Source: Amphibalanus amphitrite | Taxonomy: Eukaryota | Reading direction: 5' to 3' | Length of the DNA stretch: 64,000 nt | Assembly (NCBI RefSeq): GCF_019059575.1 | Contig: NW_024881729.1 | Location: 544,406 to 608,405 of the forward strand | Part shown: positions 1 to 64,000 of the stretch, piece after piece | Numbering within the stretch: the stretch's first letter is position 1 | How the letters are laid out: each line of letters starts with the position of its first letter | Notes under the pieces: generated by a model | Told to the model about the DNA's origin: nothing | Databases searched by the model: none | Seen by the model: the letters and a program-made list of their open reading frames with translations, nothing else | Position numbers and translations under genes: made by a program

Positions 1-391
1 GGGTGGCGGCCGTGTGTTGGCAGAGCCACCAAGCGGGCCACGGTAGTCGGGTCGGTATAAGACTGTCCATGGCCGCGTATTCAGGCCGGTATGAGACGGT
101 TTACATAAGAGGATAGTATGACCGCGGTGGGTCGACTCCCGCCGCGGCAGAGACGACCCCCGCGCCAGCCATTCTCGCGCCACCCGACCCTATCTCCAGT
201 GACGGCTACTGTGTCGTGGCGACCAAACCACCTGCCGCCACTGATAAGTGGTCGGGCTGATGGTGGAGTCGAATCTAGGGCTACCGAGGGGGGGGGGGGG
301 AGGGGGGCTGCTCGAGAGGCACCCTTCAAACACTGGATGACCTGAAAAGCGGAAAATTCCATATGAAGATCCGCGGGGAACGTATGAAGGC

Positions 392-829
392 CAGGGATGC
401 GGAGCCGTGGAAATTTCAGACGGCTCCGGCTCCGGCTCCGGAGAAAAAATCGGCTCCGGCTCCGGCTTCGGATGAAATGTCATGGCAGTTCCGGCTCCGG
501 CTCCGAGTAAAATGGTCCGGCTCCGGCTTCGGCTCCAGTACCTACTCAGTACATCCTTTATACAATTAAATACGGGTGGAAGAAAAAGGATGAAGAGATT
601 GGTTCACGTTGCTTCTGTATTTGCATAACAAGGCTATTTTGAATACCTACCACATGTTTTACTGCCTTGTACTGTCAAACCGAACTAGGTCAATAATTTT
701 TTCCTCTTCAAAAAAAGGAGCCGCGGAGACGCCGCCTTGTTGACGGCTCCGGCTCCGGGCTATATTGTTTCACGGCTCCGGCTCCGGGGAAAATATGCCG
801 GCTCCGGCGGCTCCGGCTCCGCACCCCTG
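392..829. mobile_element. MITE-like element with 16-bp TIR CAGGG(A/G)TGCGGAGCCG and internal (GGCTCC)n hexamer arrays
   Basis: Starts CAGGGATGCGGAGCCG and ends ..CGGCTCCGCACCCCTG. The left half is copied in inverted orientation at 18540-18739 (the shared ..GAGTAAAATGGTC..TACTCAGTACA.CC..TATACAA tail). Confidence 0.5.
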
Positions 830-1284
830 ATGAAGGCAGGAGAACAAAGGCAGCAGTGCGAGAGTCGGCATCCGTTCCTGCGACTAGCTGATTGGCCTGT
901 GGTCAGGTTTTGAGGTGCGGGAATCTTGAGGAACGGGAGCCCTACTACTACGGGGAGCATAACCATAACACAACATTTGGTTACTTAATCATTGACGATC
1001 TTTAGGGCCGATGGCATGGCTTGCGATTGGTAGGTAAATAACATCCACGAAATTACGAGCAATGGACTAATATCTCCTTCACCAGACGGGCTTCGTGAGT
1101 CGTCTGATGTCGCGCAAAATCTCCATTTTGCCTGACCAGTTCAAATTGTCTAACATGACTCATTCAACACGAAAAACACTAGGTTAAGTCAAGCCCCAGA
1201 CAGCAGCTCGCGCTATTTAGCTCATCGATGAATGACCAGATTAATTGCGGATTAGAAATCCATTGAGTCATCGCAAGTCTCTTC

Positions 1285-2497
1285 AATATCCTTCCAGGCG
1301 GTGGGGGTGGGGGGGGGGGGCATTTTTTGCCCCCCCCCTTTAGTTTTTTCGATATATCTCGAGAACCGCTGCGCCGATCGTCACCAAACTTTCAGTACCC
1401 TCCCGGGAGCAGCTAGCGCACATGGTGACCAAATTTTTTTTCCAAAGGCTATGATAGGTTGGCCGCTAATGACGTCAGAGTGACGTCATTTTTGCCATTT
1501 TCGACCCAAAGAAAGGTTTCGCGGGAAGAGCTGTCAGGCCTACAGCTTTAGAGATACCGAAAAATGTTTCAGACATAAAAGGCGTGGAATTAAAAGGGCT
1601 ACAAACTGCTATTTCGGTTTTTAGAATTTTTTGGATTTTGACCCCCAAAAATCAAAAAATAGATTTTTTGAATATAATAGCCAAAAAAATCCAAAAAGTT
1701 TTTTGAATTTCGAAAAAACCGGAATATATGTGATAGCCCCTACCGCCTTCTATCAACATACCAAATTTGAGATCGATACCTCTTTTTTGGCCAAGTTATA
1801 GCGAAAAAACTGTTCAAAATTGATGACGTCAAATTTTCAAACTCAATTTTTAGCAATTCTAGACCTCGTAGAGCAAAACAAAGACCACCATTAGACTCCC
1901 CGTGACGAGCTGCATCGAATCGATACCCATTTTAGGCAAAAATATCAACTTTGAAATTTGACCTTTTTTTGACCTGACCTTGACCTGACCTCCACCAGAA
2001 AGTGACCTAAACCGTACCTGATGGTCTTATAACCAACACCATTGAGTTGGAAATGAAAAAGTGGCCATAAAACATGCATCGCATAACCTTAGTAAAGTTG
2101 GGCTCATGTGGTGACCCTTGGTGACCTTTGGTGACCTGACCTGTGACCTGACCTGGTATGACCAGTGACCTCTAATAGCAACATATTTACTAGAAAACTG
2201 ACGCCTTATCGCTGATTTTCGACAAAATGCGTTTTACTCGGTGTTATAGCGCTTTCCCTAGAAGCCCCGTGAACGGTGAAACATTTTATCTTTGACCTGA
2301 CCTGTGACGTCATCGGTGACCCCGAGGTCAATGAAATTTGGTTTTTTTGACAAATTTGACAGGGCTATCGAACGCCGTTTGAATTTTCCGGATCCGTCCA
2401 GTAGTTTCGGAGATACGGGGGGGGGGGGGCAAAAAAATGCCCCCTCCCCCCCACCGCGCGGAAGGTGGCTGGTAGGCCCACCGCCTGCCGGGATATT
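1285..2497. mobile_element. About 1.2-kb TIR element. Termini are CAATATCC(T/C)..GGCGGTGGGGG followed by a G12-CATTTTTTG-C8 hairpin at each end. Internally it has (GACCTGACC)n tracts and TGACGTCA palindromes, and no ORF
   Basis: The left end 1284-1340 matches the reverse complement of the right end 2415-2498. The right arm carries an internal duplication. No clear target-site duplication. Confidence 0.45.
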
Positions 2498-2752
2498 GTC
2501 CTGATGACTAAGCATTGTGAGATCAGGCATGTCCCAGCGAAGAAGTTCATTCAACCTGAATTATCATGATTTTCTGAAGTTGAGTTAAGGGTTGATTTCT
2601 ATTGCACGCTGCATGCATCACAACGTCTTGTGTGTCTGTACTTGTAGGTCCGTCTCATTTTGCTTTCTGTTGCAAAAAATCGTCTGACCACTGCTTTCTG
2701 TTTGGCTGACCCTAGCGGCCTGTCTGCCCGCAGGAAAAAGACCCGTCCCGGT

Positions 2753-3342
2753 ATGAAGGTGACCGGCACCCCTCCGCGGAAGGTGGGACGTCCTCCCAGC
2801 GACTCCGGCTCCAGGCACGCGGCGCGCACGGCCTCGCCACGACCACGACCGACCAGCCCGGCGGCCAAGGCGGCCCGCGTCGCCTCCCCACAGCCGGCAC
2901 CGCCGCCTCCGGCCGCTGCCCGTACCCTACCGAGCAGCCCTGACCGGCCGGCGGCCCCGGCGGCCGCTGCCGCACCGCCGGCGCCACCGCCAGCCGCCCC
3001 CGCCAAACGGGGAGCCTCTCCGAGCAAAACACCCGCCACCGCCGGCCAGTCGGACTCAGGCAAGGCGCCGGCAGCCTCGGCGGCCAACGGGGCGTCACCC
3101 ACTGCGACAGGCACAACCCCCACGCCAGCCGCGGCGTCGGCGGAGGCCAAACCGCCTTCCGACGAGAAACCGGTGATGGTGGCCGGTCCTCCGCCTCTCG
3201 ACCAGCTCTGGAAGTCGTTCACCCCATCCATGTCCGTGGAAATGATGGCGCTGCTGTTACAGGAGCAGATTCGAGAAATGCGCTCACACCTGGCACGGAA
3301 AATGGCCGATACCGGAGGCCAGAGCAGTCCGGAGATCGTCAG
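2753..3342 (+). CDS. Pro/Ala/Ser-rich low-complexity protein, exon 1 (ATG at 2753; ends AG|GTGGGT, phase 2)
   Basis: ATG opens a reading frame that continues in frame through the 230-aa track ORF. The GTGGGT donor at 3343 joins in frame to the acceptor at 3551. Confidence 0.6.
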
Positions 3343-3551
3343 GTGGGTCTAGATTGTAGAGAGTGAGCGAGGGAGGGCGTGGGTACCGGAGGACAGAGCA
3401 GTACTGAGGTCGTCAGGTAGTTAGAGGGAAGGGAAAGAAGAGAACGAGAGGGAAACACTACACGTCGCGAATGTTAATGATATCGCACATCGGCATGTTT
3501 TGCCTGATGATTCTTCATTAGTTGACATAATCCGTGTTTGTCTGTTTACAG

Positions 3552-6500
3552 GTATAAGGCGGAGTTGAAACGGCTCCAGACTGCCTTTGATGACGCCACC
3601 AACTTACAACGAAAGACAATGAAGAAGAAGCGCAGCCCAAAGCCGGAGTCTGATAACTCAAAGCCTTCGGGGCCCGGCCGCAAACCAGGCGAGAAGCGAC
3701 CAAAGCACTCGCATCCTCCAAGCGGCGGCTCAGAGCGGAGCTCTGCGCCTCCAGCCGCCCATCAGACCGCTCATCAGACGACCCGGCCTACCAGCCCGAA
3801 ACACCGGCTTCAGAACGGTGGGACCCCGCCGGCGGCTGCGGCGGCGACCTCTACGCCCGCTGCCACTCCTCTCGCCGCGCCGGCCAGGGACCCTGCTGCA
3901 GCCAGTCCTGCCGTCACCTCTGCCTCGAGCGCCGTGCCCTCTGCGCCGGCGACCGCGGCGCCACCTCCTGCTGCAGCCGTACCTCCGGTGGAAACTCCGG
4001 CGGTGACGTCAGGGTTTCAGCTGGAGCTGGAGAAACTGCGGCAGGGGATGAGCAGTTCGGCTCAGCGTTCTCATGAGCAGCGGCAGCAGGAGGCGGCTGC
4101 CGCTGCTAATGCCTCCGCCGCCGCTGCCGCTGCTAACGCCTCCTCTGCCGCTTCCGCCGCTACTCCCGCTGATCGGTCGCCACCGCGCCGCGCCAGTCTC
4201 AGTGGCGCTGGCGGACCGCCGCTGCTGCCGTCTCCAGAGCAGCTGCGGGCTGCCGAGCCTCGCGCGCCGGCCGCGCCGCAGCAGCCGGCAGCCGACCGTC
4301 ACCACAGCCCCAAGAAGATCCATCTGTACGGCAGGTCTCAGAGCCAGCCGACGGCTGCGGCCGGGGTCGAGCCGGCGGACGACGAGGCTGCGACAGCAGC
4401 CGCTGCTGCCACCGCTGCAGCGGAGGCAGAGAAGAAGAAACGCTTCCGGGAGATCAACGAAGCCGAGATGAACGACGCGGTGGCTTCCATCATGGGTGGC
4501 AGCGACGCAGACTTCTCGCTGTGTGTGAGCCCCGAGCCGACGGTGAGCCGGCGACGCACCAGCTCAGAGTCCGGCACTCCGACCACGGCTGCGGCCGACC
4601 TGTCTGTGCGCCGGCCGAGCACGGACAGCCTTACGGAGCGGCTGGCTGCGCTGGACGGCGCGGGGGACGGCCGTGTGTCAGCACCCTGGGAGGAGGAGGT
4701 GATAGGGGGACGGACTGTCGGGGGCGACCGCGGCGGCTCGGTGATCAGCAGAGGCGGCGGGGAGGACAGTGGTGTCAGGGACGAGGCGCCCGAGCGGGCA
4801 CGGACAGCCAGTGCGGACAGTGTGGGCGCGGCCGCGATGGATGCAATCCTCAGCGGTCGGCAGGCGAGCACGGACAGTATCACAAACAGTTTCTTCTCGC
4901 CGCTGACGGACGGGGAGCGGCGCCCCAGTGGTGAGTGCTGGTCGGAGCCGGCCGAGACCGCCAGAGCCGGCCGGCGCTCCAGTCTGACGGACGGACGGGG
5001 CGGCGGAGACTCCCGCCGGCCGCCACCGGCGCCAGAGCCGCCCGCCGAGCCGCCGCCCCCGCCCCCGCCCCCGCCTCAGCCGCCGCCCGAGCCGCCCGCC
5101 GACCAGGGTCTGGACCTGTCCGGCGGCGGCGGCCAGCTAAACGAGGAGCTCGACTGTGTGATCAAGGACCTGATGAGCTTCAACCAGCTGAAGGAGGCGG
5201 CCTCTCCGCCGGCACGCAGCAGCATCCTTCAGCTGGCGGCGCGCCAGGCGGACATTTTCTCACCGGAGGGTACGTCAGCAGGCTCGCCGTTCAGTGCCAA
5301 CCATTCGTCACCGTTCTCGCCGGAGATGCAACCAGTGTCACCGGCGCGATCTGTGGCCACCAATCTGCAGAGTGGGTTCGCGCCGTCCCGCTCGGCGGTT
5401 CTGGCGGCGTTTGAGGGCGGCTCGGCGCCACAGCAGCCGACCCGTCAGCAGCCGCAGCAGCAGCAGCCGGCTGTGTCCCGCTCAGCCTTCAGTCCGGACC
5501 CGTACGGCGGCGGACACCGGCCGGGTGGTGGTGGCGCCCGCGCAGAGCCGGCGCCCCGCTCTAGGATCGAGCAGGCTGAGGGTCTGATGGCGCACTTTGC
5601 GCCGCGCGCGGACCCGGCGCCGCCGCCGCCCCCCAACCCGCCATCACCGGCTTCGCCACACCACCGCCAGCCGGTGTTCGCGCAGCACGGCGTGGGCCGC
5701 GCGGACCCCCAGCTGACGGGTGGGTTCGGCTCGAGACATGAGCAGGCGGTCAGCCAACAAAGCGGGCGGCGGGACTCCACATTCAGCCAGCCCAGCCCCA
5801 GGCAAGAACCGCATTTCAACCAGCCCAGTCCGAGGCAAGAACCTCATTTCAGCCAGCCGAGCCCGCGACAAGAACCGCATTTCAGTCAGCCGAGCCCACG
5901 GCAGGAGACACACTTCAGCCAGCCCAGTGCACGGCAGGAGTCGCATTTTAGCCAGCCCAGTGCTCGCCAAGAGACGCACTTCAGCCATCGTAGTCCGCGG
6001 CAAGAGCCGCAGCTCATTCAGAGGAGTCCGCGGCAAGAACCTCATGCGGGTCATCCGAGTCCACGGCAGGAGTCCTACATGAACCAGCCCAGTCCCCGCC
6101 AGGATCCCCACTTGAATCACCCGAGTCCCCGGCAAGATCATCATTTGAACCATCCCAGTCCCCGTCAGGATTCCCATATGAATCATCCTAGTCCCCGCCA
6201 GGACCATCATTTGAATCATCCTAGTCCTCGCCAAGATCATCATTTGAATCACCCCAGCCCTCGGCAGGATTCCCATTTGAATCACTCCAGTCCTCGGCAG
6301 GAGTCCCACCTTTCTCACCAGGGACTCCGCCAGGATCCCCATCTCACCCACCAGAGCTCCCGTCAGGACTCCCACCTGCTCTCTCACCAGAGTCCCCGTC
6401 AGGAGAGTCGCCTTTCCCGCTCGGACTCCCAGCTCTCACATGGCTCTCCACGGCAGGAGCCGCCACTGGGACTCAGCTCTCGGCGGGACTCCTTCGGTCA

Positions 6501-7033
6501 GTCGACTCTCCGCCCAGAGTCGCTCCCGAGTCAGTCCGGCGGCCGGCGTGACTCCCTGAGTCAGCCCACCTCCAGACATGAACCGGGCCTCGGTCATCTG
6601 TCGCGCGACCTCGGCTCGGCGTCGTCACGTCACGATCTACTCGGTCACGCCGTGTCGCGTCACGATTCGGCCGCCTCCCGGACCGACCCCCTGGCCCAGC
6701 TGAGTCAGGCGGCTGGCCGCGCGCAGCCTCACTACCCTGGTGTGTCGGCTGGGTCGGCGGGCCGCCGCAGCTCGCTGCCTCGTCAGGACTCGGCCCCAAC
6801 CGGCGGTCAGTCGGGACTGTATGCGGCCGGGGAGCCGGCGAGAGATGTGCTCAGTGCAGCGCTGAGTGCGGCGCTCGGCGGCCGGCCGGCTGCTCCGGCA
6901 GCGGCGCGGCCGGCACCGCAGCAGCCGCAGCAGCGACGGATCGTGGACAGCTCCCCGTCCCCAGCCGCGCCAGAGAGGAGTAGTGCGGCAGCGAGTGCTG
7001 CTCAGCGGATGCCTTCGTACTACACTGCGGACG
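3552..7033 (+). CDS. Pro/Ala/Ser-rich protein, giant exon 2 (about 1160 codons)
   Basis: TTTACAG acceptor at 3551. The 1180-aa frame is uninterrupted and ends at the GAC G|GTGAGT donor at 7034. It contains poly-Pro/Ala tracts and an 11-aa repeat array. Confidence 0.65.
5784..6440 (+). repeat. About 20 tandem in-frame 33-nt (11-aa) repeats, PSPRQ(E/D)xH(F/L)(S/N)Q, within exon 2
   Basis: Directly visible periodic translation: SQPSPRQEPHF, NQPSPRQEPHF ... NHPSPRQDHHL. Confidence 0.9.
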
Positions 7034-7341
7034 GTGAGTTGGCCCGCTGGAGTGTCAGACGAGGGAGGGCAATGACATAAACACGTCAACACATTGCTTC
7101 GGTCACGGTCATGAGACATGTGGCAGGCGCATATCTCCCGCTCCATGCTTTGGAGATAGGTTGTTATTTCAATGCGACGAGCCTTGCTACATGACATTTT
7201 TGAACCAATATGCTGCACTTAAGACGCTTTTTGTCTATGGTTCTCACTGATCGGCTTTCTTACTCCGTATACGCTCGACGATAGCGGCCAATCTAACGTC
7301 CTCCGTCTTCCCACCTGACGTTACCCGTCTCTCCTCCGCAG

Positions 7342-7542
7342 TGTCCCCTCGGCGTCCGTCGGCGTCGGACGCGCTGCTGGCCGGCCGGCCGGGCGGCGTC
7401 CCCTCCTCGGCAGCGGCGGCAGCGGCGCTGCTCTCCCAGCAGCGCGACTATGCAGCGGCCGGTCTGCTGCCACAGTTCCAGACGGCGGTCACCTCGCAGC
7501 CGCAGCAGTTCCGAGGGACGGCCGCACTGCCAGATCTGGTCA
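7342..7542 (+). CDS. Pro/Ala/Ser-rich protein, exon 3 (donor choice uncertain: 7538 or 7542)
   Basis: CTCCGCAG acceptor. The frame continues from phase 1 of exon 2. A phase-1 donor (A|GTGGGG) is required for the frame of exon 4. Confidence 0.45.
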
Positions 7543-7809
7543 GTGGGGGATGGGCTGGGAGGGAAGTCGGATTGACTTAGACGAAAGTGTTTCCGTTGTG
7601 TCAAAGGCACAGGCCGTAGGACTTACGGTGTTTCTGATTGGGACTTGTCGACCAATATGGTCGGACTTAACTGCCGTATTAAGAATGTTTTCATTTGCCT
7701 GATCTGCTTCAAGGCCAGTTAGCAGGTTGCCAGCTGGTGTCAGTGGATCTCCTGTGCATGTGGCTCATGTCAGTCTCGCCACCCTCCTTTGGGCTTACCA
7801 CCACTGCAG

Positions 7810-7926
7810 GTTACCTATCTGACCGTCTGCGTCTTGCCTTCCAGTCTCGCCAGCCGTCGGGCCTGTACCACCAGCAGTTCCTGGACCAATTGGGAGAGTA
7901 CGGCGCCCAGCACCTCAGTCAGGCCG
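7810..7926 (+). CDS. Pro/Ala/Ser-rich protein, exon 4
   Basis: CACTGCAG acceptor and G|GTACGT donor. Translates as YLSDRLRLAFQSRQPSGLYHQQFLDQLGEYGAQHLSQA. Confidence 0.5.
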
Positions 7927-8115
7927 GTACGTGGCGAGAGATGAACGGTTAGCTGCTGGCACACGCTTCAAACTCAGTCTGCACTCTGCACCCTATCCTG
8001 TTAAATGCTGTAACTGACACGACTGTTGCCCGACTCTCATGCTAGACTGTGATGGCTGTTATTACCGCGACCAGGGCGACAGCTTCGTTTGACAGTGACC
8101 TGTCGCCTGTTCCAG

Positions 8116-8186
8116 ACCAGTTGCGTCGGCGGCAGCGGTTGCAGCAGGAGCAGCAGCAGCAGCAGCGGCAGCAGTACCCGTTCTGA
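8116..8186 (+). CDS. Pro/Ala/Ser-rich protein, terminal exon (DQLRRRQRLQQEQQQQQRQQYPF*), containing a (CAG)n tract
   Basis: TTCCAG acceptor. The frame ends at TGA 8184-8186. AATAAA is at 8645-8650. Confidence 0.5.
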
Positions 8187-8537
8187 CGCTCCCCACGGAG
8201 CCTCCTGCCTGTACAGTATGTCCGTGTTTGTGTGTGTGAGCTGACCAGACAGTTTTTGAGAATGTGTGTAGCCGGCCGCGTCGGCCGCAGCCCAGTGCCA
8301 GCCGCGGCGGGAAGGGAGGGCCCGGCACGCCCACCCGCCGTCCGCCATCCCTGCGTCATCTATACAACTGTTTATACATGATGCAATACATGTTATTTTG
8401 TTGCAAAACAAATACCGACTCTGGATTGGATGGATCTAGAGTGGGTAATTCATCGACCTAAGGTTTGTGGATTACGGAATAGGCGGCCCTCAAGCCGCTG
8501 GAGTTAGAACTAAAACTATCAGTTCATCACACACAGC

Positions 8538-8543
8538 ATTTAT
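8538..8543 (-). terminator. Candidate poly(A) signal AATAAA for RAD54-like, about 0.7 kb downstream of the stop
   Basis: TTTATT on the plus strand; it is the only canonical hexamer in the 3' flank that I could see. Confidence 0.25.
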
Positions 8544-9226
8544 TAAATATCACATGAGATTTGCGCCGCTTCACAGTCTTGATGACAGGTTTACACATAT
8601 CGTCACTACATATCTAGACAAATACTTGCTTCTGAGTGGTCCAAATAAATGGCGTGACACAGACGGTATGCACAGAACAAAAACAATGACCTGTTGAACC
8701 GACCAACAGACGGCAGTGTCGCGGTTCACTTAGCGGCGACACCTGCTTCGACGATTCGATACGCTTAGCGTCGCACGATGGACTCGATTACTTCTCGGCG
8801 TCATGGACCGAGGATACTCGAACTAGGCGATGGGCATGTTTCATTCAGACATGAGACACGTTGCGCAGTTACAAAAAAAAAAAAATCACTCACCATTTAC
8901 ACTAGACTACTCATACGGTAATGACTGACGATCACCCACAGACACAAGCATTCTGACCCTCCCATCCCCCACACATCACACAAGACGTCCCTGAAGTGCA
9001 ACAGTTATTTAGAGATATCAAGTATCCACGACCTCAGACGAGCTCATGCTCGGTAAACTCATCATAATTACTACGAAGTCTCACAATGCGTCTGTTTTCA
9101 GGTTTGTCCGTCTCCACAGCCAAAGCTACCTCATCAAGCCTCCGAAACATACATGAGCCATGGTCCCCTCCTTTTCCAACATCCCCAGTCCCCACCTCCC
9201 CCTGCGAACCCTCCCCGCGTCCCCCC

Positions 9227-9431
9227 TCAGGGCGTCACCAGCTGGTCGTGGCTGCGCTGGTGGAACACGAACAGTACCCCGGCGTCCCAGGCGGCCCTCA
9301 GCAGCGGGTCAGGCACGCGCCGGCGGCCGGCGGCGGCCGCGTGGTGCCACTGCGACAGGTCGCCGTTACAGGTGGCGTCGTCGGGCGGGGGTCGGAACTG
9401 GGTGCCGTTCACGCAACGGGTGCACTTCAGC
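9227..9431 (-). CDS. RAD54L: RAD54-like, terminal exon (LKCTRCVNGTQFRPPPDD..AAWDAGVLFVFHQRSHDQLVTP*)
   Basis: C-terminal Cys-containing tail conserved with RAD54. GTTGCAG acceptor; TGA at 9227-9229. All 13 exons sum to 2271 nt (756 aa) with consistent phases. Confidence 0.8.
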
Positions 9432-9898
9432 CTGCAACGGGACGGGGACGGTCAGTCGGCCGTGAAGCGATGATTTGTGCATGGCTAGAGGAAGCAGAGT
9501 AGCGGCAAATATAGATAAGACTGCTGATACTATACTCTGTTCCGTTTCAAGCTTGCAGCCGAAGTGTCCTGCTGAAAGCAGTGCGTGAATTCCGTATATA
9601 ACTACAGCTCTTACATTTCAAGACGAAATTCTTGAGCGGAGGAGCGATCTGCCGAAGAAACTCCGACCGCAAGCTTGAGTTGGAACAGACTATAGGCCCA
9701 CAACTGGAATGCAGCCATCACAGCTGAAATATTCACCGATGACTTACGGCAAAGCCTGAAACATGATTTCATGACAGCCGGACCTTCGATTTGTGAAAGT
9801 CTCACGAACGCTGTAATCCCAGCCTGGATAGCCCACGGCCGTCCGTGACCTATGCCATGTGCATCAGGAGTCCGGACCGACCGTCACCTCTCGCTCAC

Positions 9899-10059
9899 CT
9901 GTCGTGCGTATCACAGATGGTGTCCTCGCGTTTGAAGAGCTCCTTCAGCTCCGCCACGCTGAACAGTCTCTGTACGTCTTCCTCGTTATCAACGACACAC
10001 GAGCTGAGCGCCTTCTTGTGCGTCTGACGCTGGAACATCTTCTCCTCGATGGTGCCCGC
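9899..10059 (-). CDS. RAD54L: RAD54-like, exon 12 ([30 protein letters not shown])
   Basis: TGTCAG acceptor; AG|GTGAGC donor, phase 2. Confidence 0.8.
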
Positions 10060-10326
10060 CTGACAGCAGTAACGATTGAGGTCCGTCAGATCGAGAAAGT
10101 CATGTTGAGGTTGGGGAAAATGCTACAGGGGCTGCATGTCGAACCACTTTACCATGATGCCGCATACGACAATGACTATGAGTATTGATTTACGCCGTCC
10201 CAGGTGGATCAGTTTATGTACTACCGAAGCAAATACGCCTGGACTTAATTAAACATCGGCGCTCGACATGCAACACAGGAAAATGCAGCCTGTTATGGAC
10301 ACATTGAACGTCGGCTCTATGCTCAC

Positions 10327-10533
10327 CGCCAGCAGTCTGTAGACGAAGCAGGGCTTCTTCTGTCCGTCTCTCCAGACGCGCGCCATGGCCTGGTCGTCGT
10401 TGGCCGGGTTCCAGTCGGGGTCGAACATCACCAGGCGGTTGGCGCCGATCAGGTTCAGCCCACAGCCGCCCGCCTTGCTGCTCAGCATGAAGATAAACTC
10501 GGGAGACGAGGGGTCGTTAAACCGGTCCACTAT
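10327..10533 (-). CDS. RAD54L: RAD54-like, exon 11 ([46 protein letters not shown])
   Basis: SNF2 motifs V and VI, near-identical to RAD54. TTTCCAG acceptor; GCG|GTGAGC donor. Confidence 0.9.
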
Positions 10534-10785
10534 CTGGAAACGGGCAGAGCGGGATTGGCGGTCGTGGGGAGGAAGCCGGAAAATTGGTAAAATATATTAT
10601 CGAACTAACCAAGAGAGTGCAAAGATCAATGATAATTATTGGACCTTAGGGCGTTTCGCCAGTTGCCCTATGCTCCAACACCGACAGTAGCGTCAAAACC
10701 CAGTCATATAGCTTGTGTGGCGATACCACCAACACAAACGACCTCAAACAAATATGTATCTAACCCTTGTGGGGCGATCGCCCAC

Positions 10786-10984
10786 CTTGGCGCGTTTTTT
10801 GATGGTCATGCTGCCGTCGAGCCGGACGAAGCAGTAGCTGCGCATCTGGCAGAGGGTCTCGAACAGGTCGAGTGTCTGCGTGTAGTTGGAGACGAGCACC
10901 ACCTTGTCGCTGGTCTGCGTCTTCACCAGGGCCAGCAGGTAGTCCAGCACCGACACCTTGCCGGAGAGCTCCGGACGGACGCGT
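10786..10984 (-). CDS. RAD54L: RAD54-like, exon 10 ([44 protein letters not shown])
   Basis: Helicase C-terminal domain, motif IV region. CACTAG acceptor; AAG|GTGGGC donor. Confidence 0.85.
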
Positions 10985-11526
10985 CTAGTGGACACAGGGA
11001 GGGGGTATTAGACACATCAGAAGACACAGACACCCTGCCGGACAACTCCGGACGGACTCGCCTGGAGGACAGGGGCGGGTAGATATTAGAGGACAAAGAC
11101 ACCCTGCCGGACAGGTCCGGACGGACTCTCCTGGAGGACAGGGGCGGGTAGATATTGACACAGACACCCAGCTGCCGGACAGCTCCGGACGGACTCGTCT
11201 GGCGGACAGGCGGGTGCGGACTGCGGAATTTCAGATACGAGTGGACGCGGACACGCCTGGTGGACACAGGAGGGGAGAATGATATACTGTGGTGGTGTTT
11301 GCAGGTTAGTCATTCAGTTGCTTCACGGGATGCCCCTACTTTGTAACCTATACGGACCTTGCTAGTTTCCGACAGCCTCTAATATCGCGAGTCCGTCTGG
11401 GCAGGACTGTCATCCCTGACAAACTCACGGAGTATCTGTCTGAGTTCGTCTTGACTCTCTAACTCACTCTGTCGAGTGTCCGTCTGACTGTCTGAGTTAG
11501 CTCTGCCTCCCGAGTCCCCGACTCAC

Positions 11527-11677
11527 TTTGTCGAGTGTCCGTCTGGATAGAGCTGCAGCAGATGGCGCAGCTCACTGCCCGGCTCAGTGACCTTCTCGTA
11601 GATCAGGTCCGGGTGGTTGCACAGCTTCTTCAGACTGGTGATGGCGGACAGCGCCGACTGAGTCGATTTGCCGTGAC
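11527..11677 (-). CDS. RAD54L: RAD54-like, exon 9 (SALSAITSLKKLCNHPDLIYEK..)
   Basis: Conserved SITSLKKLCNHP block. CGCCAG acceptor; AA|GTGAGT donor. Confidence 0.8.
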
Positions 11678-12106
11678 CTGGCGGTGCAGAAAAGTGAAAT
11701 GATAGGCTAGAATCGCTACCAGCCCGCGCCATTTAATCCACTCCACATTCTTAGGCATAGGTAACGATTTTTGCTGAACTGGAGGTGGCCAAGCTCTCCC
11801 AATTCAACTCCGGCTTGACTTTTTGAGCCATAACAGACGGTGCGGGTCAAGGTCACTGCTAGGGTCGCGGAGGATCTGTAGTGTACGGGCACCCGCAACT
11901 CAGCAGAAATCGACACTTATGTTTATAAGCATTCGCGACTCGCGGTGGTAGTCAGTTTTAGTTTCAGACAAGCACTGACCCTCGTATTATCTAAATAATA
12001 GAGCTAAGTAAGTCCATACATCAGTGTCAATCGACGCAGAAGTCACGCCCAAATCACGACTCTCTCCCCGCGCATCGTTATCTGCATCTCAGCACCCTGT
12101 ACGTAC

Positions 12107-12267
12107 CGCTGCCCTTCTGTCCCATCAGACTCCGACGCACGGCGTCCGAGCGTATAAAGGCGTCATAGAGCGCCAGTTGGCAGTCGGTGAGACGACAGGA
12201 CACCACCAGCTCCTGTTTCACCGGCAGGTACTTGGAGAGAATCGCTGCCGTGCGGCGGATGATACAC
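12107..12267 (-). CDS. RAD54L: RAD54-like, exon 8 ([28 protein letters not shown]..)
   Basis: CCCTCAG acceptor; G|GTACGT donor, phase 1. Confidence 0.8.
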
Positions 12268-12666
12268 CTGAGGGCAGCGACAGTTGCATGTCAGTCATGG
12301 TGAAAACGCTTCACTGATAGAGAAAATAAACCGGAAAATGGCTGATTGGTCGTTTGATGATTGACGGTTGATCCGATGTCAATGATCGTCGGGAAAATTG
12401 GGTAGATGCTCGAAGAGCGCCTTTTTGCTATCAGTCAACGAAATGAGCATAATACAACCCCAAAAGCCAAGCAGCTTCTGTAATTAGGATTCGATCCCAG
12501 ATATTTGTGTCAAGATGGTAAGATTACTGTGTCATAGCTACCATAACAGATGCAGAGAACTCATTTGATTTCTTTGAATAAGAATGCCTATCCTTTGAAA
12601 ACTGCTCGTAAGCCACCCCACCTAAAATATCCTTTCCTCTACCGACCGCCTCCCAGTCTCGCCCAC

Positions 12667-12803
12667 CTGTTGACGATAGACAGCAGCTCCTGGAGGCGCT
12701 CGTTGCCCTTCTTATGCTCGTCATCGGTGGCGTCAGCATCACGACCCCGCAGGATCGGCGTCTCGAACTTACGCTTAAACTCGCTCGCAGTGCCCAGAAT
12801 GCC
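12667..12803 (-). CDS. RAD54L: RAD54-like, exon 7 ([34 protein letters not shown])
   Basis: CCACAG acceptor; AG|GTGGGC donor, phase 2. Confidence 0.8.
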
Positions 12804-13053
12804 CTGTGGAGGGACGAAGAGGGTCGAGAGAGGTCGCTGTGAAAGGCTCCAACATGCGAGTGAGAATTGGAGATATCACCAGCCATATGCCGCGTCGGTC
12901 AGCCGTACTATGCTGTCGCCACTATGGTCGCCACACCCACTCACTGTCGCATTATGTTATCGCCGTTTGTTTATCGGGGTTTCGCCAAACCAAGAGCCAT
13001 CTGCTGCTCGTGACACATCAAGTGCAATATGCTGTCGCCACACCCAGCCTTAC

Positions 13054-13194
13054 CTCATTGACGAAGTGCACCAGACTGAAGTACTCGAGCAGATCGTTCT
13101 GGATGGGTGTGCCGGAGAGCAGGACACGCCGTCGGCAGTTGAGACTCATCAGTGCCGAGTACGTCTGGTTCTCGTGGTTTTTCAGACGGTGACC
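13054..13194 (-). CDS. RAD54L: RAD54-like, exon 6 ([37 protein letters not shown])
   Basis: SNF2 motifs II and III. AATAG acceptor; GAG|GTAAGG donor. Confidence 0.85.
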
Positions 13195-13445
13195 CTATTG
13201 TCAGGGAAGGGAGGAAGACACTGATCAGGCCATCATCCATCGATGTAAGACGATAAAATAAATTTGACATTTGCCACTACTACAAGAGCACCAGCCCTCT
13301 CACTAACCCACTCGACATCCCAATCTGACAATCACCAAATATCTCACCACCGTTCTCACTCCATTACAGAGTCCCAGCTCTTGCACCGACTCTCACATCC
13401 TGCCATCGACCCCTAGTCTCGCCAGTCCTCTCATCACCCTCTCAC

Positions 13446-13664
13446 CTCGTCACAGAGCACGAGTCCGATCTCTCCGCGGTGCAGCAGCGCCGCGTGGATG
13501 CGGAACGTCTCGTAGGAGATGATGAGGATGGGGTTGACGGGCCGGCGGCCGGTGCGCGTCATGAACCCCTCGAGCTGTCGGACCACCTCCGTCCGTCCGC
13601 CGCCGTCCATCGCCAGCGCCGAGACCCGGCCCGACAGCCACTTGCTGATCTCGTTGTACCAGTT
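13446..13664 (-). CDS. RAD54L: RAD54-like, exon 5 (NWYNEISKWL..ILIISYETFR..LVLCDE)
   Basis: Conserved RAD54 block ending in the DE of the DEGH box. CACCAG acceptor; GAG|GTGAGA donor. Confidence 0.85.
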
Positions 13665-13936
13665 CTGGTGGAAAACGCGGGCATAGAAAGACATCGTAAG
13701 GACATATTATGATAGGTGCAAAAACGTAATCACAACAGACTGGCATCACATTTGATACAGACGAGTCGCAAATGAAAAATGACCTGAGTTGGGCTTTCTA
13801 TAGCAAACTGACCGAAGCTCTGTTATAGGCAGAACATCTTCGAAAAGAACTAGGAACAGCCGATGAAAATCGTCACTAGCTATCTACCGGTACGTAATGC
13901 AGCATCTCGCGAGATCCACGTCGCCCTGCCACCGAC

Positions 13937-14131
13937 CTTGACCAGGCTGCTGGGTGTGACGACAATGCAGCGATCGATCTCGGGCCGGCAGTCGGGACTC
14001 TGTCGCAGCAGTGTCCACATGAGGGTGATGCACTGCAGCGTCTTGCCCAGACCCATCTCGTCGCCCATGATGCAGCCGAAGCTGCCCTCGATCCGGCGCC
14101 CGGTCACGCAGTCGTACATGAACTTGACGCC
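13937..14131 (-). CDS. RAD54L: RAD54-like, exon 4 (helicase motif I: [24 protein letters not shown])
   Basis: SNF2 ATP-binding motif almost identical to RAD54. CTCCAG acceptor; AAG|GTCGGT donor. Confidence 0.85.
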
Positions 14132-14387
14132 CTGGAGGAGACGGACAGGTGAACGTGATGCCGCGGGGATTGTTGTGAGCAGTAGGGCACGGCGATGAGC
14201 AGAAACAGATCATGCAGACAAATCCTATCATGGACAAAAGCTGACTCATGCTTTGTCACCGACGAACAGGCGGACAAACTTTATACGACCCCTAATAATT
14301 CCAGCCCTGTGAGGGATTGGGACGTAACGTACTTCCTTACAAAACCGACTCTGGGAGAGGGGGAGGAGAGAAGACAGGGCGACTCAC

Positions 14388-14457
14388 CTCCCGCTGATGG
14401 GGCCGCAGCACATTACTTAGCGCCGGATCCACCACCACGTGTACCAGCTGCTTGTCA
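14388..14457 (-). CDS. RAD54L: RAD54-like, exon 3 (DKQLVHVVVDPALSNVLRPHQRE)
   Basis: TTTCAG acceptor and GTGAGT donor. The phase joins to exon 2. Confidence 0.75.
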
Positions 14458-14772
14458 CTGAAACAGGGGGCGGGCACGCACAATTCAGCAGCAGAGTTCA
14501 GCAGTGCACATTCGGAAAAATTGCAAAACTCCAAAATGCTATCGTAAAAAAACTGGAATGAAATGATTGTATAAAAAAAGAGACAGGAAGGGTATGTGTA
14601 ACTGAATCAACGAGGTCAAAACGAGTGATTGCCCCATCACTCCAAAAGTGACTCAGGCAGAGTTAAGTACGAGTCAGCCATCAACATTCTCTTTTGAATA
14701 GGAGCTCATGACCCAGACTAGTTTCCCCTTTCCGGCTTCCCCAGCCCCGACCTCTCCCTCCCCATCACTGAC

Positions 14773-14972
14773 GCCTGCATGGTGAGCTGCTCGTGTTGGC
14801 TGAGCTGCGGCGGACTGTAGAGCACCAGCGCGCCCGGCTCGTCGGGGTCGTGCAGCGGCTGACGCGCACCCGTGCGCCGCACCCCCAGTCGGCGGTCCGC
14901 CAGTCGCGCGCCGTTGTAACTCGGGATCGGGATCTTGAACGGTCGAGACAGGATCTGACGCAGACGGGCCTC
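14773..14972 (-). CDS. RAD54L: RAD54-like, exon 2 (ILSRPFKIPIPSYNG..LHDPDEPGALVLY)
   Basis: Strong similarity to the RAD54 N-terminal region. CTCCAG acceptor; GC|GTCAGT donor, phase 2. Confidence 0.75.
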
Positions 14973-15296
14973 CTGGAGACAGAGTGGGAACATTGAGCAG
15001 TGAGAGGGCGATGTGGGGTGTCTCACCCGTCCGTTGGGACAGGATGGGTGTGTACCTTTACAGACGTCCATGCAGCAAACCGTAGCTACGGTGTGCTGCC
15101 GTGTGCTACGCGTAGCTTTGGTCCGGCGGCGCTAAACATCGCGTCCGGGACCAGTCGCCGACTCACATACGGAGAAGGGCCCGGTGGACGATTCAGATAA
15201 TCGGTGACTCACCGTGTCCCAGACACGTCAAGCAAGCGACTGACGTTTAATTAACATACGGGTTTAGTGTGTTACGGTTCCGCGAGGGCGACTCAC

Positions 15297-15521
15297 ATAG
15301 TCAGAGACGGGTCCGGTGGGCGACGCGCCGAGCGGCACGTTAATGGGCTGCAGCGGGGAGCGGACCACGGCGGCGCCATCCTCTTCCAGCGCCGGCTGCT
15401 TCCTGCCAGATGCCCGGGAGCAGGACTCGTCCGAGCGCCGCTTCAGCGCCGAGAACTGACTCGGCGCCAGACTCCGACGCTGCAGAGAGCGGGCATCGGT
15501 GTCAGCTAATACATGAAGCAT
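15297..15521 (-). CDS. RAD54L: RAD54-like, exon 1 (..RRSLAPSQFSALKRR..; true start may lie at 15521, 15554 or in an upstream exon)
   Basis: The RRSLAPSQ N-terminus is conserved with vertebrate RAD54. The GTGAGT donor (plus-strand actcac) is at 15291-15296. Confidence 0.6.
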
Positions 15522-16834
15522 AACTAAAAATGACCCTACTCTGGTATTGACCATGATTTGAATGTATATATTGCATGAGCACAGGCCACAACAGCTGTGG
15601 GGCTGATGGACTCTCTAAATTCTGAAAGACAAAAGGCTTTTGAAAGCCACACATGAAAAAGCATTTGCCATTCTCACATGCTAATATTATGAGCATGGAC
15701 TATGGAGCTGGCATTACCATCACCTGCAGTTAAAATTGATGTTATATGCATGCTTACAATCTAAGCATCACTCATTGATCCCCATCAAACAATAAATCTA
15801 GGCAGCTTTTATGATAAACAAGGTAACCTGAGAACATTCAAGGTGGTGAACATGCCTAATACAATAGTAGCAGGACAAGTAATTTTATTTACAAGAAGAA
15901 ACTTACCATTTCTAAGTGAATATATCAAGTAGCAACTGGTGCAAAATACAGAAGTTCTAGTGTATCTAACACAGCAATTTGAATTCTTTCTTCCTCTTAC
16001 ATTAATCTTATCCATTCAATTATTGCACCTCAGCTTGACATCCTCTAAGAATGAAATGCCACAAGTTATCTGCAAATGCAATTAAAATAATGCCTTAGTC
16101 TTGCACACATGAAAATGTGCAGCATTTAGAAGAAAGCAGATAATCATAAAAAGATAATAAGCACCCAACAAATGGCTGGATCATGACTGGGTCACATAAA
16201 AGCAAATAGAAATACCTAGCTTTACTTTATAAACTTTTAGCACTTTTTTGGGACAGAACCAAAGCAAAAGGGCACCAAGAATTAAGTAAAAAAAAAACCT
16301 GTGACATTGGAACAAACACAGTGTCAATATCAATCAATATTTGGTCATCACAAGTCAAAACTGTTGAGCCCCATGATTGTGATTGAGTGTTATCACCTGG
16401 CTATCTGTATCAGGCCATCTGTTTATTTCTTTCAGCATATATACTTAATACTGCACAAAGGTCGACCTTTGTCTCTTAGATCCTTGGATCCTCTTAGATC
16501 TCTTAGATCAAGATCCCTTGTCAAACTTAGATCCTGTTATCTAAGTTGAAATGCCTACTCTCCCTTGACTAATGCACTGATCAATTTGGGATGATTGGAT
16601 TGTAATTTAATAATGCTAATCAAATTCATTCATTTTGAAAAATGTGATGCAACTAGGGCTTATCTTATGATCTTATCCAAACAACGCGGCTATTTGCCTT
16701 GTCTTGGTCTCGAGATAGGAATAGGTATAGGTATAGGTTCAGTGGACTAGGATTAGACGATGGTCTATTTGATGTCCACATCGGTCATGGGTGGAGGCAA
16801 TTACTCAGGAATGGTTGATTGTCATGATCATATG

Positions 16835-17117
16835 CAGGGCTGCGGAGTCGGAGTCGGAGTCGGAGTCGGTCGGAGTCGACAGTTGTGACCAGAGTCGGAG
16901 TCGGAGTCGGAGTCGATTTTAGAAACCCGAGCCGGAGTCGGAGTCACCGAAAATCTGTCGACTCCGCAGCCCTGCTAGGTCTGCAGAGTCGGAGTTGGGA
17001 GTTGGAGTCGGTCGGAGTTGACAATTCTGCCCGGAGTCGGAGTCGGAGTCGGAGCTGGTTTTTGAAAGCCGGAGTCGGAGTCGGAGTCGCCGAAAATCCA
17101 TCGACTCCGCAGCCCTG
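16835..17117. mobile_element. Two adjacent palindromic MITE-like units (16835-16974 and 16981-17117) of the same family, (GGAGTC)n arrays between CAGGGCTGCGGAGTCG TIRs
   Basis: Unit 1 starts CAGGGCTGCGGAGTCGGAGTCGG and ends CGACTCCGCAGCCCTG. Unit 2 is a near-duplicate. Confidence 0.55.
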
Positions 17118-17998
17118 ATCATATGTCATCACAGAAACAGCTTAAAGCCTTTGCTGAAGGTACTAGGCACATAAATAACATAGCACAATAACAATAATAT
17201 AAGAAAGGATACAGATCAATAACTATATCAATATAGTGCATTTATTATCAACAAATTACACAATTGCAAATATCAAAATGTGTGTGTTGTGTGCGCATCC
17301 TCAGCGGGAAAATTTATACGACCATGGCGCATTAGTTTAGAAATCGCGCCAATCACGATAATATAAGCCTTTGTAAATGACGTATTACTTAAAAGTTATT
17401 TCTTTGGAAAGTTAAAAATCATGGAATAGATATGCTTTGCTTTGCTTATTTTGCCAAAAAGAGCTTGGTTTATGATATCTTATGCTTAATTGTTTAAAAA
17501 ACGTTGAAATGGCAAAGGTAGCAAGGCAAATGAGATGTTTAAGGATCAGCATGCATTTTTTTAAAACTGTTATCAATTTAAGCCTGCCTACAGTTTTAAA
17601 TTTTTCTTAAGAAGTCAAATATTTTAGTCAGCTTTAAATCAACTTTATCGTTTATATAGCCTCGATGCTGTTTACACAGTCTTGTACCAAACTCTATGTG
17701 ACGTCATATCAGATCAAAACAAGATCGAGCCTATGACGTCATATTTATTCTGTAGTTTATTTGGAACACTGCATTGTATTCGGCCCTGAGCGCTCACACA
17801 TTTTTTGTCTTTTCAAAGAGAGAAAAAAGAGTGGGAGGGGACGTACTAGACACTGCCGGATATTTATATTTTCCATTAAATATGCATAATGCATTAATGG
17901 TGTTTTCCCTCATTTCGTCTTTGTTTTCTTCGACGAAATAACGATGACGACGGAGGCTGACTGCTGAGGCGTCCTACACTCGCTCTGCGGCTGGTGAG

Positions 17999-18093
17999 TA
18001 GATATCAGTTGGGCAAACTAGGCGGCGGGAATCAAAATATGGAGGCATCAAAATATTGATTCTAGTGGGCGGAGCTTTGACCATATATGGGCA
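17999..18093 (+). repeat. 95-bp perfect inverted repeat, left copy; partner at 21508-21602; contains the palindromic 18-mer GAATCAAAATATTGATTC
   Basis: ATATCAGTTGGGCAAACTAGGCGGCGGGAATCAAAATATGGAGGCATCAAAATATTGATTCTAGTGGGCGGAGCTTTGACCATATATGGGCATA recurs as its reverse complement 3.5 kb downstream. Further GAATCAATATTTTGATTC-like motifs lie at 18240-18360. Confidence 0.85.
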
Positions 18094-18539
18094 TACGTGC
18101 AGACCATCACAGAAACGTCAATTCTTCAGCAACCGGCTATAATTTCAAGATAGTTTCTTCACAAAATGTAGAACAACGTTGAAGCTACCCGCCAGGCACG
18201 AAACAATAGCCCTAACCTCTTCGGTTAGTTTAGGAAAGCGTCTTGAAAATAATCAAGATATTGATTCATCACGGCGGCTAATCCCGGCGAGAATCAATAT
18301 TTTGATTCCGCAAACAGCTGGCTAATCATTATTTTGATTCTGAAATCAGCTGGTTTATCAATATATTGATTCTGCGAACTGACTTTCTGCAGACGTACTT
18401 CACTCTTCAAATTGACTTATGGAATGTTTCTTGTGTGCAAATAATGCAAATTCAATAAATTCATGAAGATATTATCAGCACAGGATCGTGTAATTTTTTC
18501 TAGACCTTATTCCCACGGTAGACCAGGGATTTTCAGCAC

Positions 18540-18739
18540 TCACCCTAGCTCCCTGCTCAAAGCTGCAAGCCTTCGAGGGAATGCGTCAAGGGAGCCGTGC
18601 TGACCTTTGTATAGGGGTTGTACTGAGTCGGAGCCGGAACCGAAGCCCGACCATTTTACTCGGAGCCGGAGCCGGAGCTGGAGCCGATTTTTCCTCCGGA
18701 GCCGAAGCCGTCTAACATTTTCACGACTCCACATCCCTG
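18540..18739 (-). repeat. Inverted partial copy of the GGCTCC-array element (compare 392-565)
   Basis: The reverse complement begins GCAGGGATGTGGAGTCG..(GGCTCC)n..GAGTAAAATGGTCGGGCTTCGG..TACTCAGTACAACCCCTATACAA. Confidence 0.6.
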
Positions 18740-21507
18740 CTTTGTAGCATTGATTTTGAGTAAAAAAAAGTTCACTTATCGTCTTTCACGTGTTCATGAA
18801 TGTGTTTCTACGCATCTGTATCCCGTCCCATTTCTGTGGAGTACAGTAAGAGATATTTCGCCGAACAATATACTCCTCAAGCCCGTTGCACAAATTGCAC
18901 AATTTGAATGAAAATATGATACACGGATGTATTTGCAGTCGCAAATAATACGATGATATTCATAACACATTTCACAACGATCCCTGCAATTGCCACACAT
19001 TTGCCATCACAAAGCCCTGTCGTTGATGCTCACATCCCATGCAAAGCAATACTCACTTTTAGGACACGTCTCTTATTCAATATGGCTACGTATTTGCAAA
19101 ACATGCAGTTAATAATATTTAAAACTGAGACCTAACCAATAAGACATACCGTGGACAGGTAAGAAAAAACAAATAAACTTCTGGAGAATGACTTCAACGT
19201 CTCGATGTTGCCTAATTACAAAGAGCAATTTCCGGTTTCGAATCAAATACATGAAATAAATATAAACAAAATTTGTACAGATACACTCAATATAGGGTTT
19301 ATGATTAGCACGGCTACCTAACACATCAATCCTGTCAGGTTGAGCCACTTATGTCCACACCCAAAGCAGGTCGCTTTGGAACATCACAAGATTCCATATT
19401 ACCACCGAAAACGGTCACCAATTGGTCTACGGATCAGCATCTTCAGAACATTCTCGACCGAAAAACTATCAGTCCTGCCTGTGTTTTGGTTCGCTTCATT
19501 TGGGCTATGCACACGTTTTTCTACTCCGGTTCTAGGGACGAGATAGCAGTCATCACGCGCTGCACCAGCTCGTTCTTTGACAGGTTGGTGACGCTGTCGT
19601 CATCCGGCAGGATAAACACGTGGCGCATTTCACCCTCGGCCCCGCCAGCCACATACACACTTCCTCACGTCATATTGTTTCTCGCCACGAGATCAAAGTT
19701 CAAAAAGTCGTGATGTAGGTAGTCTCCACCCAGCCCGAGTCAGGTACTCCACCGGTTGGTCGGGTGCGGCCAGGTCCGCGCAACGCCGCCCTACTTCGGT
19801 CGACGCTCTGGTTGACAGGGATGGCGTTGTCATACAGTTGCCTGTCGACTGAACAGCGATTCAAGACGCCATCCTTGACCCTCTGAAGCCAATCCCCGCA
19901 ACGACCAGTGTTTGATCATTGGTTGACCTGCAGCAAACAACAGAACACAATAATTAGGACATTTGTGGACAATAAATTAGGAAACTATATGTGTTATTAT
20001 TCTACTTGTTCAGCAACTATTAATTTTAGAATATATTCAATAAAAAATTAATTAAAAAATTAAATAATGTCACTTAAATTTCCACTGAACGCCACCAGGT
20101 GCGCCAACAACTGTCATCTCATGCAGTTATATAAATTCTGCCAAAAAAGTATATCTGAGGCCAGTTGTACCAACAGAAAAATAGGTGGCTGCTGGATTTT
20201 TTTTTTGTCTAAAAGTTACTTCACATACAGAGCATGAACGGTACAGCCTTATCCGTTTACGTGCCCATCATGTTAACGCTCCATATGTGAAGCAGTCTTT
20301 GGGCAAAAAAATTCCAGCAGGCAGCTATTTGTGTCGATAAAACTGGCCTCTATAATTAACTTTGGCATGGACAATCCTGAAAATTAACTATCCAGCATTC
20401 CCTGGACTGACATACATTAGACGCATAATTTTCTTGAAGACTACGCATAATGTAAATATGGCTTACACCATTCAGCAACTTGCTTTTGTTACACTTAAAA
20501 TAAGCATCATTAAATATGTAGCAAAAATGGGCGAAGCAATTACAAGCCAAGCATACATACCTACTATTTAAATAAGGCAAACACCAACATGCACTAAGAC
20601 CTTTCAATCTTAAATCGGAACAAGTCAATAACCTAGTTGCCCTTAAAAAATTTAAATGCTACAAATTAAAGTTGTAGCAACAATTGGGTGAGTGAGACAC
20701 AAGCAGAGGCTAAAACATCCAAATTATGTAAAATACTGGACATGCACTGCCCCCATTTCATGAGTCCACCCAACAATTCTATCATGTGAGACAAAACATC
20801 AGGCTTCTTGTAACTAATTTATACCGTAACTTTTAAAGGACATCATATTTCACTGAAATACTACACCTAAGACATCATTTTCGAAAAAATATAGCTTAAA
20901 AAGACAATAGAAGAGTGAGAAGGCGTCCCGCGCCGCTGATGTCGCTACCGCGCCATGTTCCTAAAACCATCTCTTAAAACGAGTTTTTGGTAAGAAACGT
21001 TAAGATCACATGCCTGAAATTGAAAAACACACTTCAAAGTATCTTAAAATATGATCCATTGTTACTTACACTTCAGAAAAGGTCGCTTAAACAAAATAAA
21101 ACCGGGAGCACTACGTTGCATCCAAACACCCACGACGCCGGCGCGAAATGGCGGGAACCGGAAATCGTGGCTAGATACAAAGAAAAAGAATATTTCTTAT
21201 AAATGAATTATACAACTAAATAACGCATTTTTCATTTTCTTTTAGACAAAATTATGAAAAAAATACAAAGGCTCGTCGTTAATGATAAACAGAGCAAGTT
21301 TTAACAGCACGTTTTTGTTGAATTATGGCGGCGAAATCTTTATGCCATTCGTAAAGGTACGCGCGACAAACGGCTGATAGCCATGCAGCGAAAAATTGAA
21401 GCGGGGAAGTTTTTTGTGTTGACTTGTCAAAAAATCTCGCCGTCATGGGGGTTTTTTCCGCCGTAACGGGTCGTCTGAAGGTGGGAATGTCCCAAATTGA
21501 ATCAAAA

Positions 21508-21602
21508 TATTGATTCTATGCCCATATATGGTCAAAGCTCCGCCCACTAGAATCAATATTTTGATGCCTCCATATTTTGATTCCCGCCGCCTAGTTTGCC
21601 CA
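21508..21602 (-). repeat. 95-bp inverted repeat, right copy
   Basis: Perfect reverse complement of 17999-18093. Confidence 0.85.
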
Positions 21603-21779
21603 ACTGATATGGCGATTGGCGTCTATTTCAATTTTGATTTTAACCAATGACATTTTCAGTGTTAAGTGTGAATTGATAATTGTGGGCACACACTATTAAA
21701 TGTGAAGATGAAGTCCAAGTAGATAAAAATCTAACGACTGGTCAGAGGTGCTGACGTATCCTAGCATTTTCGGTACCTA

Positions 21780-24700
21780 TCGGTAAAGCTGGCGTCACCG
21801 TCGGCGGTAGGTAGGTAGGTTATGTTGTGGGTTCAGTAGGTGGAACTATGGTCATGAGTACCCAAATATAGGAACGTTCCCATTTTTGGGAACGGAGTTC
21901 CCAAATATGGGAACGGGCGTTCCCATTTATGAGAACGGAAGTTAATTTTTCGGCCGTTCGCCCACTAAAACTCATTAGTGCATCACGTCTCAAAAAAGTG
22001 CACGCTAATTTAAGTATCTACTAAGTCGATTCCAGGACAAATCTTCGTATGGCATTTCTTCGTCGCGCAATTCTTCGTCCGCATTTCTTCGTCCGCAAAT
22101 CTTCGTCGGCGCATTTATTCGTGTCGCATAACTTCGTCTCGCATTTCTTAGTAAGCGCAAATATTCGTAGCGCATTTTTTCGTATCCGCATTTCTTCGTA
22201 CGCGCATTTCTTCGTCAAGCATTTTTTCGTCCACGCATTTCTTCGTCTACGCAAATCTTCGTCCGCATTTCTTCGTCCACGCAAATCTTCGTCTGCGCAT
22301 ATCTTCGTCCGCAAATCTTCGTCCCCGCAAATCTTCGTCCGCAAATCTTCGTCCACATTTTTTCGTCCACGCATTTCTTCGTCTACGCAAATCTTCGTCC
22401 GCATTTCTTCGTCCACGCAAATCTTCGTCCCGGCAAATCTTCGTCCGCAAATCTTCGTCCGCAAAACTTCGTCCGCAAATCTTCGTCTGCAAATCTTCGT
22501 CCGCATTTTTCGTCCACGCATTTCTTCGTCCACGCAAATCTTCGTCCGCAAATCTTTGTCTGCGCATATTTTCGTCCGCAAACCTTTGTCTCCGCTATCT
22601 TCGTCTCCGCAAACATTCGTCCACAAATGTGGTTCAATAAAACCATGAAGAAATATCAGACCATCAAGTGATTGACGAATTTAATGCATGGAATGGATGA
22701 TCGAAACTTTTGAAGTCAGGTAGATGAGGTCTGTCAGGTGAAGCTATTGTATTTGGGAGCCGAGAATTGAAACATTCCATATCATTTGTGTCCCGGACAT
22801 TCTTTTTTCGCGGTCGATGAATGACAATACAATCTCTTGTACCCTCGCCGGCATAGGCGGCGGAACGGGGAGGGCACCGGGGCACCGTTCCCCTCTTTAA
22901 TTTGGCCTTTTAACAGTAGCCCTATGGGCGTTGCATGGAAAGAATGGGACTAAAAGTCGGCAGTGCCAAGCCCCCCCCCCCCCCTAATTGAATGTGTTCC
23001 GCCGCTACTGCTCGCCGGACCTATTTGTTTTCTACATATACGCCGGCCGAGGGGGGGGGGGCGGGCACGACCCCCCCCCCCTTCCCCCCATCGCCGTTTC
23101 GCCACTGGTGGAGCTAGCGCGTCGCGGAAAAAAACGAGCGTGTGCGCCGTTACGAGACGCAGAGATTAATACCCGATTTTAAGGCCTTCTAGGTCAGGGG
23201 TCGGCTTACGGCCCGCGGGCCGGATCCGGCCAGGAGGGTGACGGTTCGATCCGGCCCGCGACCATCTGACGTCCGGCCCGCGGCTGGTATCATCGACTTA
23301 CATCGTGTTCCGGCCCGCGGTTCCTTCAGAAATCGACTCCGATATAAAAGTGACTTAAATGTGCTTTGGCACAATAGTTCTTCCTTCGCACACTTCATGA
23401 GTTTATAAACACCATTTGCGGGTGTTTTTGTCTAATTCTACTTCTAGACAAAACTTGCGCGGGCCGGACGTCAGATGGTCGCGGGCCGGATCCAACCGTC
23501 ACCCTCCTGGCCGGATCCGGCCCGCGGGCTGTAAGCCGACCCCTGACCTAGAAGGCCTTAAAATCGGGTATTAACCTCTGCGTCTCGTAACGGCGCACAC
23601 GCTCGTTTTTTCCGCGACGCGCTAGCTCCACCAGTGGCGAAACGGCGATGGGGGGGGGGGGGGTCGTACCCGCCCCCCTCGGCCGGCGTATATGTAGAAA
23701 ACAAATAGGTCCGGCGAGCAGTAGCGGCGGAACACATTCAATTAGGGGGGGGGGGGGCACGGCACTGCCGACTTTTAGTCCCATTCTTTCCATGCAACGC
23801 CCATAGGGCTACTGTTAAAAGGCCAAAATTAAAGAGGGGAACGGTGCCCCGGTGCCCTCCCCGTTCCGCCGCCTATGCCGGCGAGGGTACAAGAGATTGT
23901 ATTGTCATTCATCGACCGCGAAAAAAGAATGTCCGGGACACATGATATGGAATGTTTCAATTCTCGGCTCCCAAATACAATAGCTTCACCGGACAGACCC
24001 CATCTACCTGACTTCAAAAGTTTCGATCATCCATTCCATGCATTAAATTCGTCAATCACTTGATGGTCTGATATTTCTTCATGGTTTTATTGAACCACAT
24101 TTGTGGACGAATGTTTGCGGAGACGAAGATAGCGGAGACAAAGGTTTGCGGACGAAAATATGCGCAGACAAAGATTTGCGGACGAAGATTTGCGTGGACG
24201 AAGAAATGCGTGGACGAAAAATGCGGACGAAGATTTGCGGACGAAGATTTGCGGACGAAGTTTGGCGGACGAAGATTTGCGGACGAAGATTTGCCGGGAC
24301 GAAGATTTGCTGGACGAAGAAATGCGGACGAAGATTTGCGTAGACGAAGAAATGCGTGGACGAAAAAATGCGGACGAAGATTTGCGGACGAAGATTTGCG
24401 GGGACGAAGATTTGCGGACGAAGATATGCGCAGACGAAGATTTGCGTGGACGAAGAAATGCGGACGAAGATTTGCGTAGACGAAGAAATGCGTGGACGAA
24501 AAAATGCTTGACGAAGAAATGCGCGTACGAAGAAATGCGGATACGAAAAAATGCGCTACGAATATTTGCGCTTACGAAGAAATGCGAGACGAAGTTATGC
24601 GACACGAATAAATGCGCCGACGAAGATTTGCGGACGAAGAAATGCGGACGAGGAATTGCGCGACGAAGAATTGCCATACGAAGATTTGTCCGGTTACGTA

Positions 24701-26600
24701 CTAAGTCTCTATAAAATTATCTTTAATCTGACCGTTGCACAAGGAAATTGACCGTCGAATGATATTTTTAATGATTTTTTGAAATGACGGAATGGTGAAA
24801 ACATGGGTTATACTACATTTAACTTGCAATTTTAAGGAAAATGAAGCGTTTTTTACATTTTGAGGTCAAGTACAATAATTTTCGCCTGGTTATGAAGTTT
24901 CATACTAGCGACACCAGATGCTGACATATGCAAGCGAACACGCGGACAGTCCCGAGGTAATATTGTTGACTTTTGGTGTCGGGGCGCACGACCGCGTGGA
25001 ACGTCAGTGATTTTACCGAACTACTGTTGTAAACTCGGTTTCAGTGGTTTAAAATTATTCAGCTGTATTTTATCATCCCGGAAAGACATATTTTATTTGG
25101 ATGCTAGCTGTTAAAGGGACCCTCCCACCTTTAAAAAAGTTTATGAATTGGCATGAAAGTGATGTCGCTCGGTTCAGAAAGAGCGAAAACGAATATCTAC
25201 CAAATTTCACCGAAAAATATTCACCGGTTTTGAAGATATTAGACTTTTACTTTTGTTTACTTTTTGGGATCTCCGCTGTTCCTAGCGACTTTATTTAAAA
25301 GTGCGGCATTTGTTGCGCGCAACGCAGCATATACCACCGCGTGCTACAAAACGTTTTAGTCAAACATTTAACGGACGTTCGAAAGCCTGATGACGTCATC
25401 AGATTTAAGTGCCTATACCAATACATTGTGGCACTTATTTGCACAGATGTCAAAATCAAACTCAAATTTCTTTGCGATGAAGTAATTGCTGGAGAAACGG
25501 TTTTCACGGCACTGATTTTCAAAGAACGTCCATCAAGATGGCTATCTCAACTCAAATCTAATGTTAAGGTGGGACAGTCCCTTTAAGCGTTGTTTTATAA
25601 GGAGCGTCATGAGCGTGATTTTTGTCTTCCGTGTTTCTAAGCACGATCGTTTTGGGGGAATTTCTCTTATATAGGTCGCTTTGTGTGGCTTATTTATAAT
25701 TTTTATGCTGATCTCGATCATTCCTCGTGCCCATCCTACCAGGCCTTTTGCCACTTACACCCATCAAGAAAGGAAAAAACTAGATTTTCATTGGGACTAG
25801 GTGTTTTGAGGGTGTAACATATTCAGCGTTCCCATTTTTGGATACTTCCTTGTGCTCGTCAACTATCGGTGATAAACAGACAGGTGCTTGACATGTCTCC
25901 ACCCTCGGCGCGGACGGTGGATATAGGTATGGAAGACCTTGTTGAACATCGCTGAGCGTTGTGAACTACGTAATCCTGCAGAGGGGGGCGTGCCCGCTGC
26001 GAGATCGACGGGAATAAAAGCGCAGAAGACCGGGCGTAACATGCGACGGTCTTGCCGGAAAGGTCATCTGATGATTGTTGCGTTAACAATAATTTGCGGC
26101 GTTGGACGTGATGCTTGTTAATGAAAAGAGCCCCTGAAAGGCGTCGGTGAAATCGTTCCCAATTTTGGGTACGCCGTTCCCATAATAAGGAACGCTTGCA
26201 GCGCCAGTGTACGAGAGCGTTCCCAAATTTGGGCTCGCGGCCCGGATGATGGACTGCTTTAGAAATAGGGGAACGATTTGAAACTACGATGGGCCTTACA
26301 ATATCAAACTCTTTCCCAACAATATTGGGACAAATATCAGGCGGTTCACGATCGTTTTTTTTTTTTTTTGGACGTCATTTAACGGTTCTTTTTCTTGTTT
26401 TAAATAATGCCTACATGGCGTTCCCATATTTGGGTTTATCGTTCCCAAACATGGGAACGAAAATGCGTTCCCGAAAATGGGTACGCTTGACCATAGTTCC
26501 GCCTACTGGGTTTGTAGGTTGTAGGCTGGTTGGTTCAAAGTGTGTAGGCTGGTAGGTTGTAGGTAAGTAGGTAAGGCTAGGTCAGGTTAGATTATGTGTT
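21780..26600. mobile_element. Candidate larger element enclosing the foldback. Long inverted termini (about 21795-21960 versus 26400-26560) are built from palindromic GTTCCCAnnnnTGGGAAC motifs and carry (GTAGGT)n at the outer ends
   Basis: Left GGGTTCAGTAGGTGGAACTATGGTCATGAGTACCCAAATATAGGAACGTTCCCATTTTTGGGAACG.. matches the reverse complement of right ..CGTTCCCAAACATGGGAACG..GACCATAGTTCCGCCTACTGGGTTTG. More motif copies lie at 25831-25850 and 26140-26235. Confidence 0.4.
22038..24692. mobile_element. Foldback-type element: a 2.65-kb near-perfect palindrome whose arms begin with tandem arrays (about 600 bp) of a degenerate 14-18-bp unit (CTTCGTCCGCAAAT-like), followed by inner unique sequence and a second, smaller palindrome around the centre (about 23190-23560)
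   Basis: The left arm 22038-23390 is the reverse complement of the right arm 23410-24692. The track ORFs 22021..22626 and 24087..24677, and their antisense partners, are simply translations of the arrays. Confidence 0.7.
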
Positions 26601-26625
26601 TTACTCTAACTTCATCTACACATTT

Positions 26626-27600
26626 AGCTGTTAGTGGTGATGGTGGGGCTCTGTCCTGGGGCCCTTACTCTTCCTGGTGTATATCAATATTAATAGTGTG
26701 GCGTCCACCCTCAAGTGCCAATACAAAATTTTCACTGACGACCTCAAGATTTACGCATGCGTGAATCATACACGACTGTCTGAGACGCCAGCGGTATCCC
26801 ACCAATGTGTCCAGGATGACATCAACTCACTCCACGACACTGCTCTATCTTGGGGTCTTCATATGAATGTCTCAAAATGTGCAGTCCTTAGTTTTTCTAG
26901 GAGGCGCAATAGCGATGCTCCAGCTTACTTCTTGAATGGCAGAGAAATCCCTCGGGCCAATTCAGCTAAAGATTTGGGAGTCACGGTCGATACTGATTTG
27001 AAATTTCACACCCATATTCAAAACGTGTGCCACAAAGCTGGCGGTCTTGCTCAGAACTTTCTCAGATCAACGGTAAGCCGCTCTCCGGAGTTTATGTTGT
27101 TTTTGCTCAAAACACACATCCGACCTATCTTAGACTATTGTTCAAGCCTTTGGAACACAGGTTACCTGCAGGACCTCCGGCTACTGGAAAGGGTGCAGCG
27201 ACGCTGGACTAAACGGATCTCTGGACTTGAAACTCTCAGTTATGCTAATCGTCTCCAGTCATTGCAATTGTACTCTGTCCAGGGCAGACTGAAGCGGGCC
27301 GATCTTCTCCTGTGCTGGAAAATCTTCCATGGACAGTCCTTCATCTCTCCAGATGATCTTTTCCTTACCACTCCCTTGAACCGCACCAGAGGCCATAGTT
27401 TCAAGATTCATCGCACACACGGTAACACGTCCACCAGACAACGTTTTTTCTCAGTGAGGGTGATTGATACGTGGAACTCGCTGCCAGATTATGTGGTGAA
27501 TGCCCAAAGTATACAGAACTTTAAAAAAATGTTGGATGCCTGCATTCCAGATGTACTGTTTTCTTACGTTGACTGAATCATGCCATGTTGTGACTATGTA
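26626..27600 (+). mobile_element. 5'-truncated LINE fragment (CR1/L2/RTE-like RT C-terminal half)
   Basis: ..LGPLLFLVYIN.., FTDDLKIY, KCAVLSF, LGVTVDTDLKF, LERVQRRWTKRISGL..SYANRL, and a C-terminal WNSLPDYVV..SIQNFKKMLD. Stop at 27576. Confidence 0.7.
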
Positions 27601-30128
27601 CACACATTGTTTTCTTTTGTAATTGTGTAACCTAACAATGTAACTAGGCATAACTCCAGAAAGCCTGACAATGTTTTGGTAATAATGTCACCGGAGGCGC
27701 ACTATACCAGTCATTCTCTTAGCGAATGTTAACATGTGCATTGTTTCCGTTGATGACTGGCGCGTCTCGAGCAGTGTGGGTTCCTCATTTCCTCTCTGAC
27801 TGTCCTTTGAAACCACTCCAAAGATATGCAGGAACCAACGAGAAGAGTAAACGAGGTGAGGGTGACGCCAGCTTTACCGATACCGCATTTTCATTGTGAT
27901 TCATGGTTAATTGGGCTGTTCTGTTGACCACTCTCCAGGGCCCGGGCAGACTGCACCTGCACTGCAAAGTGAGACAACAGAGACAATGACACTCACAAGC
28001 TCATTCGACAAATCTGCACCAGCCCATGCCAAACACCAGAAAGCCACACCAGGCTGTACCCAACAGGACCCATTAATTTTTGCCCCCAAATGCACGAGAT
28101 ATATGCACTTATGATATCAAAACTAGTGCTGCAGAGTTGGAGTCAGAGTCATCAACTGCAGGGTCAGGGATGGCCGCTAGGGGCCGGGGTCTGAGTCAGT
28201 TGGAGTCAGCAGTTTTGCTTTTGCCCAGAGTCAGAGTAAGAGTTTTTGATCTATAATTGATCATTAGAGCCCTACCAATTTTGGAAAAGTGATGCCCGTG
28301 GGCGTGAATGTGCAAGGACAGCAGTTCAGTATAGTGGCACATTGGGGCCAGCTGTACAGCTCCAAGCAAAATCCACACTCCAACATTGGAAATCAGCACA
28401 GCACCATGCACCACCTGTTTGCCTGTGCACTGACAAGATCCTATTAACAATTAACATTGCCATGCTTTGCAGTCTGGATCTGCAGTGCACTGATTAATCT
28501 AAAGTGTATCCTCACACTGTCAATTGCCAATGTCCCTGCTGAACATAGCCCTTATCCCTTACCCTGCCAGCACCCAGCATGCATAATATCACAGCAAGTA
28601 CTGGTTTACACACTGGGGCTCAATGGTATTGGCATTGGTGCACTTGACTCATGAATGCTGACAAGTGACACTAGACAGTTTCATGGCTTCCTGCCAGTGG
28701 GGCAGATTTTGGGGATCCTGTCAGAGTGGAAGATAGCTCTAGTGTAGGGCACTGATTATGTGGAAGCTGATCAAGACCCAAATGGGTCAAGACCCAAATG
28801 GGTTTGTTCTGGTTAGGCATGTAAATCCTCTCTCACATTCCATTTTGGGTGTCCAGCATGAATATGATCATACTGTTTAGCTTCTTTGCCTGGTACTACT
28901 CGAAACTGCAGCCAGCTAGCCGATATCGCCGAAATCGGCTGGGGCTGCTCGGTGGACTCTGCACCGATGGAGCGTTTGGCTCCGTCCTCGCCTCCCGGCC
29001 GCGTATTCGCCAGAAATGGCGTCTCCAATGGTGGGGTGAGGCGTCGCGCGATGCTTTCATAGGAACGGAGCGCTCGCGCGATCCAAAAAGCGAATGTGAA
29101 CAAACCGGGCTGTCACCCGTTGAGCTCAACGCTCCACCAACTGAGCTGCGGGACTGACGTGATTTGAGAAAAAGTATCTGATGCGGGGACGCGATTGGGT
29201 CCTGTTGTCTGCTTCCTGCAATGGGATCTCATTTATCGCTCCTTTAAAAAAAATGAATTTCATATTTTCTCAGAAAGCCCCAAACCTACGAACTCCAATG
29301 TTCAATAGGCGGAGGACGAATAACTTGCCCCGGTGTCGTTGGGGTCAGGTCAGGCCTCAGGGTGGAACGAATGACGTGTGCTGGCTCGGGGACAGGTGGG
29401 ATGGGACGAATGACGCGCCCCAATACTGGCGGGCTTGGACGACTGACGTGTCCCGGGATCGGCTTGGTGGGCCATCATTCAAAGACCAGCAGTATTGCGT
29501 GCGACAGCCTGTAGAGACTAAGATTAGCCATGATAAAAATCAGTTAATGGACCACCCTGCCGGGCTGAAAAAAAATTAACACTTGACTCTTAAGCTTTAG
29601 CTTTGTTATTGATTGTAATATCCTTTTCAGGGAGAGTGTGAACCATCTGGAGATCAACATTCCAGCTGACTGAGGGTGACGATGGCGGTCAACTCAACTC
29701 ACCAAGACCGTAATGTAAGTTTTGTGGTTTTGTGAATGCAGTAATAATTGTTTTGTTGTCTTTCACTATCATATTTTATAAATTGATCCATGCATTTGCA
29801 CTTTTCTCGTTTTGTGAACGACAATTCATTTATACTGCATACTCTGGATTTTTCAAAATGTGGTTTGAGGTTATTCCTCTCACATATGACCAGGAGTTCC
29901 ATTCTGCTTTCAGTGTGAACTTTTTGTAAAAGTCAAACTTAACCCATTCTTCTGCTAATTTTCAAAATTTAATTGCAGTGACTGGCCATAATGAATTAAT
30001 ATTACATACAAATTGCATGTCACTGCCGTTCAGGCAGGATGGTGCCAGGCCAATCTGTGCAGTAGGCAGTGAAGCTGGCTCATCCTCAGTAGCCTATTTA
30101 CCATTCAGTTCCATGTCCCCGCCTCCAG

Positions 30129-30296
30129 GGTATTGGGGTGCACCGAAGTCTGCAGCGGACCAACTCTGCGCCCAAGGTTGCCATTCCGTTCGTGGTGGCC
30201 GGTGGCCGGCGCCTCGTGAAGGAGCTCCACATCAACTACAACATGCGCGAGGTGCTGGCCGTGCTGGCTGGCGACCTCAACTACCATCCGGATGAT
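30129..30296 (+). CDS. UBL/IQ-domain gene (IQUB-like), first identifiable coding exon (..NSAPKVAIPFVVAGGRRLVKELHINYNMREVLAVLAGDLNYHPDD)
   Basis: CTCCAG acceptor and GTGAGT donor, phase 0. Upstream exons were not identified. Confidence 0.5.
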
Positions 30297-30493
30297 GTGA
30301 GTGGCGTGGGGGCACAGGACGGCGGCTAAACGGGATAAATACAGCCACTGTTCGGTGACAGTCAATGTTACAGTTAAAAATGTTACGATTGTGGTTGTTT
30401 GTGCAATTCTACGTAGACAGTGATGTGAGGTTACTTGTCAGATCGTCTTAGTCTGCTTGTGACCTTCCATCCTCGTTTGTGATTGTCTCACAG

Positions 30494-30671
30494 CTGGAGA
30501 TCTACCTTGGCACGGAGCCGGTCTCGGACAGTCTGGTGCTGGCCGGACTGGACCTCGAACAGCCCGGGTTCGTGCTGAATGTGCTGGAGAGGATCGTGCG
30601 CCGGCGACCGTCCTCGTCTGACGGCCCGGGAGCGGGCGGCGGCGGCGTGCGGACCGTCACCGTGCACACAG
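30494..30671 (+). CDS. IQUB-like, exon (LEIYLGTEPVSDSLVLAGLDLEQPGFVLNVLERIV..; ubiquitin-like fold continues)
   Basis: CTCACAG acceptor; G|GTCGGT donor, phase 1. Confidence 0.5.
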
Positions 30672-31160
30672 GTCGGTCCCCGGAGCTTCCGCCGTGCAGG
30701 TTAGTCACAGTGAGCTGCCTTGTGGAGGGTAGGTCTTAGGGTCCCCTCTCGTAGACTCGGTTGTGAGCTATGTTTTGGGATTAGTCCTTTGTAGTTGCAT
30801 GGTCTTTGCCCAATCTTTTACTACTTTTTGGTAGATCTGCACATGAAATACCGTAGAATTGTACCGTAGAAGCGTGGAGTCATACCGGACACTTCAAGTT
30901 GGTGTCTCAGTCTATTGACCGTTCTAGATGGTTTGATTTGCTCAATTAATGACTAAGCATTCCCCATTCATGCCTCCTGGTAAAGGTAAGCCTTATGCAA
31001 ACGCGAATGTTGTTCATTCATGGTGCTGGCTACTTGGGGTGCCTCTCAACGACAGTTTAATGACACTTCCTAGGGTATCTATACCTTACGAACTGAACCA
31101 ATACCTTGCCCTGAGTTCAGCGTGACATATCTGACCTATTCGCCACTCTGTCCTGTGCAG

Positions 31161-31319
31161 AGGGGGAGGACGGCGGACGGCGGACCATTTCGGTGGCTAT
31201 CGAGCCGGGAGACGGCGAGAAACCGTTCTTAGGCGGATACCGGGACAAACGGGACGGCACCGAGTACCTGCACGCCACCGCGCAGACCTACACTCGGCCC
31301 TTCAGAAACTACGCCTATG
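31161..31319 (+). CDS. IQUB-like, exon (EGEDGGRRTISVAIEPGDGEKPFLGGYRDKRDGTEYLHATAQTYTRPFRNYAY)
   Basis: CTGTGCAG acceptor; G|GTGAGT donor. The phase joins the previous exon. Confidence 0.55.
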
Positions 31320-31709
31320 GTGAGTCTTTCAGTTCGGAGCAGCGCGGAGTGCCGCGGACTCTACCGGCAGCTACGTTGAAGTTATGCTTATCGCGTGTTA
31401 AACCGTCGGTGGCCCGTGTCCCTGACTGGTTCCCACTATCCGTGTCTTTAACCCTCTGTGAACCTCGTGCTAGACTGTGATCCGTGTTCAGGACCGTGTC
31501 CGTGCCATTTTTCTGTGATCCGCGTCTGTGACCGTTGTCCGTGAACCATGTGCTATCGTGATCTTTGACCCATATTCTCGAAATCTCGACCCAACGGGCC
31601 TGTCCTCGACCCACGCCTGTTCGCAACTCGTGTCAGGTCGTGAATTGTCAGCGCCATTGATCTTAACCGTCCGTTCGTCCAGAGCGCCACGAGCGGGACG
31701 CGCAGACAG

Positions 31710-31864
31710 CATGGGGCCTGCCGGCGGCCGTGCAGACGAACCGCGACACGTGCACCCAGATGCCCAAACCGGGTGTGTGGCAGGACCACCGGCGCGAGCG
31801 GGTGCTGTCCTACAGCGGCGCCTACCAGACGGCTGACGAACTGCTCCAGCTGCGAACCGATAAG
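31710..31864 (+). CDS. IQUB-like, exon (..QTNRDTCTQMPKPGVWQDHRRERVLSYSGAYQTADELLQLRTDK; acceptor position uncertain)
   Basis: AAG|GTGAGA donor at 31865. The only phase-compatible acceptor is GACAG at 31709, which is a weak site. Confidence 0.35.
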
Positions 31865-32301
31865 GTGAGAGCGGCGCCGCGCTGGGTCTTGCACTGGCGG
31901 CATGCTCACAAACAGTATTACAGCCATGGTGTGGGATTTTGGAAATTATAACTAGCTTCGCTATGTTTAACCATTCATAAACAATCAAGTACCCTCACAT
32001 ATTTCGCTTAGCTTGTAAAAATAATTTATTTTGACACTTGACAGTGGTCTGGTCCATATCAGCGACAATCTGTGCCTCTCGCTGATATGCCGTGCCCCCC
32101 CCCCCCCCCCCACACGCACCAACAGTCTTCCCCTCGCCCTCACAGGTAGTCGTTCCTCACAAGCACTGGCGTCGCTGGCTGGCCCGTGTGACTGTCTCCC
32201 CGCGTCTGACTATGCTCCCGCTGTCTCTGCAGGCGATCGTTCTGCAGAAGTACTGGCGTCGTTTGTTGGGCTGTGTGTCTCTCCCACAGACAGGCCCCAA
32301 T

Positions 32302-34073
32302 CCGACGACCAAATCCGACACCTCGGGACGAAGAAGGCGCCAGGACCGGACCGGGTATGCACCGAACACCTGCGGCACTTCGGACCGACGGCCTACCGGA
32401 CCCTTCTGGCACTCATCAACAGATCGTGGTCCAACCTCGAGACGCCCGCCTCATGGCGACGGGCGACCATCATCCCTATCTTTAAGGCCGGCAAAGACCC
32501 CAAACAAGTGGGCAGCTACCGCCCGATCGCGCTCACGAGTCACATCGCCAAGCTAGCGGAGCGGATGATCGCGGCCCGGACGACCTACCTCATCGAGCGA
32601 GACCGACTGGTGCCCCCCGAACAGGTCGGGTTCCGCCGCGGGAGGTCGGCGGAGGACAGTCTGGCCCGCTTGGTCCAAACGGTTCAAGATGGCTGGAATC
32701 GCCCCAAGCCGAGACGAGGCCCGGAGGATGGCGTGACGGCGGACCGCTTTGTCCTCCTGGCGTTCGACTTCTCCCGTGCCTATGACACGATCGATCACCG
32801 GATGTTGCACCTGAAGCTCCTCAAGCTCCTCCCCAGATGTCTCGCGACCTGGAAATTCCGGTTCCTTCGCGGCAGGCGGGCCCGCGTAGAGGTCAACGGC
32901 GCGCACAGCAGCGAGCGCGTGTTCCGCGCGGGCCTGCCGCAGGGCTCGGTCCTGGCACCGACCATCTACACGCTCTGGGCGGCGGACCTTATCGAGACCC
33001 TGCGGAACGCCTCGGACCGCACGGACGTCCTGATGTATGCGGACGACAGGGCCACACTGAGCGCTGGAGCCACCGTAGAGCTTGCGGTGGCTCGCGCCCA
33101 GAAGTCGGCCGACGCCCTGGCCCGATGGGCAAGGCACTGGAAGATGTCCATCGCCGGACAGAAGACCCAGGCGCTGCTGCTGACTCAGCGGAGCAGGGAC
33201 GAGCGCGGCGTGCAACTCCTGGCGAACGGCACGCAGGTCACCGGTGGCACCAGCCTACATCTTCTGGGGGTGACCTTCGACAGACTTCTACACTTTAAAG
33301 ACCACTGCGACTCTCTGCTGCGGCGGAAGGTCCGGCCGCGGACGGCACAGCTGCGGAGGATGACCGGCCGGGCCTGGGGTCTCCGCGAGGCGCAGCTCAG
33401 GACAGTCGCGAACGGGTATGTCCGGGGAGCCCTTGAATACGCAGCGGGTGCCTGGCTCCCGGCCGCGTCCCCGTCACACGTTCAGCTGGTGGAGCGCGAG
33501 CTGCTGGCGGCAGCCCGGGTGGTGACCGGATGCCCAAGGTCCACCCCCAGGGATCCCCTGCTGGCCGAGGCTGGCATCCCTTCAGCATGGTCCACCAGGA
33601 AGACGCTGGCCGCGCGAACGCTCTGCCGAGCGCTCGCCCTGCCGGAGGACGACCCTCTTCGCCGCGTCGCGGAGGCCGACCCACCCACTCGACTGCGGTC
33701 TACCACCGGCTGGCGACAACTGGGGCGATCGGCGCTGATCGAGGCGGGCGCCGAGGGAGTGACGGTGGAGCCGCGCCTCGAGGTTCCCCTCCTCCCGTGG
33801 ACAACCTGCCGCCCGATCGCCTTCAATCTGGACGTGGGACCCGGCGGTCGTCGAGCCTCCTCCAACGAGACGCGACGAGAGGCCGCGCGGCAGCACCTGG
33901 CGGCGCTCCCAGCCCAGGCCACGTGGATTTGGTCCGACGGCTCTGCGGACGCTGGGGTCAGGCGAGGCGAGGGGGCGGCGCCATCATCTTTACCGCGTCG
34001 GGGGAGACTCTCGAGGTTGAGGTGGTGGCGGGAGACCTCTGCTCCAGCACCCGTGCGGAGCTGTTCGCCCTGA
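32302..34073 (+). pseudogene. LINE RT-domain reading frame (frameshifted relative to the downstream RNase H/CCHC part at 33957-34801)
   Basis: The two overlapping track ORFs (680 aa and 423 aa) together cover RT, RNase H and the zinc finger. Confidence 0.6.
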
Positions 34074-34837
34074 GGGCGGCGCTGGAGCGGGTCCGGGATG
34101 AGCCGTCCCCCGCCCCGCTGGTGGCGTGCTCTGACTCACGAGCCGCCCTGAGCCTCCTCAGCGCGGGAGCGGCCGCCCAGACCTCCACTTTCGGCGCGGC
34201 GATCTGGAGGACGCTGCTGGACATTGCCGAGCGCCGGCAGGTGACCCTGCAGTGGGTCCCTGCTCACTGCGGGCTGGCGGAGAACGAGCGCGCTGACGCC
34301 CTGGCCAAGCAAGCGGCCACCCTGCCCCAGGGCGCCGTGCCCTCGGACGCTCGGCCCCTGACACGGGCAGTTCATCGGACGACCACACGTCAGTGGCGCG
34401 AAAACTGGCCCGACTCCTTTTTCAAGGCTATCTTCGGGAGCACCCTGCCGCTCCCCATCCCCGGAGAGGACCGAGAGGCCGCCATCTCGGTGCACCAGTG
34501 GAGGGTGGGCCACTGGGGCCGCTCGCTCCAATACCTGCACCGGATCGGCCGCCACCCCTCCGTGGCATGCCTGCAGTGCCCCGATAAGCGGTGCCCCACG
34601 GCGCTCTGCGCCGTGTGCCGGGAAGAGGCGGACGTGCCGGAGCACGTGTTGCTCCGCTGCCCGGCCCTCGCTGGCGCCCGCCTGCGGCTAACTGGCAGCA
34701 TTCACGTCGACCCGTCGCGGCTGCGGGACGCCGACCTGGTGGCTGCCTTGGAGGCCGGCTACCTTCGCCATAGGGAGCCTCTCGGCTATGGTCCTCCGTA
34801 AGGAGGTCCCAGGGGGAACAACAACAACAACAACAAT
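32302..34837 (+). mobile_element. 5'-truncated non-LTR retrotransposon (LINE) with RT, RNase H and a C-terminal CCHC; I/R1/LOA-type domain order; frameshifted
   Basis: RT motifs KAPGPD, FDFSRAYDTIDH and YADD. The RNase H block (TRAELFALRAALE) is in a different frame after a roughly 1-nt indel near 33960-33980. CCHC is CLQCPDKRCP..C..C. A (CAA)6 tail sits at 34819-34836. A 10-bp target-site duplication AGGCCCCAAT lies at 32292-32301 and 34838-34847. Confidence 0.75.
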
Positions 34838-34959
34838 AGGCCCCAATTGTCTGACGATGTTCCCTCTCCACCACAGGCGATCGTTCTACAAAAATACTGG
34901 CGCCGCTGGTTGGCCCGTGTTACTCCCCTGTCTGACGATATTCACGCTCTCCACCACAG

Positions 34960-35079
34960 GCGATTCTTCTACAGAAGTACTGGCGCCGCTGGCTGGCCCG
35001 TCGCCGGGTACAGCGGATGGCCAGGGAGCGGGATGTCGTGCTCCAGTGGATTGTGGACGACGCAGAACGGCGCAAACAG
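34960..35079 (+). CDS. IQUB-like, IQ-motif exon (AILLQKYWRRWLARRRVQRMARERDVVLQWIVDDAERRKQ)
   Basis: CCACAG acceptor; CAG|GTCAGA donor, phase 0. It matches the IQ consensus and is the last member of a tandem array of degenerate copies. Confidence 0.6.
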
Positions 35080-35322
35080 GTCAGATACGGGTCATTGGGT
35101 CATCGGAGGTCACCAGAGACTCCGGAGTGCGGCATTGCAACGTTAGTCGAGTGACCAACGCTCACACTGAACACTAATTGACCTATCTTAGATTTAGTGT
35201 TGTTAATGTTTTCTTTGTAGCTTATCTCTCTCATGGCGATCATTTCCTCCTCTTATCTGCAGCTGTTGCTGTAATTCTGTTCGTTATTGCCGACGCTGAC
35301 CTGTATTCGGCCTGGGTCCCAG

Positions 35323-35589
35323 GCTCGGCTGAAGCGTCGCGCCGGAGTCGTCGAGCGGAAGATGGACCCCAAGAGCAAGAACGACTTCGACATTCTGTTC
35401 AGCTCGCTGGAGGCCTGGCGGAAGAAGGCCATCGCCTACTGTTACTCCACCAAGTCGGGTGGTGAGCTGAAGGCGGCGCTGTGTCAGCTGCTGGAACAGG
35501 AGGCGGAGATGCTGAAGGCCATCAACGGCCATCAGAGCCGCGCGGCCGCCTGCGGACAGGCCAAACGCATACACCGGCTGCTGGAGAAG
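35323..35589 (+). CDS. IQUB-like, exon (ARLKRRAGVVERKMDPKSKNDFDILFSSLEAWRKKAIAYCYSTKSGGELKAALCQLLEQEAEMLKAING..)
   Basis: CCCAG acceptor; AAG|GTACGT donor, phase 0. Confidence 0.6.
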
Positions 35590-35901
35590 GTACGTGAAGT
35601 TTGGATTGGTCTAATAGGTACTATGATTGAACTCAACATGTAATGATATTTCAGATCAACGCTCTTGGTTCGGGAAAATAGTTATCGAATCATAAGTCGA
35701 CGTTGCATGGACACTTTTGAATGGCACTGCCTACCACAGGCCGGCTCGTCAAATCAAACTTGCATTGCGTCGTTTAAAGCAGGGTCAGGCATACGTACTT
35801 TGTGTTGCTGCCTACTCCTCTCTATGACAGCGAGTCGCCTATGCTGTGCCTGTATCAGCAGTTACACTGTGTCTAAGCCCTTTACTCCCCTCTCTTGACA
35901 G

Positions 35902-36066
35902 ACGCAGGCACCTCTGCGCTGGAAGGGCCGTGACGGCGAGCCCATTTCGGTGGACAACTCAGTGACGCTGTGGGCGCGTCAGCTGCGCGACATTCACACC
36001 TCGCTGACCCTGCCCGGGCTGAGCGCCGACGAGCGGTCAGACATCTTGGCCACGCTGGCCGACCTG
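35902..36066 (+). CDS. IQUB-like, exon (TQAPLRWKGRDGEPISVDNSVTLWARQLRDIHTSLTLPGLSADERSDILATLADL)
   Basis: TTGACAG acceptor; CTG|GTGAGA donor. Confidence 0.6.
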
Positions 36067-36407
36067 GTGAGACTGGATCGGACTTGGGAGGGTGAGAAAA
36101 TCAGCGCACGATTACGTGTATTTTGCGCAATCATGTGACAGGTGTCAATACGTTGAGTTATGGAAGTTGTCAGGTTTTGGGGGGTGGGACCATATGGTGG
36201 GCATCTTTTTGTTAAAATGTGTTGTTTCGGTTACCGTGAGCACTGTTGAATCTGTTTTGGTGTTCATATTATAAGAGGAGTAATACGTTATCATGCGGAG
36301 TGAGTTTGGTAACCATCATTTTATTCGGTCGATTGTTAGCCAGTCAGATGTGCGACATATCCGCGCTTCTCCCTCCTATTCGGCTTCTAACGCCCATCCG
36401 TCCGCAG

Positions 36408-36593
36408 ATCGCCGGCCTGCCGTTCTCGGCCGATAACCACGAGCTGCGGGACCTCTGTAAGCGCGAGATGGACCTGCTGTCGCGCGGGGTGACGCCGCGG
36501 CACCTGGCCGGCCTGAGACACCGCTCCCTGCAGCTCTTCTGGCGACTGCTGAGGGATGTCAACTTCAACCCGGCCTCGGCCAAATGCCAGAAG
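36408..36593 (+). CDS. IQUB-like, exon (IAGLPFSADNHELRDLCKREMDLLSRGVTPRHLAGLRHRSLQLFWRLLRDVNFNPASAKCQK)
   Basis: CCGCAG acceptor; AAG|GTGCGT donor. Confidence 0.6.
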
Positions 36594-36858
36594 GTGCGTC
36601 CTAGGCCACAGTGGCTAGGAGTTCTGCTGGGTCTGGCATGGCTAGCTAACAGGGTCCACTTTTGATACTATCCTGGCTGATAAAAATGTACATAATTTAC
36701 CGCGTTTTTTCATGATGTTTGCTAATACTCTATGATGCTTACACATGTTGCTTCACTGCCTGTAAATTTTCCTCATCTCGCCTTATTGCTTTTGGATGAT
36801 GTCTGCCGTCACCATCACTGTCCCCGACTGACGTGTGCCTTGTTTTGACGTGCGTCAG

Positions 36859-36971
36859 GTACCGCTGGACCCAGAGTCGATCCGCGGTGACGTCAACACG
36901 TGCACCTCGTGCCACCGCTGTCTGCCGAGACACCAGTTCCAGGTGGACGCCAGCGACGTTACCCTGAGGAG
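36859..36971 (+). CDS. IQUB-like, exon (VPLDPESIRGDVNTCTSCHRCLPRHQFQVDASDVTLRR)
   Basis: CGTCAG acceptor; AG|GTACGT donor, phase 2. Confidence 0.55.
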
Positions 36972-37251
36972 GTACGTCAGAGCGGCGGGGAATTGGTGGG
37001 TGTGGGAAAGTGCAGTGGGATGGATATTGATTTAGGGGTCGTGAATGAACTGATGTCCCATATCAGACTTAAGGACTTATGCCGTCATAAATAATGCAGC
37101 TAGCGAATGCCATTATTGTCTTATTTTTTACAGCCTAGTGGTGACTTGTGCGCAGTACAGAGTGCCTCTGTCGTTGGCTTCAACTCTAGTTAGATGTGTA
37201 ACCACTAACCACCAACCATCCTTACCGCTCCGTCCCGCTACTTTCCCTCAG

Positions 37252-37387
37252 GTGCCGTATGTGTGAACAGCTGCAGAACTGGGCGCTGCGGCGTCACGAC
37301 AACAACGTGCTCGGGAAGATGCTGGAAGAGCTGCGCCGTGACGAACAGAACCGGTCACCGGGCTCGGCAGCCGTCTGCCTCATACAG
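37252..37387 (+). CDS. IQUB-like, exon (RCRMCEQLQNWALRRHDNNVLGKMLEELRRDEQNRSPGSAAVCLIQ)
   Basis: CCCTCAG acceptor; CAG|GTCAGC donor. Confidence 0.55.
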
Positions 37388-37796
37388 GTCAGCGGAGGAT
37401 TACTGACGGGTCAGTGGTACTCTAGTATATGTGAGAGAGGACAGCCTGCAGTCGAAGTACGGGGAGCGTGCGTGGGGTTTGGTCACTGGCAAGTCTTTCC
37501 TCGCTACATACGGTGTGAGAAAGGTGTACGACTTTCGCTACCCATGTGTGTGCGAGGCCTACGTGTGACTTATGATCTGGGTATGGGACAGGTTAATGAG
37601 TCTGACACATGTATTTGTTTCTGTGACAGGAGTCTGACTTCCGCCACCTGGTGCTGTCGCTGTGGGGCGGCCAGTCCTGTCTGACATACCACCTCTGTCT
37701 GTGTGTTACAGGAGTCTGACTTCCGTCACCTGGTGCTGTCGCTGTGGGGCGGTCAGTCCTGTCTGACATACCACCTCTGTCTTTCATGTGTTACAG

Positions 37797-37982
37797 GAGT
37801 CTGATTTCCGTCACCTGGTGCTGTCGCTGTGGGGCGGCCAGTCCTGCCTGAGCGCCGATCCGGACCTCTATGAGCTGCTGCTCTGCCGCTGGGACGTGGA
37901 ACAGCCCTGGACGCCTTGGAACTGCGTCCTGCTCACCAGAGACGAGACCGAGGCGCACTACAAGCTCGGAAAGCCGCAGCAG
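37797..37982 (+). CDS. IQUB-like, exon (ESDFRHLVLSLWGGQSCLSADPDLYELLLCRWDVEQPWTPWNCVLLTRDETEAHYKLGKPQQ)
   Basis: TGTTACAG acceptor; CAG|GTCAGT donor. Two degenerate tandem copies of the acceptor plus exon start lie immediately upstream, at 37621-37796. Confidence 0.6.
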
Positions 37983-38278
37983 GTCAGTGATGACACACCT
38001 GGAGGTGCGCGTGCGTTCTTAAAGTGGATGACGATCCAGGAACGAGACGGCTATACCAATCATGATTTCAGTGTCTCGTTATACTTCTCGCGTGACCAGT
38101 GTGTGCTTTGTCCAAACTCTCCCACCTCCAGCTAGCAGTACGGCCTGTAATATATGTATCAGGTACCGGTGTGCTCCTCTCCTTTCTTCCCAGTAGCGGT
38201 ACTGACGAGTGTGACCGTACCTCATCTCCCTCACAGCGGTACTGACCGTTTTGTGGCTGTACTCCTCTTCCCCGGCAG

Positions 38279-38449
38279 CGGTACGGGCCGGAGCTGTGTC
38301 AGCGGGTGCGTCTGCGGCACGTGGCCGCCAGTCGCTACTTCTGCCACCTGCCGGCCATGGTGGCCCGCCTGGAGGCCGGGCTCACGGAGCGCGAGACGGG
38401 GCCGCCGTCACCGGGCGCCTGCCGCCGGCCGGCCGCCGCGCCCGCCTGA
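38279..38449 (+). CDS. IQUB-like, terminal exon (RYGPELCQRVRLRHVAASRYFCHLPAMVARLEAGLTERE..*)
   Basis: CCCGGCAG acceptor; TGA at 38447-38449. It is preceded by two pseudo-copies of the acceptor plus exon start. Confidence 0.45.
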   Translation, partial: RYGPELCQRVRLRHVAASRYFCHLPAMVARLEAGLTERETGPPSPGACRRPAAAPA

Positions 38450-39083
38450 CCTGCCGAGAGGCCACCACCGCCACCCGGGACCTCCAGCTGACGGAGAAAA
38501 CCGGGCGGCACGGACAACGCACCGCTCCGACGCGCCTTGTGATAAATTAGCGCCACGTCAGGCCGGGCTCGAACGAAGCGAACGTAGTCGAGAGATCTGA
38601 CTAGTCATGTAAATCGGTGTCTGTGGCTGCATGTTTGTGCCAGGTGATATAATGCACGGGTTTGGCGCTTGCGTTGGCGGTCTCTCGTTATTTTGGAGGG
38701 GTGTATTGTGGCATCTCTGCTGGTGTAGTAAATATCATGCTGATAGATATCCTGCAAAATCGTGTATTCCATGCCAAGCAATTGTCGTTTTGTCTGCTTG
38801 TCTTTTGTCCTTGGACCAACAACGCCGCATTTACTCAGTTGAATAAAATTGCGTGCTTTGCCTATTTGAATTTTCACAACAAAATCCAGAACCAGGGAAA
38901 AGCCACGCAGCTTTTGAAAGCTCTCATCACCAGAGGTTAGTTTCATTCTCTTCAGATTACGCTTGTCGAAGTGCTAGGACAACGGTGAAAGCTCAACCGA
39001 TCATATATCCCGCGTGTGTTCTCCACTCGGATTCTTCCACAAAAGTTGTAGACCGACGCAAACGCCGATTGTATAATAGGCAG

Positions 39084-39320
39084 TGTGGCTTGATAGTTTC
39101 CTCGCGTTGTGTCTTTTTCTTAATAAACTTAATGACTTAAATGAGAAACAACTAAGAACTTCAAATTCTCTGTCATTTCTGTATTTTCTTAACATTTTCA
39201 CTGATAAGCCATTTTTATGACTCACGCGTCCTCACTCTGGGGCACCTCTCAGCCACTCACATAAAATAAGTTCATTCACCCGCCACACTTTCAATAAAAA
39301 CAGTTCTTTTCTCATCAACA
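39084..39320 (-). repeat. BEL/Pao 3' LTR (237 bp)
   Basis: Differs at one position from the copy at 45052-45288. Confidence 0.9.
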
Positions 39321-39332
39321 TTTCCCCCCGAC
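39321..39332 (-). promoter_or_regulatory. Polypurine tract of the BEL/Pao element (minus strand TCGGGGGGAAA), immediately 5' of the 3' LTR
   Basis: Purine run abutting the TG start of the LTR on the element strand. Confidence 0.5.
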
Positions 39333-39404
39333 ACTGAATGAGCACGTCATTCAGAACACTACGTGCCGGAACATCGACCGGCCATTCATGAGCTCTCAGT
39401 TACT

Positions 39405-42400
39405 TCAGTTGTCTAGCTCCAGTCGCACGATCTTGGTGACCGGTCGTTTGTACACACCCTTCCGCGTGTTCACCTCCACGACGCGGACGAGGCCGTCCTG
39501 ACCGGGGAACGTTCTGGCGACTCTGCCCAGGGGCCACGAGCCTCGAGGCACCGATGAGTCTGCGATCAGCACCATCTCTCCTTCACGCAGATTGCGTGAC
39601 ATCTCCGTCCACTTCTGTCTTGTCTGAAGACTTGGTAAGTATTCTCTGATCCAGCGCCGCCAGAACTCTGTGTTCAGCTGCTGGAGTCGACGCCACCTTT
39701 TTCTGGCGTTCTCGGGCGTGTCAGCGTCTTCAGAGCAGATATCCAGCTGGGTGTGACCGAGCAGGAACGCTGCCGGGGTGAGCGGTGGCGCATCAGACGG
39801 GTCAGATGAGACCGCGGTCAGTGGCCTGGTGTTCAGAAGCGCCTCCGCGCGGCAGAACGCGGTCATCAGTTCTTCATCTGTCAGATGGGCGGCTTCTAAA
39901 GTTCTTCGTAGTGCCCGCTTCGCACTTTTTACCATCGCCTCGCAGCCACCATTGAAATGAGGCGCTCCCGGAGGAATGAACTTCCAGTCTATGTAGAAGT
40001 GAGCGGTTTGTCTCTTGATCACTTCTTGGTCCAGAGCTCCGACTAGCTTCCGTAGCTCGCGACTTGCTCCAACAAAATTCTTCCCGTTGTCGGAGATGAT
40101 CTCAGACGGCCTCCCTCTTCGAGCGATGAATCTCAGGAATGCTCGCAGAAAACTGTCAGTGTCGAGTCCGCAGGCCATCTCCAGGTGCACCGCTCTACTC
40201 TGTAAGCACAGGAAGACGCAGAGGTAGCGTTTCAGCCGAGTCTTCCCTCTTCCCTGTCTGGTCTCGAACGGTCCTGCGAAGTCCACCGCGCAGTGACTGA
40301 ACGCGCGGCAGGAATACATCACTTCAGCTCCAGTCTTCGGCGCCATCATCTGCTTCTCTGGCTTCTTGGATCTCTTGATGCACTCTGTACAAGATCTGAT
40401 GCATTTCTTGACTTCTTCTCTGGCACTTATCACCCAGAACCGCTGGCGAAGTTCCGATATGGTGTGCTCAACGCCGAGCTCGTGTTCACCCTGCTCATGC
40501 ACATGACGTACCAGGAGACGGGTCACTTGATGGCCCTTTGGGAGAAGCACTGGGTGCTTCACATCAAATGGCAAGTCGCTTCTCTGGAGGCGTCCGCCGA
40601 CTCGCAGTAGTCCATGGTCATCTACAATCGGACACAGTCTGCGGATGCTGCTGCTTTTGAAGACTTGACCCTGTTTGCTTTCACCGGACGGGACTGCGAC
40701 TTGTGCTTCCAGCTGTCTTCGCTCCTTGGCAAAACATTCCTGAGCTCGCAGGAGCCAGAATGTCTCTGCAGAAGACATCTCCCGCCTGTCCAGTGATGAT
40801 GATGTGCCGTCGTTGTGTTCATCTGGGCACTCTCCTCTTGTTAGTCTCTTCAGTTTCTCGATAAACCTTAGAACCCACGCCGTCACCCTGACCAGCCTCA
40901 TCCAGCTTGAGAAGTGACTTGGGTGTAGCCGGAGGTCATCTTGAGTTTCTTTGATCAGAGTGCTGTGTACTGTCTTCGTCTTCTTCATCTCGCTCCTGTC
41001 GAATGGCTCTGATTGTAGATCTCTTGGCATTGGCCAGTTTTCTCGCTCTTCCACAAGAAATGCAGGGCCCGACCACCACAGGTCACTGGACTTCAGAACT
41101 TCCAGTGTTACGCCTCTGCTGGGAAGATCTGCTGGGTTTTGATTTCCGGGAACATGCTGCCATTGCTCAGGATCTGTCACTTCCCGAATCTCTGATATCC
41201 GATGCGCCACGAACGACTGGAACTGCTTGACTTCATTTCTGATCCAACAGAGCACGTTGATGGAGTCAGACCAGAACAGCACATCTGATATCTGGATCCT
41301 GAATGCTGCACAGGCCTTCTTCGCCAGTCGCAGACCCAGGAGGGCAGCCATCAGCTCAAGACGAGGGATGCTGACCTTTCTAGAGCGTGGGGTGACTCTG
41401 ACTCTTGCTAGAGCCAATCTTGCGGCAACGCCATCTTCACTTGTGGTCACGACGTAGACTGCGGCTGCATATGCCTGCTCAGAGGCATCTGAGAAGGCGT
41501 GTAGCTTCTGAGCTGTAGCCTTGGAGAAGGGGTGGATGCATCGGGGCACTAATAAAGAGCTCACGCGCTCCAGCTCCGTCACCCATTCCGCCCACTTGCG
41601 CTTCATGTCGGCGGGCAGCTCATCGTCCCATTGAAGACCTCGGGACCAAGTTTCCTGGAATAGGATCTTGCTTCGGACGGTAAATGGACTCATCAAGCAT
41701 AGAGGATCGAAGATGGCTGCGAGCGTCTTGAGACAGATCCTCTTGGTAGGCTTTGGCGTCATGTTCTTCTGAATGGTAGCATTGCTGCTAATGCTCAGCT
41801 TGTCTTCATCCGCATTCCAAACGACTCCAAGTGCATTGGCACGAGTTTGAGGGCCATCTTCGATAGTGAAACTTGACTCTTTGGCTCGCTCTTCTTCTGG
41901 TATGCTGTCCGTCACTGAGCTGCTACTGCTTCTCCATTTTCTTATCTTCATGCCGGCCAACTGCATCAGCTCTGTGAGTTGCTTTCTGGCTTCCTTCGCT
42001 TCATCTTCACTTTCGAATGAGACGAGGGCATCGTCCATGTAGAACGAGTCCTTGATCGTGTTGGAAGCGAGAGGATATCGTGAAGCGTGCTGCTTGGCAT
42101 TCTCCTTCATCGCGAACTGGGCTGCAAATGGTGCTGCAGCGTTTCCGAACAGCCACCTTTGTGCTTCATAGATATCTGGCTCTCTTCCAGCTTCGCAGTT
42201 GCGCCAGAGCACACGATGGAACTTCTGATCACCATCGGGTAGCTTCACCTGGAGAAACATCTCCGCGACGTCTCCAGTCAGAGCGATCGCATGACGGCGA
42301 AATCCCAGCAGGACTTCTATCAGGTCGTTACAGATGGATGGTCCAGGATAGAGTTCATCGTTCAGACTTCTCCCTTCAAATTTTGCAGCTGCATCGTACA

Positions 42401-44963
42401 CTACCCGTATCTTCGTCGTGGCGCGATCTTCCTTTACTACCGGGAAGTGGGGCAAGAACCAGCCGTCTAAGGATGCAGCCTCTCTATCTTCAGGTACGAT
42501 CTTCTTAAGGTATCCTTTAGATACGTAATCTTCAAAATTCGCATTGTACTTTTCTAGAAGAGACCTGTCTTCATTCTTTATCAGGCTCTGCTCAGTTTTT
42601 CTTAATCGGCTCACAGCGTATCCGAAGTTTCCACTCAACTCGGGCTGATCACGACGCCAAGGTACTGCTACCTCATATCGCTCGCCGTCGTACTTGAGTG
42701 AGTCTTGTGCCTTCTTAAGTGCGGACTTTTCCTCATACGAGAGAATCTTCTCATTCTCGTTTCTCACTCCGAGTAGTTCCAAGTCGGTCATAGCATGGAT
42801 GGCGTCTATTTCATCCTGATTGTTCACTGATACGTGAGTCCGTAGCGTCTTGCTGAAGTTTTTCTTCTTCGCATCTTCCACAGGCCCGAAGGCTGTCCAG
42901 CCGAGCGGGGTTTTCACTCCCACAGGTTCATGTGCTTCGCCTTGTCTTGTCTCCAGAGGAAGGAACAGCGACGTCGTAGAAGCCGTCAGTCCGATCAGCA
43001 TATCGATCCCCTGTCTTCGTGAAACGTTGGGGAAAGATATGTTCTTCAGATGGTTCCACTTGCTCTTCGTCATGTTCCAGTCAATTTTGGCTGAAGCGCT
43101 GGAGAGGTCATTAATGACGTACACGCCAATGCTGGTCTTGAACGGGCCGATTGTGGAACACATTTCCACCTCCGACTTCTTCATGTTCACTTGACTGCTG
43201 CCTTCCACTGTTCCCAGCTCAAACTGCTCTGGAACACCCTGGAGACCCAGCTCCTTAGAAGCGGCGTCCGTCAAGAAACTGGCATCCGAGCATGGATCCA
43301 GCAGGGCGTTGACGATAAGAGATCGTCCATTCGCCTTCACCTTCACGGGAACTGTCTGAAAAACGACGCGGCCTGAGTTCTGAGTCGCTGAAGCAGCGGT
43401 CCGATGAGTTAGCTCCCCTTCATGCTGTTCCTGAACTGGCAGTCTGGCAGTAGTATGACTTTGTGTCATCGCAGGGGTAGAATCACCGCGAGTCGCGTGG
43501 AGAAGACTATGATGGCTGCCACCGCATCCTGCCACTTGACATCCTGGGAACTTCCTGCAGCTTAATCCACGATGAGTGCCAGCCAGACAGCGAAAACATA
43601 TTCGCTTCGTCTTGCAGTAGCTGTACCGGCTGCCGACTGTCCACTTCTGGAACAGTGGGCAATCTGGAAGTTGGTGTTCTTTCTCGCAATAGAGACAGCT
43701 TGATGCCCCATGTTGGCTCTGTCTCTCTGTCTTGGTACTCCAGGTCTTCTTCATTTTCCTGGGAGAGTTCGTCTCTTCCTTCTTCATTCGGGAGCTGCTT
43801 GACATTTCTAGAGCTTCTTGTTCGTATTGGGCTTCTTCTGTGAGCCAGGTGGCGAACATCTTCAGATTGTCCTTCGCTCTTTGTCCTTGGATCCATCTTC
43901 GGTAGTTCTTCAGAAATGTCACATGTAGCTTTTCTTTGACGAGGATGTAGTAGGCGGACACGTCGGCCAAATCGCCTGCTGAGCCATGCTCTTCAAGATT
44001 TGTCACCAGGCTTTGAACCCGATCAGCGAGTTCCTCCAAATCTCTCGTAGCGCCCGGACGGACTGGCCTGATGCTCCGAATCTCCTCCAGCTGATGCCTG
44101 ATCCGTCTGCTGACGCCGCCGTACTTGCGTTCCAGCTCTGCCATGGCCTTCGTGAACCCAATGTCTGACGGTCTGTACCTGTCTACTAGTTTCAGAGCGT
44201 CACCTGCGAGACAGTTCTTGAGTTGCATCATTTTAAATTTTCCAGGAACGTTTTCGATGGTTACAAAGGCGTCAAACGTAGCTCGCCAGTCCTCGTATCT
44301 GTTTGTCTCGCCTGTAAAGACTGGAAGCTGTGGTCTCTTCAGTCCGTAGTTCGCCCAGTCGACCTTCACTCTCTCGTTATCTCGTGGCGACCGAGTGCTG
44401 TGACGTCGACCTTCGACTTCAGGTGAGGCTGCTTGCTCTTCTGGTTGCTGAAGCGCATCAGTTTCTTCAGTGACTGACTGATGCGACTCCGTTTCGTGCC
44501 TCAGGGCCTTCGTCTCGTTGCTACGCTTGTCTAGAGCTGCAGAAACTACAGTTCTCACTGATTTATTTGCCAGCCGCAGAGTCTTGGATATTTCTCGCTG
44601 AATATCGTCGTATTCTTCCCACGGATCTTCATCCTCCTCTTGTCCACTAGACATCTTGTTGGCCATCTCTTCCACTATGTTCAACAACTCATCGCTTGCC
44701 TTGTCTAGCTCAGAACCTATCTGCGAGATCTGCGAGACAGTTAGCTCACTGGTTTCAATCAGTGAATGCAGTCTGTTCTGTCCATCGCGTAGATCCCGAA
44801 GTAGTCTCGACTTCTTTCTTCTTAAATTCACTTCAGTTGTCCTCACATGGCTTTCTGTAGAAGTGGTAGTTGACATTGTCCCTTCAGTTCCATCCGTTAC
44901 TTCTTCTTGATTCTGACTGGTTTCAGCTTCACCTTGCTGCGTCTTCTTGCGCCTGTTACCCAT
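39405..44963 (-). CDS. Gag-Pol polyprotein (1852 aa) of the BEL/Pao element
   Basis: Uninterrupted ORF with diagnostic motifs: PQLPVFTGE..W..F..F (Gag DUF1759), CLYCEKEHQLPDC, LLDPCSDASF (protease), FYMDDALV (RT), DASEQAYAAAVY (RNase H), and H..H..C..C plus DFAGP..E (integrase). Confidence 0.85.
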   Translation of the reverse strand: MGNRRKKTQQGEAETSQNQEEVTDGTEGTMSTTTSTESHVRTTEVNLRRKKSRLLRDLRDGQNRLHSLIETSELTVSQISQIGSELDKASDELLNIVEEMANKMSSGQEEDEDPWEEYDDIQREISKTLRLANKSVRTVVSAALDKRSNETKALRHETESHQSVTEETDALQQPEEQAASPEVEGRRHSTRSPRDNERVKVDWANYGLKRPQLPVFTGETNRYEDWRATFDAFVTIENVPGKFKMMQLKNCLAGDALKLVDRYRPSDIGFTKAMAELERKYGGVSRRIRHQLEEIRSIRPVRPGATRDLEELADRVQSLVTNLEEHGSAGDLADVSAYYILVKEKLHVTFLKNYRRWIQGQRAKDNLKMFATWLTEEAQYEQEALEMSSSSRMKKEETNSPRKMKKTWSTKTERQSQHGASSCLYCEKEHQLPDCPLFQKWTVGSRYSYCKTKRICFRCLAGTHRGLSCRKFPGCQVAGCGGSHHSLLHATRGDSTPAMTQSHTTARLPVQEQHEGELTHRTAASATQNSGRVVFQTVPVKVKANGRSLIVNALLDPCSDASFLTDAASKELGLQGVPEQFELGTVEGSSQVNMKKSEVEMCSTIGPFKTSIGVYVINDLSSASAKIDWNMTKSKWNHLKNISFPNVSRRQGIDMLIGLTASTTSLFLPLETRQGEAHEPVGVKTPLGWTAFGPVEDAKKKNFSKTLRTHVSVNNQDEIDAIHAMTDLELLGVRNENEKILSYEEKSALKKAQDSLKYDGERYEVAVPWRRDQPELSGNFGYAVSRLRKTEQSLIKNEDRSLLEKYNANFEDYVSKGYLKKIVPEDREAASLDGWFLPHFPVVKEDRATTKIRVVYDAAAKFEGRSLNDELYPGPSICNDLIEVLLGFRRHAIALTGDVAEMFLQVKLPDGDQKFHRVLWRNCEAGREPDIYEAQRWLFGNAAAPFAAQFAMKENAKQHASRYPLASNTIKDSFYMDDALVSFESEDEAKEARKQLTELMQLAGMKIRKWRSSSSSVTDSIPEEERAKESSFTIEDGPQTRANALGVVWNADEDKLSISSNATIQKNMTPKPTKRICLKTLAAIFDPLCLMSPFTVRSKILFQETWSRGLQWDDELPADMKRKWAEWVTELERVSSLLVPRCIHPFSKATAQKLHAFSDASEQAYAAAVYVVTTSEDGVAARLALARVRVTPRSRKVSIPRLELMAALLGLRLAKKACAAFRIQISDVLFWSDSINVLCWIRNEVKQFQSFVAHRISEIREVTDPEQWQHVPGNQNPADLPSRGVTLEVLKSSDLWWSGPAFLVEERENWPMPRDLQSEPFDRSEMKKTKTVHSTLIKETQDDLRLHPSHFSSWMRLVRVTAWVLRFIEKLKRLTRGECPDEHNDGTSSSLDRREMSSAETFWLLRAQECFAKERRQLEAQVAVPSGESKQGQVFKSSSIRRLCPIVDDHGLLRVGGRLQRSDLPFDVKHPVLLPKGHQVTRLLVRHVHEQGEHELGVEHTISELRQRFWVISAREEVKKCIRSCTECIKRSKKPEKQMMAPKTGAEVMYSCRAFSHCAVDFAGPFETRQGRGKTRLKRYLCVFLCLQSRAVHLEMACGLDTDSFLRAFLRFIARRGRPSEIISDNGKNFVGASRELRKLVGALDQEVIKRQTAHFYIDWKFIPPGAPHFNGGCEAMVKSAKRALRRTLEAAHLTDEELMTAFCRAEALLNTRPLTAVSSDPSDAPPLTPAAFLLGHTQLDICSEDADTPENARKRWRRLQQLNTEFWRRWIREYLPSLQTRQKWTEMSRNLREGEMVLIADSSVPRGSWPLGRVARTFPGQDGLVRVVEVNTRKGVYKRPVTKIVRLELDN

Positions 44964-45051
44964 ACTTAAATCTCGACTTAATATTACTTTAGAATTACAT
45001 TACGTTACCTAATATCGTAACTCCGAATATCTGGGTCACTTTGCACTAAAA

Positions 45052-45288
45052 TGTGGCTTGATAGTTTCCTCGCGTTGTGTCTTTTTCTTAATAAACTTAA
45101 TGACTTAAATGAGAAACAACTAAGAACTTTAAATTCTCTGTCATTTCTGTATTTTCTTAACATTTTCACTGATAAGCCATTTTTATGACTCACGCGTCCT
45201 CACTCTGGGGCACCTCTCAGCCACTCACATAAAATAAGTTCATTCACCCGCCACACTTTCAATAAAAACAGTTCTTTTCTCATCAACA
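45052..45288 (-). repeat. BEL/Pao 5' LTR (237 bp)
   Basis: Differs at one position from the copy at 39084-39320; followed by an 88-nt leader before the Gag ATG. Confidence 0.9.
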
Positions 45289-46167
45289 GGCAGTATATTC
45301 CAAAAATACGCGTACTGCGTAGAAAACTACGATGAAATATGATAAGCGATGAGATTCTCTAGCAATCCCAGCGTATTTCACGGGGAATGGTAAGCGATAT
45401 TTAGCCAAAAAGCTCAGCGTGCAAATCTAAAACAGAACTACGAACGGGGTGTGCAACGTACGAGCTTAATTAAAAAACAACGCACATCAATTATTGATTC
45501 ACTGCGGGTGCATTGGACGGACTAAATCAGCAGCCACCAGCACTCCAGATGAACTCGCAAGCATGCGAGTTGCGAATGGATTACACAAACAGCTAGCTAC
45601 GTCCCAGCACGCTTCCAGAGTCGACACATTTGGTGACATCAATTACATACCAGCAGTAATACCTCGGCTATCAGAAGCAACCCGACAAGTTGGAATGTTA
45701 CAAACAGTCTCGATAACGCTGACTGCCGGGGAGATTCAGACAAAATGGATGTTCGGCAGAAAGCCGATGGACGGACGTATTTACACAGCGCTGGAGACAA
45801 CAAACGGACGGACGGACGGACGGAGGCGCGAGCCTGTTGCCCGCCTCGATACAAGCCTCAACACTGCGCAGAACGGGCAGGTAGATACATGAGGGAGAGA
45901 AAACTCCGTTTCCTCAGAACACGTTCTGTGGATCGGTCAACAGTCAACACCTATCCCGATCGTCTGAAAGTAGCAGCGACGACCAGAGCACTCATCAGCA
46001 ACCGATCACTAAAAGCAGTAGACCCAGCCGCTACCACATCTCTCCCAACGGCGGCAGGGCAGGCCGAGTCCCAACTGGTGACCGTAATACCCATCACTGC
46101 CTCGGGCACCCAGCGCTAGCGCCGCGTGCCACCGATGAGCACTCGAAACCATGACCGCACTCGGCGC

Positions 46168-46308
46168 TCACAGCTGCGGGTAGTACACCTCGATGATGGG
46201 CATCTGGTTGAACTTGATGAGCTGGTACTGCGAGTAGACGCACAGGTGGCAGTAAAAGTGCAGCGCCGCGAACAGGTACAGGATGACGAGCGCCATCACC
46301 GAGTACAG
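46168..46308 (-). CDS. 4-TM protein, terminal exon (LYSVMALVILYLFAALHFYCHLCVYSQYQLIKFNQMPIIEVYYPQL*)
   Basis: TTTCAG acceptor; TGA at 46168-46170. The four exons total 522 nt (173 aa) with consistent phases. Confidence 0.55.
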   Translation of the reverse strand: MYSVMALVILYLFAALHFYCHLCVYSQYQLIKFNQMPIIEVYYPQL

Positions 46309-46518
46309 CTGAAACGACAGTGGTAGTAGTGTCAGCGGCGCAGTAGGTAATCAAGAGGTACACAATCAATGTGTAGCGTCTACGGTACATCAGTGGTCCA
46401 TCAGCCAGTCGTATATAGGCGTTACGTTAGCAGTATGTCATCGATTGGACGCTACAACCGAAGTGCCGTCCGATCTAATACTGAAACAATTTAATTCACA
46501 CATGTCGGCACCCTTGAC

Positions 46519-47438
46519 TTAACCCTCGCCCGCACATGCCATTTTCCCATCCTAGAACGCACATGGGGGGGGGGGGGTGGTTGCCACCCCCCCGCGCCAT
46601 TTCGTTCCTGTTGGAGATAGAGCTTAGCAGTAAAGACCAAAAAGATTCTTTGGGAAGAGACGAATCCAATGATACCCAGTTATACCTTCTCAGGTCAGTC
46701 ATTGACCTTCCAGGTCAGGTCAAACTAAAAAATGTTGCTGTTTTGGGTCACCGTTGGATATCAAGTGTGCTGCTTATCAAATACCGATGACGATGCTGTT
46801 TTCTGGTGCCAAGCCAGCTAGAACCTCTTTGTCACACTACCCGACCAGAATTTTGCTGCTGAGGTCATTTCAGGTCAAGTTAGGTCAAGGTCAATTATAT
46901 GTGTTTGTATGTCTGTGTGTGTCTGTGTGTATACTGATGTGTGCACCGATTGTTTTTGGGTCCATATTACATAAAATCATGATCTGAGAAGCTTTTACCA
47001 AAAATGCAGTCAAAAAACTTCAAAAAAAGTAAATTCAGCTTGCCTAAAACGCAATTATCTTAGGTGACCTAGGTTGACCTTGACCCTGACCTTGACCCCT
47101 GTACATCGTCGAACAACATGTTCCATGATAGGTAGGAGGTAAGACTGGCAAAAAAGGCCGAAATCAGGGTGTCAAAAGCTCATAAGGCCCATGGCAAACG
47201 CAAGATGTTGAGAATTGGCCATTTGGGTCATGACATGACCTGAAAAACAAGGTCATATCTCCGAAACCAAAAATCACAGAAACTTGAAATTTTCAGTGGA
47301 CATCAAGAAAGAATAGAGGAGCAGCTATACCAAAAATCAGCCTTCTAGCTCTAAAAATGTTGAGTGCAGAGCAGAAAGACTACCTGGGGGGGGGGGGTGG
47401 CAACCACCCCCCCCCCCCCATGTGCGGGCGAGGGTTAA
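46519..47438. mobile_element. piggyBac-like nonautonomous element (about 920 bp) flanked by TTAA. TIR CCCTCGCCCGCACATG, with a subterminal G12-TGGTTGCCAC-C8 hairpin at each end and internal (GACCT/GGTCA)n tracts
   Basis: Left TTAA|CCCTCGCCCGCACATG.., right ..CATGTGCGGGCGAGGG|TTAA. The G-run/C-run hairpins are at 46561-46600 and 47386-47420. It lies in an intron of the 4-TM gene. Confidence 0.6.
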
Positions 47439-47571
47439 CCGGCACGGTCACCAAATAAAACCGTCTGACCCATTCTGAGCTTATATGAATAATACACGTT
47501 CACACCGAGAGAGTCAAATCAGTCCACCACTACCAACGCAACGATCCGCGATGCAGTATGTGTATACCCAC

Positions 47572-47759
47572 CAGTGAGTAGTACGTGTAGACGAGCCAGC
47601 CACCGAACACGAGCATCAGCAGCACGAACAGGAAGTTGTAGATGATCCACGGCAGCAGCATGAAGCGCAGCTCGCGCTTTACGCCCGACGACATCATCAG
47701 CGTGAGCGAGGCGAAAATCACAAAGTACAGGATAAGACCGAGGCCCCAGCCCAACGTCG
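47572..47759 (-). CDS. 4-TM protein, exon 3 (TLGWGLGLILYFVIFASLTLMMSSGVKRELRFMLLPWIIYNFLFVLLMLVFGGWLVYTYYSL)
   Basis: CCCACAG acceptor; CTG|GTGGGT donor. Two TM helices. Confidence 0.55.
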
Positions 47760-48045
47760 CTGTGGGTAGACAGACGGTCAGGTAAGAAACGGCTCAGAGA
47801 TAGCGATCGTGAGCTGACTGGTCATTTATTGACTGCATATTAACTACCTATCAAATAAGATAAGAGCAAACGAATCTTGAAAGTCGACAAGAACAGACGG
47901 AGGCGCGGTTGCCGAGACACAGCCAAGTCACAGAGTCAAACATATATAATAAAGACCCAAACTAAAAGCCAGTCGGCCTAGCCTCATCTATCCCGCCTCC
48001 GCTGCCGCCCAGCAATCCAGCCTCAGCCGCCGTCCCAGCACTCAC

Positions 48046-48154
48046 AGTTACTATATCCGCCGTTGTTGCTCTCGAAGAGCGGCAGGTAGAACTGGGACGA
48101 CTCTCCGCCGGCCATCTGGTAGATGACGAACACAATCGCCAGGATGTTCATCAC
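48046..48154 (-). CDS. 4-TM protein, exon 2 (VMNILAIVFVIYQMAGGESSQFYLPLFESNNGGYSN)
   Basis: CCCAG acceptor; T|GTGAGT donor, phase 1. Hydrophobic TM1. Confidence 0.55.
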
Positions 48155-48560
48155 CTGGGAACACAGACAGTGGACGGACGGTGTGAGACATGAAGCGAGC
48201 GGATCCACAGCATAGGCTGATAATGATAAAGTGAATAATTAAGTCATCACGGGGTATCGATGCACAACATCAGTACCTAAGTTATAAAAAAGAAGTCAGT
48301 CACATGGTGGCCATTGTCAGCCAAGGAATGAGCGGTAATCAACTACACATAAAATAGGTGACGCAGAAATAGTTTAGGATGGATAGAAGCAGGATAGTCA
48401 CGAATATTGAATAAATGCAGTTCTTCTGCTCATTGGGTACCTACCTGTATTAGTACCAAATAGCAATGCATAATTCATATTCAATGTACAAAGGACAATA
48501 TATTAAAAAAATGGATCACCAGAAGCTCCTAGACAGGAAACTAGTGCTCCAGACACTCAC

Positions 48561-48644
48561 CAAGCAGTATGCGGCCACAGCATGGCTTCCTTGTCTGGTG
48601 TTGTCATAAAACATCCAAGGACTCCAGCAGGACCGGATGATCAT
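48561..48644 (-). CDS. Small 4-TM membrane protein, exon 1 (MIIRSCWSPWMFYDNTRQGSHAVAAYCL)
   Basis: ATG (minus strand) at 48642-48644; TTG|GTGAGT donor. Confidence 0.5.
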
Positions 48645-49070
48645 TTTGCAGTCTCCTTTTCAATTCTGAAACAAAAGTTAACATTCAGCTACTGGGCATT
48701 GACAGGTAAAAATATTATACAATTCTCTAAATGGGCATTTCACATTCAGTCAGACTGACTGTCAACTAGTTTATCATTTGTCCCATAGATTAGGTAGGTA
48801 TATTGGATTACAAAACATTTGATCCACCTTAGCCTGTGGTGGAACTTGGAGCCTGGCCATAATGACGATTCCAAAACAACCCCAGTTTCTTCAGTGTTAA
48901 ATCTAAATACCTACATGAATAGCATGTGACCTCAACAAGGCTGGCCTGGTACACAGGGCCTGGTTGGTTGGTCTATTGTTAGGGTGAGTACATGCAGAAG
49001 CCAGGTGATGAAAGTGAAGGCTTCTGCATGATAATGCAACCTTTAACACGATAAATTGGACATGAAGCTA

Positions 49071-50422
49071 CAGGGTGTCCCAGAATTACCCGGACATTTA
49101 TTTTCTGGCTAAAAGTACGATTACGCTCGATTCTAATGATATACAAGCATCATACTTTTATAAGATATCCCTAAGCTATCAAGCTTGGGGACTGTGTGCT
49201 TTTGGTGGCCGGTAACAACTCGAGTCAAGTATTATCTAGAGTCAAGTAAGAGTAGTCCTTTTCCGTTTTCAGCTTAAGCCACTTATAGGCAACGATGGTC
49301 AATCAACTCCCGTTTTCAACTTTGTAAACGGACTTTCGGCATGGTTTTCGCTGGAGAGCTTCAGCAGCTCATCTGCAAGCAGTTAGGATTGAGCAAAGCG
49401 CAATTATATCAGCTAACGAAGCCAGAGAGAGCAAGAGATAAACCTGATTGACAAGCTTGGGCTCGGCCATAAAGGGCCATGCACCAGTTGTCAAACGGGT
49501 GGTTGCTTGTCATGGACAACAAACGTCACTGATCTAGCTAAAAACTAGCAAAACGATAGATCAGGATTATCTAAAGAACATCAGTCTACTTTCCACCACT
49601 ATCTTCGCAAAATTTTGGAATTTGGGGTCCCTCGCCTGAAAAAGATGCGAAAACTACGGGAAAAGCAGCGAAAATCACTACAATTCATCCCAAAAATATA
49701 ACATATACAACAAAAATTATATTGAAGCACACTTTGTGGTCTAACGAAGGTATTCTGTCATTTGAACCGCCCGAAAAAGGCTTGTGTGAACGTCAGATGG
49801 CTACAACGCCCCAACAGCAGAGACGGCCAGGCACCCGTCGAAAATCAAATTGTGAGACATTTTGAGCCACCGTGCACTCATTGGGCTTGATATGATGGCC
49901 CAACGACAGCCGTTAGCACAAAGTGCTACTGCGGTAATATTCTACCAGTAAAAAAACTGGATGCCGTAAACCAAATGGCCATGAACGGGTTTGTTTTGGA
50001 AATCAAATCTATTGGAAGCCAAAGGTCCCGCCATGTTCAGACATGGAGCTTCTCCACTTCAGATGTAAAAAACGCGGCAAAAGTGGTGTAGGCAGCAATT
50101 TTTGTTTTGGGGGATAAAGCCTTATGACCCGGGAACACTTTGATGTTAAGTTTATCTTATATGATCGTATTATCCTCCGGCAACAGGTCAAAGAAAACAG
50201 GCCTTCGCCCAGTTTCGGGAGAGCCGTAAAACAACTGAGACCAGCAATGGCTGGCATTTTCAATCATTGTCGGCTGATCTTGTAACAAGCGTATCTATTG
50301 CATGTGCTATTTCACAGCCACCCTAGTTGACTATATAGGACGACAAAAAGAAAAAAGCGCAATCATGTTTGCCTTATTTTATACGCTAATTAACAATGTC
50401 CGGGTAATTCTGGGACACCCTG
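49071..50422. mobile_element. Tc1/mariner-like nonautonomous element, copy 1 (1.35 kb), with a TA target-site duplication
   Basis: Perfect 28-bp TIR CAGGGTGTCCCAGAATTACCCGGACATT at both ends. Flanked by TA on both sides; no long ORF. Confidence 0.6.
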
Positions 50423-50436
50423 TAGATGACAATGTA

Positions 50437-51783
50437 CAGGGTGTCCCAGAATTGAGCGAACATTCATTTCCTGGCTAAAAGTACGATTGCGCTCGATTCT
50501 AATTAGATATACTTTTATAAGACATGCCTTAGCTATCGAGCTTGGAGACTGTGTGTTTTTGGTGACCGGTCACGACTCGAGTCAGTTATTATCCAGAGTC
50601 AGCAAAGACTAGTCCTTTTTCGTTTTCAGCCTCAGCAACCAAAAAAAAATTCATGGTGAATAATTCTGAAGTTCGTAAACGGACTTTCGGCATGGTTCTT
50701 GCTGCAGAGCTCCAGTAGCTCATTTGCAAGCAGGCAGGGGTGAGCAAACTGCAGTTATATCAGCGAGCGAAGCCAAAGAGAGCAAGAGATAAGCTGATCG
50801 TCAAGCCTGGGCCGCGACCAAAAAAGAGCATGCACCAGTCGTCAAGCGGGTGGTTGCCATGTCATGGACAACAAACGTCACCCATCTACCCAAAAACAAG
50901 CTAAACGACAGATCAGGGTTAGCTACGAAACATCAGTCTACTTTTGACCACTATCTTCGACAAAATTTTGGAATTTGGGGCCCCTCATCTGAAAAATATG
51001 CCAAAACTAACGGAAAGACAGCGCAAATCACTACAAAGCAGCCATAAATCATAACATATGCAACAAAAAAGTGAATGGAAACACACTTTGTGGTCCTACG
51101 AAGGTATTCTGCCCTTTGAAGCGACATAAAAAGTCGTGTGTGGACGTCAGATGGTGACAACGCCCCAACAGCGGAGACGGCCAGGAACTCGTCGAAAATC
51201 AAAGTGTGAGGCATTTTGAGCCACGGTGCACTCATTCAGCTTGATACGATGCCCCAAAGACGACCGTTAACACATATTGCTACTGCGGTAATATTCACGC
51301 ATTACAAAAACTGGTTGTCGTGAACTGAATGGCCATAAACGGGTTTGTTTTGGAAACCAAATCTGTTGGAAGCCAAAGGTCACGTCATGTTCAGGCATGG
51401 AGGCTCTCCACTTCAGATGTCAAAAAACAGCGCAACAGTGGTGTAGGCAGAGTTTTTGGTTTTGAGAGAAAATGCCTCATGGCCTGAGAACAGTTTGGAT
51501 GCAAAGTTAATTGAAAATATTTATAGTATCCACCGGCAAGAGGTCAATGAAAACCGTCTTACAACCAGTTTCGGGAGACCCGTAAAACGACTGAAGCCAT
51601 CATCGTCTGGCATTTAGCTACAATTGTCGGCTAATGTTGTAGCTAGCGTGTCTATTGCATGTGCCATTTCGAAGCTACCCTCACTGGCTATATCGGACGA
51701 TAAAAAGAAAAAAAAAACTGCAATTATTTTTCCCTTAACTTATGCACTGATTAACAGCGTTCGGTCAACTCTGGGACACGCTG
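50437..51783. mobile_element. Tc1/mariner-like nonautonomous element, copy 2, in tandem with copy 1 and more diverged
   Basis: Co-linear with copy 1 over its whole length. TIR CAGGGTGTCCCAGAATTGAGCGAACATT..CAGCGTGTCCCAGAGTTGACCGAACGCTG. Flanked by TA on both sides, separated from copy 1 by TAGATGACAATGTA. Confidence 0.55.
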
Positions 51784-52235
51784 TATGCATCACATGCCTC
51801 TACTCAGAGAATACATCTAGGAAAACTAAGAAAATAAAACCAACCTCAATGTGGCCTTGAATTTGGTCCCCAAAGCTTGGAAGATATCTAAGAGTGCTAA
51901 AAGACCAATAGCTTCCTGAGGGGACAGCAGACTGCAGTGTGCTCATGCTGTGTCCCAATGACCATTATCTTTGGCCATGTTGCACCAGCCACCATAACCT
52001 CGATAAGCACTGCACTGAGGTAAGGCTAGCACAGCTCCAAATAAGATATGCAACAGCTTCCTGACACAGCAGCAAAACTGCAGAGGCATCACATCATAAA
52101 TTAGGCATAGCCCCACCTCACTGACAGTCGTCAGGTAATACAATGTTGTGCATTATAGTCTGTGTACCTCTCGCTGCTGTTATATGCAACTTCAAGTAGG
52201 TAGGTTAGGTAGGTAAAGGCTTAAAATCATTTAAC

Positions 52236-53150
52236 AGCATGCAAATTTGATGCAAGCTCTTCGCCGACGACACGAAGATTTACCGTCGGATGGTGGGCAA
52301 CCGGGATGACGTGGGCCTGCAAGCCGATATCGATGCGCTTGGTGAGTGGTCTCGGAAATGGATGCTTCCGCTCAATGTCGCGAAATGCAAGGTAATGCAC
52401 ACTGGCCATCACCATCCAAACCTGACCTACACGCTGCACGGTACCCCGATTGAAGCGAGCGACGAGGAAAAGGACCTTGGGATCGTGATCGACAGCGACC
52501 TGAACTTCAAGAAACAGGCATCAGCGGCCGTGTCAAAAGCTCGTCAAACCCTGGCTGTACTGAGACGCTCTTTTGCGAACATCAACGAGTCCACGCTACC
52601 ATTGCTTTTTAATGCTATGGTCAGGCCGTTGTTGGAATACGGTAACACGATATGGGGACCATTCAGTACCTATAGGCAGCCAGAAGAGGCTGGAACGAGT
52701 TCAGCGCCGGGCGACCCGAATGGTCTCGTCCGTGAGACACTTGCCATATCGAGAAAGACTACATAGCCTCGGAATGCCTTCACTGTTCTGCCGCCGCCGC
52801 CGAAGAGATATGATCACCGCGTACCAGCTGTTGCACGGAGGCATGGCGCTGACACCGGAGAAGTTTCTGACATTGAACGAGTCTGACCGGACAAGAGGAC
52901 ACAGATGGAAGCTGGGCAAACCACATGCTAGAAAACTTGTGAGCAGAAACTCCTTTAGTATCAGAATAGTCAACGACTGGAACACACTTCCAGACTCTGT
53001 GGTGTCAGCGACGTCGGTGAACCAATTCAAGGCGCGACTGGACAAACTCTGGAAGAACAAGATGTATGACATCCCTTTACCCTAAGAGTCCAGTATGTAC
53101 ATCCTCACGAGCTTGATGAGAGCGGGATCCTCAGGCCAAGTGGCCTTCTT
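52236..53150 (+). mobile_element. 5'-truncated LINE fragment from the same or a related family as 26626-27600; frameshifted near 52690
   Basis: FADDTKIY, KCKVMHTG, LGIVIDSDLNFK, LERVQRRATRMVS..YRERL, and WNTLPDSVV..SVNQFKARLD. Flanked by (GGTAGGTA)-type microsatellites at 52196-52225 and 53166-53190. Confidence 0.7.
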
Positions 53151-55859
53151 TAACCCGAACACCTTGAAGGTAAGGTAGGTAAGGTAATTGTCAATGACAA
53201 GGCCACAGCCCACATCAGCGCAACCCACTTGCAACTGTTATAGTTAAGGTAAAACATCCAGCAAGGCTCATCGCCCAATAGGTAGGTAGGTACTGTAAAA
53301 AAGCAATGTTCACTCATAACCCATCTTGGTCTACATGAACAAACACACACAAACACACTTTTAGGTAAACACTTAAGACAATTTGAGCTTGGAAGAAAAA
53401 TATCCAGCAAAATATTCAAATAGTGCTTTATCCCCGGGCCGGCTTGGGCTGGCAGTTCAAAAAGCTTAGAAGTCCTGACTTCCTGAGGTAACTCAAGCAA
53501 TTGAAATTGAAATGTACACACTGATTTAAAAAAAAAAATAAGAAAAATTCCGAATTCCTTCTCTCGCTTTAGCCGTTGAACCCAAGTTGAACGAGTTGAA
53601 CCAAGGCCAACGGTATTGACGGGTATGTGGTAAGCGTCGCTGTTCAGAAGATAAAGTAGTAGCAACCTGTTGCCTAGCAGTTTGTTTGAATTGTAACATT
53701 TCTCGCATACAATTGGCTTAGAAGATACTTAGCGAATGCAATATAACTGCAAATCCTGTGAGCGAACATAATACGCCCTGCGCCATGAGCGTCTTTAGCA
53801 CGTTAAATGAAACTTTTAGGTAGGAGCTCAAGTGAGCCGGCGTCCTATTCCAACAACAACAACAACAACTCAAGTGAGCCATTCACGGTGACTATGAGCC
53901 ATTGAGCTGCCATTGAGCTAAAAAGAGGAGCAAAAAATCTCAGGCAAGGCCAATGGATTAGAAAGCAGTATAGAAATAATCATAAATTTAAAGTGAAGTG
54001 GCCTTGAGTGTAGTTATTGAGTGATGAACTGGTAGTATCAGTATAACCTTGTAGTTGGATTAGATTTGTTCAGTCAGTCTTAGCTCTGTTTGGTCGCTGT
54101 TTTTATATCAGCATGCTGTCAGCGTTCCCCATACAAGGAAATTATTGCTGGCGCTTCTTGGCCTCGTCTCATTAGTCATTGGTCTAACGAATAGACCACC
54201 GGCTGAATAAGTTGAATTCGACCAATGAGGAGCCAAGAAGTAGCAGCTAAGAACTAAGCTCCACCCACCGCATCCCTACGTCAGCCTTCCGTCACCACAC
54301 ACAGCAACCGCTGTGGTCGATCGGGACTGGCCACATGGAATCGTTCACCACACTGTGATGTCATAGCCACCTACCCATCCCCTAAACCCCACACCTGCTG
54401 CACACACCGGCCACTGCACTCAGCAGTTTGCGGTGCCCGTGAACAACCCTCTTGCTCATCACTCAGGCTGCCCAAGGTTAAGGAGTCAGCCTAGCATTTG
54501 TCAAGCATGGCTTGAACATCTCTGCAGAAGTTGCATTAGCCATTTTAGTGACCAGATGATCCATGTTGCCTTTGACATGTTTTGAGTGATGGACAGAATG
54601 CGCTGAAATTTTGGTGCAGCTTCTGGTGTAATTTTGCACAAAAATTCTGGCACATGGGTGGACAAAGAAATTTTGGCACTAGCCACTAACAGATGATATT
54701 AGAAATTTCTGTGCAAGATGGCAAGAACTTACCTTAGACCAACCTTAGCTCACTTCAATTGCTGCACTCTACTTTCAAATCATTAGCCCAGGTCAAGTAC
54801 TGATCGGTGACTGGGTCTGCCCCTGCCCAAGCCCCCTGGGTTTGCATTTGTGACAGCTGTCAGATGATTGGAGCTAAAATGCAGACTGGGCTGGTTGATC
54901 TTCAGGCTCCTAATTGCTGAAGTTGTGTCTGCAGCCATAGTAAACAGTCTATAAGTGGGGTTTCACAGGGCCCAAGAAGACTTGTCAAACTACTAGACCT
55001 AAGGTTCCTGTCCATGCCCTGTAATGTGGGGTGCAATTACATTAGGAGGAAGCTTGTTCGCTGAGTCGTCTGAAGATACATTCAGAAGTTTTGCATGCAG
55101 TTCAGTTTGATGATCAATGTTCAGTGCTCTGGATGATTGTCTATTATCCAGTGCTGTTGCTATGTCGAGTGATATTCCCGAGCTTTATGTCTTTTATGTC
55201 CTGGAATGAATGAGACAATACCGCCCTACGGGCTGCTCGCGAAAATGTCATGGTTTTATAAGTGCCATATCCATATCGCAGGCTCATGTCATCTCTCATT
55301 TCATTTTGGAAGTAGGTACAGGTCTCGCGGGTTTAACGGTAGGTTTTGCACCTAGAAAATTTAGTGTACTTCAGACTATATCTTCGTCGTTCTAAGCTTT
55401 TAAGTGTTGAAGATGCGATCGACTTGTTGGGTAACAAGCCGGCCATGATCGTGTAAAATGGCTTCATGGTAGATCGTTTAGTTTCTGAGATATAACCGGA
55501 AATGTAAAAGTGCAAAACCTACCGCTTAATCTCGCTAGAGCCGTACTTTGAGCCGTGACTATAGCGACAGAAAAACATTCTTGTCGGGAAAGCATTCTTG
55601 TTCAATGCTTTTTATCCAGTCTCTTTGTTATTTGTTATCTAACTTTTTAACGTTGGTGGCATAGATAAGCATGTGTAGGTGCGTGAATGGTAAAAAGGTA
55701 GACACAATATGACACGAATAAGCTTCAACTTTCGGCACGAATTGTGCTAAAATTTCTACGCAAAACCGCTTGCGCCGAATTTCGGCGCTTGAGGGTCCCT
55801 TAGGCGTCCGGCGTAGTGTATAGATTTTTCCAGTCTAGCTCAGTGGGAAGGCGGTCATT

Positions 55860-56400
55860 CAAAAATTTATTGATTGGACCAGGGGGTGTTCACGGGCACC
55901 GCAAACTGCTGAGGGCGGTGTGTGCGGTGTGTGCAGCAGGCGTGGGGGTAAGGGATGGGTAGGCGGTTCTGACGTCACGGCTGCGTTCGGTGGACGGTCC
56001 CCTGTGGCCGGTCCCGAGGGCTGTTCACGGGCCCTGTGTGCGATCGGACCGTACACAGCCTCCAAGCTCCGCCCACTGCGTCCCTGCATCAGCTTTCCGT
56101 CACCGCACACAGCGACCGCTGTGGCCGGTCAGGACTGGCCACAGCGGACTGTCACCGCACGCAGCCGTGACGTCAGAACAGAACCGCCTACCCATCCCCT
56201 ACCCCCACGCCTGCTGCACACACCGCACACACCTCCCTCAGCAGTTTGCAGTTCCCATGAACACCCCTCCGTGTTCCGACCGACCACAGCGGTCGCTGTG
56301 TGCGGTGACGGAGGGATGACGTAGGGACGCGGTGGGCGGAGTTTGGAGGCTGTGTACGATCCGACCGCACAGAGGACCCGTGAACAGCTCTCAGTAATAT
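55860..56400. repeat. Composite palindromic repeat (segments X-Y followed by rc(X)-rc(Y)); a related single copy lies at 54240-54470
   Basis: 55880-55980 is the reverse complement of 56160-56260, and 55990-56135 is the reverse complement of 56275-56400. 54250-54470 shares CCGTCACC(A/G)CACACAGC(A/G)ACCGCTGTGG..CTACCCATCCCCTA..CACCTGCTGCACACACCG. Confidence 0.6.
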
Positions 56401-57739
56401 GTATTATGTGCACTGCCAGATTCTGGAGTTTGCTGTTTGGTTTTCTATTGGTGACCCCTGGTCAACAATACCTACTGTTGGAATTGGATTAAATATAGTC
56501 AAATACAGAAAAGGTACTGTCAGTTGAGTGTGGCATTGGCTAGGTCTATTGTTAGCTGTCTTACCTATAGTCATACTATTACCACCATAAGCTGCCAACA
56601 CCTACTGTTTATAGTATACACACCCACCAGATGCCTCCTAAGCGTAGCTCATCTCATAACCAGCAACTCCATCCTGCTGGCCCATCTGGTGAGTCTCAGT
56701 CAGGGACCACTGGTACCAATGCTTGGAATATACCACGTGGGTAAGTTTATGATCGCATTCCTCACGGGCTTCCTGCACCTCCAGCTGCTTGATTTCACTT
56801 ATGGGCATCACCTTCACATGGCTGCAGACATGGGTGCTCTATGGTATAGGCTTGGTAGGACCCGAGCCGTACCAAATATTTCACAATTTTAACCTTATCC
56901 CCAGGGTGCTGCATGGTGAGAATGGCTTTTGTATCCTAAAGTTAACCATTAGAGCCCTATCCTAAAATTTCATCAATAAAGTGACGCCCGTGGCTGCAGA
57001 GCTGCTGCGATGCAGATAACTTTTGAGCACAGTGGCTTCAGTCATTTCATGTGCAGGGTCGTCATAAGGGACCGGTAGTCTGTTACATCGGGGAATCACG
57101 GCGAAAGCCTTTCCATCTTTTGGTCTAATAATAATTTCTACATTACACTCCAGACGCTTTGGTGGGACGCTGTTCACGTTCACGTTGAGTGCTCTGCCCC
57201 TCGGCGTGGGGAGATGCAACCGAGTTTGGCTTCCTGGGCAATATGGTTCGCACCTCGCAGCTTGATCGCTCTGCACTTTGGATCCGTGAACTGCCTAGTT
57301 AGTCCTGTATGCCATGCCACACGATTTTATTCGGTACGGACTTTGCTTTATCTTTGCGAGGGACGGTTGTGTGTGTCTGTAAGTGGGCTCATTGGTGTGT
57401 GTGTGGATGAATGTTTGCCATTTTTAAGAAGTGTGCTTTGCATTTATTTTAGCATGCATCTTTTATTCACGGTATGATTCTCAGATGAAAACGATTTTTT
57501 TTTTCGATGGTGCTGCACGACGAACTCACCCTTGTCAATTAATGTTGCGACTCTACTGTCCAGTGTCCATGCACATGTGTGTGTGTTTTTTTAACTTATG
57601 TTGCGTAGCTTTAGCTGTAAACTTCTTTCCTTATTGGCCAATGAATCACCCAGTATAATTGAGTTCATTTTTATTGGAAATGGGTGACAACCCATGCGTG
57701 TGATTTCATCTCACCTGTTTTGTTTGCAGGCTTCTAAGA

Positions 57740-57799
57740 ATGCCGCGAGGAAGACCGAGACAGTCTCAGAATGGGACCAGAGCCACGCAGGATGATGAC
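57740..57799 (+). CDS. NSMCE3: NSE3/MAGE-domain protein, exon 1 (MPRGRPRQSQNGTRATQDDD)
   Basis: ATG at 57740; GAC|GTGAGT donor. Confidence 0.6.
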
Positions 57800-58232
57800 G
57801 TGAGTGACGGTCGTCCCCAATACTGACTCACCGGGCATCCAACTGATTATCCGCTGACGACAGCTGGTGCGACAGTCTAATACTGACGGTCTTGTCCGTC
57901 CCTATCCCGTCTGTAACGGTCTATGTTATCTATATTATGGACGATGCCTCGGTCCCAATGGCCCAGGCACTGGGTGACCCAAGAGTGCGGCTATCGTTTC
58001 CCGTGTATAACCTGTGAAGGTAAATGATCCCGCTCCCTGTCAATAACCCCTATGTTCAAATCCGTTTCCCGTCTGTGACGCTTATGTACGCTTCTCGTTC
58101 CCCATACCTATGTAACGCTTTTGTGTGATTTCCGTTCCCCCACATATAACACCTATGTGTCACTCCCGTTCCCCGCCTGATAACCCGTTCACCGCCTGTA
58201 ACCCGTCTGTGCGACTCCCTCTCCGCCGCCAG

Positions 58233-58472
58233 GACGGGCCGCTGTCGCAGTCACTCTCGCAGTCGCAGTCGCAGACCCAGCGGCGCTCTCAGCGGCGCCT
58301 GTCTCCGGTCGAGGAGGAGCGGCTGGCCGCCCGCGTGGTGCGCTACGTGCTGGCGGCGCACGGCCGCGGCGAGCCGCTGCGCCGAGAGAAGGTGCGCCGC
58401 CTGGCGCTGGAGCCGCAGCACGGCGGCTACGTGAACCAGGTGCTGCAGGCGGCCGACGTCAAACTGAGAGAC
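58233..58472 (+). CDS. NSMCE3: NSMCE3-like, exon 2 (..RRLSPVEEERLAARVVRYVLAAHGRGEPLRREKVRRLALEPQHGGYVNQVLQAADVKLRD)
   Basis: CGCCAG acceptor and GTGAGT donor. This is the start of the MAGE homology domain. Confidence 0.75.
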
Positions 58473-58565
58473 GTGAGTGGGGCGGCGTGTGTCCTCTCTG
58501 GGCCGACCGGGTAGGGAACTGAGCTAACTGGGGGGAGCGGATGAGGCGTAATAGATTGGGATTTA

Positions 58566-58608
58566 TGCCTGTGTGTCATCCCTTTCTCTCTCTCTCTCTC
58601 TCCCCCCC

Positions 58609-58681
<73 letters not shown>

Positions 58682-58688
58682 CCCCTCC

Positions 58689-58719
<31 letters not shown>

Positions 58720-58740
58720 CTCCCTTCGGCCCTCCCCACT
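58566..58740. repeat. (TC)n/(CT)n microsatellite of about 170 bp in NSMCE3 intron 2
   Basis: Visible run of ctctctct with occasional c or t insertions. Confidence 0.95.
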
Positions 58741-58908
58741 TCGCTTTCTCACTGTAGGCACATGTTGGTACGCTTCCCGTTGCTACCAGTGTTCGTTCTC
58801 CCTAACTAAATGTAAGTCTTATCCGACATCACTGGACCCTTCGCTGGTTTATCCAGCTGAGCTACCCCTCCCTCCCCGCCGTGCTAACTCTAACATCGTC
58901 ATCCCCAG

Positions 58909-59086
58909 GTGTTTGGTATGTCGCTGGAGGTGTTGCCCAACAAGCGGGACCTGCTGCTAGTTAACCAGCTCCCCGTGGTGGAAAATGCGCCGCCACTGCT
59001 CGCAGAGTCCGAGCTTCAGAAGCACGGCCTGCTCGTCGCCATACTGGCGCTCATCTTCATGAGTGGGGACGCCGGCGTGGATGAGG
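58909..59086 (+). CDS. NSMCE3: NSMCE3-like, exon 3 (VFGMSLEVLPNKRDLLLVNQLPVVENAPPLLAESELQKHGLLVAILALIFMSGDAGVDE)
   Basis: Core of the MAGE homology domain (the VFG..L.EV.. and LL..L.LI.M.G. pattern). CCCCAG acceptor; G|GTACGT donor. Confidence 0.8.
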
Positions 59087-59510
59087 GTACGTAGATAAAT
59101 CAGAGCGACTGCGGCGGACGGACGTACGCGGTACGTGGCATTGTTATCTGTCAGATGCGGGTTATTTTTGCTGTTAGAATTGCGTATCACAATAGAATCA
59201 ATGATCAAAGAATAAAGAGTATCATTGTCCTGTATGGTGGCCCTGTGTAACTTAGCGTCTCCAGGTATCAGGATCTGTGGCAACGGGTATAGACAGAACC
59301 CCTGCGGTTTTGAATCCGACATGTTCGGAGCGGTGATGAGCCACAGAAACCGATGCGCTCCCCGCAGCTGTGGTAGAGCGACATGACGACCGGTTCCGTC
59401 AGTAATCTCATTAGTTTAAGTCTGAGCTCCGAGCGCTGGTGCTGCGCCGCCGTGGATCTGTATTTGTGTGACTAACGGGAGCGATTCCCCGTCCCTATTC
59501 CGCCGGGTAG

Positions 59511-59599
59511 ATACGCTGTGGAGGTTCCTGTCAAAGCTGGGCGTCCACAAGGACCATAAGCACGAGTGTTTCGGCAACGTGAGGAAACTGGTGACCGAG
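59511..59599 (+). CDS. NSMCE3: NSMCE3-like, exon 4 (DTLWRFLSKLGVHKDHKHECFGNVRKLVTE)
   Basis: GGGTAG acceptor; GAG|GTAAGT donor. Conserved MAGE block (W..L...GV.....H...G..RKL.T). Confidence 0.75.
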
Positions 59600-59963
59600 G
59601 TAAGTCAATGGGGCTGTGAGGCTAGTCAGCCTCTTCACACTACCATTAATTATGAGGCCGGTGAGAAGTGCATTAGGCTAGTCAGGAACGTATGACCGAG
59701 GTTTTTACCAGGGGTGGCGGACCGTGCTGACGAGTAATGACTGGTGTGACTGATGACTGATAAGTGACTGATATGACTGTTGTCACGGCAGCTGAACGCC
59801 TCACTGAGGTGTTACTGGAGTTCTGTCACGCCGGCTATGATCTTTCGTGTTTGACGCTGGCAGGAGTTTTGTCGCGACAGCTATAATGTGTAGTTTGTCT
59901 AACGTCGACAGGATTTCTGTCGCGCCGGCTATGATTTGACTAACTGGCTTCTGACGTCGACAG

Positions 59964-60095
59964 GAGTTTTGTCGCGCCGGCTACCTGCGTAAAGAGGAGG
60001 AGGTGGTGAAGGGTGTCACGGTGCTACGGTTCTTCTGGGGAGACGCCGCTTCTGTGGGTGTCGACGCCGTCGACCTGCTCAAGTTCGTCTGTACG
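59964..60095 (+). CDS. NSMCE3: NSMCE3-like, exon 5 (EFCRAGYLRKEEEVVKGVTVLRFFWGDAASVGVDAVDLLKFVCT)
   Basis: CGACAG acceptor; ACG|GTGAGA donor. Two degenerate tandem copies of the acceptor plus exon start lie upstream. Confidence 0.75.
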
Positions 60096-60364
60096 GTGAG
60101 ACACTCTTCGAGCTGAGTGAACGGAAATTGGGGAAGCATTCGAAAGTAATGGAAGTATGAATGGTAAGCTAACGAGTGGTGGGTTGATTTAGGAACTCTA
60201 CACAAGGGAAGTTACGTAAGCGGGACGCTTAGAGGGAGGAGTTGAGTGAGAAACTCCAGAGTCCCGAAGAGGGTGTGTATATTATCACCGATATCACTAA
60301 ATGTATTCTAGTTGCCCTGCGAGCGCCGTTGATCGTCCCGTCTCCCCCCCCCCCCTCCCCACAG

Positions 60365-60472
60365 ATCTGGGGTGACGAGGTGGAGCCAGAGCAGTGGCAG
60401 GAGCAGTATGAGCGCGCGCTGCAGCTGCAGGAGGCCCGCGAGCAGCGCGAACAGGCTCGGCAGCAGCAGTGA
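60365..60472 (+). CDS. NSMCE3: NSMCE3-like, terminal exon (IWGDEVEPEQWQEQYERALQLQEAREQREQARQQQ*)
   Basis: CCCACAG acceptor; TGA at 60470-60472. The six exons total 807 nt (268 aa). Confidence 0.7.
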   Translation: MWGDEVEPEQWQEQYERALQLQEAREQREQARQQQ

Positions 60473-61714
60473 CGGCCCGCGGTCCGTGCCACGGGCGCCC
60501 CGCGGCTCAGAGTGTGAGAGGAGCCTGCAGTACAAACTGGTAAGCTGTGGAAGGTAACGCGGGTAGCGCCGCGAGGTGGAGAGTGTTCGACCCGGGACTT
60601 TGTGCTGGGAGCGCGGACGGTGCTTGAAGTTCGGAATCAGTTGGCGAAGAGGTGCTTCAGACCTTCTGTCTAAGCCCAACGTCATGAGATTATTGTGTGA
60701 GATTTGATACCGAGGTGGTTCTGATGTACCGATGACAGGCTTGTCAAAGTAGCGCCTCATACTGAACAATTACGTTGCATTCGATGTCATTTTCATAACT
60801 GCCACCCGACTATCCCCGGGGTTTTCGCTTGTGCCTGGATTTGTCCACCATATGGACCACACTCACTCATCACATGTTGCCCCGGCTGCGTCCGTGATCA
60901 ACGCACCCGATTCGGACTTTCGGACGGAAAAGCCATAGCTCGTCCGGGCGCTCTAGCGGCTTCGTCCTCGCTTGTACCTGAGCTTTCACGGCATCGAGTG
61001 TCTGTGCACGGTGTGTTGATTGTGCTTTGATTGTTCGCGAAGATACAACGTTGTTCCTTATCTTATGTGATGAACTGGAAGAATCGTGGATTTTCTGGGG
61101 CACACACCCGAACCACACATTAAGCGGAATGTATACTGTATGTATTTTATCACAGTCAATATCGGCTCCGACGGGGCCCGCCGCGCCTCGGTGCCCGATC
61201 TGCGGGACCTCCAGGGTCCGGCGCCCAGCCGAGGAGTCACCCTCAGGGACCAGCTCCTGATCTGATGTACCCTGTTACAGTGCACAACAAAAACCACCGT
61301 GCCAATCCATACCGAACAACAGTTGTCACAAGCACCCGCAGTCGACACGTCAACCGTGCTACCACAACACGTATCGCAGTTCGCACAGAAATAACAATCA
61401 TCTCGCAAGCTTACATAAAATATTGAGCACAACAGCATCAAAATAGCCCGGTGATAACGCTCTCATTACAGCTCGTCATTAGGACACAGAGTTCACAGAG
61501 GACAGTTCCTGACAATACCATGTCGTATGACCGTCCGCCGATGCCCCCAGGGCCCGGCGGATTTACACAGATTAAAGCAGGACGACGCTCCGAGCCGGCG
61601 GGGCGACCACTGGCCCGCGCGGTCTCAGACACGCGAAAAGTACCGCAGGCCCGGGCGGGGAGCGTCGCGGGTTATCACAGCGCCAAGAGTTCAGCCAACA
61701 CCCACGGTCGGCTG

Positions 61715-61939
61715 TTATGCGCCCGGCTCGGGCCGCCTAGTTGCCGATTTGGCCGCCTGGCGGCGCGCTCGGACAATCTGTAGATGTCGCTGTATGTAGT
61801 CTTCGTCGGGCGCCAGCCGAGCTGCCCGCTCCAGACACTGCTGGGCGCGCTCCAGGTCGTCCCGCTTCACGTGGACTACGCAGAGGTTGTGCAATCCCTG
61901 CACGTGATCCGGATCCACGCGCAGAATCTGCTCGTAACA
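61715..61939 (-). CDS. TPR-repeat (TMTC-like) gene, terminal exon (CYEQILRVDPDHVQGLHNLCVVHVKRDDLERAQQCLERAARLAPDEDYIQRHLQIVRARRQ..*)
   Basis: CCCGCAG acceptor; stop at 61715-61717. TPR-like helices. Confidence 0.55.
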   Translation of the reverse strand, partial: CYEQILRVDPDHVQGLHNLCVVHVKRDDLERAQQCLERAARLAPDEDYIQRHLQIVRARRQAAKSATRRPEPGA

Positions 61940-62219
61940 CTGCGGGCGACAGAGCGAGGGAGCAGGTAAGAGAATGAACGATAGAGCGCGGGGGAAATGA
62001 GCGCCATCCACCGGCCACCGCCGCCGGCCGCTAACCACTCAGGCGTTCAAAACTGACCGACCACGGAAACAGTGCAACGCAAGCAATAGTTGATCACTCA
62101 TTAAGCCATACATTAAGCCATACAGCATTACTTTTGATCACGCCACCAAGCTGCCGATTCGGGACCCATAGACAGCCTGAGAACGCCTCCTACCGGTTTG
62201 CCGTACCCACGCAGCCCAC

Positions 62220-62414
62220 CTTTTGCGCCTCGTCCAGGTCCTCGATGTTGTTGATGTAGATGTCTCCGAGCAGGATGAGCGCCTTGACGTGGTCCGGGTG
62301 ATGTTGTACCAGCCGGGTGAGGAAGGGCACGGCCTCCAGCGGCCGGCCGGCGTCACTCAGCAGCAGCGCCAGGTTAAACAGCGCCGAACGGAACTCGGGA
62401 CGCACCTCCACCGC
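62220..62414 (-). CDS. TMTC-like, TPR exon (AVEVRPEFRSALFNLALLLSDAGRPLEAVPFLTRLVQHHPDHVKALILLGDIYINNIEDLDEAQK)
   Basis: CTCTCCAG acceptor; AAG|GTGGGC donor, phase 0. Confidence 0.55.
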
Positions 62415-62644
62415 CTGGAGAGGGGACCGGCGGGAATCAGCCTACTGAGAACACACAGCGCGGCTTTACAGAGGAAACTGAGCATACTAGGCACGCATCA
62501 ACACTAAGGCTACCTCAACTTCGAACTGCCCGCTTGGCCGACCAGCCCGCGCCGCTAAACCACTTACACGATGGACGCGGGGTGCCGAAATGAGCTCAGT
62601 CACAGTTTGAACAGTCACTCTAGTCCTTGGCTCGCATTACTCAC

Positions 62645-62926
62645 CTTTTTGAGCCAGGCCTCGGCGGGCACCAGGTCGTGGTCGTCCATGGCCAGCATGC
62701 CCAGGTTGAAGTAGACCCTGTCGAGTCCGACGGCCGACGGTCGGAGCGCGATGAGCCGGTGGAGCCGCTGGTAGGCGAGCGGCCGCCGCTCCGGGGGCCC
62801 CTCCTCCTGGATAATCACCGCCGAGTTGAGCAGCGCCTGCTGGTGGTCGGGGTCGTGCTCGAGCGCTCTGTCCAGGTAGGCCTGCGCCTCAGCCTGGAGG
62901 CCCTGCTCCAGACACACCACGCCCAG
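62645..62926 (-). CDS. TMTC-like, TPR exon (LGVVCLEQGLQAEAQAYLDRALEHDPDHQQALLNSAVIIQEEG..LGMLAMDDHDLVPAEAWLKK)
   Basis: CTGTTACAG acceptor; AAG|GTGAGT donor. It is preceded, in the transcript 5' direction, by two pseudo-copies. Confidence 0.55.
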
Positions 62927-63837
62927 CTGTAACAGACGAGAGAAGAGGAGGGAGGGGTGTTAGAGCATACAACTCCAGTCCCTGGGCCTGGAGGCCCTGC
63001 TCCAGACACACCACGCCCAGCTGTAACAGAGAGGAGTAGGGGGAGGGAGGGATGTTAGAGCACGCAACTCCAGTTCCTGGGCCTGGAGACCCTGCTTCAG
63101 ACACACCACGCCCAGCTGAGGAAGGGAGAGGAGATGGTGTGTTAGACAACCAAATACTGCGGTAGTCTCACAGCGAAATGAGCCCACGAGAAGAAGCGAA
63201 GACGGAGAGGAGGATGTAATCATTACGTTTACTAATCAATCACGTTTTGTTCTGTTGCGAGCTACACAACATAGCGTCTGGCACACAGCCCGTCAGTGAA
63301 GATAAGCCCACGCCGTGTGTGCTAGGCGGCCACCCCATCTCACATCATTTTCTCGGGAATCGGATGGTCCGCAGCCCCCACACCCCGTCCCAGTCGCCAT
63401 GGCGGCCCGGGTGGTAACACGACGCCTGACGCCGTATCGCGGGCCAACAGACGTCCGGCCATCGGCCCGCACTGCACACAACAGTGTGGTAAAGGAAATA
63501 CTACCACCAGACACCGCCCAGCAACACTGAACGCCCCAGCCCCCACCGACAGTGTGTATACTGTCTACATAACCACAGCCACAACAGGCTCCAACAGCCA
63601 GAACAGGGGGAGGGGTGGGTTGGGCCCCCGGCAATGGATAGTTAAATGACACGCTGAATGACTGGCAGGCTAGCCCACTGGCTGGCTGGCTAGCTGGCTG
63701 GCTGAAATAACTAACGACTAAATGAACAACGGACTGACTCACGGAAAATGACTGCTGTAAGGGAAGAGATCGGATTATCAGTAACACCCATTGACCAATG
63801 TAGCACCGACTGGTCCCGTTCACTCACGTTATAGTAG

Positions 63838-64000
63838 ATGTCCGGGTTGTGACTATCGTAGGTGAGCGCCGTCTCGTAGACCCGGCGCGCCTCCTGCGTA
63901 CGGTTCAGCTTGATGAGCACATCACCCCTGTTGATGTAGGCCTGCGTGTAGTCGGCCCTCATGCCGATCGCCTGTCGGTAGAGAGCGTCCGCCTCCTCCA
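63838..64000 (-). CDS. TMTC-like, TPR exon, partial; the gene continues beyond the window (..RADYTQAYINRGDVLIKLNRTQEARRVYETALTYDSHNPDIYYN)
   Basis: AAC|GTGAGT donor at 63832-63837. The frame is open to the window edge. Confidence 0.5.

Follow-up and report, generated by a model that had tools for sequence, protein, structure and literature searches.

Immediately upstream of the last coding exon of a gene of the barnacle Amphibalanus amphitrite, a 3' splice site joined to the start of the exon seems to be written several times in a row, which raises the question of where the additional copies came from and whether splicing makes use of them. The locus was analysed within a window of 64,000 nt (assembly GCF_019059575.1, contig NW_024881729.1, 544,406-608,405, forward strand), and all coordinates below are positions in this window unless another contig is named. 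We consider it likely that the copies are the decayed remains of tandem duplication, and that the duplicated segment spanned the 3' splice site of the last intron in the IQUB gene. The surrounding pattern of similar arrays at exon-intron junctions merits genome-wide attention more than this array itself.

The IQUB gene and its last exon

The reading frames around the array match the Pfam profile IQUB (E=6e-34), and a protein search with a rough gene model returned the IQ and ubiquitin-like domain-containing protein of A. amphitrite (94% identity) and a protein of Pollicipes pollicipes (76%). The RefSeq protein XP_043230429.1, together with others of identical sequence, matches the window exactly, exon by exon. 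We take IQUB to be a cilia gene. Exon 10 (37797-37982, positive strand) is followed by a donor GT at 37983, which opens a 296-nt intron containing the array, and exon 11 (38279-38449, positive strand) encodes RYGPELCQ...AAAPA with the stop codon at 38447-38449. The exact protein mapping places the exon 10/exon 11 junction at ...KLGKPQQ/RYGPELCQ, so the AG at 38277-38278 is the acceptor in use. In the Pollicipes ortholog the junction of exon 11 lies at the equal position (...ARPLE/RYGPEQ). Two claims made from the letters alone, that the terminal exon is IQUB-like and that only the last of the repeated acceptors opens it, thus agree with the profile match and with the protein mapping, which sets the exon start at 38279.

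The repeat array before exon 11

Read directly, the sequence across the array runs ...ttcttcccagtag/CGGTACTGACgagtgtgaccgtacctcatctccctcacag/CGGTACTGACcgttttgtggctgtactcctcttccccggcag/CGGTACGGGCCGGAG..., the part after the last slash being CGGTACGGGCCGGAGCTG in its longer form. The sequence-only reading had described three tandem versions of an acceptor followed by CGGTAC, about 40 bp each, and this was borne out: the 8-mer AGCGGTAC occurs three times on the positive strand, at 38195, 38235 and 38277, in steps of 40 and 42 nt. Both strands of the window together hold five copies, against 1.29 expected (128 kb), a count reached by none of 100 shuffles; the remaining two copies are both on the negative strand. 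The element AGCGGTACTGAC, recovered by a repeat search, is exact at 38195 and 38235 and matches at 10 of 12 positions at 38277, with the same 40- and 42-nt spacing.

Two pseudo-units were delimited on the positive strand. The first, u1 (38197-38236), consists of the head CGGTACTGAC, a pyrimidine tract and a decoy AG at 38235-38236, and the second, u2 (38237-38278), contributes with its 3' part the working 3' splice-site region, comprising the pyrimidine tract and the true AG. A further unit, u0 (38158-38196, positive strand), may precede them and would be the oldest; it carries the head AGGTACCGG, a strong pyrimidine tract and decoy AGs at 38192-38193 (CAG) and 38195-38196 (TAG). Its similarity to u2 is marginal (p=0.04), and MAFFT aligns it with u1 and u2. 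Another candidate upstream of u0 (38122-38157) was rejected as non-significant against every other unit. Each unit closes with a pyrimidine tract and CAG or TAG, in accordance with the splice-site consensus.

Both pseudo-units contain TACTGAC, which corresponds to the branch-site consensus. In u1 (38200-38206, positive strand) the putative branch A is at 38205, 31 nt before the decoy AG of this unit, and in u2 (38240-38246, positive strand) it is at 38245, 33 nt before G 38278; the latter copy also supplies an in-frame TGA. Since the TACTGAC head lies 31-33 nt upstream of the next AG, u2 most likely provides the branch point of the true acceptor.

Intron ends commonly share a pyrimidine tract and AG, and CGGTAC might recur by accident, so chance resemblance had to be weighed. 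Several results favour chance: the exon-derived part of exon 11 alone, compared with introns, scored 15, below the background maximum of 19 obtained from other introns; the whole-junction test gave p ~0.04; and TRF did not report the array even down to a score of 30. Against this, the three copies of AGCGGTAC stand in register, and u1 and u2 align locally over 36 columns (score 21, p=0.001, 2000 shuffles), although their likeness is only ~70%. The head of the exon and the head of u2 are identical at 10 of 12 positions, in register directly after AG; by our own binomial estimate this has a probability of ~4e-5 in fixed register, while free local alignment gives p=0.08. A matching pseudo-copy in Pollicipes and far stronger arrays of equal design nearby, both described below, also argue against accident, which is very improbable and largely refuted. 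The array is therefore confirmed chiefly through register, 8-mer count and u1-u2 similarity.

In a generic lag scan the array scored 20-24, a value attained by ~0.1-0.6% of shuffled windows. Because of this low score and of its absence from the TRF output, the exon-11 array is regarded as old and degraded, and it is far weaker than the 82-nt array at 37622-37851. The exon-derived part of its units is short, 6-12 nt being certain and perhaps 24 nt.

The tetranucleotide GTAC is found ~7 times in 150 nt (38139-38284, own count), against ~0.6 expected from base frequency, with a spacing of partly ~20 nt within the array. Gene conversion, with the exon head and the pseudo-heads exchanging sequence, may account for this excess. 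The idea that the palindromic GTAC takes part in an RNA structure hiding the decoys was rejected, as the corresponding motif in a related taxon (L002, below) is GTTAC.

Consequences of decoy use

Splicing to the AG at 38192-38193 leads to a TAG stop codon, and splicing to 38195-38196 or 38235-38236 leads to CGG TAC TGA, i.e. Arg-Tyr-stop. Rare use of the decoys would thus yield IQUB ending in ...QQ or ...QQRY, without the C-terminal 56 residues, which are conserved in Pollicipes, fish and wasp. The strength of the acceptors was assessed with a crude position weight matrix built from 22 other barnacle acceptors (training mean 11.1, minimum 6.2), on which the true site scored 12.6 and the decoys 8.1 (38237), 6.5 (38194) and 2.8 (38197). 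Judging from this 22-site matrix and from the annotation, the upstream AGs are probably silent decoys. They endanger the conserved C-terminus of IQUB only if used, and the annotation suggests otherwise; the consequence for IQUB itself is small.

Another explanation might be that the upstream AGs function as alternative 3' splice sites, giving a tissue-specific truncated IQUB (...QQRY and stop) which escapes nonsense-mediated decay, the stop codon being in the last exon. The acceptors of u1 and u2 would lead to the identical Arg-Tyr-stop ending, and the decoy at 38237, with its score of 8.1, falls inside the range of real acceptors. However, the annotated isoforms X1 and X2 have one common, full C-terminus, both via the last AG, and decoy use would remove a segment whose conservation extends to fish and wasp. 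The outcome of decoy use also varies between taxa, being a stop in the window, a frameshift of +43 nt in L002 and an in-frame addition of +51 nt (17 codons) in Pollicipes, and a conserved alternative isoform is disfavoured because of these differences. We find this explanation quite unlikely.

Other junction arrays in the window

A similar architecture was found at seven further junctions of the window. The sequence-only reading had spoken of the same duplication before the last exon, and in fact clearer versions are carried by exon 10 (units of 82-85 nt) and by the IQ exon (IQUB exon 4). The exon-10 array (37622-37796, positive strand; TRF 82 nt x 2.8, score 395) contains two pseudo-copies, ~96% alike, with pseudo-exon starts at 37630 and 37712, and its unit consists of ~30 nt of the intron end and ~52 nt of the exon start. 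The beginning of exon 10 scored 80 against its own intron and at most 17 against other introns. At the breakpoints of this array, the branch-site region and the exon share the microhomology G(C/T)CTGA. The array of the IQ exon (32146-34959, positive strand) has pseudo-starts at 32146, 32233 and 34877 before the real start at 34960, with an own-intron score of 59 against at most 16 for other introns. Between its second and third pseudo-copies sits a retrotransposon (32302-34838, positive strand), and because this insertion lies inside the array, part of the array predates it. Truncated at its 5' end, this non-LTR retrotransposon encodes RVT_1 and RNase H domains, ends in an (AAC)n tail and is flanked by the 9-nt target-site duplication GGCCCCAAT at 32293-32301 and 34839-34847.

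In a RAD54-like gene on the negative strand, an acceptor array (10984-11280; TRF 69 nt x 2.8) contains pseudo-exon starts at 11256, 11198, 11130 and 11061 before the real start at 10984, in an exon whose encoded residues match RAD54 fragments. The end of the preceding exon carries a donor duplication (11427-11547, negative strand), where the sequence CAGACGGACACTCGACAAA/GTGAGT, with the real GT at 11526-11525, is repeated 59 nt and then 39 nt deeper in the intron. A TPR-repeat gene (negative strand) has an acceptor array at 62926-63150 (TRF 95 nt x 2.4), with pseudo-exon starts at 63115 and 63020 and the real start at 62926; its exon matches TPR_2 from profile position 7. Two more cases involve exons recognised by splice motifs and an open reading frame only. 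One is an acceptor array at 59800-59963 (positive strand) of three pseudo-copies with the pattern CTAAC..gtcgacag/GAGTTTTGTCGCGCCGGCTA, followed by a likely real exon start at 59964, for which Pfam gave no match. The other is a donor duplication at 3311-3418 (positive strand), where the exon end ...CCGGAGATCGTCAG/GTGGGT (exon end 3342, GT at 3343-3344) recurs 74 nt downstream, with a pseudo GT at 3417-3418.

An unbiased lag scan of the window at a score of at least 28 yielded 27 clusters. Once repeats in coding sequence, satellites of transposable elements and low-complexity runs (microsatellite-like or GC-rich) had been set aside, the strong unique-sequence repeats with a lag of 40-100 nt were all located on junctions. 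Three exceptions remained in the scan: a repeat of 32 nt in intergenic DNA, a weak pair inside an intron (31475), and an exact 14-mer pair at 12909/13028, with a lag of 119, which was left unclassified. Transposable-element and intergenic DNA, which makes up about half of the window, contained no such arrays. The chance of such placement, roughly estimated from this small sample, is ~1e-6 to 1e-7 if arrays are uniform over non-exonic DNA, ~1e-3 if they are confined to genes, and ~0.02 if a slower decay of exon-anchored copies is generously allowed. Nearly all unique-sequence tandem arrays with a unit length of 40-95 nt include a splice junction in the ~104 kb of barnacle DNA considered here.

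As arrays of this kind could arise in assembly, when divergent haplotypes are set in tandem where conserved exons meet diverged introns, this origin was considered too. Barnacles are extremely polymorphic, a pi of ~0.05 being given for Balanus glandula (preprint 10.64898/2026.04.27.721231); records list the IQUB protein for two contigs of the assembly, and copies within young arrays differ by ~4%. Such an artefact is nevertheless extremely unlikely: the arrays comprise 3-23 copies rather than two and occur in three independent assemblies, the array of the IQ exon holds a retrotransposon with its own 9-nt target-site duplication, and u1 and u2 are only ~70% alike.

Comparison with related taxa

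In Pollicipes (contig L001), a pseudo-copy of the exon-11 head is located 51 nt upstream of the real acceptor, matches at ~20 of 24 nt (own count) and is preceded by a pyrimidine tract and TTAG. L002, a contig of a related taxon from an independent ENA assembly, is 90% identical to the window in the nucleotide sequence of exon 11 and shows a matching layout before it, consisting of AG, head, CTGAC (30 nt ahead of the AG), tract and ccggcag. Its head and exon both contain GTTAC, which occurs three times in 50 nt, whereas both contain GGTAC in the window. A pseudo-copy occurs in three taxa, and in the window and L002 its head shares the motif of the exon; this could point to gene conversion, or to selection, instead of neutral decay. 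A metagenome scan with the 24-nt TACTTCTGCCACCTGCCGGCCATG, which is conserved in all three taxa, gave no matches.

Pollicipes contig L001 also contains G-rich donor arrays. One begins at the IQ-exon donor of IQUB (12924-13412, 53 nt x 9.2, units ending in GCGG(C/T)TG/GTGAGCC), and two start at exon 5' splice sites of RAD54 (3848-4245, 44 nt x 9; 4621-4749, 41 nt x 3.2). Moreover, an extra intron at 13790-14155 of L001 splits one A. amphitrite exon (35323-35589 of the window). It is a GC-AG intron with the donor GCAAGT, and its acceptor and 14 nt of exon start are duplicated ~95 nt upstream, so that the intron may have been gained, or may have grown, by duplication.

Contig L003, from a related barnacle, aligns collinearly with the window, and identity in the exons is 87-89%. 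Its donor array at 593-1520 (75 nt x 12.4, adjacent copies matching by 97%) has a unit made of the last 57 nt of a RAD54 exon followed by GTGAGT..., and the same exon end carries a different, 59-nt repeat in the window. At the RAD54 acceptor that has four pseudo-copies in the window, L003 has no array. Conversely, L003 contains an acceptor array at 5888-7159 (56 nt x 23, negative strand), the ortholog of which (7839-7930 of the window) is single-copy. Since the presence of arrays and their units differ between the window and L003 at shared junctions, the arrays appear to be born repeatedly at junctions and to turn over fast between taxa.

These comparisons bear on the possibility that the repeats form a cluster of cis-elements retained by selection, in which modules of branch site, pyrimidine tract and AG (U1 sites at donors) would aid the recruitment of U2AF/U2 or U1 at weak junctions, or would tune splicing or intron retention as decoys. 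Such a function is suggested by the pseudo-unit ahead of exon 11 in A. amphitrite, L002 and Pollicipes, by the identity of head motif and exon head within each taxon (GGTAC in the window, GTTAC in L002), by the RAD54 pseudo-acceptors, which keep ccag and good tracts while the real site has a weaker ctag, and by the independent origin of arrays at one junction in two taxa. However, only 66 of the last 93 nt of the intron could be aligned between the window and L002, with many indels, those columns being 82% identical, whereas 451 of ~555 nt of the 3' UTR were aligned (74%). The poorer alignment of the intron end, compared with the 3' UTR, gives no indication of additional constraint. Arrays are also gained and lost between close taxa, unit lengths and breakpoints vary from case to case, and no stable RNA structure was predicted (fold z-score +1.18). 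Selection of this kind is unlikely, and the exon-11 array is an ordinary relic and probably a neutral one.

Two control genes outside barnacles were included. The IQUB gene of the fish Genypterus blacodes (L006) has one junction array among 24 junctions, and the wasp IQUB gene has none among six. In the fish, intron 9 (3812-3914 of L006, 103 nt) consists largely of two extra copies of the exon end (TCCTGAC.GC.CTCAAA...AG) and the donor GTGACAACAAACAC. This weakens any claim that the arrays are found in barnacles only; they are not exclusive to barnacles, only dense in the barnacle DNA examined.

Two barnacle-like contigs (L004 and L005) were discarded as comparison loci, both being intronless RAD54 retrocopies and thus uninformative. 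Their amino-acid identity to the query is 85% and 77%, respectively, and one is visibly decayed. As processed retrocopies, they show reverse-transcriptase activity on a RAD54-like mRNA.

Possible origin of the array

According to the duplication we favour, the duplicated segment would have comprised the 3' end of the intron (pyrimidine tract and AG included) and the first 6-24 nt of exon 11. Only the last copy would have stayed joined to the exon, and the upstream copies would have become intronic pseudo-acceptors. A first event may have produced one pseudo-unit, which was duplicated again after it had acquired TGAC; the second duplication is suggested because u1 and u2 share this derived TGAC. 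TACTGAC, which matches the branch-site consensus and stands 31-33 nt ahead of the following AG, would have developed from the head contributed by the exon or from the duplication junction there. The head of u2 would be either a mutated exon head or the result of a breakpoint after CGGTAC which joined it to the TGAC branch site of the intron itself. The order of these events is our inference. In the resulting intron, the spliceosome would normally take the exon-proximal, last AG.

This duplication is favoured by the clear arrays of equal design at IQUB exons 4 and 10, the RAD54-like and TPR exons and 59.9 kb, which are younger than the exon-11 array, and it is weakened by the shortness of the similarity between u2 and the exon head. 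A tandem duplication over a boundary necessarily leaves the working junction exon-proximal and buries the other copies in the intron, and this geometry was observed in all 14-15 arrays. The mutational origin might be slippage or microhomology-mediated repair, as the breakpoints of the exon-10 array in the G(C/T)CTGA microhomology suggest, followed by unequal exchange.

Several other origins were rejected. Reverse transcription of a lariat intermediate would give units starting just after the branch A, while the observed units hold the whole TGAC or begin at most ~25 nt upstream of the branch motif. An RNA structure hiding the decoys is at odds with a fold that is no better than shuffles (z=+1.18), and a structured intronic RNA, such as a snoRNA or riboregulator, with the same z-score and with no Rfam match in the window. 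Duplicated, mutually exclusive exons do not fit units that contain 6-24 nt of exon head and in-frame stops and have no downstream donor.

Relation to known systems

The closest precedent found is the 37-bp minisatellite of intron 7 of the human F7 gene (IVS7), the first unit of which spans the exon 7/intron boundary and in which the 5' pseudo-sites could in principle work and are normally silent (PMC1557585). As in F7, the present arrays are head-to-tail, with a terminal unit containing the authentic junction, a row of near-identical pseudo-sites and use of the exon-proximal site. The donor-type arrays (11.5 and 3.3 kb of the window; 44 nt x 9 and 53 nt x 9 in Pollicipes; 75 nt x 12 in L003) are its direct counterparts. 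The exon-11 array likewise shows repeats beyond chance, a terminal unit that forms the authentic boundary and a splice-site consensus in each unit, as judged by the crude 22-site matrix. It differs from F7 in being located at a 3' splice site, with the last copy real instead of the first, so that the 5'-to-3' scanning rule of F7 is not directly transferable; it is also old and degraded rather than homogeneous, and the region holds many such arrays instead of an isolated one. As to variation in copy number, look-ups by the two annotated isoforms turned up no contig with a second A. amphitrite copy of the locus, and sister arrays differ greatly between taxa. Literature searches for acceptor-type junction arrays, or for their abundance in barnacles, yielded F7 and general papers on intron gain, and the absence of a description from the library searched is not proof of novelty.

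Gao and Lynch (PNAS, 2009) are said to have treated tandem genomic duplication as a source of new introns. Such duplication within genes gives rise to new introns and splice sites according to Rogers' AGGT model (Hellsten et al. 2011, PMC3265369; Yenerall and Zhou 2012, PMC3443670). As in this model, a short internal duplication before exon 11 added a splice-site copy, and the extra material is spliced out with the protein unchanged. Unlike the model, it lengthened an existing intron and added decoys without creating a new one. Intron gain of the AGGT type was rejected for this locus, the intron position being common to Pollicipes and L002 and most of the 296-nt intron not being exon-derived; the GC-AG intron of Pollicipes with its duplicated acceptor is closer to the model.

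Duplicated 3' and 5' splice sites reportedly compete in cis, the adjoining authentic exon sequence favouring a site, in the work of Reed and Maniatis (Cell, 1986). The arrays resemble those constructs in that tandem sites compete, and truncated exon heads (6-52 nt) would make poor decoys. The constructs were engineered and studied in vertebrate extracts, whereas the present arrays are natural, multi-copy and from an arthropod. Some likeness to NAGNAG acceptors is given by several close AGs, and CAGTAG (38191-38196) is formally a NAGNAG, but the spacing of the units is 40 nt, not 3. The Pollicipes decoy TTAG/GTACAG resembles a zero-length recursive splice site; for A. amphitrite a recursive site was rejected, since AG/CG/GTAC leaves 2 nt and an intron of only 296 nt offers no rationale.

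Wider pattern of junction arrays

Arrays of up to 23 copies exist in the related barnacle contigs, some with 9-23 near-identical splice sites. Simple tolerance fails to explain why nearly all unique-sequence arrays are placed on junctions. We tentatively suggest, as a possibility well short of an expectation, that barnacle genomes have a process or a selective filter by which minisatellites are founded and enlarged specifically at splice junctions, donors as well as acceptors, with fast turnover and repeated origin. This junction bias is the interesting part. Candidate causes might be breakage or template switching at the boundary of exon/intron homology during repair between highly diverged haplotypes, stalling of replication at pyrimidine tracts or G-runs of intron ends, or lesions coupled to transcription or splicing. 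A refinement of the original description is that junction duplication is not confined to IQUB.

If the suggestion is true, the arrays would be natural cis-competition experiments and would show a spliceosome that reliably chooses the exon-proximal site among many identical ones. They may serve as a natural test bed for splice-site choice, chiefly of 3' sites, for which no natural counterpart of F7 was found described, and possibly give a view of a mutational process linked to the boundaries of exons and introns in a hyper-polymorphic genome. In practical terms, gene predictors and short-read assemblers can be led astray by arrays of this kind.

Other features of the window

Several repeats and transposable elements were recorded besides the junction arrays. 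An intact ORF of 1852 aa (39405-44963, negative strand) looks by eye like a retrotransposon gag-pol, and fragments of reverse transcriptase are present at 26.7-27.6 kb and 52.3-53.1 kb. Two arrays of ~590 nt with units of 16, 30 and 46 nt (22038-22622 and 24099-24688), mutual reverse complements ~1.5 kb apart, form a large inverted repeat and are probably the termini of a transposable element. The ORF 3538-7080, encoding a low-complexity protein of 1180 aa, contains coding 33-nt (11-residue) repeats of the form SPRQE/D.H... (5782-6405, positive strand), and its L003 ortholog has a nucleotide identity of 64-78%, lowest over these repeats. The 3' UTR of IQUB (38450-38650 against 265-470 of L002) contains conserved blocks, for example TGTGATAAATTAGCGCC and GATCTGACTAGTCATGTAAATC..TGTGGCTGCATGTTTGTGCC; these blocks surpass the intron end in conservation and may be regulatory elements.

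Follow-up and report, generated by a model that had tools for sequence, protein, structure and literature searches.

Is the repeat-flanked sequence just past IQUB in the barnacle Amphibalanus amphitrite a retrotransposon that has moved recently, and could it still move by itself? The preliminary description of this locus had presented it as a very young, apparently autonomous BEL/Pao element. We examined this reading in the window, that is, the whole 64,000-nt stretch of A. amphitrite DNA, which is GC-rich. Positions 39084-45288 are occupied by an LTR retrotransposon, 6,205 bp long and in minus-strand orientation. We hold with high confidence that this is a full-length element of the BEL/Pao superfamily, recently inserted in A. 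amphitrite and antisense to IQUB. The coding exons of IQUB extend over 30129..38449 on the plus strand (stop codon 38447-38449; AATAAA at 38842), and the aligned exon cores match the A. amphitrite protein XP_043230429 with 100% identity. RefSeq lists two IQUB loci for this species, XP_043230429 and XP_043246184. The LTR starts 634 nt after the stop codon, in line with the distance of ~630 bp given previously. To the right of the element, Pfam searches of the ORFs at 45.3-64 kb revealed nothing informative. Repeats are known to account for 44.7% of the A. amphitrite genome, and LTR elements for ~3.6% of the assembly (PMC8220330).

The boundaries of the element are sharply defined. The 3' LTR (39084..39320, minus strand, TG...CA) and the 5' LTR (45052..45288, minus strand) are direct repeats of 237 nt each, and they differ at a single position (C at 39162 and T at 45130), as had been claimed. 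The 5' LTR also contains a U5 motif, ACACAACGCGAG on the sense strand (45069-45080, minus strand), which is conserved in the clade. The GGCAG target-site duplication is likewise intact, its left copy (39079..39083, read on the plus strand) adjoining the 3' side of the element and its right copy (45289..45293, plus strand) the 5' side; such a perfect 5-bp match would arise by chance with a probability of 1/1024. The reconstructed empty site (...GTATAATAGGCAG|TATATTCC...) formed a continuous unique sequence. Using the rate of 3.1e-9 applied to barnacles (PMC8220330), the age of the insertion was estimated as 1/237/(2 x 3.1e-9) = 0.68 Myr, with a Poisson 95% interval that is wide (0.02-3.8 Myr) because it depends on a single LTR difference. 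Within this interval, we infer from the sequence that the copy is probably younger than about 1 Myr, although gene conversion or polishing of the assembly might, in principle, have made the LTRs more alike than they would otherwise be. The proposed youth of the insertion is supported by the one LTR difference, the perfect duplication and an intact ORF.

This ORF is a single gag-pol frame of 1,852 aa on the minus strand (39405..44963), running from the ATG at 44963 to the TGA at 39405 with no internal stop, just as the preliminary description had it; a stop-free run of this length has a chance of ~(61/64)^1852, roughly e^-89. All of its domains lie on the minus strand. The Gag part comprises a core matching Pfam DUF1759 (aa 216-362; 43878..44318) and three zinc knuckles (aa 423-489; 43497..43697), namely CX2CX3HX4C starting at aa 423, CX2CX4HX4C at aa 456 and C..C..HH.LLH at aa 475, whose Cys/His columns are invariant in an 11-sequence alignment. 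The pol part follows the order PR-RT-RNase H-IN (aa 541-593, 883-1009, 1159-1279 and 1479-1675, respectively). Its reverse transcriptase (RVT_1; 41937..42317), recognized by both Pfam and motif, carries YMDD at aa 975-978, and is followed by the BEL/Pao-specific 'Peptidase_A17' region and then RNase H (together aa 1073-1279; 41127..41747) with the residues D1159, E1203, D1233 and D1279. The integrase (39939..40529) consists of an HHCC zinc domain (aa 1479-1533; H1489/H1494/C1525/C1528) and a DDE core (D1561/D1625/E1675), beyond which lies the C-terminal DUF5641 domain found by Pfam (aa 1755-1848; 39420..39701), which is typical of BEL/Pao. Thus, every one of the motifs reported before (YMDD, DDE and zinc knuckles) was found with its conserved residues, and the full set of catalytic and zinc-binding residues is retained across the 11-sequence alignment, down to 26% identity. 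These data suggest that the barnacle copy is still able to supply all the proteins.

The assignment to BEL/Pao was made from the Pfam families together with the lists of homologues and their Pfam architectures, and it was borne out by the set DUF1759, RVT_1, Peptidase_A17, Integrase_H2C2, rve and DUF5641. The superfamily-specific families scored above the curated cut-offs, with 163.8 bits for Peptidase_A17 (E-value 4e-48), 35.8 bits for DUF1759 and 116.1 bits for DUF5641 (E-value 9e-34), and all the close homologues of the polyprotein show an identical BEL/Pao Pfam set. The element is of the ordinary BEL/Pao type, very fresh and structurally complete, and does not represent a new class of element.

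The retropepsin-like protease (aa 541-593; 43185..43343, minus strand) deserves separate consideration, since its active-site motif reads LLD556-P-C-S559, whereas the usual form is D-[ST]-G-[AS]. Its Asp_protease_2 match in Pfam reaches 20.1 bits, under the 24.3-bit cut-off, and a profile match to the EIAV protease (E=2.8e-4) aligns D556 with the catalytic Asp. DPCS is kept in seven clade members, down to 48% identity. A damaged protease, with DPCS substituted for DSG, was ruled out by this conservation and by the alignment of D556 with the catalytic Asp of EIAV; DPCS is a lineage trait and not damage, because it is conserved across the clade.

The first homologues of the polyprotein came from Tara Pacific coral metagenomes. 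Together with the GC-rich window, this origin raised the possibility of a dinoflagellate or another protist as host, which would have been remarkable for BEL/Pao; the identity of the IQUB exons to the A. amphitrite protein rules out such a non-metazoan host. The closest recorded protein, on an unannotated contig of a Tara Pacific metagenome (L001), is 78% identical, while the nearest named protein, from Sycon, is 36% identical. Comparison of the barnacle ORF with L001 gave a dN/dS of 0.13 (dS 0.97), which shows that the family is under purifying selection; the lineage has therefore been propagating as a functional element. No other copies, fragments or solo LTRs of the family were present within the window, no identical polyprotein was on record in an exact-protein look-up, the exact LTR-PBS junction had 0 matches in the JGI metagenomes, and the databases searched gave no sign of a high-copy family. 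Since no second copy was found in the window, the protein records or the JGI metagenomes, any activity of the family in the barnacle genome is presumptive. The ongoing transposition and the polymorphism in populations that the preliminary description had considered possible and probable, respectively, are conjectures. This copy is a promising candidate for an element that has moved recently.

The part of the element that bears most directly on autonomy is the primer-binding site (PBS). It was located at 45029..45048 on the minus strand (TAGTGCAAAGTGACCCAGAT, sense strand), 3 nt past the 5' LTR, from which it is separated by a TTT spacer (45049-45051). The preliminary description had noticed that no TGG start follows the 5' LTR, and indeed the PBS begins with TAG (TAGTGC), owing to an A at 45047. 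All five relatives with this junction assembled read TGG (TGGTGC...) 2-3 nt after the LTR, and in the 78%-identical L001 the TGG is followed by 17 PBS bases identical to those of the barnacle copy; among L001-L006, the PBS is conserved at the canonical place in the relatives covering the site, i.e., all except L004. Because these five relatives read TGG, TGG is, on the comparative evidence, the ancestral state, and the barnacle copy carries a G-to-A change at PBS position 2. The A at this position does not pair with C75 in the CCA end of a tRNA, whichever tRNA is used, which makes the competence of the copy in cis doubtful, and the change could impair priming in cis. Consequently, the term 'autonomous' holds for the coding capacity, with an intact ORF and all the catalytic residues, as a statement about structure only, and is weakened by a PBS that reads TAG where the relatives have TGG. 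Self-priming or priming from within a tRNA, as explanations of the missing TGG, are unnecessary, as the relatives carry TGG at the equivalent position.

A search for the primer tRNA with ARAGORN found no tRNA genes, either in the window or in the 46 loci scanned, and an Rfam search of the window returned no match. Among human tRNAs whose sequences were taken from papers, tRNA-Tyr matches the PBS perfectly in distant relatives only, and tRNA-His matches the PBS of the barnacle clade partially, with an indel; no primer tRNA was thus assigned by these comparisons. The PBS of the clade follows the pattern TGGTGC + 1-3 nt + GTGA.CC.GAT, in which the second block looks like a complement to the T-arm/acceptor junction of a tRNA.

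At the other end of the internal region, the polypurine tract (PPT; GGGGGGAAA, sense strand) adjoins the 3' LTR at 39321..39329 (minus strand), and a G-rich tract occurs at the equivalent place in L001-L006. Both the PPT and the LTR ends of the barnacle copy are intact. A pre-PPT hairpin, CTGAATGA-cgtgc-TCATTCAG, with a perfect 8-bp stem lies 4 nt upstream of the PPT (39334..39354, minus strand). Using a stem-length screen with internal controls, we observed a 7-9-bp hairpin next to the PPT in the barnacle element and 13 of 22 relatives (14/23 BEL/Pao elements examined). The stems of different elements are unrelated or compensated in sequence and equal in position, with 9-13 nt between the end of the 3' arm and the LTR.

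It is conceivable, albeit rather unlikely in our judgment, that the barnacle-associated BEL/Pao clade uses non-canonical cis elements for reverse transcription, consisting of a bipartite PBS and the pre-PPT hairpin. In such a PBS, a 6-7-nt match to the tRNA 3' end may give way, after a bulge of 1-3 nt, to a second block that complements the acceptor/T-arm, while the hairpin may define the plus-strand primer and may be conserved by structure, not sequence, in distant BEL/Pao elements. If the PBS is bipartite, the recently moved barnacle copy could be primed despite its TAG variant. The PBS TGGTGCAAAGTGACCCAGAT would be canonical if a barnacle tRNA ends in ...ACTTTGCACCA; otherwise, a bipartite or bulged arrangement becomes more plausible. 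No description of either feature was found in the literature searched.

How far, then, do other explanations account for the same data? The most serious one accepts the youth of the copy and holds that it is already dead in cis: the TGG-to-TAG change, acquired after insertion or inherited, would block efficient tRNA priming, and the copy would at most provide proteins in trans. The TGG present in all five relatives, including L001 with its otherwise identical PBS, speaks for it, as does the behavior of retroviruses and Ty elements, in which mismatches at the pairing with the 3'-terminal CCA lower initiation. However, mu*T of ~0.0021 per site gives a probability of ~0.6% that the 3-nt TGG changed after insertion, so that inheritance from a parent that itself transposed is at least as likely; moreover, other retroelements tolerate PBS mismatches at reduced efficiency, and the single base may be a sequencing error. 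On balance, we regard death in cis as possible and somewhat doubtful.

The remaining two explanations concern the youth itself. An assembly artefact, in which a multi-copy family was collapsed or polished to its consensus, would render both the LTR identity and the intact ORF artificial, and the repeat content of this genome (44.7%; PMC8220330) speaks for it. Nevertheless, the junctions display a clean 5-bp duplication around an empty site of continuous unique sequence, the LTRs are not perfectly identical, and the databases searched lack the sign of a high-copy family, which together make this explanation very unlikely. Alternatively, an older insertion may only look young after homogenisation of its LTRs, given that the LTR argument rests on one datum, the single difference, and that LTR-LTR conversion is known from other genomes. 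But LTR conversion would not have kept a 5.56-kb ORF free of stops and frameshifts or the duplication perfect, each of which independently indicates a recent insertion; accordingly, we give homogenisation hardly any credence. A recent insertion of a structurally complete BEL/Pao element remains our preferred reading.

An element of this structure would be expected to move through the standard LTR-retrotransposon cycle. Transcription would start in the 5' LTR (45288->45052), and the transcript would encode one gag-pol polyprotein comprising Gag with zinc knuckles, the retropepsin-like protease, reverse transcriptase, RNase H and integrase. Synthesis of the minus strand would be primed by a tRNA bound to the PBS, which lies 3 nt past the 5' LTR, and that of the plus strand by the polypurine tract abutting the 3' LTR. 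A 5-bp staggered cut at integration would finally produce the GGCAG duplication.

BEL/Pao elements are numerous in arthropod genomes, and the finding is routine among them. Its value lies in providing, for a barnacle family not described before, a clean and complete reference copy, which can be used for repeat annotation, for checking whether the family still moves in a species whose populations are very large, and for asking if an antisense LTR promoter ~200-630 bp past the IQUB 3' end affects IQUB. If a larger curated set confirms them, three further features may be of interest to specialists in retroelements: the variant PBS, the DPCS motif of the protease and the pre-PPT hairpin with its conserved structure.

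Three known systems help to place the barnacle element. Ty1 of Saccharomyces has an extended bipartite PBS, in which a short complement to the tRNA 3' end is accompanied by further boxes downstream that can pair with the T arm. The split PBS pattern of the barnacle clade is similar, with its pairing deduced from sequence comparison alone, whereas the element itself belongs to a different superfamily. Ty3/gypsy elements (Metaviridae) share with it the domain order PR-RT-RH-IN and the replication logic. Unlike them, however, the barnacle element has no above-threshold RVP/retropepsin, RT_RNaseH families or chromodomain in Pfam, and the BEL/Pao-specific families match strongly. Within the BEL/Pao superfamily, which has been surveyed (PMC3118150) and includes Pao of Bombyx mori, BEL and roo of Drosophila, Sinbad, Suzu, Tas and Cer7-12, the barnacle element stands apart in its DPCS protease motif and in a PBS with no contiguous 18-nt tRNA complement, while many distant relatives possess a perfect tRNA-Tyr PBS. 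In other respects it conforms to this superfamily, having flanking TG..CA LTRs with a 5-bp duplication, a single gag-pol ORF in the order Gag(zinc knuckles)-PR-RT-RH-IN, Peptidase_A17, DUF1759 and DUF5641 all together, and a metazoan host, here an arthropod.

The direct-repeat search recovered one 237-nt repeat pair (39084-39320 and 45052-45288), and a base-by-base comparison showed that the two LTRs have TG...CA termini, differ only at LTR position 79 (C at 39162 versus T at 45130) and are flanked on either outer side by the pentamer GGCAG. Between them, a single ORF of 1,852 codons runs without interruption on the minus strand from the ATG at 44963 to the TGA at 39405. The single LTR difference, the intact target-site duplication and the uninterrupted 1852-aa Gag-Pol ORF claimed in the preliminary description were thus all recovered. 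Read in element sense (minus strand), the 5' LTR (45288 to 45052) is followed by a TTT spacer (45051-45049), a primer-binding site (PBS) region (TAGTGCAAAGTGACCCAGAT, 45048-45029) and, downstream, the gag-pol ATG; after the stop codon (39405-39407), an 84-nt 3' UTR ends in a polypurine tract (PPT; GGGGGGAAA, 39329-39321) directly adjoining the 3' LTR. A search of the 64-kb window found no further trace of the element, be it a second copy, a fragment or a solo LTR.

Pfam firmly places the encoded protein in BEL/Pao: DUF1759 in gag (residues 216-362), RVT_1 (883-1009), Peptidase_A17, the 'Pao retrotransposon peptidase' (1073-1234, 163.8 bits), Integrase_H2C2 (1479-1533), rve (1556-1666) and DUF5641 (1755-1848, 116.1 bits) were detected, a set including Peptidase_A17 and DUF5641 that bears out the earlier assignment. 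When the protein was aligned with ten homologues (identity down to 26%), all three Cys/His knuckles (aa 423-489), the YMDD motif (975-978), the acidic RNase H residues D1159, E1203, D1233 and D1279, the integrase HHCC (H1489, H1494, C1525 and C1528) and the integrase DDE (D1561, D1625 and E1675) were kept throughout; the catalytic motifs named previously (YMDD, DDE and zinc knuckles) are therefore both present and conserved. Comparison with the closest relative (P0001/L001, 78% amino acid identity) gave a dN/dS of 0.13 (dS ~0.97), which is the signature of a lineage propagated via functional copies. The LTR pair (K = 0.0042, 1 difference in 237 nt) dates the insertion to 0.68 Myr by T = K/2mu, with the barnacle rate applied in PMC8220330 (3.1e-9 per site per year); calling the element 'very young' is fair, though the exact Poisson 95% interval is wide (0.02-3.8 Myr). 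An exact-protein look-up returned no identical polyprotein on record, and the closest protein cluster (78% identical) came from a Tara Pacific metagenome, which may derive from coral-dwelling barnacles. The LTR-PBS junction had no match when JGI metagenomes were scanned.

The actual protease lies at about aa 541-593. Here the Pfam Asp_protease_2 match fell below threshold (20.1 bits versus a cut-off of 24.3 bits), and a profile of this region from ten family members matched the EIAV protease (E=2.8e-4), aligning LLD556-PCS opposite LLD-TGA. The active-site motif reads D-P-C-S (aa 556-559, window 43296-43307) versus D-[ST]-G-[AS]. A lesion in the protease was considered and ruled out, because the alignment showed DPCS in all seven close-clade members, down to 48% identity, so that it is a trait of the lineage maintained by selection; at this position DDAS, DDGS, DPAS or DAGS occurs in relatives farther away.

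The PBS was compared with those of five related elements from metagenome contigs with the junction assembled. The window copy has the spacer TTT followed by TAGTGCAAAGTGACCCAGAT; the corresponding sequences are TTT and TGGTGCAAAGTGACCCAGAT in L001, TT and TGGTGCATGTGATCCGGATTCG in L003, TCC and TGGTGCATGTGAGCCGGAT in L006, TT and TGGTGCCAGTGATCACGGAT in L005, and TT and TGGTGCAAG... in L002. TGG opens the PBS in all five relatives, which places the PBS start at 45048 and makes TGG the ancestral state, whereas the window copy reads TAG, in line with the earlier remark that a TGG start was missing. This G-to-A change at PBS position 2 (45047) is mismatched to the CCA end of the tRNA. In the retroviral mechanism, the tRNA templates the plus-strand copy of the PBS, so TGG in the parent gives TGG in the new copy. 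Either the parent RNA already carried TAG or the A was acquired after insertion; given the LTR divergence, the chance of a post-insertion change within TGG is estimated at ~0.6%. Whichever its origin, it is uncertain whether this copy is competent in cis, and the description 'apparently autonomous' holds for the intact ORF and conserved catalytic residues but carries the TAG as a caveat. As for the primer, no tRNA genes were found in the window or the scanned loci. In many distant BEL/Pao relatives the PBS is TGGTCCTTCGAGCCGGA, which perfectly complements the 3' end of tRNA-Tyr (taken from the human Tyr probe of bioRxiv 10.64898/2026.01.26.701835); TGGTCCTTCGAGCCGGA(T) was seen on metagenome contigs in L018, L033, L035, L038-L040, L047, L051, L059, L060, L062, L065, L075, L078 and L081. 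The close clade instead shows TGGTGC + 1-3 nt + GTGA.CC.GAT, which is similar to the tRNA-His complement TGGTGCCGTGACTCGGAT only if an indel is allowed.

At the other end of the element, a perfect 8-bp hairpin, CTGAATGA-cgtgc-TCATTCAG (39354-39334, minus strand), lies 4 nt upstream of the PPT. From a pool of 79 distant relatives, the window element and five close relatives (3' junction assembled), 23 elements had a placeable 3' LTR start, and 14 of these 23 had a perfect 7-9-bp hairpin ending 9-13 nt before the LTR and abutting a G-rich PPT (carriers listed: the window element, L001-L006, L019, L025, L036, L038, L039, L045, L063 and L077). Eleven different stems, unrelated or compensated in sequence, were found (CTGAATGA, TTGAATT, TTGGATTGA, CCTGCTGC, TAAATGC, ATTAAAAC, TAAGACC, AAAGGAC, GTACAAA, CACACTG and TTGACTGA), and equally long stems occurred in at most 3% of the 45-nt control windows drawn from these elements. 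The hairpin may act in cis in the priming of the plus strand; the more novel reading, in which this clade combines a non-canonical PBS with the pre-PPT hairpin, seems unlikely. The literature searched held no description of such a hairpin, an absence that is not proof of novelty. A 12-nt motif, ACACAACGCGAG (sense), also occurs in both LTRs close to their U5 ends (45069-45080 and 39101-39112). Its distance from the 3' end of the LTR is 17-42 nt, and five relatives of only 48-78% protein identity share it unchanged with the window element; possible roles are a U5 element, an integrase-binding element or part of a structure in the PBS region.

The neighbouring host gene is IQUB: the ORF 36246-36665 matches the Pfam IQUB domain, and the joined candidate exons retrieve the Amphibalanus amphitrite IQ and ubiquitin-like domain-containing protein, to which the exon cores are 100% identical (Pollicipes, 76%). 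The tblastn gene map places the gene at 30129-38446 (plus strand), with the stop codon at 38447-38449 and an AATAAA at 38842, so the insertion lies 634 nt beyond the stop, agreeing with the 630 bp reported before, and probably ~200 nt beyond the transcript end. The element is antisense to IQUB, and LTR read-through could yield antisense RNA across the IQUB 3' end. Two IQUB coding exons, the IQ-motif exon and that encoding ESDFRHLVLSLWGG, are overlapped by 82-83-nt tandem duplications (34848-35001 and 37622-37851; 89-93% matches), which appear as repeated tblastn matches. Within an IQUB intron (exons 31682-31867/34957-35085), a stretch of ~66% GC at 32031-34801 (plus strand) has ORFs that overlap one another (680 and 423 aa) and match RVT_1 (4e-24) and RNase_H (5e-13), and looks like a non-LTR (LINE-like) retrotransposon.

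Several other features were observed in the window. A near-perfect palindrome of ~2.7 kb (22020-24706), with nested inverted-repeat arms 93-99% complementary and outer parts of 14-16/30-nt tandem repeats, may represent either a foldback-type element or an artefact of assembly. Two 94-nt inverted repeats (18002-18095 and 21517-21610), 100% complementary and 3,421 nt apart, have the appearance of terminal inverted repeats bounding a young DNA transposon. The region 49152-51713 is a tandem duplication (period ~1,354 bp, two copies ~75-85% identical). An open frame of 1,180 codons (3538-7080, plus strand; ~70% GC, 33/66/99-nt tandem repeats), whose sole Pfam match is weak, TFIIA-like and low-complexity, may be a gene for a repetitive, low-complexity protein or an artefact of base composition. 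The window is consistent with the published Amphibalanus amphitrite assembly (49.8% GC, 44.7% repeats and 3.6% LTR elements; PMC8220330).

BEL/Pao elements are widespread across metazoans, arthropods included (PMC3118150), and a crustacean survey counts them among three LTR superfamilies (PMC3587641); no paper describing barnacle BEL/Pao families was found in the literature searched. Every defining BEL/Pao feature that could be tested is present in the window element; for the tRNA-complementary PBS, a partial resemblance to tRNA-His was seen. Overall, the element is a young LTR retrotransposon of an ordinary type, a new element of a known superfamily rather than a new kind of element.

Follow-up and report, generated by a model that had tools for sequence, protein, structure and literature searches.

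The element at positions 46523 to 47434 of the window, the 64-kb stretch of DNA analyzed here, is very probably a non-autonomous, MITE-like member of the piggyBac superfamily that inserts at TTAA, and as a whole we regard this as the best explanation of the data. A piggyBac-like non-autonomous element had been proposed in an earlier note made from the same DNA, and this reading is upheld by copies with fixed ends at TTAA, CCCT...GGG tips, an asymmetric layout of the two ends and the lack of coding capacity. The features of the element and of its related families are collected in Table 1.

Table 1. Features of the 46519-47438 element (family F1) and of related families F2 to F5. Positions are those of the window unless a contig is named.
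Feature	Position	Strand	Description
Left TTAA flank (putative target-site duplication)	46519-46522	.	From the sequence; same TTAA at the tips in L137-L141
Outer 16-bp TIR, long end	46523-46538	+	CCCTCGCCCGCACATG; exact match to 47419-47434 on the minus strand
11-nt linker	46539-46549	+	CCATTTTCCCA; at this end only; register kept in 27 diverged copies
Inner degenerate TIR copy	46550-46565	+	TCCTAGAACGCACATG; 12/16 match to outer TIR
Palindrome, long end (internal inverted repeat)	46566-46593	.	G12-TGGTTGCCA-C7; G run 12(13)
Non-coding body	46594-47385	.	13 AGGTCA/TGACCT hexamers; (TG/TCTG)n stretch near 46900-46940
Palindrome, short end (internal inverted repeat)	47386-47418	.	G12-TGGCAACCA-C12; adjoins TIR directly
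16-bp TIR, short end	47419-47434	-	CATGTGCGGGCGAGGG; exact reverse complement of CCCTCGCCCGCACATG
Right TTAA flank (putative target-site duplication)	47435-47438	.	L137 also ends in GGG followed by TTAA, with a different flank
Related element F5	1286-2496	.	ATAT flanks 1286-1289 and 2493-2496; TIR to TIR 1290-2492
F5 short end, TIR	1290-1305		CCTTCCAGGCGGTGGG
F5 short end, palindrome	1309-1338		
F5 long end, palindrome	2417-2452		
F5 long end, inner TIR copy	2450-2465		
F5 long end, linker	2466-2476		11 nt
F5 long end, outer TIR	2477-2492		
F5 body			15 AGGTCA/TGACCT; 4 TGACGTCA
F2	L002 11875-13560		TTAA on both sides; CCCGCGCACGGCC tip; 27-nt shift
F3	L002, nested in F2		26-nt shift
F4	L002 14618-15834		TTAA on both sides; 31-nt shift

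The element is 912 bp long. Its TIRs and the adjoining TTAA together form an inverted repeat that is perfect over 20 of 20 positions, bearing out the TTAA-flanked, CCC-tipped termini that had been claimed for 46519-47438. Beyond TTAA the inverted repeat stops, the left flank reading ...cttgac and the right flank, in reverse complement, ...gtgccgg. Exact occurrences of the TIR in the window number two, both of them at the ends of the element, and with up to three mismatches allowed there were six (0.71 expected). Since TTAA is its own reverse complement, it could formally belong to the inverted repeat, and we infer rather than observe its duplication upon insertion.

TTAA-specific superfamilies of eukaryotic DNA transposons that have been described are piggyBac (PMC2872659) and Kolobok (PMC6004289, PMC9587614). 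piggyBac is recognized by its TTAA duplication and by a TIR of 12 to 19 bp whose tip is CC[C/T]T (PMC2872659). The element has a perfect 16-bp TIR and termini that read 5'-CCCT...AGGG-3', in agreement with the 12- to 19-bp length and the CC[C/T]T...GGG tips of that definition. Kolobok elements and T2 MITEs, found in Xenopus and many other animals, likewise show a TTAA-specific 4-bp duplication and abundant MITEs, and their termini are RR...YY, with AGGRR in the T2 MITEs (PMC6004289, PMC9587614). The element could accordingly be a non-autonomous, T2-MITE-like member of the Kolobok superfamily, as TTAA is present on both flanks and a probable Kolobok-type MITE is present in the same genome. However, CCCT...AGGG is neither RR...YY nor AGGRR, and the asymmetric arrangement of TIRs and palindromes described below matches piggyBac, so that Kolobok membership is highly unlikely. 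A likely Kolobok-type MITE was seen elsewhere in the window, at 25111-25586, where TTAA is followed by AGGGACCCTCCCAC (beginning AGGGAC) and the other end reads GTGGGACAGTCCCT followed by TTAA.

The earlier note had suggested looking for other TTAA-flanked ends of this type, and these were found at L137 to L141, each with different flanks. The L137 copy, on a marine metagenome contig, lies at an unrelated locus and is 96.5% identical across exactly 46519-47438. Its similarity to the window ends exactly at TTAA on both sides, which speaks against the possibility that the element continues beyond these ends. Four more left ends with differing flanks (L138, L139, L140 and L141) each begin with TTAA followed directly by CCCTCGCCCGCAC, and at the DNA level the full TTAA is present at six of the seven intact left ends. 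Older copies in L003, L004, L005 and L006 have TTAA or the one-off variants TGAA, TTAC and ATAC. The first three of these represent one locus in three samples, a head-to-head composite of two partial copies that is approximately 86% identical to the copy in the window, while L006 has a left end of the 46519 type (F1) joined to a different, F2-like body. Copies without TTAA had been named beforehand as a finding that would refute the proposal. Most copies do have TTAA, in favor of it, but the older TGAA, TTAC and ATAC copies count against the piggyBac reading, as do the ATAT flanks of the element at 1290-2492.

DNA-level scans gave chance matches only, and a translated search was therefore used, by which copies can be retrieved since gene callers predict spurious ORFs across such elements. 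The translated element led to the ENA metagenome contigs L003 to L006. In the JGI metagenome collection, the TIR combined with the G-run returned no match, and the bare 16-mer TIR returned 120 loci, none of which had TTAA, the G-run or the spacer; these were therefore rejected as chance matches in GC-rich DNA. Two DNA scans of IMG/VR returned 10 chance matches and no match, respectively. In contrast, when the translated left-end ORF was compared, without a profile, against 1.84 billion cluster representatives, 42 matches were obtained, which come from metagenome contigs and may span several species. L137 to L141 are among the contigs retrieved for the best of these matches. The tip is spanned by 29 of the 42, and 23 of these 29 carry [F/L/I/V]-N before PRPH. 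This peptide corresponds to xT? AAY CCx, which fits TTAA and fixes three of its four bases, including the outermost T. The peptides upstream of the tip all differ among the 23 copies. The sample names of the contigs bearing copies were those of Tara and marine-biofilm metagenomes. One protein matched by the translated end, P0067 (2245 aa), was a bacterial fn3/FG-GAP protein and was discarded as a false positive. A protein search with the exons flanking the 46519 element, which sought an orthologous empty site, gave no matches.

The TTAA flanks looked for in a piggyBac element were hence found in the window, on both sides of L137, at the left ends of L138 to L141 and, as a fit at the protein level, in 23 of 29 translated copies. 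A MITE of the Tc1/mariner or pogo type would instead have a TA duplication and a TIR starting ACCC, with the outer T and A coincidental. Because TA is contained in TTAA, one copy alone could not separate these readings. The full TTAA is, however, consistently present (at the six left ends mentioned above, and at both ends of L137, F2 and F4), the outermost T recurs in the translated copies, and the subterminal architecture is piggyBac-like; a TA-only duplication is therefore extremely unlikely. PIF/Harbinger elements have a 3-bp TWA target-site duplication. The 3-bp flanks in the window, TAA and TTA, are not direct repeats, and this superfamily was rejected, with only the TTAA or TA readings fitting.

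The copies also bear on whether there is a mobile element here at all. The window holds a near-perfect 2.7-kb palindrome at 22020-24706 with similar motifs, and two-colour sequencing chemistry is known to produce artefactual poly-G runs, both of which could suggest a local inverted duplication or a poly-G/poly-C artefact of assembly or sequencing. The probability of this is negligible, as copies with identical boundaries and differing flanks occur in at least eight independent contigs, which come from different assemblies and samples, and this refutes it. Repeated at dispersed loci, the element has fixed boundaries, TTAA flanks and conserved asymmetric ends. In being non-coding and having TIRs, copies of 86 to 96.5% identity and 42 related cluster representatives, it fits the description of a MITE, although at 912 bp it lies at the large end of the usual size range.

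The two ends of the element are built differently. The short end consists of the TIR and the palindrome with 0 nt between them, whereas the long end consists of the TIR, an 11-nt linker, a second, degenerate TIR and the palindrome, such that 27 nt (CCATTTTCCCATCCTAGAACGCACATG, 46539-46565) separate the TIR from the palindrome. The box CGCACATG, which is bp 9-16 of the outer TIR, recurs at bp 36-43 of the long end, a shift of exactly 27 bp. A G12/C-run inverted repeat had been reported just inside each TIR. The palindromes were found at both ends as described, but only the right one is just inside its TIR; at the left the 27 nt intervene, ending in the CGCACATG repeat. The pattern G8-N10-C7 is expected 0.00 times in the window on the basis of shuffles and was observed as three site pairs, at 1309/2417, 23051/23650 and 46565/47386.

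This asymmetry was retained among the copies. The 27-nt register, equivalent to nine codons, was kept in 27 diverged translated copies, and the asymmetry is therefore no accident of a single copy. In an alignment of 41 translated copies the most conserved columns were those of the TIR, the inner repeat and the G-run, with the outer TIR the best conserved part. In 21 of the 27, the outer and the inner copy of the repeat ended in one and the same ATG/CTG variant, an agreement that may reflect just two subfamilies and possibly one event. Asymmetric ends of this kind, with spacers of 0 and 27 nt and the inner tip duplicated at the long end, were looked for as a mark of piggyBac; being described for piggyBac itself and not for every member, they support membership without defining the superfamily.

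The ends of piggyBac from Trichoplusia ni (LE35 and RE63) each have a TIR of 13 bp and a palindromic internal repeat of 19 bp, with 3 bp between the two at the left end and 31 bp at the right end; bp 34-63 of the RE are nearly identical to bp 7-35 of the LE, a 27-bp shift, and the box at bp 7-16 recurs at bp 34-43 of the RE (PMC5861402, PMC7351741). In the cryo-EM structures the transposase core contacts bp 1-16 and a CRD dimer occupies the palindrome at bp 17-33, and the end asymmetry is called enigmatic but required in cells (PMC5861402, PMC7351741). The element described here shares with piggyBac the TTAA target, the CCCT tip, a tip of about 13 to 16 bp followed by a palindromic internal repeat, and a long-end insertion with duplication of the inner tip that shifts the internal repeat by 27 to 28 bp. 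It differs in being non-coding, in having no sequence similarity beyond CCCT, in its spacers (0 and 27 bp rather than 3 and 31 bp) and in its palindromes, which have a G-run/core/C-run structure of 22 to 34 bp with variable arms in place of the A/T-centred 19 bp of piggyBac. In piggyBat from Myotis lucifugus the core contacts a motif at bp 11-16, and 3 bp further in lies an imperfect palindrome to which two C-terminal domains bind as a dimer (PMC11707139). Its ends are also asymmetric, but the palindromes occur three times on one end and not on the other, compared to one per end here (PMC11707139).

Since the piggyBac-type layout is present at both ends, the G/C-run palindromes were read as internal inverted repeats of a piggyBac-type end, and most likely they would serve as duplex binding sites for the C-terminal domain of a transposase. 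The analogy may be incomplete, as the G/C arms are unlike the A/T-rich palindrome centres of piggyBac and piggyBat, which are bent on CRD binding. Alternatively, the palindromes of a piggyBac-type MITE might act as DNA structures, either cruciforms and hairpins or G-quadruplexes on the G-rich strand, which could mark the ends, stall replication or promote excision. The hairpins predicted for these palindromes are very stable, at -12 to -22 kcal/mol with z scores down to -4.3 (as single strands, -17.4 kcal/mol with z = -2.6 for the left palindrome of the element and -21.8 kcal/mol with z = -3.5 for the right). The G/C arms are common to families with differing cores, which points to the arms acting through structure and not through their specific sequence, and only the G...C orientation of the runs occurs, never C...G. 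Against this, the run lengths range from G5 to G13 among near-identical copies, and the position directly after bp 16 is where piggyBac and piggyBat carry their CRD-bound palindromes. A lone run of G12-13 beside a complementary C run favors duplex or hairpin over a three-tetrad quadruplex; the quadruplex that had been suggested as an option beside the hairpin was therefore unsupported, such a run being a poor candidate. We consider a role as DNA structures rather unlikely.

If the palindromes are instead protein-binding sites, transposition can be pictured from the anatomy of the ends together with what has been published on the structures of piggyBac and piggyBat. A DDD transposase of the piggyBac type, with its gene at another place in the genome, would bind bp 1-16 of each end through its catalytic/DNA-binding core, and the CGCACATG box (bp 9-16) would be the putative core-contacted motif. 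A dimer of the C-terminal domain would bind the adjacent palindrome, made up of the G-run, a family-specific core (TGGTTGCCA) and the C-run. The extra outer tip of the long end and the 11-nt linker, placed before the degenerate TIR and palindrome, would generate the 27-bp asymmetry between left and right that is needed by piggyBac for synapsis in cells, and excision and integration would take place at TTAA. In this scheme we infer the identity of the transposase, and likewise that the palindromes act as duplex protein sites rather than as extruded hairpins; the autonomous piggyBac partner and its C-terminal domain are hypothetical. A tblastn search with the T. ni transposase gave no match in the 64-kb window or in approximately 60 kb of related contigs; the query was validated by a score of 240 bits against Pfam PF13843 (DDE_Tnp_1_7).

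The same end architecture was seen in further families. The element at 1285-2497 (F5) had been described as an unrelated TIR element with analogous G12-...-C hairpins at both ends. The hairpins are real by sequence, with end palindromes of G12-CATTTTTTG-C9 and G13-CAAAAAAATG-C5TC7. From the tip inward its long end reads CCCGGCAGGCGGTGGG, an 11-nt linker, CCTTCCGCGCGGTGGG and the palindrome, again a shift of 27 nt, and the 10-nt junction between linker and inner TIR, AGCCACCTTC, is identical in F5 and in the TTAA-flanked F2 of L002, from a related genome. Clusters of AGGTCA/TGACCT are also common to these elements, and L006, as noted above, combines an F1 end with an F2-like body. On account of the shared architecture, the AGCCACCTTC junction, the AGGTCA clusters and this chimera, the 46519 and 1285-2497 elements belong to one related group of families. 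The description of F5 as unrelated does not hold, and a hairpin module shared by the two, which had seemed unusual, is what would be expected of relatives. Hairpins near the TIRs of other families, also suggested for a systematic search, were found in the same end layout in F2 to F5. The palindrome cores vary by family (TGGTTGCCA, CACATATGTG, CCGATTCGG, GCATTTTTTGC and GCAAAGGGC), with the G/C arms common to all. L002 and L006 were compared for an empty site of the nested F3 insertion, but were too diverged (65%) for its junction to be placed.

For the 1285-2497 family, ends and target are read from a single copy, as a protein search for more copies with the ORFs of this element found none. 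Its flanks may be read as ATAT or, alternatively, the TIR may be six bases longer (CAATATCC...). In the sister families the palindrome lies 16 bp from the tip, which favors the ATAT flanks, and this family may use ATAT in place of TTAA as its target.

A comparable set of families is known from coral. The Acropora CMITEs (Wang et al. 2010, PMC2872659), MITEs of a marine invertebrate, have CC[C/T]T tips and are flanked by TTAA; they comprise several families with different TIRs and related internal sequence, and they occur in tandem and composite arrangements. Similarly, F1 to F5 differ in their TIRs and have in common the layout of the ends, the linker motifs and AGGTCA clusters, and the L003-L005 locus is a composite. 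The CMITEs, however, are approximately 100 bp long with a 75-bp conserved core, and G/C-run palindromes are not described for them (PMC2872659), whereas the elements reported here are 0.6 to 1.7 kb long and share mainly the subterminal architecture.

No ORF longer than 93 aa was found within the element. Against an expectation of 0.44, 46523-47434 contains 13 AGGTCA/TGACCT hexamers, and 1290-2492 contains 15 where 0.56 would be expected, compared to a density of 0.65 per kb in the rest of the window, and F2, F4 and L006 have densities similar to those of the two elements. A perfect TGACCT-tcc-AGGTCA palindrome at 46703-46717 (bp 181-195 of the element) is among the better conserved internal blocks, and an LPGQVK block in the translated body is conserved across copies. 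These hexamers and the TGACGTCA motifs could be extra transposase sites or host transcription-factor sites.

The element is flanked by short, GC-rich minus-strand exons encoding transmembrane-like sequence, and because these lie on either side, an intronic location is probable, in a gene on the minus strand of a marine animal genome. By its content the window is that of a eukaryote and resembles animal DNA. It includes an intact BEL/Pao polyprotein of 1852 aa on the minus strand (39405-44963), whose closest named relative is from the sponge Sycon ciliatum (36% identity) and which has a 78% relative on a Tara metagenome contig, as well as a non-LTR reverse transcriptase with RNase H at 32031-34801. 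Rfam and tRNA scans of the window gave no matches.

TTAA-flanked piggyBac MITEs are common in animals, and the element itself is unremarkable in this respect. What is noteworthy is the anatomy of its ends, which have the 16-bp tip-then-palindrome layout and the 27-bp asymmetry of piggyBac without sequence similarity to insect piggyBac. Such diverged natural ends could help to establish whether spacing, the duplicated inner tip or the palindrome is essential. Where they insert, these elements could also influence DNA structure or host gene regulation through their G/C homopolymer arms and their dense AGGTCA/TGACCT clusters. [quoted passage not shown] If this were true, the end asymmetry of piggyBac would be old within the superfamily and a product of selection, and the families would provide a natural series of variants for testing it.

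Rearranged copies of the piggyBac-type, TTAA-flanked family represented by the main element (F1) were found among the metagenome contigs. Two partial F1 copies lay head-to-head at one locus, which was recovered from three metagenome samples (L003, L004, and L005); because the copies are joined head-to-head, both outer ends of the composite are of the short type, with TIR and palindrome lacking the 27-nt insert. One outer flank of the composite read TTAA or TGAA, and the opposite flank TTAC or ATAC. An element of the sister family F3 was nested within one of the sister family F2, flanked by AGGT at the left and TTAA at the right, which suggests from the flanking bases that this insertion was rearranged or imprecise. 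The ATAT flanking the sister element 1290-2492 is explained either by a target other than the canonical one or by a TIR extended by six bases, CAATATCC.

Coordinates of elements, repeats, and motif clusters in the window and in metagenome contigs
Feature	Sequence	Coordinates	Strand
Head-to-head F1 composite (example)	L004	422-1979	
F3 element (tip CCCTATTACTGGTGG) nested in F2	L002	12635-13202	
F2 element hosting F3	L002	11875-13560	
ATAT/ATAT in place of TTAA, sister element	window	1286-1289, 2493-2496	
Near-perfect 2.7-kb palindrome, arms 97-99% complementary	window	22020-24706	
Perfect 94-nt inverted repeat, 3.4 kb between arms	window	18002-18095, 21517-21610	
Clustered inverted repeats, 89-120 nt	window	55883-56392	
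G8-CGTTAAACG-C11 palindrome	L142	12833-12860	
G7-CAGAATCTG-C7 palindrome	L137	1642-1664	
476-bp element, TTAA-AGGGACCCTCCCAC...GTGGGACAGTCCCT-TTAA	window	25111-25586	
Similar element, TTAA-AGGTAGAGTGTCTA	L002	10104-10913	
BEL/Pao polyprotein ORF, uninterrupted, 1852 aa	window	39405-44963	minus
Non-LTR retrotransposon remnants with ORFs for reverse transcriptase and RNase H, GC-rich	window	32031-34801	
Additional RT fragments	window	26677-27576, 52290-53085	
AGGTCA/TGACCT clusters	window	46523-47434, 1290-2492	
AGGTCA/TGACCT clusters	L002	11879-13556, 14622-15830	
AGGTCA/TGACCT cluster	L006	1007-2081	

Within the 2.7-kb palindrome, CCCTCGCCGGCATAGG termini at 22842 and 23887 matched the F1 TIR at 13 of 16 positions, with G11-CGGGCACGA-C11 palindromes (23051 and 23650) about 210 nt inward. 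The termini were flanked by GTA/TAC rather than TTAA, and both arms contained tandem sub-repeats. The structure could be a foldback-type element, one transposon end duplicated with its flank in inverted orientation, or an assembly artefact. The G-run/C-run palindromes tabulated for the related contigs L142 and L137 are probably the ends of still other families of the same group, and the tabulated 94-nt and 89-120 nt inverted repeats of the window are probably other TIR elements.

Elements of other kinds were also present. The AGGR tip and TTAA flanks of the 476-bp element are the signature of Kolobok/T2-MITE elements. The BEL/Pao ORF encodes protease, RT, and integrase domains together with DUF1759 and DUF5641, and a relative with 78% identity was found on a Tara metagenome contig (L001). 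The window element appears to be a young, possibly active LTR retrotransposon.

AGGTCA/TGACCT hexamers were densely clustered in the tabulated intervals, at 7-14 per kb compared with 0.65 per kb elsewhere in the window, and two of the families with such clusters also carried TGACGTCA palindromes. These motifs, which look like nuclear-receptor half-sites and CRE sites, occur in families whose bodies can no longer be aligned.

Follow-up and report, generated by a model that had tools for sequence, protein, structure and literature searches.

The closest described case to the repeat array reported here is the 37-bp minisatellite in intron 7 (IVS7) of the human F7 gene, whose pseudo-sites stay silent (2006, PMC1557585). 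The array in intron 4 of the barnacle NSMCE3 gene is its 3' splice site mirror image, older and degenerate. Both are head-to-tail minisatellites in which the terminal unit straddles an exon-intron boundary. In both, the authentic site is accompanied by intronic pseudo-sites and the site adjoining the exon is the one used (for NSMCE3, according to the annotated model). The two differ in that F7 repeats a 5' splice site in identical units, whereas NSMCE3 repeats a 3' splice site in units that are 70–82% alike, one pseudo-site being dead. Copy-number polymorphism is documented for F7, whereas the NSMCE3 array is identical in two assemblies. Finally, the silence of the pseudo-sites was established experimentally in F7, whereas here it is predicted from the sequence.

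Intron gain or sliding by tandem genomic duplication, the Rogers model, was treated by Hellsten et al. (2011, PMC3265369), and tandem duplication as an intron source by Lehmann et al. (2010, PMC2891723) and in a review (PMC3443670). Like the NSMCE3 array, such events are small intragenic tandem duplications of splice signals that are spliced out and leave the protein unchanged. Tandem genomic duplication was reportedly also put forward as a source of introns by Gao and Lynch in 2009. In the Rogers type, an exonic AG|GT proto-splice site is duplicated and a new or shifted intron results, whereas in NSMCE3 a pre-existing acceptor was duplicated, with CAG|GAG or CAG|GAT in place of AG|GT at the junctions, and the intron was lengthened by ~146 nt. 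Intron gain by duplication of an AG|GT proto-splice site was rejected for this locus because the donor (GAG|gtaagt, 59599/59600), which lies 200 nt upstream of the array, is not repeated and the junctions read CAG|GA.

In NAGNAG tandem acceptors, AGs 3 nt apart use a common branch site and polypyrimidine (Py) tract and give in-frame isoforms (PMC3250501). More than one AG is likewise available to a single intron in NSMCE3, but each acceptor has its own upstream signals and use of the upstream ones shifts the frame. A NAGNAG assignment was rejected, since the acceptors are spaced by 48–52 nt and neither the 52 nt nor the 100 nt that would be gained preserves the reading frame. Decoy 3' acceptors in introns, such as In100 of caspase-2, are single elements with demonstrated regulatory binding. 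The NSMCE3 decoys resemble In100 in being acceptor-like intronic sequences, putatively without productive splicing; they differ in being plain duplications of the neighbouring real site. Such arrays are unmentioned in the barnacle genome preprint.

Results

The DNA analysed (64 kb, hereafter the window) comes from the barnacle Amphibalanus amphitrite. NSMCE3 was assembled by eye as a six-exon model on the plus strand (exons 57740–57799, 58233–58472, 58909–59086, 59511–59599, 59964–60095 and 60365–60472; all introns GT-AG). The 268-aa translation matched annotated A. amphitrite NSMCE3 (KAF0307376.1, XP_043230432.1 and XP_043246186.1) with 100% identity and 100% coverage. A MAGE homology domain (PF01454, E = 1.6e-25) covers residues 55–220, most of the protein, in Pfam, and the protein aligns to solved NSMCE3/MAGE structures (PDB 9lwi_E, an NSMCE3 homologue, E = 2.1e-23). 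The original prediction had named the gene NSMCE3 and had placed the repeats where intron 4 ends and exon 5 starts; the Pfam and annotation matches confirm the name and the six-exon model confirms the place. Exon 4 (59511–59599) ends at the donor GAG|gtaagt, as shown by translation of the spliced model. Intron 4 (59600–59963) is 364 nt long and the array forms its final ~160 nt. Exon 5 (59964–60095, EFCRAGYLRKEEE...KFVCT) matches the annotated protein. Orthologues and PDB MAGE domains are collinear with the protein across the exon 4/5 junction (VTE|EF.RAGYL), and no insertion was found there in three related proteins (49–61% identity) or in the annotated protein. Two of these three related proteins are encoded on intronless contigs (L003 and L004), which are probably transcripts.

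Four head-to-tail, in-register units were found in a direct-repeat search, with start-to-start distances of 46, 48 and 52 bp. Each unit (46–52 bp) is made of 26–32 nt of intron tail followed by 20 nt of exon 5 (GAGTTTTGTCGCGCCGGCTA). The unit boundary lies at the junction ..GGCTA|TGAT.., where microhomology is just 2 nt (TA). Unit A (~59803–59837, plus strand) was recognized as a member of the repeat family, in a pattern match with three mismatches and in a profile match (59803–59842). Its core is at 59814–59841, it has branch-like CTCAC/CTGAG and its pseudo exon start (59818) is dead: in the pseudo-acceptor actg|GAGTTCTGTCACGCCGGCTA the AG is mutated to TG, ahead of 20 nt of exon-5-derived sequence. 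Unit B (59838–59883, 46 nt, plus strand) is intact at ggcag|GAGTTTTGTCGCGACAGCTA, with a pseudo exon start at 59864, and unit C (59884–59931, 48 nt, plus strand) is intact at cgacag|GATTTCTGTCGCGCCGGCTA, with a pseudo exon start at 59912. Unit D (59932–59983, 52 nt, plus strand) carries the true 3' splice site (cgacag|GAGTTTTGTCGCGCCGGCTA, 59963|59964) and is the only one continuous with the rest of exon 5.

The three strings quoted in the original prediction were present as written, with exon starts at 59864, 59912 and 59964, and their similarity held on alignment, far beyond chance. The 22-mer AGGAGTTTTGTCGCGCCGGCTA, searched with up to three mismatches, gave four matches in 64 kb, all inside the array; in 100 dinucleotide shuffles the expected number was 0.00. 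The in-register repeat is thus real, but the array had been described as a triplication, copy A having been missed; with four copies it is at least a quadruplication. The spacing, given as about 60 bp, was measured as 46, 48 and 52 bp, and the 20–30 nt of exon 5 attributed to each copy came down to 20 nt. The array was not reported by TRF, even at a score of 30, because the units are only ~70–82% alike and differ by indels. A candidate fifth, degenerate partial copy (TGACTGTTGTCACGGCAGCT, 59774–59793, plus strand) was the best non-member match to the four-unit profile and was not significant (E = 1.4). The array is immediately preceded by short TGACTGAT-type repeats (59737–59779, plus strand; TRF period 7/9 and direct-repeat families), to which the 5' end of each unit (TGATTTGACT) is similar.

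Units B and C keep CAG|G and are pseudo-acceptors at the sequence level. Two decoy 3' splice sites had been proposed; B and C fit this description, and a third upstream copy, A, has lost its AG. Splicing to B (59864) would add 100 nt and read EFCRDSYNV followed by a stop. Splicing to C (59912) would add 52 nt, with a frameshift and a premature stop. The Py content is similar at B, C and the true site (9–10/17 each), and branch-site spacing was the only sequence feature found that favours D over B and C. A predicted branch site (CTAAC, 59940–59944, plus strand, from the YTNAY map) with its A at 59943 (–21) is present in unit D only, and the AG map shows an AG-free zone of 50 nt (59912–59961, plus strand) that separates the unit C AG from the true one. 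In B and C, the only available branch-like YTNAY has its A at –10 from the exon start. At the very place of GACTAAC in unit D, the units preceding B and C are shorter by 4–6 nt, and an extra AG (59892–3) is found directly upstream of the unit C acceptor. Because they have only the –10 branch-like motif and lack the –21 CTAAC, decoys B and C look disarmed rather than competitive, and A, B and C look progressively disarmed. Branch-to-AG spacing rules are used in predicting acceptor choice. In an established model, associated with AG exclusion zones (PMC1431707), the branch site comes first and then the first AG. Under this model, D is the predicted product.

The copies had been taken not to be microexons, and this stands. 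Only B is followed by a GT (the weak gtgtag), 24 nt away, so that its inclusion as a microexon would insert 8 residues in frame; the orthologues and the annotated protein carry no insertion. Decoy-spliced, intron-retained and microexon products were looked up in a collection of 15 billion proteins and none was found; as only exact full-length matches count in this look-up, the evidence is weak. The A. amphitrite NSMCE3 protein cluster has a single member.

The NSMCE3 units are quasi-palindromic (CGACAGGAKUUYUGUCG), and neighbouring units can form predicted duplexes of ~17–20 bp. A duplex between the decoy B and C acceptor regions (59856–59924, plus strand) was predicted by folding, and its energy is nearly equal to that of the C/D duplex (–33.4 and –33.0 kcal/mol, respectively). 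The 211-nt region folds somewhat better than shuffles (z = –2.27), and in this context the minimum free energy (MFE) structure is A/B plus C/D. In the 536-nt context, the ensemble has B and C paired and the true site freer, with an unpaired probability of ~0 at both decoy AGs vs 0.07–0.55 at the true site. The predicted B/C pairing was treated as a by-product of repeating a quasi-palindrome and not as a sign of function.

The array is base-for-base identical in the independent assembly GCA_009805615.1 and is therefore not an assembly artefact. No copy-number variation was found between the window and GCA_009805615.1 (two haplotypes). All four units carry TGT (Cys) at the third codon, and the orthologous codon is AAG or GTG in three related sequences (L003, L004 and an NSMCE3-like pseudogene on contig L002). 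As the Cys codon is in all copies and missing from the three relatives, the duplications are lineage-specific and post-date the substitution. Units A and C have TTC and the tail TATGAT in common, units B and D have TTT, and A–B aligns to C–D at an offset of 94 nt (BLAST). Comparison of the units suggests a history of one duplication, then duplication of the two-unit block. On L002 (6001–12100, from a related barnacle), intronless NSMCE3-like pseudogene fragments lie within a 2-kb tandem duplication and are interrupted by a non-homologous insert; the pseudogene looks like a processed copy. In one of the L002 copies, 33 nt (GCACGAGTGTTTCGGCAACGTGAAGAAGCTGGT) are tandemly duplicated immediately ahead of the position matching the exon 4/5 junction.

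Local direct repeats were then surveyed across the window with TRF and with self-BLAST at offsets of 25–400, setting aside repeats of transposable elements (TEs) and satellites and two in-frame coding repeats. All unique-sequence arrays with a unit >45 nt (five, NSMCE3 included) span a 3' splice site and the start of the exon. In all five, only the last copy runs on into the exon, and the sequences are unrelated between arrays. None of the five spans a 5' splice site (donor), and no unique-sequence array in the window is wholly intronic. The idea that the array is a special feature of a housekeeping SMC5/6 gene was thus not sustained, as arrays of this kind are found at four other genes in the window.

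A RAD54-like gene on the minus strand (Helicase_C, E = 2.9e-23) has four tandem copies (10948–11215) with a period of 68–77 that are ~81% alike. The real exon start is at 10984 and the decoys are at 11061, 11130 and 11198. The unit contains a branch-like tctaat, a Py tract and ccag|RCGAGTCCGTCCGGAG..GGTGT, and use of the three intact decoys would lengthen the mRNA by 77, 146 or 214 nt, each shifting the frame. An IQ-motif exon on the plus strand (IQ, E = 5.7e-5; real start 34960, decoy 34877) has one 83-bp duplicate (array 34848–35001) that comprises the acceptor and 42 nt of exon and is 88% alike. About 12 nt upstream of this array lies the 3' end of an ORF whose tail is retrotransposon-like (weak zf-RVT match, E = 0.23); an (AAC)6 run comes after it. 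Target-site duplication by a retrotransposon was considered for the IQ array and rejected, as both copies are on the same side of the element.

An unnamed gene (g37) on the plus strand has three copies (37622–37851; exon ESDFRHLVLSLWGGQSCLSADPDLYELLL...) with a period of 82–85 that are 93% alike. The real start is at 37797 and the decoys are at 37712 and 37630, as placed with an orthologous contig (L005). The unit is made of the acceptor and 55 nt of exon, and the junction microhomology GTCTGA coincides with the branch-like TCTGAC. In L005 (1–145), a metagenome contig of a related barnacle, the orthologous acceptor has a duplicate of its own, identical at 60/60 positions. Its exon-side breakpoint differs from that of the A. 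amphitrite array, which suggests an independent event.

A TMTC-like gene on the minus strand (TPR register; real start 62926, decoys 63020 and 63115) has three copies (62892–63133) with a period of 94–95 that are 89–91% alike. The unit contains ctctaac, a long Py tract and ttacag|CTGGGCGTGGTGTGTCTGGAGCAGGGCCTCCAGGC. Three units are present in the window vs two in the other assembly (L001 8150–8300), and orthologous metagenome contigs from other species (L006–L008) have a single acceptor and the same exon start (3/3). The outermost TMTC decoy would add 189 nt, in frame; all other decoys shift the frame. The annotated A. amphitrite proteins were not recovered when the g37 and TMTC exons were used in protein searches, and support for these acceptors therefore comes from contigs L005 and L006 and the Pfam register.

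These younger arrays are 81–93% alike. Their decoys keep an AG and a Py tract as good as those of the real site, and most have a branch-like CTAAC, CTAAT or CTGAC upstream (by eye). A sixth case in ~70 kb was found when the other assembly was followed for a further 6.5 kb; it lies in another TMTC intron (L009 22567–22667, minus strand), ~6 kb past the end of the window. The duplicate is 66 bp long and comprises the acceptor and ~30 nt of exon (ctctctcag|ACTGGCGGTGACTTGGGAGGAC vs tttcctcag|ACTGGCGCTGGCTGGGGACGAC). Assuming one acceptor per 550 bp across the 64 kb, which is generous, five of five arrays spanning an acceptor gives P = 5e-5, and five out of 12 for all repeat regions gives P = 0.016.

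Discussion

The NSMCE3 array is probably a silent, decaying and lineage-specific relic left by successive tandem duplications across a 3' splice site. A ~50-bp segment straddling the intron 4/exon 5 boundary would have been copied in tandem in at least two rounds, possibly by microhomology-mediated slippage or unequal exchange, as suggested by the junction GGC[TA]TGAT. The duplication would have been silent because the last acceptor, continuous with the exon body, restores the mRNA. Splicing to the 3'-most unit would thus reproduce the original mRNA with an unchanged protein, and the upstream units would have become ~146 nt of extra intron. The true site would be chosen through the –21 CTAAC in the 50-nt AG-free zone and through the adjoining real exon body, and nonsense-mediated decay (NMD) would clear transcripts from any leaky use of B or C. 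The silence of the decoys, the choice of branch site and NMD were all deduced from the sequence, and the array would have no positive function. Three observations were counted against the relic reading: the AG is kept in B and C despite 20–30% unit divergence, which could be constraint, the predicted fold is somewhat stable (z = –2.27), and the Py content of B and C is no lower than that of the true site.

Retention of CAG|G in B and C, together with the premature stops that they would give and a Py content matching the real site, would also suit regulated unproductive splicing, in which B and C are maintained as 'poison' acceptors and the NMD substrates tune NSMCE3 output. We consider this improbable. 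Copy A has already lost its AG, the –21 branch motif is absent from B and C, the duplications are lineage-specific and the copies are young, as shown by the common Cys codon. The same architecture in five unrelated genes argues for a mutational origin, and no alternative products are on record in the protein collection. The array might otherwise act as an RNA-structure device, B/C pairing hiding live decoys and freeing the true acceptor and the branch site. The B/C pairing and the buried decoy AGs of the 536-nt ensemble would agree with this, as would the z score of the 211-nt region. However, C/D pairing, which hides the true site, is equally stable and belongs to the MFE structure in the 211-nt context. 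Moreover, pairing arises automatically from a repeated quasi-palindrome, so that a device of this kind is unlikely.

It is very unlikely that the copies serve as alternative microexons or mutually exclusive exon starts adding coding variants. The 24 nt from copy B to gtgtag would encode 8 in-frame residues, but this donor is weak, C is without a nearby GT and A is without an AG; no insertion is seen in orthologues or in the annotated protein, and the product is absent from the protein collection. Chance similarity, an assembly artefact or a dispersed mobile element carrying an acceptor (Introner-like) could be invoked because TRF does not call the array. Each of these can hardly be credited: four matches were found where none was expected, the second assembly is identical, and arrays at different genes share at most 13 nt. 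A mobile element (Introner-like or SINE) was rejected as only the four local copies were recovered when the 64 kb was searched with the unit profile, and Rfam gave no match in 57000–61500 at E ≤ 1.

A mutational origin is likely for the NSMCE3 array because four other genes in the window and one further intron just outside it share its architecture with unrelated sequences, the copy number of one of them differing between assemblies. We propose tentatively that a process in this genome preferentially creates or retains 45–95-bp tandem duplications at 3' splice sites, and that the NSMCE3 array would be its oldest visible product. Hairpin-driven slippage was not supported as the cause: in 80-nt DNA folds of the five duplicated acceptors and of four non-duplicated NSMCE3 acceptors (z from –0.4 to +1.0), the duplicated acceptors were no more structured than the others. 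Reverse transcription of a lariat-3'-exon, which would make units begin at the branch A, fits the g37 junction (GTCTGA|C) and possibly that of NSMCE3 (CTGA|TA). It was not supported because, by eye, it misfits the TMTC, RAD54 and IQ arrays; the TMTC unit junction, contrary to a lariat-cDNA origin, lies ~22 nt upstream of CTCTAAC.

Taken alone, the NSMCE3 array is a case of acceptor duplication invisible to the protein and followed by decay, and it calls for caution in gene prediction. Its own interest is modest, and the recurrence of such arrays in neighbouring genes matters more. If they occur genome-wide, barnacle introns grow by acceptor duplication, which would be a concrete mechanism of intron lengthening. 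The spliceosome must then routinely pick the last of several near-identical acceptors, each with its own branch-like motif and Py tract. These arrays would form a natural allelic series for the choice among tandem 3' splice sites, a counterpart to the 5' work on F7, and could mark a 3'-splice-site-associated duplication hotspot in a hyper-polymorphic animal.

Additional observations

A (TC)68 microsatellite was found in NSMCE3 intron 2 (58585–58719), where the other assembly has (TC)63 (L009 10846–10969). Identity between GCA_009805615.1 and the window is 99.75% over 8.3 kb and then 92.5% with many indels. The drop (window 62981–63500 vs L001 8136–8645) looks like a switch to a divergent haplotype, consistent with reports of very high barnacle diversity.

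Apart from the (TC)68 run, two satellite blocks and two in-frame coding repeats, the repeats that do not lie at an exon boundary are associated with MITEs or other TEs (410–821, 16836–17117, 18292–18379 and flanking 21876 and 26509). The MITE-like elements at 16836–17117 and 410–821 have terminal inverted repeats (CAGGGCTGCGGAGTCG...CGACTCCGCAGCCCTG) and are packed with runs of the hexamers CGGAGT or CGGCTC; two tandem copies are present at 16836–17117. Two satellite blocks of ~600 bp (22038–22628 and 24099–24698) lie in opposite orientation. They are built of CTTCGTCCGCAAAT units with a period of 16/30/46 and are flanked by palindromic GTTCCCATTTATGGGAAC repeats (21876–21939 and near 26450). 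The blocks and their flanks probably make up a single large transposable element whose inverted ends are long. The two in-frame coding repeats are on the plus strand: the first (5750–6416) repeats an 11-residue unit (HFSQPSPRQEP and variants) ~20 times, and the second (4096–4162) is an Ala-rich repeat of a 9-residue unit (AAAANASAA).

Follow-up and report, generated by a model that had tools for sequence, protein, structure and literature searches.

A probable mirage-type array of three 3′ splice-site modules at a TMTC3 intron-exon boundary, one of seven boundary-spanning arrays in a 64-kb window

The closest described systems are the mirage minisatellites of lancelets (Canestro 2002, NAR 30:2871, as presented in PMC3087553 and PMC3902484). 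Their units measure 10-160 bp and are 81-100% identical (PMC3087553, PMC3902484), and both 5′ and 3′ boundaries can be duplicated; in one case, two haplotypes carry 3 and 6 copies, respectively (Ebner et al. 2010, PMC3087553). Regular splicing of genes with mirages was found by RT-PCR, and aberrant mRNAs were not seen (PMC3087553, PMC3902484). The mechanism is called unclear by Ebner et al. 2010 (PMC3087553), and further examples of 60 and 108 bp have been given for PGBD5 (Pavelitz et al. 2013, PMC3902484). We found no report in the literature of mirages outside lancelets or other cephalochordates.

The array considered here lies within a 64,000-nt stretch of DNA, which we refer to as the window, at an intron-exon boundary of a TMTC3 gene. 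In this manuscript, we use the term decoy to refer to any duplicated splice site other than the authentic one, regardless of whether it is an acceptor or a donor. The TMTC3 array is basically built like the lancelet mirages: it is a head-to-tail series of more than two imperfect units, each of which joins the 3′ end of the intron, with its AG and other splice signals, to the 5′ part of the next exon, and the last unit runs directly into the true exon of a real gene, while the splice signals of the decoys are intact. Arrays of this kind also recur, as they do in lancelets, in several genes and at both 3′ and 5′ boundaries (four more acceptor arrays and two donor arrays in the window), with unit sizes and identities that fall in the lancelet range. 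The differences are that the TMTC3 of the host is closest to pancrustacean orthologues; that the density of seven arrays in 64 kb is above any stated in the mirage papers that we found; and that copy-number instability and undisturbed splicing have been demonstrated in lancelets, whereas the window represents a single haplotype.

Three other systems are related to different degrees. In the Rogers model, introns arise or shift position through splice signals that have been duplicated in tandem (Lehmann et al. 2010, PMC2891723; Hellsten et al. 2011, PMC3265369). There, as here, a small tandem duplication copies splice signals, the mRNA stays the same because one of the copies is spliced out as intron, and nonsense-mediated decay (NMD) may act as a buffer against mis-splicing; however, the duplication in that model lies inside an exon and makes a new intron, whereas in TMTC3 a conserved intron is only lengthened and decoys are added to it. 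Alternative 3′ splice sites of the NAGNAG or tandem type also place several competing acceptors before one exon body, but such sites are separated by only a few nucleotides, have their branch point and pyrimidine tract in common and mostly yield isoforms in frame, while the TMTC3 acceptors are 94-95 nt apart, have a branch point and tract each, and lead into stops when the alternatives are used. Tandemly duplicated mutually exclusive exons likewise originate when a segment with an acceptor is duplicated locally in tandem, but of the 282-nt TMTC3 exon no more than the first 35 nt are copied, and the copies have no donor.

The TMTC3 boundary and its three acceptor modules

The spliced product of the gene is a TPR protein whose best matches are arthropod TMTC3 sequences (60-69% identity over 83-99% of the query). 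TMTC3 is a protein O-mannosyl-transferase. Identity is 64-69% with pancrustaceans, 49-61% with chelicerates, 48-51% with vertebrates and 47% with one mollusc; by these alignments the gene is a TMTC3 orthologue, and the gradient suggests that the host is a pancrustacean. The junction ...PDIYYN/LGVVCLEQG (the slash marks the splice site) runs uninterrupted through the alignment with all 11 homologues, and residues L58 and V61 are invariant. When the junction-spanning peptide was compared with a collection of 5.8 billion proteins, the best match was 57-63% identical, and no TMTC3 protein of the same species was present. The coding GC3 of the window is approximately 0.9.

The position of this junction is also found at orthologous loci. 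In the decapod Petrolisthes manimaculis, the intron found at exactly the same position has one acceptor only (gtgtgtgttgcag/ttgggcgtggtg), at which no tandem array was seen. The exon start in Petrolisthes, ttgggcgtggtgttactggagcagggg, is the counterpart of the 35 nt that are repeated in the window, so that what is repeated is coding sequence from the conserved start of the exon. In the sea spider Nymphon striatum, for which only the position was compared, the phase-0 intron position is common to the TMTC3 locus as well. Since the position is present in both Petrolisthes and Nymphon, the intron is old, and the novel position that the Rogers model entails is not what is seen. Judged against the decapod orthologue, the triplication itself looks lineage-specific.

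Table 1. Coordinates of the TMTC3 boundary, its acceptor modules and the boundary-spanning arrays of the window
Feature	Position	Strand	Remarks
Upstream TMTC3 exon	63828..64000	-	clipped by window end; ends ...HNPDIYYN
Donor of upstream exon, aac/GTGAGT	GT 63827-63826	-	8/9 consensus positions
Phase-0 intron, 901 nt	62927..63827	-	last ~220 nt are the tandem array
Acceptor module 1 (decoy)	63116..63146	-	CTAAC 63141-63145; 90% pyrimidine tract; AG 63117-63116
Repeat unit 1, 95 nt	63021..63115	-	exon-start copy 63081-63115, 33/35 identical to real exon
Rest of unit 1		-	linker CCAGGAACTGGAGTTGCGTG; CTCTAAC (CTAAC 63054-63058); pyrimidine tract; AG 63022-63021, decoy acceptor 2
Repeat unit 2, 94 nt	62927..63020	-	exon-start copy 62986-63020, 35/35 identical to real exon
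Authentic 3′ splice-site module, in unit 2		-	CTAAC 62959-62963; pyrimidine tract; AG 62928-62927
Authentic TMTC3 exon, 282 nt (94 codons)	62645..62926	-	LGVVCLEQGLQAEAQAYLDRALEHDPDHQQ...AWLKK
Third repeat copy, first 35 nt of authentic exon	62892-62926	-	
Donor of authentic exon	GT 62644-62643	-	9/9 consensus positions
Acceptor 1 (decoy), sequence measures	exon start 63115	-	YTRAY branch A 27 nt from exon start; pyrimidine fraction (-23..-4) 0.90; AG-free zone 39 nt
Acceptor 2 (decoy), sequence measures	exon start 63020	-	YTRAY branch A 35 nt from exon start; pyrimidine fraction (-23..-4) 0.85; AG-free zone 45 nt
Acceptor 3 (real), sequence measures	exon start 62926	-	YTRAY branch A 34 nt from exon start; pyrimidine fraction (-23..-4) 0.85; AG-free zone 44 nt
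Acceptor array, TMTC3	decoy exon starts 63115, 63020; real 62926	-	period 94-95 nt
Acceptor array, RAD54-like (Helicase_C)	decoy exon starts 11256, 11198, 11130, 11061; real 10984	-	period 58-77 nt
Acceptor array, IQUB-like (IQ motif and IQUB domain)	decoy exon starts 32146, 32233, 34877; real 34960	+	period ~83-87 nt
Acceptor array, IQUB-like, later exon	decoy exon starts 37630, 37712; real 37797	+	period 82-85 nt
Acceptor array, MAGE-domain gene	decoy exon starts 59864, 59912; real 59964	+	period ~43-52 nt
Donor array, RAD54-like, same intron as acceptor array	decoy GT 11467, 11428; real GT 11526	-	period 39-59 nt
Donor array, gene without assigned name	decoy GT 3417; real GT 3343	+	period 74 nt

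The minus strand of positions 62892-63146 carries three complete 3′ splice-site modules, each of which consists of a CTAAC branch-point motif, a pyrimidine tract and a CAG, followed by a common exon start of 35 nt. The array is three acceptor modules plus three exon starts, with the layout ...gtctaacacaccatctcctctcccttcctcag/CTGGGCGTGGTGTGTCTGaAGCAGGGtCTCCAGGCccaggaactggagttgcgtgctctaacatccctccctccccctactcctctctgttacag/CTGGGCGTGGTGTGTCTGGAGCAGGGCCTCCAGGCccagggactggagttgtatgctctaacacccctccctcctcttctctcgtctgttacag/CTGGGCGTGGTGTGTCTGGAGCAGGGCCTCCAGGCtgaggcgcaggcctacctggac... on the minus strand. Tandem Repeats Finder (TRF) reports a single array at 62892-63118 (period 95, 2.4 copies, 91% matches, score 373). 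The acceptor region before the 5′-most copy shows homology to the intronic stretches of units 1 and 2 (p = 0.01-0.02), and the array therefore extends to approximately 63146. A core of 26 nt from the exon start occurs three times (62901-62926, 62995-63020 and, with one mismatch, 63090-63115), and an exact 44-mer, CTGTTACAG/CTGGGCGTGGTGTGTCTGGAGCAGGGCCTCCAGGC, occurs twice on the minus strand (62892-62935 and 62986-63029); shuffled sequences lead one to expect neither (0 occurrences each). Overall, the units are 88-100% identical, with a divergence of 6-12% that includes an indel. The identity is unevenly distributed, in that unit 2 shares a block of 45 nt at 100% identity with the real exon while its flanks are much more diverged. 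The window contains no N.

An earlier note on this DNA had described, for a minus-strand gene resembling TMTC, a triplication of the acceptor and exon start, and this description holds, with the gene now placed as TMTC3. Its spacing of about 85 bp has to be corrected, because the repeat search gives start-to-start distances of 94 and 95 nt. Three copies of the sequence that it named are indeed present, although the 5′-most one is not a faithful copy: its acceptor heptamer is CTTCCTCAG instead of CTGTTACAG, and there are 2 mismatches within the 35-nt exon-like part. The three overlapping open reading frames (ORFs) with ..LGVVCL(E/K)QGLQA.. are there as noted. Both the ORFs and the homologue alignment also agree with its statement that only the most 3′ copy on the transcript runs on into TPR-coding sequence: after the 35-nt repeat, the third copy (..QAEAQAYLDRALEHDPDH..) fits the family consensus QALAYLDKALExDPDH, which the first two copies do not. 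The 11 homologues, together with the two orthologous loci, fix the true junction, so that only the 3′-most copy can be functional, and by this homology the functional mRNA is predicted to come from the 3′-most acceptor only (exon start 62926).

By simple sequence measures (Table 1), the decoy acceptors equal or surpass the real one, and none of the features found in our analysis accounts for why the spliceosome would ignore them. The consequences of their use can be read from the frame. Splicing to decoy acceptor 1 would add 189 nt in frame and then reach a TAA at 62960-62962 on the minus strand (ORF 62960..63223), which sits within the CTCTAAC branch-point motif of unit 2. With decoy acceptor 2, the extra 94 nt would put the exon out of frame and lead to a stop at 62889-62891 on the minus strand (ORF 62889..63149). 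Neither decoy thus gives the open in-frame mRNA that is expected of alternative 3′ splice sites that produce isoforms.

The units contain no usable donor, the best internal GT matching 6 of 9 consensus positions and delimiting a micro-exon of 9 nt, as compared with 8-9 of 9 for the real donors; the units are consequently not cassette exons. Mutually exclusive or cassette exons were rejected on this ground and because the copies span only 35 of the 282 nt. Mini-exons and recursive splicing were rejected as well, since no decoy exon start begins with GT and there is no useful in-frame donor. The array shows no extra RNA structure, its minimum free energy being no better than that of shuffled sequences (z = 0.02), and an Rfam scan of the window gave no match.

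Recurrence of boundary-spanning arrays in the window

The window was surveyed for tandem arrays by whole-window TRF, self-blastn and a more sensitive ungapped self-comparison. The TMTC3 array is one of seven that span a splice boundary, five of them at acceptors and two at donors (Table 1); the two donor arrays refute a bias of the arrays towards acceptors only. For the MAGE array, a further decoy exon start at 59821 is doubtful, because it is preceded by GAG rather than YAG. The first of the two IQUB-like arrays is split by a LINE of 2.5 kb that encodes a reverse transcriptase, with the target-site duplication AGGCCCCAAT on both sides. The RAD54 intron (approximately 540 nt) consists mostly of boundary copies, from its donor and acceptor arrays together. 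The RAD54-like protein is 70-75% identical to its counterparts in molluscs, vertebrates and arthropods alike, and thus does not help to place the host. No lancelet protein is among the protein matches listed, but no listed RAD54 match exceeds about 630 aa, so that this absence is weak evidence; that the host is something other than a lancelet is likely.

The remaining local tandem repeats are of other types. Some are related to transposons (350-830, 16836-17117 and 22038-24690), and the others are a microsatellite, in-frame coding repeats (4092-6400) and one small AT-rich repeat at 18291. When transposon-related and coding repeats are set aside, about nine local tandem duplications are left in the window, and seven of them cross a splice site. 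By a rough census of about 40 introns, approximately one splice site in ten is affected.

The exonic and intronic parts of the decoys have diverged to different degrees. Pooled over the acceptor arrays, 85% of exon-derived positions are conserved between decoys, versus 69% of intron-derived positions (Fisher p ~1e-7, for comparisons that are non-independent and in which the pyrimidine tracts are prone to indels), and the difference has the same direction in all five arrays. A YAG is kept in 13 of 13 decoy acceptors across the five arrays. The better conservation of the exonic parts could fit gene conversion from the constrained exon, and the 45-nt block in TMTC3 unit 2 is what gene conversion or unequal exchange with that exon would be expected to leave; selection on the decoys could fit as well.

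Origin of the arrays

We consider the TMTC3 array to be a mirage-type minisatellite, produced by local head-to-tail duplication of a segment of approximately 95 bp across the intron-exon boundary, and we put the probability of this reading at about 0.8. The ancestral segment would have reached from approximately 57 nt upstream of the acceptor of the conserved intron to 35-38 nt inside the exon, and would thus have included the branch point, the pyrimidine tract and the AG. Its tandem duplication would have been followed by growth to three acceptor modules, most likely when replication slipped or when units underwent unequal exchange. As a consequence of a unit that straddles the boundary, all additional copies fall in the intron, which is 189 nt longer as a result. 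The coding sequence would be unaffected as long as the spliceosome picks the 3′-most acceptor; the decoys are presumably ignored for the most part, and any mRNA spliced at a decoy would acquire a premature stop and presumably be cleared by NMD. The array is probably neutral, with no demonstrable function of its own, and would be one outcome of a process of duplication by which seven or more splice junctions of the window have been affected.

Two other routes to such a structure were tried and rejected. A duplication within the exon, part of which later became intron, would have left exon sequence in the intronic halves of the units, but these show no significant similarity to the continuation of the exon at any of the five loci (p = 0.15-0.99). 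The intronic half is therefore not derived from the exon, and, being homologous to the upstream acceptor region, it indicates that the units truly span the boundary. Reverse transcription of a lariat-3′ exon intermediate agrees neither with the starts of the units, which lie 0-25 nt upstream of the branch motif, nor with the duplication of donors.

Four alternatives to the mirage reading have to be weighed, of which those that question the array itself can be dealt with briefly. The units diverge by 6-12%, with an indel, and this divergence argues both against an assembly artefact and against a very recent event. An artefact of this type, including haplotypes collapsed into a false tandem duplication, deserves consideration because one lancelet mirage was mis-assembled in a draft genome (Ebner et al., PMC3087553), so that copy number is prone to error; it is nevertheless very improbable for a window without N, in which seven independent loci with unrelated unit sequences show the same structure and one array has been entered by a LINE with its target-site duplication. 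Still less credible is a dispersed repeat or transposon (a SINE, a MITE or an introner-like element) that resembles the exon start by chance. The MITE-like elements, the LINE and the BEL/Pao element present in the window indicate that transposons are active in this genome; however, the copies are strictly head to tail, with neither terminal repeats nor terminal inverted repeats, and the repeated 35 nt are the conserved coding start of the exon. Pattern search and blastn (blastn-short for the 95-nt unit) found no other copy in the 64-kb window, and the 26-mer core had no match among JGI metagenome contigs, and within these searches there is no support for the 45-mer being a common dispersed repeat, the condition under which the earlier note would have been refuted.

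The other two alternatives accept the array and differ in what maintains or produces it. Regulated unproductive splicing, in which the decoys are kept so as to send part of the TMTC3 pre-mRNA to NMD and thereby tune expression, would account for decoys that are intact and match the real site in strength, for the premature stop that follows from both of them, and for two observations that run against a neutral reading, namely the consistent retention of YAG and the better conservation of the exon-derived parts, both of which selection on decoys would produce. We regard it as unlikely, since the same structure is found in genes that are not related to one another, at both donors and acceptors, which a mutational process fits better; one array has tolerated the insertion of a 2.5-kb LINE, the decapod orthologue has no array, RNA structure is not in excess, and lancelet mirages are reported without aberrant mRNAs (PMC3087553, PMC3902484). 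More plausible than this, but still only tentative, is the idea that a mechanism specific to splice junctions targets the boundaries, so that the TMTC3 array would be the mark of an active, directed process and not of random duplication sifted by selection; damage or template switching at collisions of transcription, splicing and replication would be one example, and instability of pyrimidine tracts another. Purely random duplication does not predict the excess of boundary-spanning cases (7 of ~9), given that the neighbourhoods of splice sites make up only about one tenth of the sequence, and both the share of splice sites affected and the RAD54 intron composed mostly of donor and acceptor copies point the same way. 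Against this, the sample is 64 kb with an approximate exon census, detection depends on similarity, and arrays at boundaries could simply stay recognisable longer than purely intronic ones if the constrained exon converts their copies.

Implications for introns, annotation and splice-site choice

Taken as a mirage-type minisatellite, the TMTC3 array is a further, probably neutral, case of a kind that is known but obscure. Its interest is raised by the density of the arrays, by their apparent occurrence outside cephalochordates and by the presumed avoidance of good-looking decoys by the spliceosome. If the host is an arthropod, the mirage phenomenon, which has been little studied, apparently extends beyond the cephalochordates. 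The arrays suggest that introns in this genome grow by repeated duplication of their own boundaries, and arrays of this type are likely to be length-polymorphic markers.

For annotation, decoys that match the real acceptor exactly give rise to spurious ORFs and can be expected to mislead gene predictors. A simple rule follows for this genome, in that the real site is the 3′-most copy of an acceptor, or the 5′-most copy of a donor. The TMTC3 boundary itself, with three equal-looking acceptor modules within 190 nt of which one is compatible with the protein, offers a clean natural setting for testing how a 3′ splice site is chosen and whether NMD acts as a safety net.

It is also conceivable, though we hold it to be doubtful at present, that mirages are more than a curiosity of lancelets: affecting roughly one splice site in ten in what looks like a pancrustacean genome, they would be far commoner than tandem duplications in ordinary intronic or intergenic sequence, which would imply either duplication directed to junctions or gene conversion that preserves the copies. 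If this were true, the genome would be a natural experiment in how the spliceosome ignores decoys that are identical in sequence to real sites.

Boundary arrays in other genes

Exon-intron boundaries are also repeated elsewhere in the window, at both acceptors and donors, and the features concerned are collected in the table. In what follows, a decoy is an extra acceptor or donor copy lying inside an intron, and a real site is the one joined to the authentic exon.

Boundary arrays and duplications in the window, in window positions
Feature	Position	Strand	Copies
RAD54-like gene, acceptor array	10984-11290	minus	4 decoys, all upstream of the real start (10984)
RAD54-like gene, donor-side array, same intron as the acceptor array	11380-11545	minus	
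Donor-side duplication	3308-3420	plus	
IQUB-like gene, acceptor array, IQ-motif exon	32146-32300 and 34838-35001	plus	4
IQUB-like gene, acceptor array, later exon	37614-37856	plus	3
MAGE-homology-domain gene, acceptor array	59812-59990	plus	3 clear, plus a doubtful fourth

The RAD54-like gene carries arrays of both types in a single intron of approximately 540 nt, the majority of which consists of donor and acceptor boundary copies combined. Its acceptor unit comprises a branch motif, the pyrimidine tract, CAG and about 37 nt of exon start, repeated with a period of 58-77 nt; the real site has TAG, as opposed to CCAG in three of the decoys. On the donor side, the exon end and donor read CAGACGGACACTCGACAAA|GTGAGT (GT at 11526), with one copy at 11467 and a more degraded one at 11428. 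The donor duplication at 3308-3420 belongs to a plus-strand gene: the exon end TACCGGAGGCCAGAGCAGTCCGGAGATCGTCAG|GTGGGT has its donor GT at 3343, and the second copy lies 74 nt downstream, with its GT at 3417.

Two exons of the IQUB-like gene are preceded by acceptor arrays. For the IQ-motif exon, each unit contains the acceptor and the first ~42 nt of the exon, and exon starts occur at 32146, 32233, 34877 and 34960, the last being real. Within this array sits a non-LTR retrotransposon of about 2.5 kb. It encodes RVT_1 in an ORF at 32289-33980, ends in an (AAC)n tail and lies between the two copies of a 10-nt target-site duplication, AGGCCCCAAT, at ~32292 and 34838. In the array of the later exon, the unit holds the acceptor and 50 nt of exon start, the copies are 93% identical with a period of 82-85 nt, and the real start at 37797 follows others at 37630 and 37712. 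The motif GAGTCTGAC is shared by this exon start and the branch region that precedes the array.

The MAGE-homology-domain array has the shortest unit of the set (period ~43-52 nt), in which the acceptor is followed by only some 20 nt of the exon. The decoy exon starts lie at 59864 and 59912 and the real one at 59964; in the doubtful copy, at 59821, the preceding triplet is GAG and not YAG.

Repeats of other kinds

At the orthologous TMTC3 locus of the decapod Petrolisthes manimaculis, a pyrimidine-rich minisatellite with a 29-nt unit (locus positions 7409-7650) ends ~3 nt upstream of the acceptor of the exon whose homologue in the window is 62190-62413. The pyrimidine tract lies within this minisatellite but no exon sequence does, so it does not qualify as a mirage strictly defined, that is, a minisatellite of the lancelet type, with head-to-tail tandem copies of an exon-intron boundary.

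The window also contains a BEL/Pao LTR retrotransposon with an intact 1852-aa ORF (39405-44963, minus strand; Peptidase_A17, RVT_1, integrase and DUF5641 domains), and MITE-like elements made of GGCTCC/GGAGTC hexamer runs at 350-830 and 16836-17117, the latter being two tandem 141-nt units, each bounded by inverted termini CAGGGCTGCGGAGTCGG...CGACTCCGCAGCCCTG. A CTTCGTCCGCAAAT-like satellite (14-16/30/46-nt) forms two ~600-bp blocks (22038-22630 and 24097-24690), approximately 1.5 kb apart and opposite in orientation, possibly the two ends of one large element. In-frame tandem repeats of 27, 33 and 99 nt (4092-6405, plus strand), in a GC-rich, Pro/Ala/Gln-rich ORF spanning 4216-5802 and beyond, look like a low-complexity coding repeat of the window's first gene.

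Conservation among decoys

All five acceptor arrays were compared (10984-11290, 32146-35001, 37614-37856, 59812-59990 and the TMTC3 array at 62892-63146). Between decoys, pooled over the five, the exon-derived halves are better conserved than the intron-derived halves (85% and 69%, respectively), and YAG is kept in all 13 decoy acceptors. Both the conservation of the exon halves and the retention of YAG may be due either to gene conversion templated by the constrained exon or to selection.
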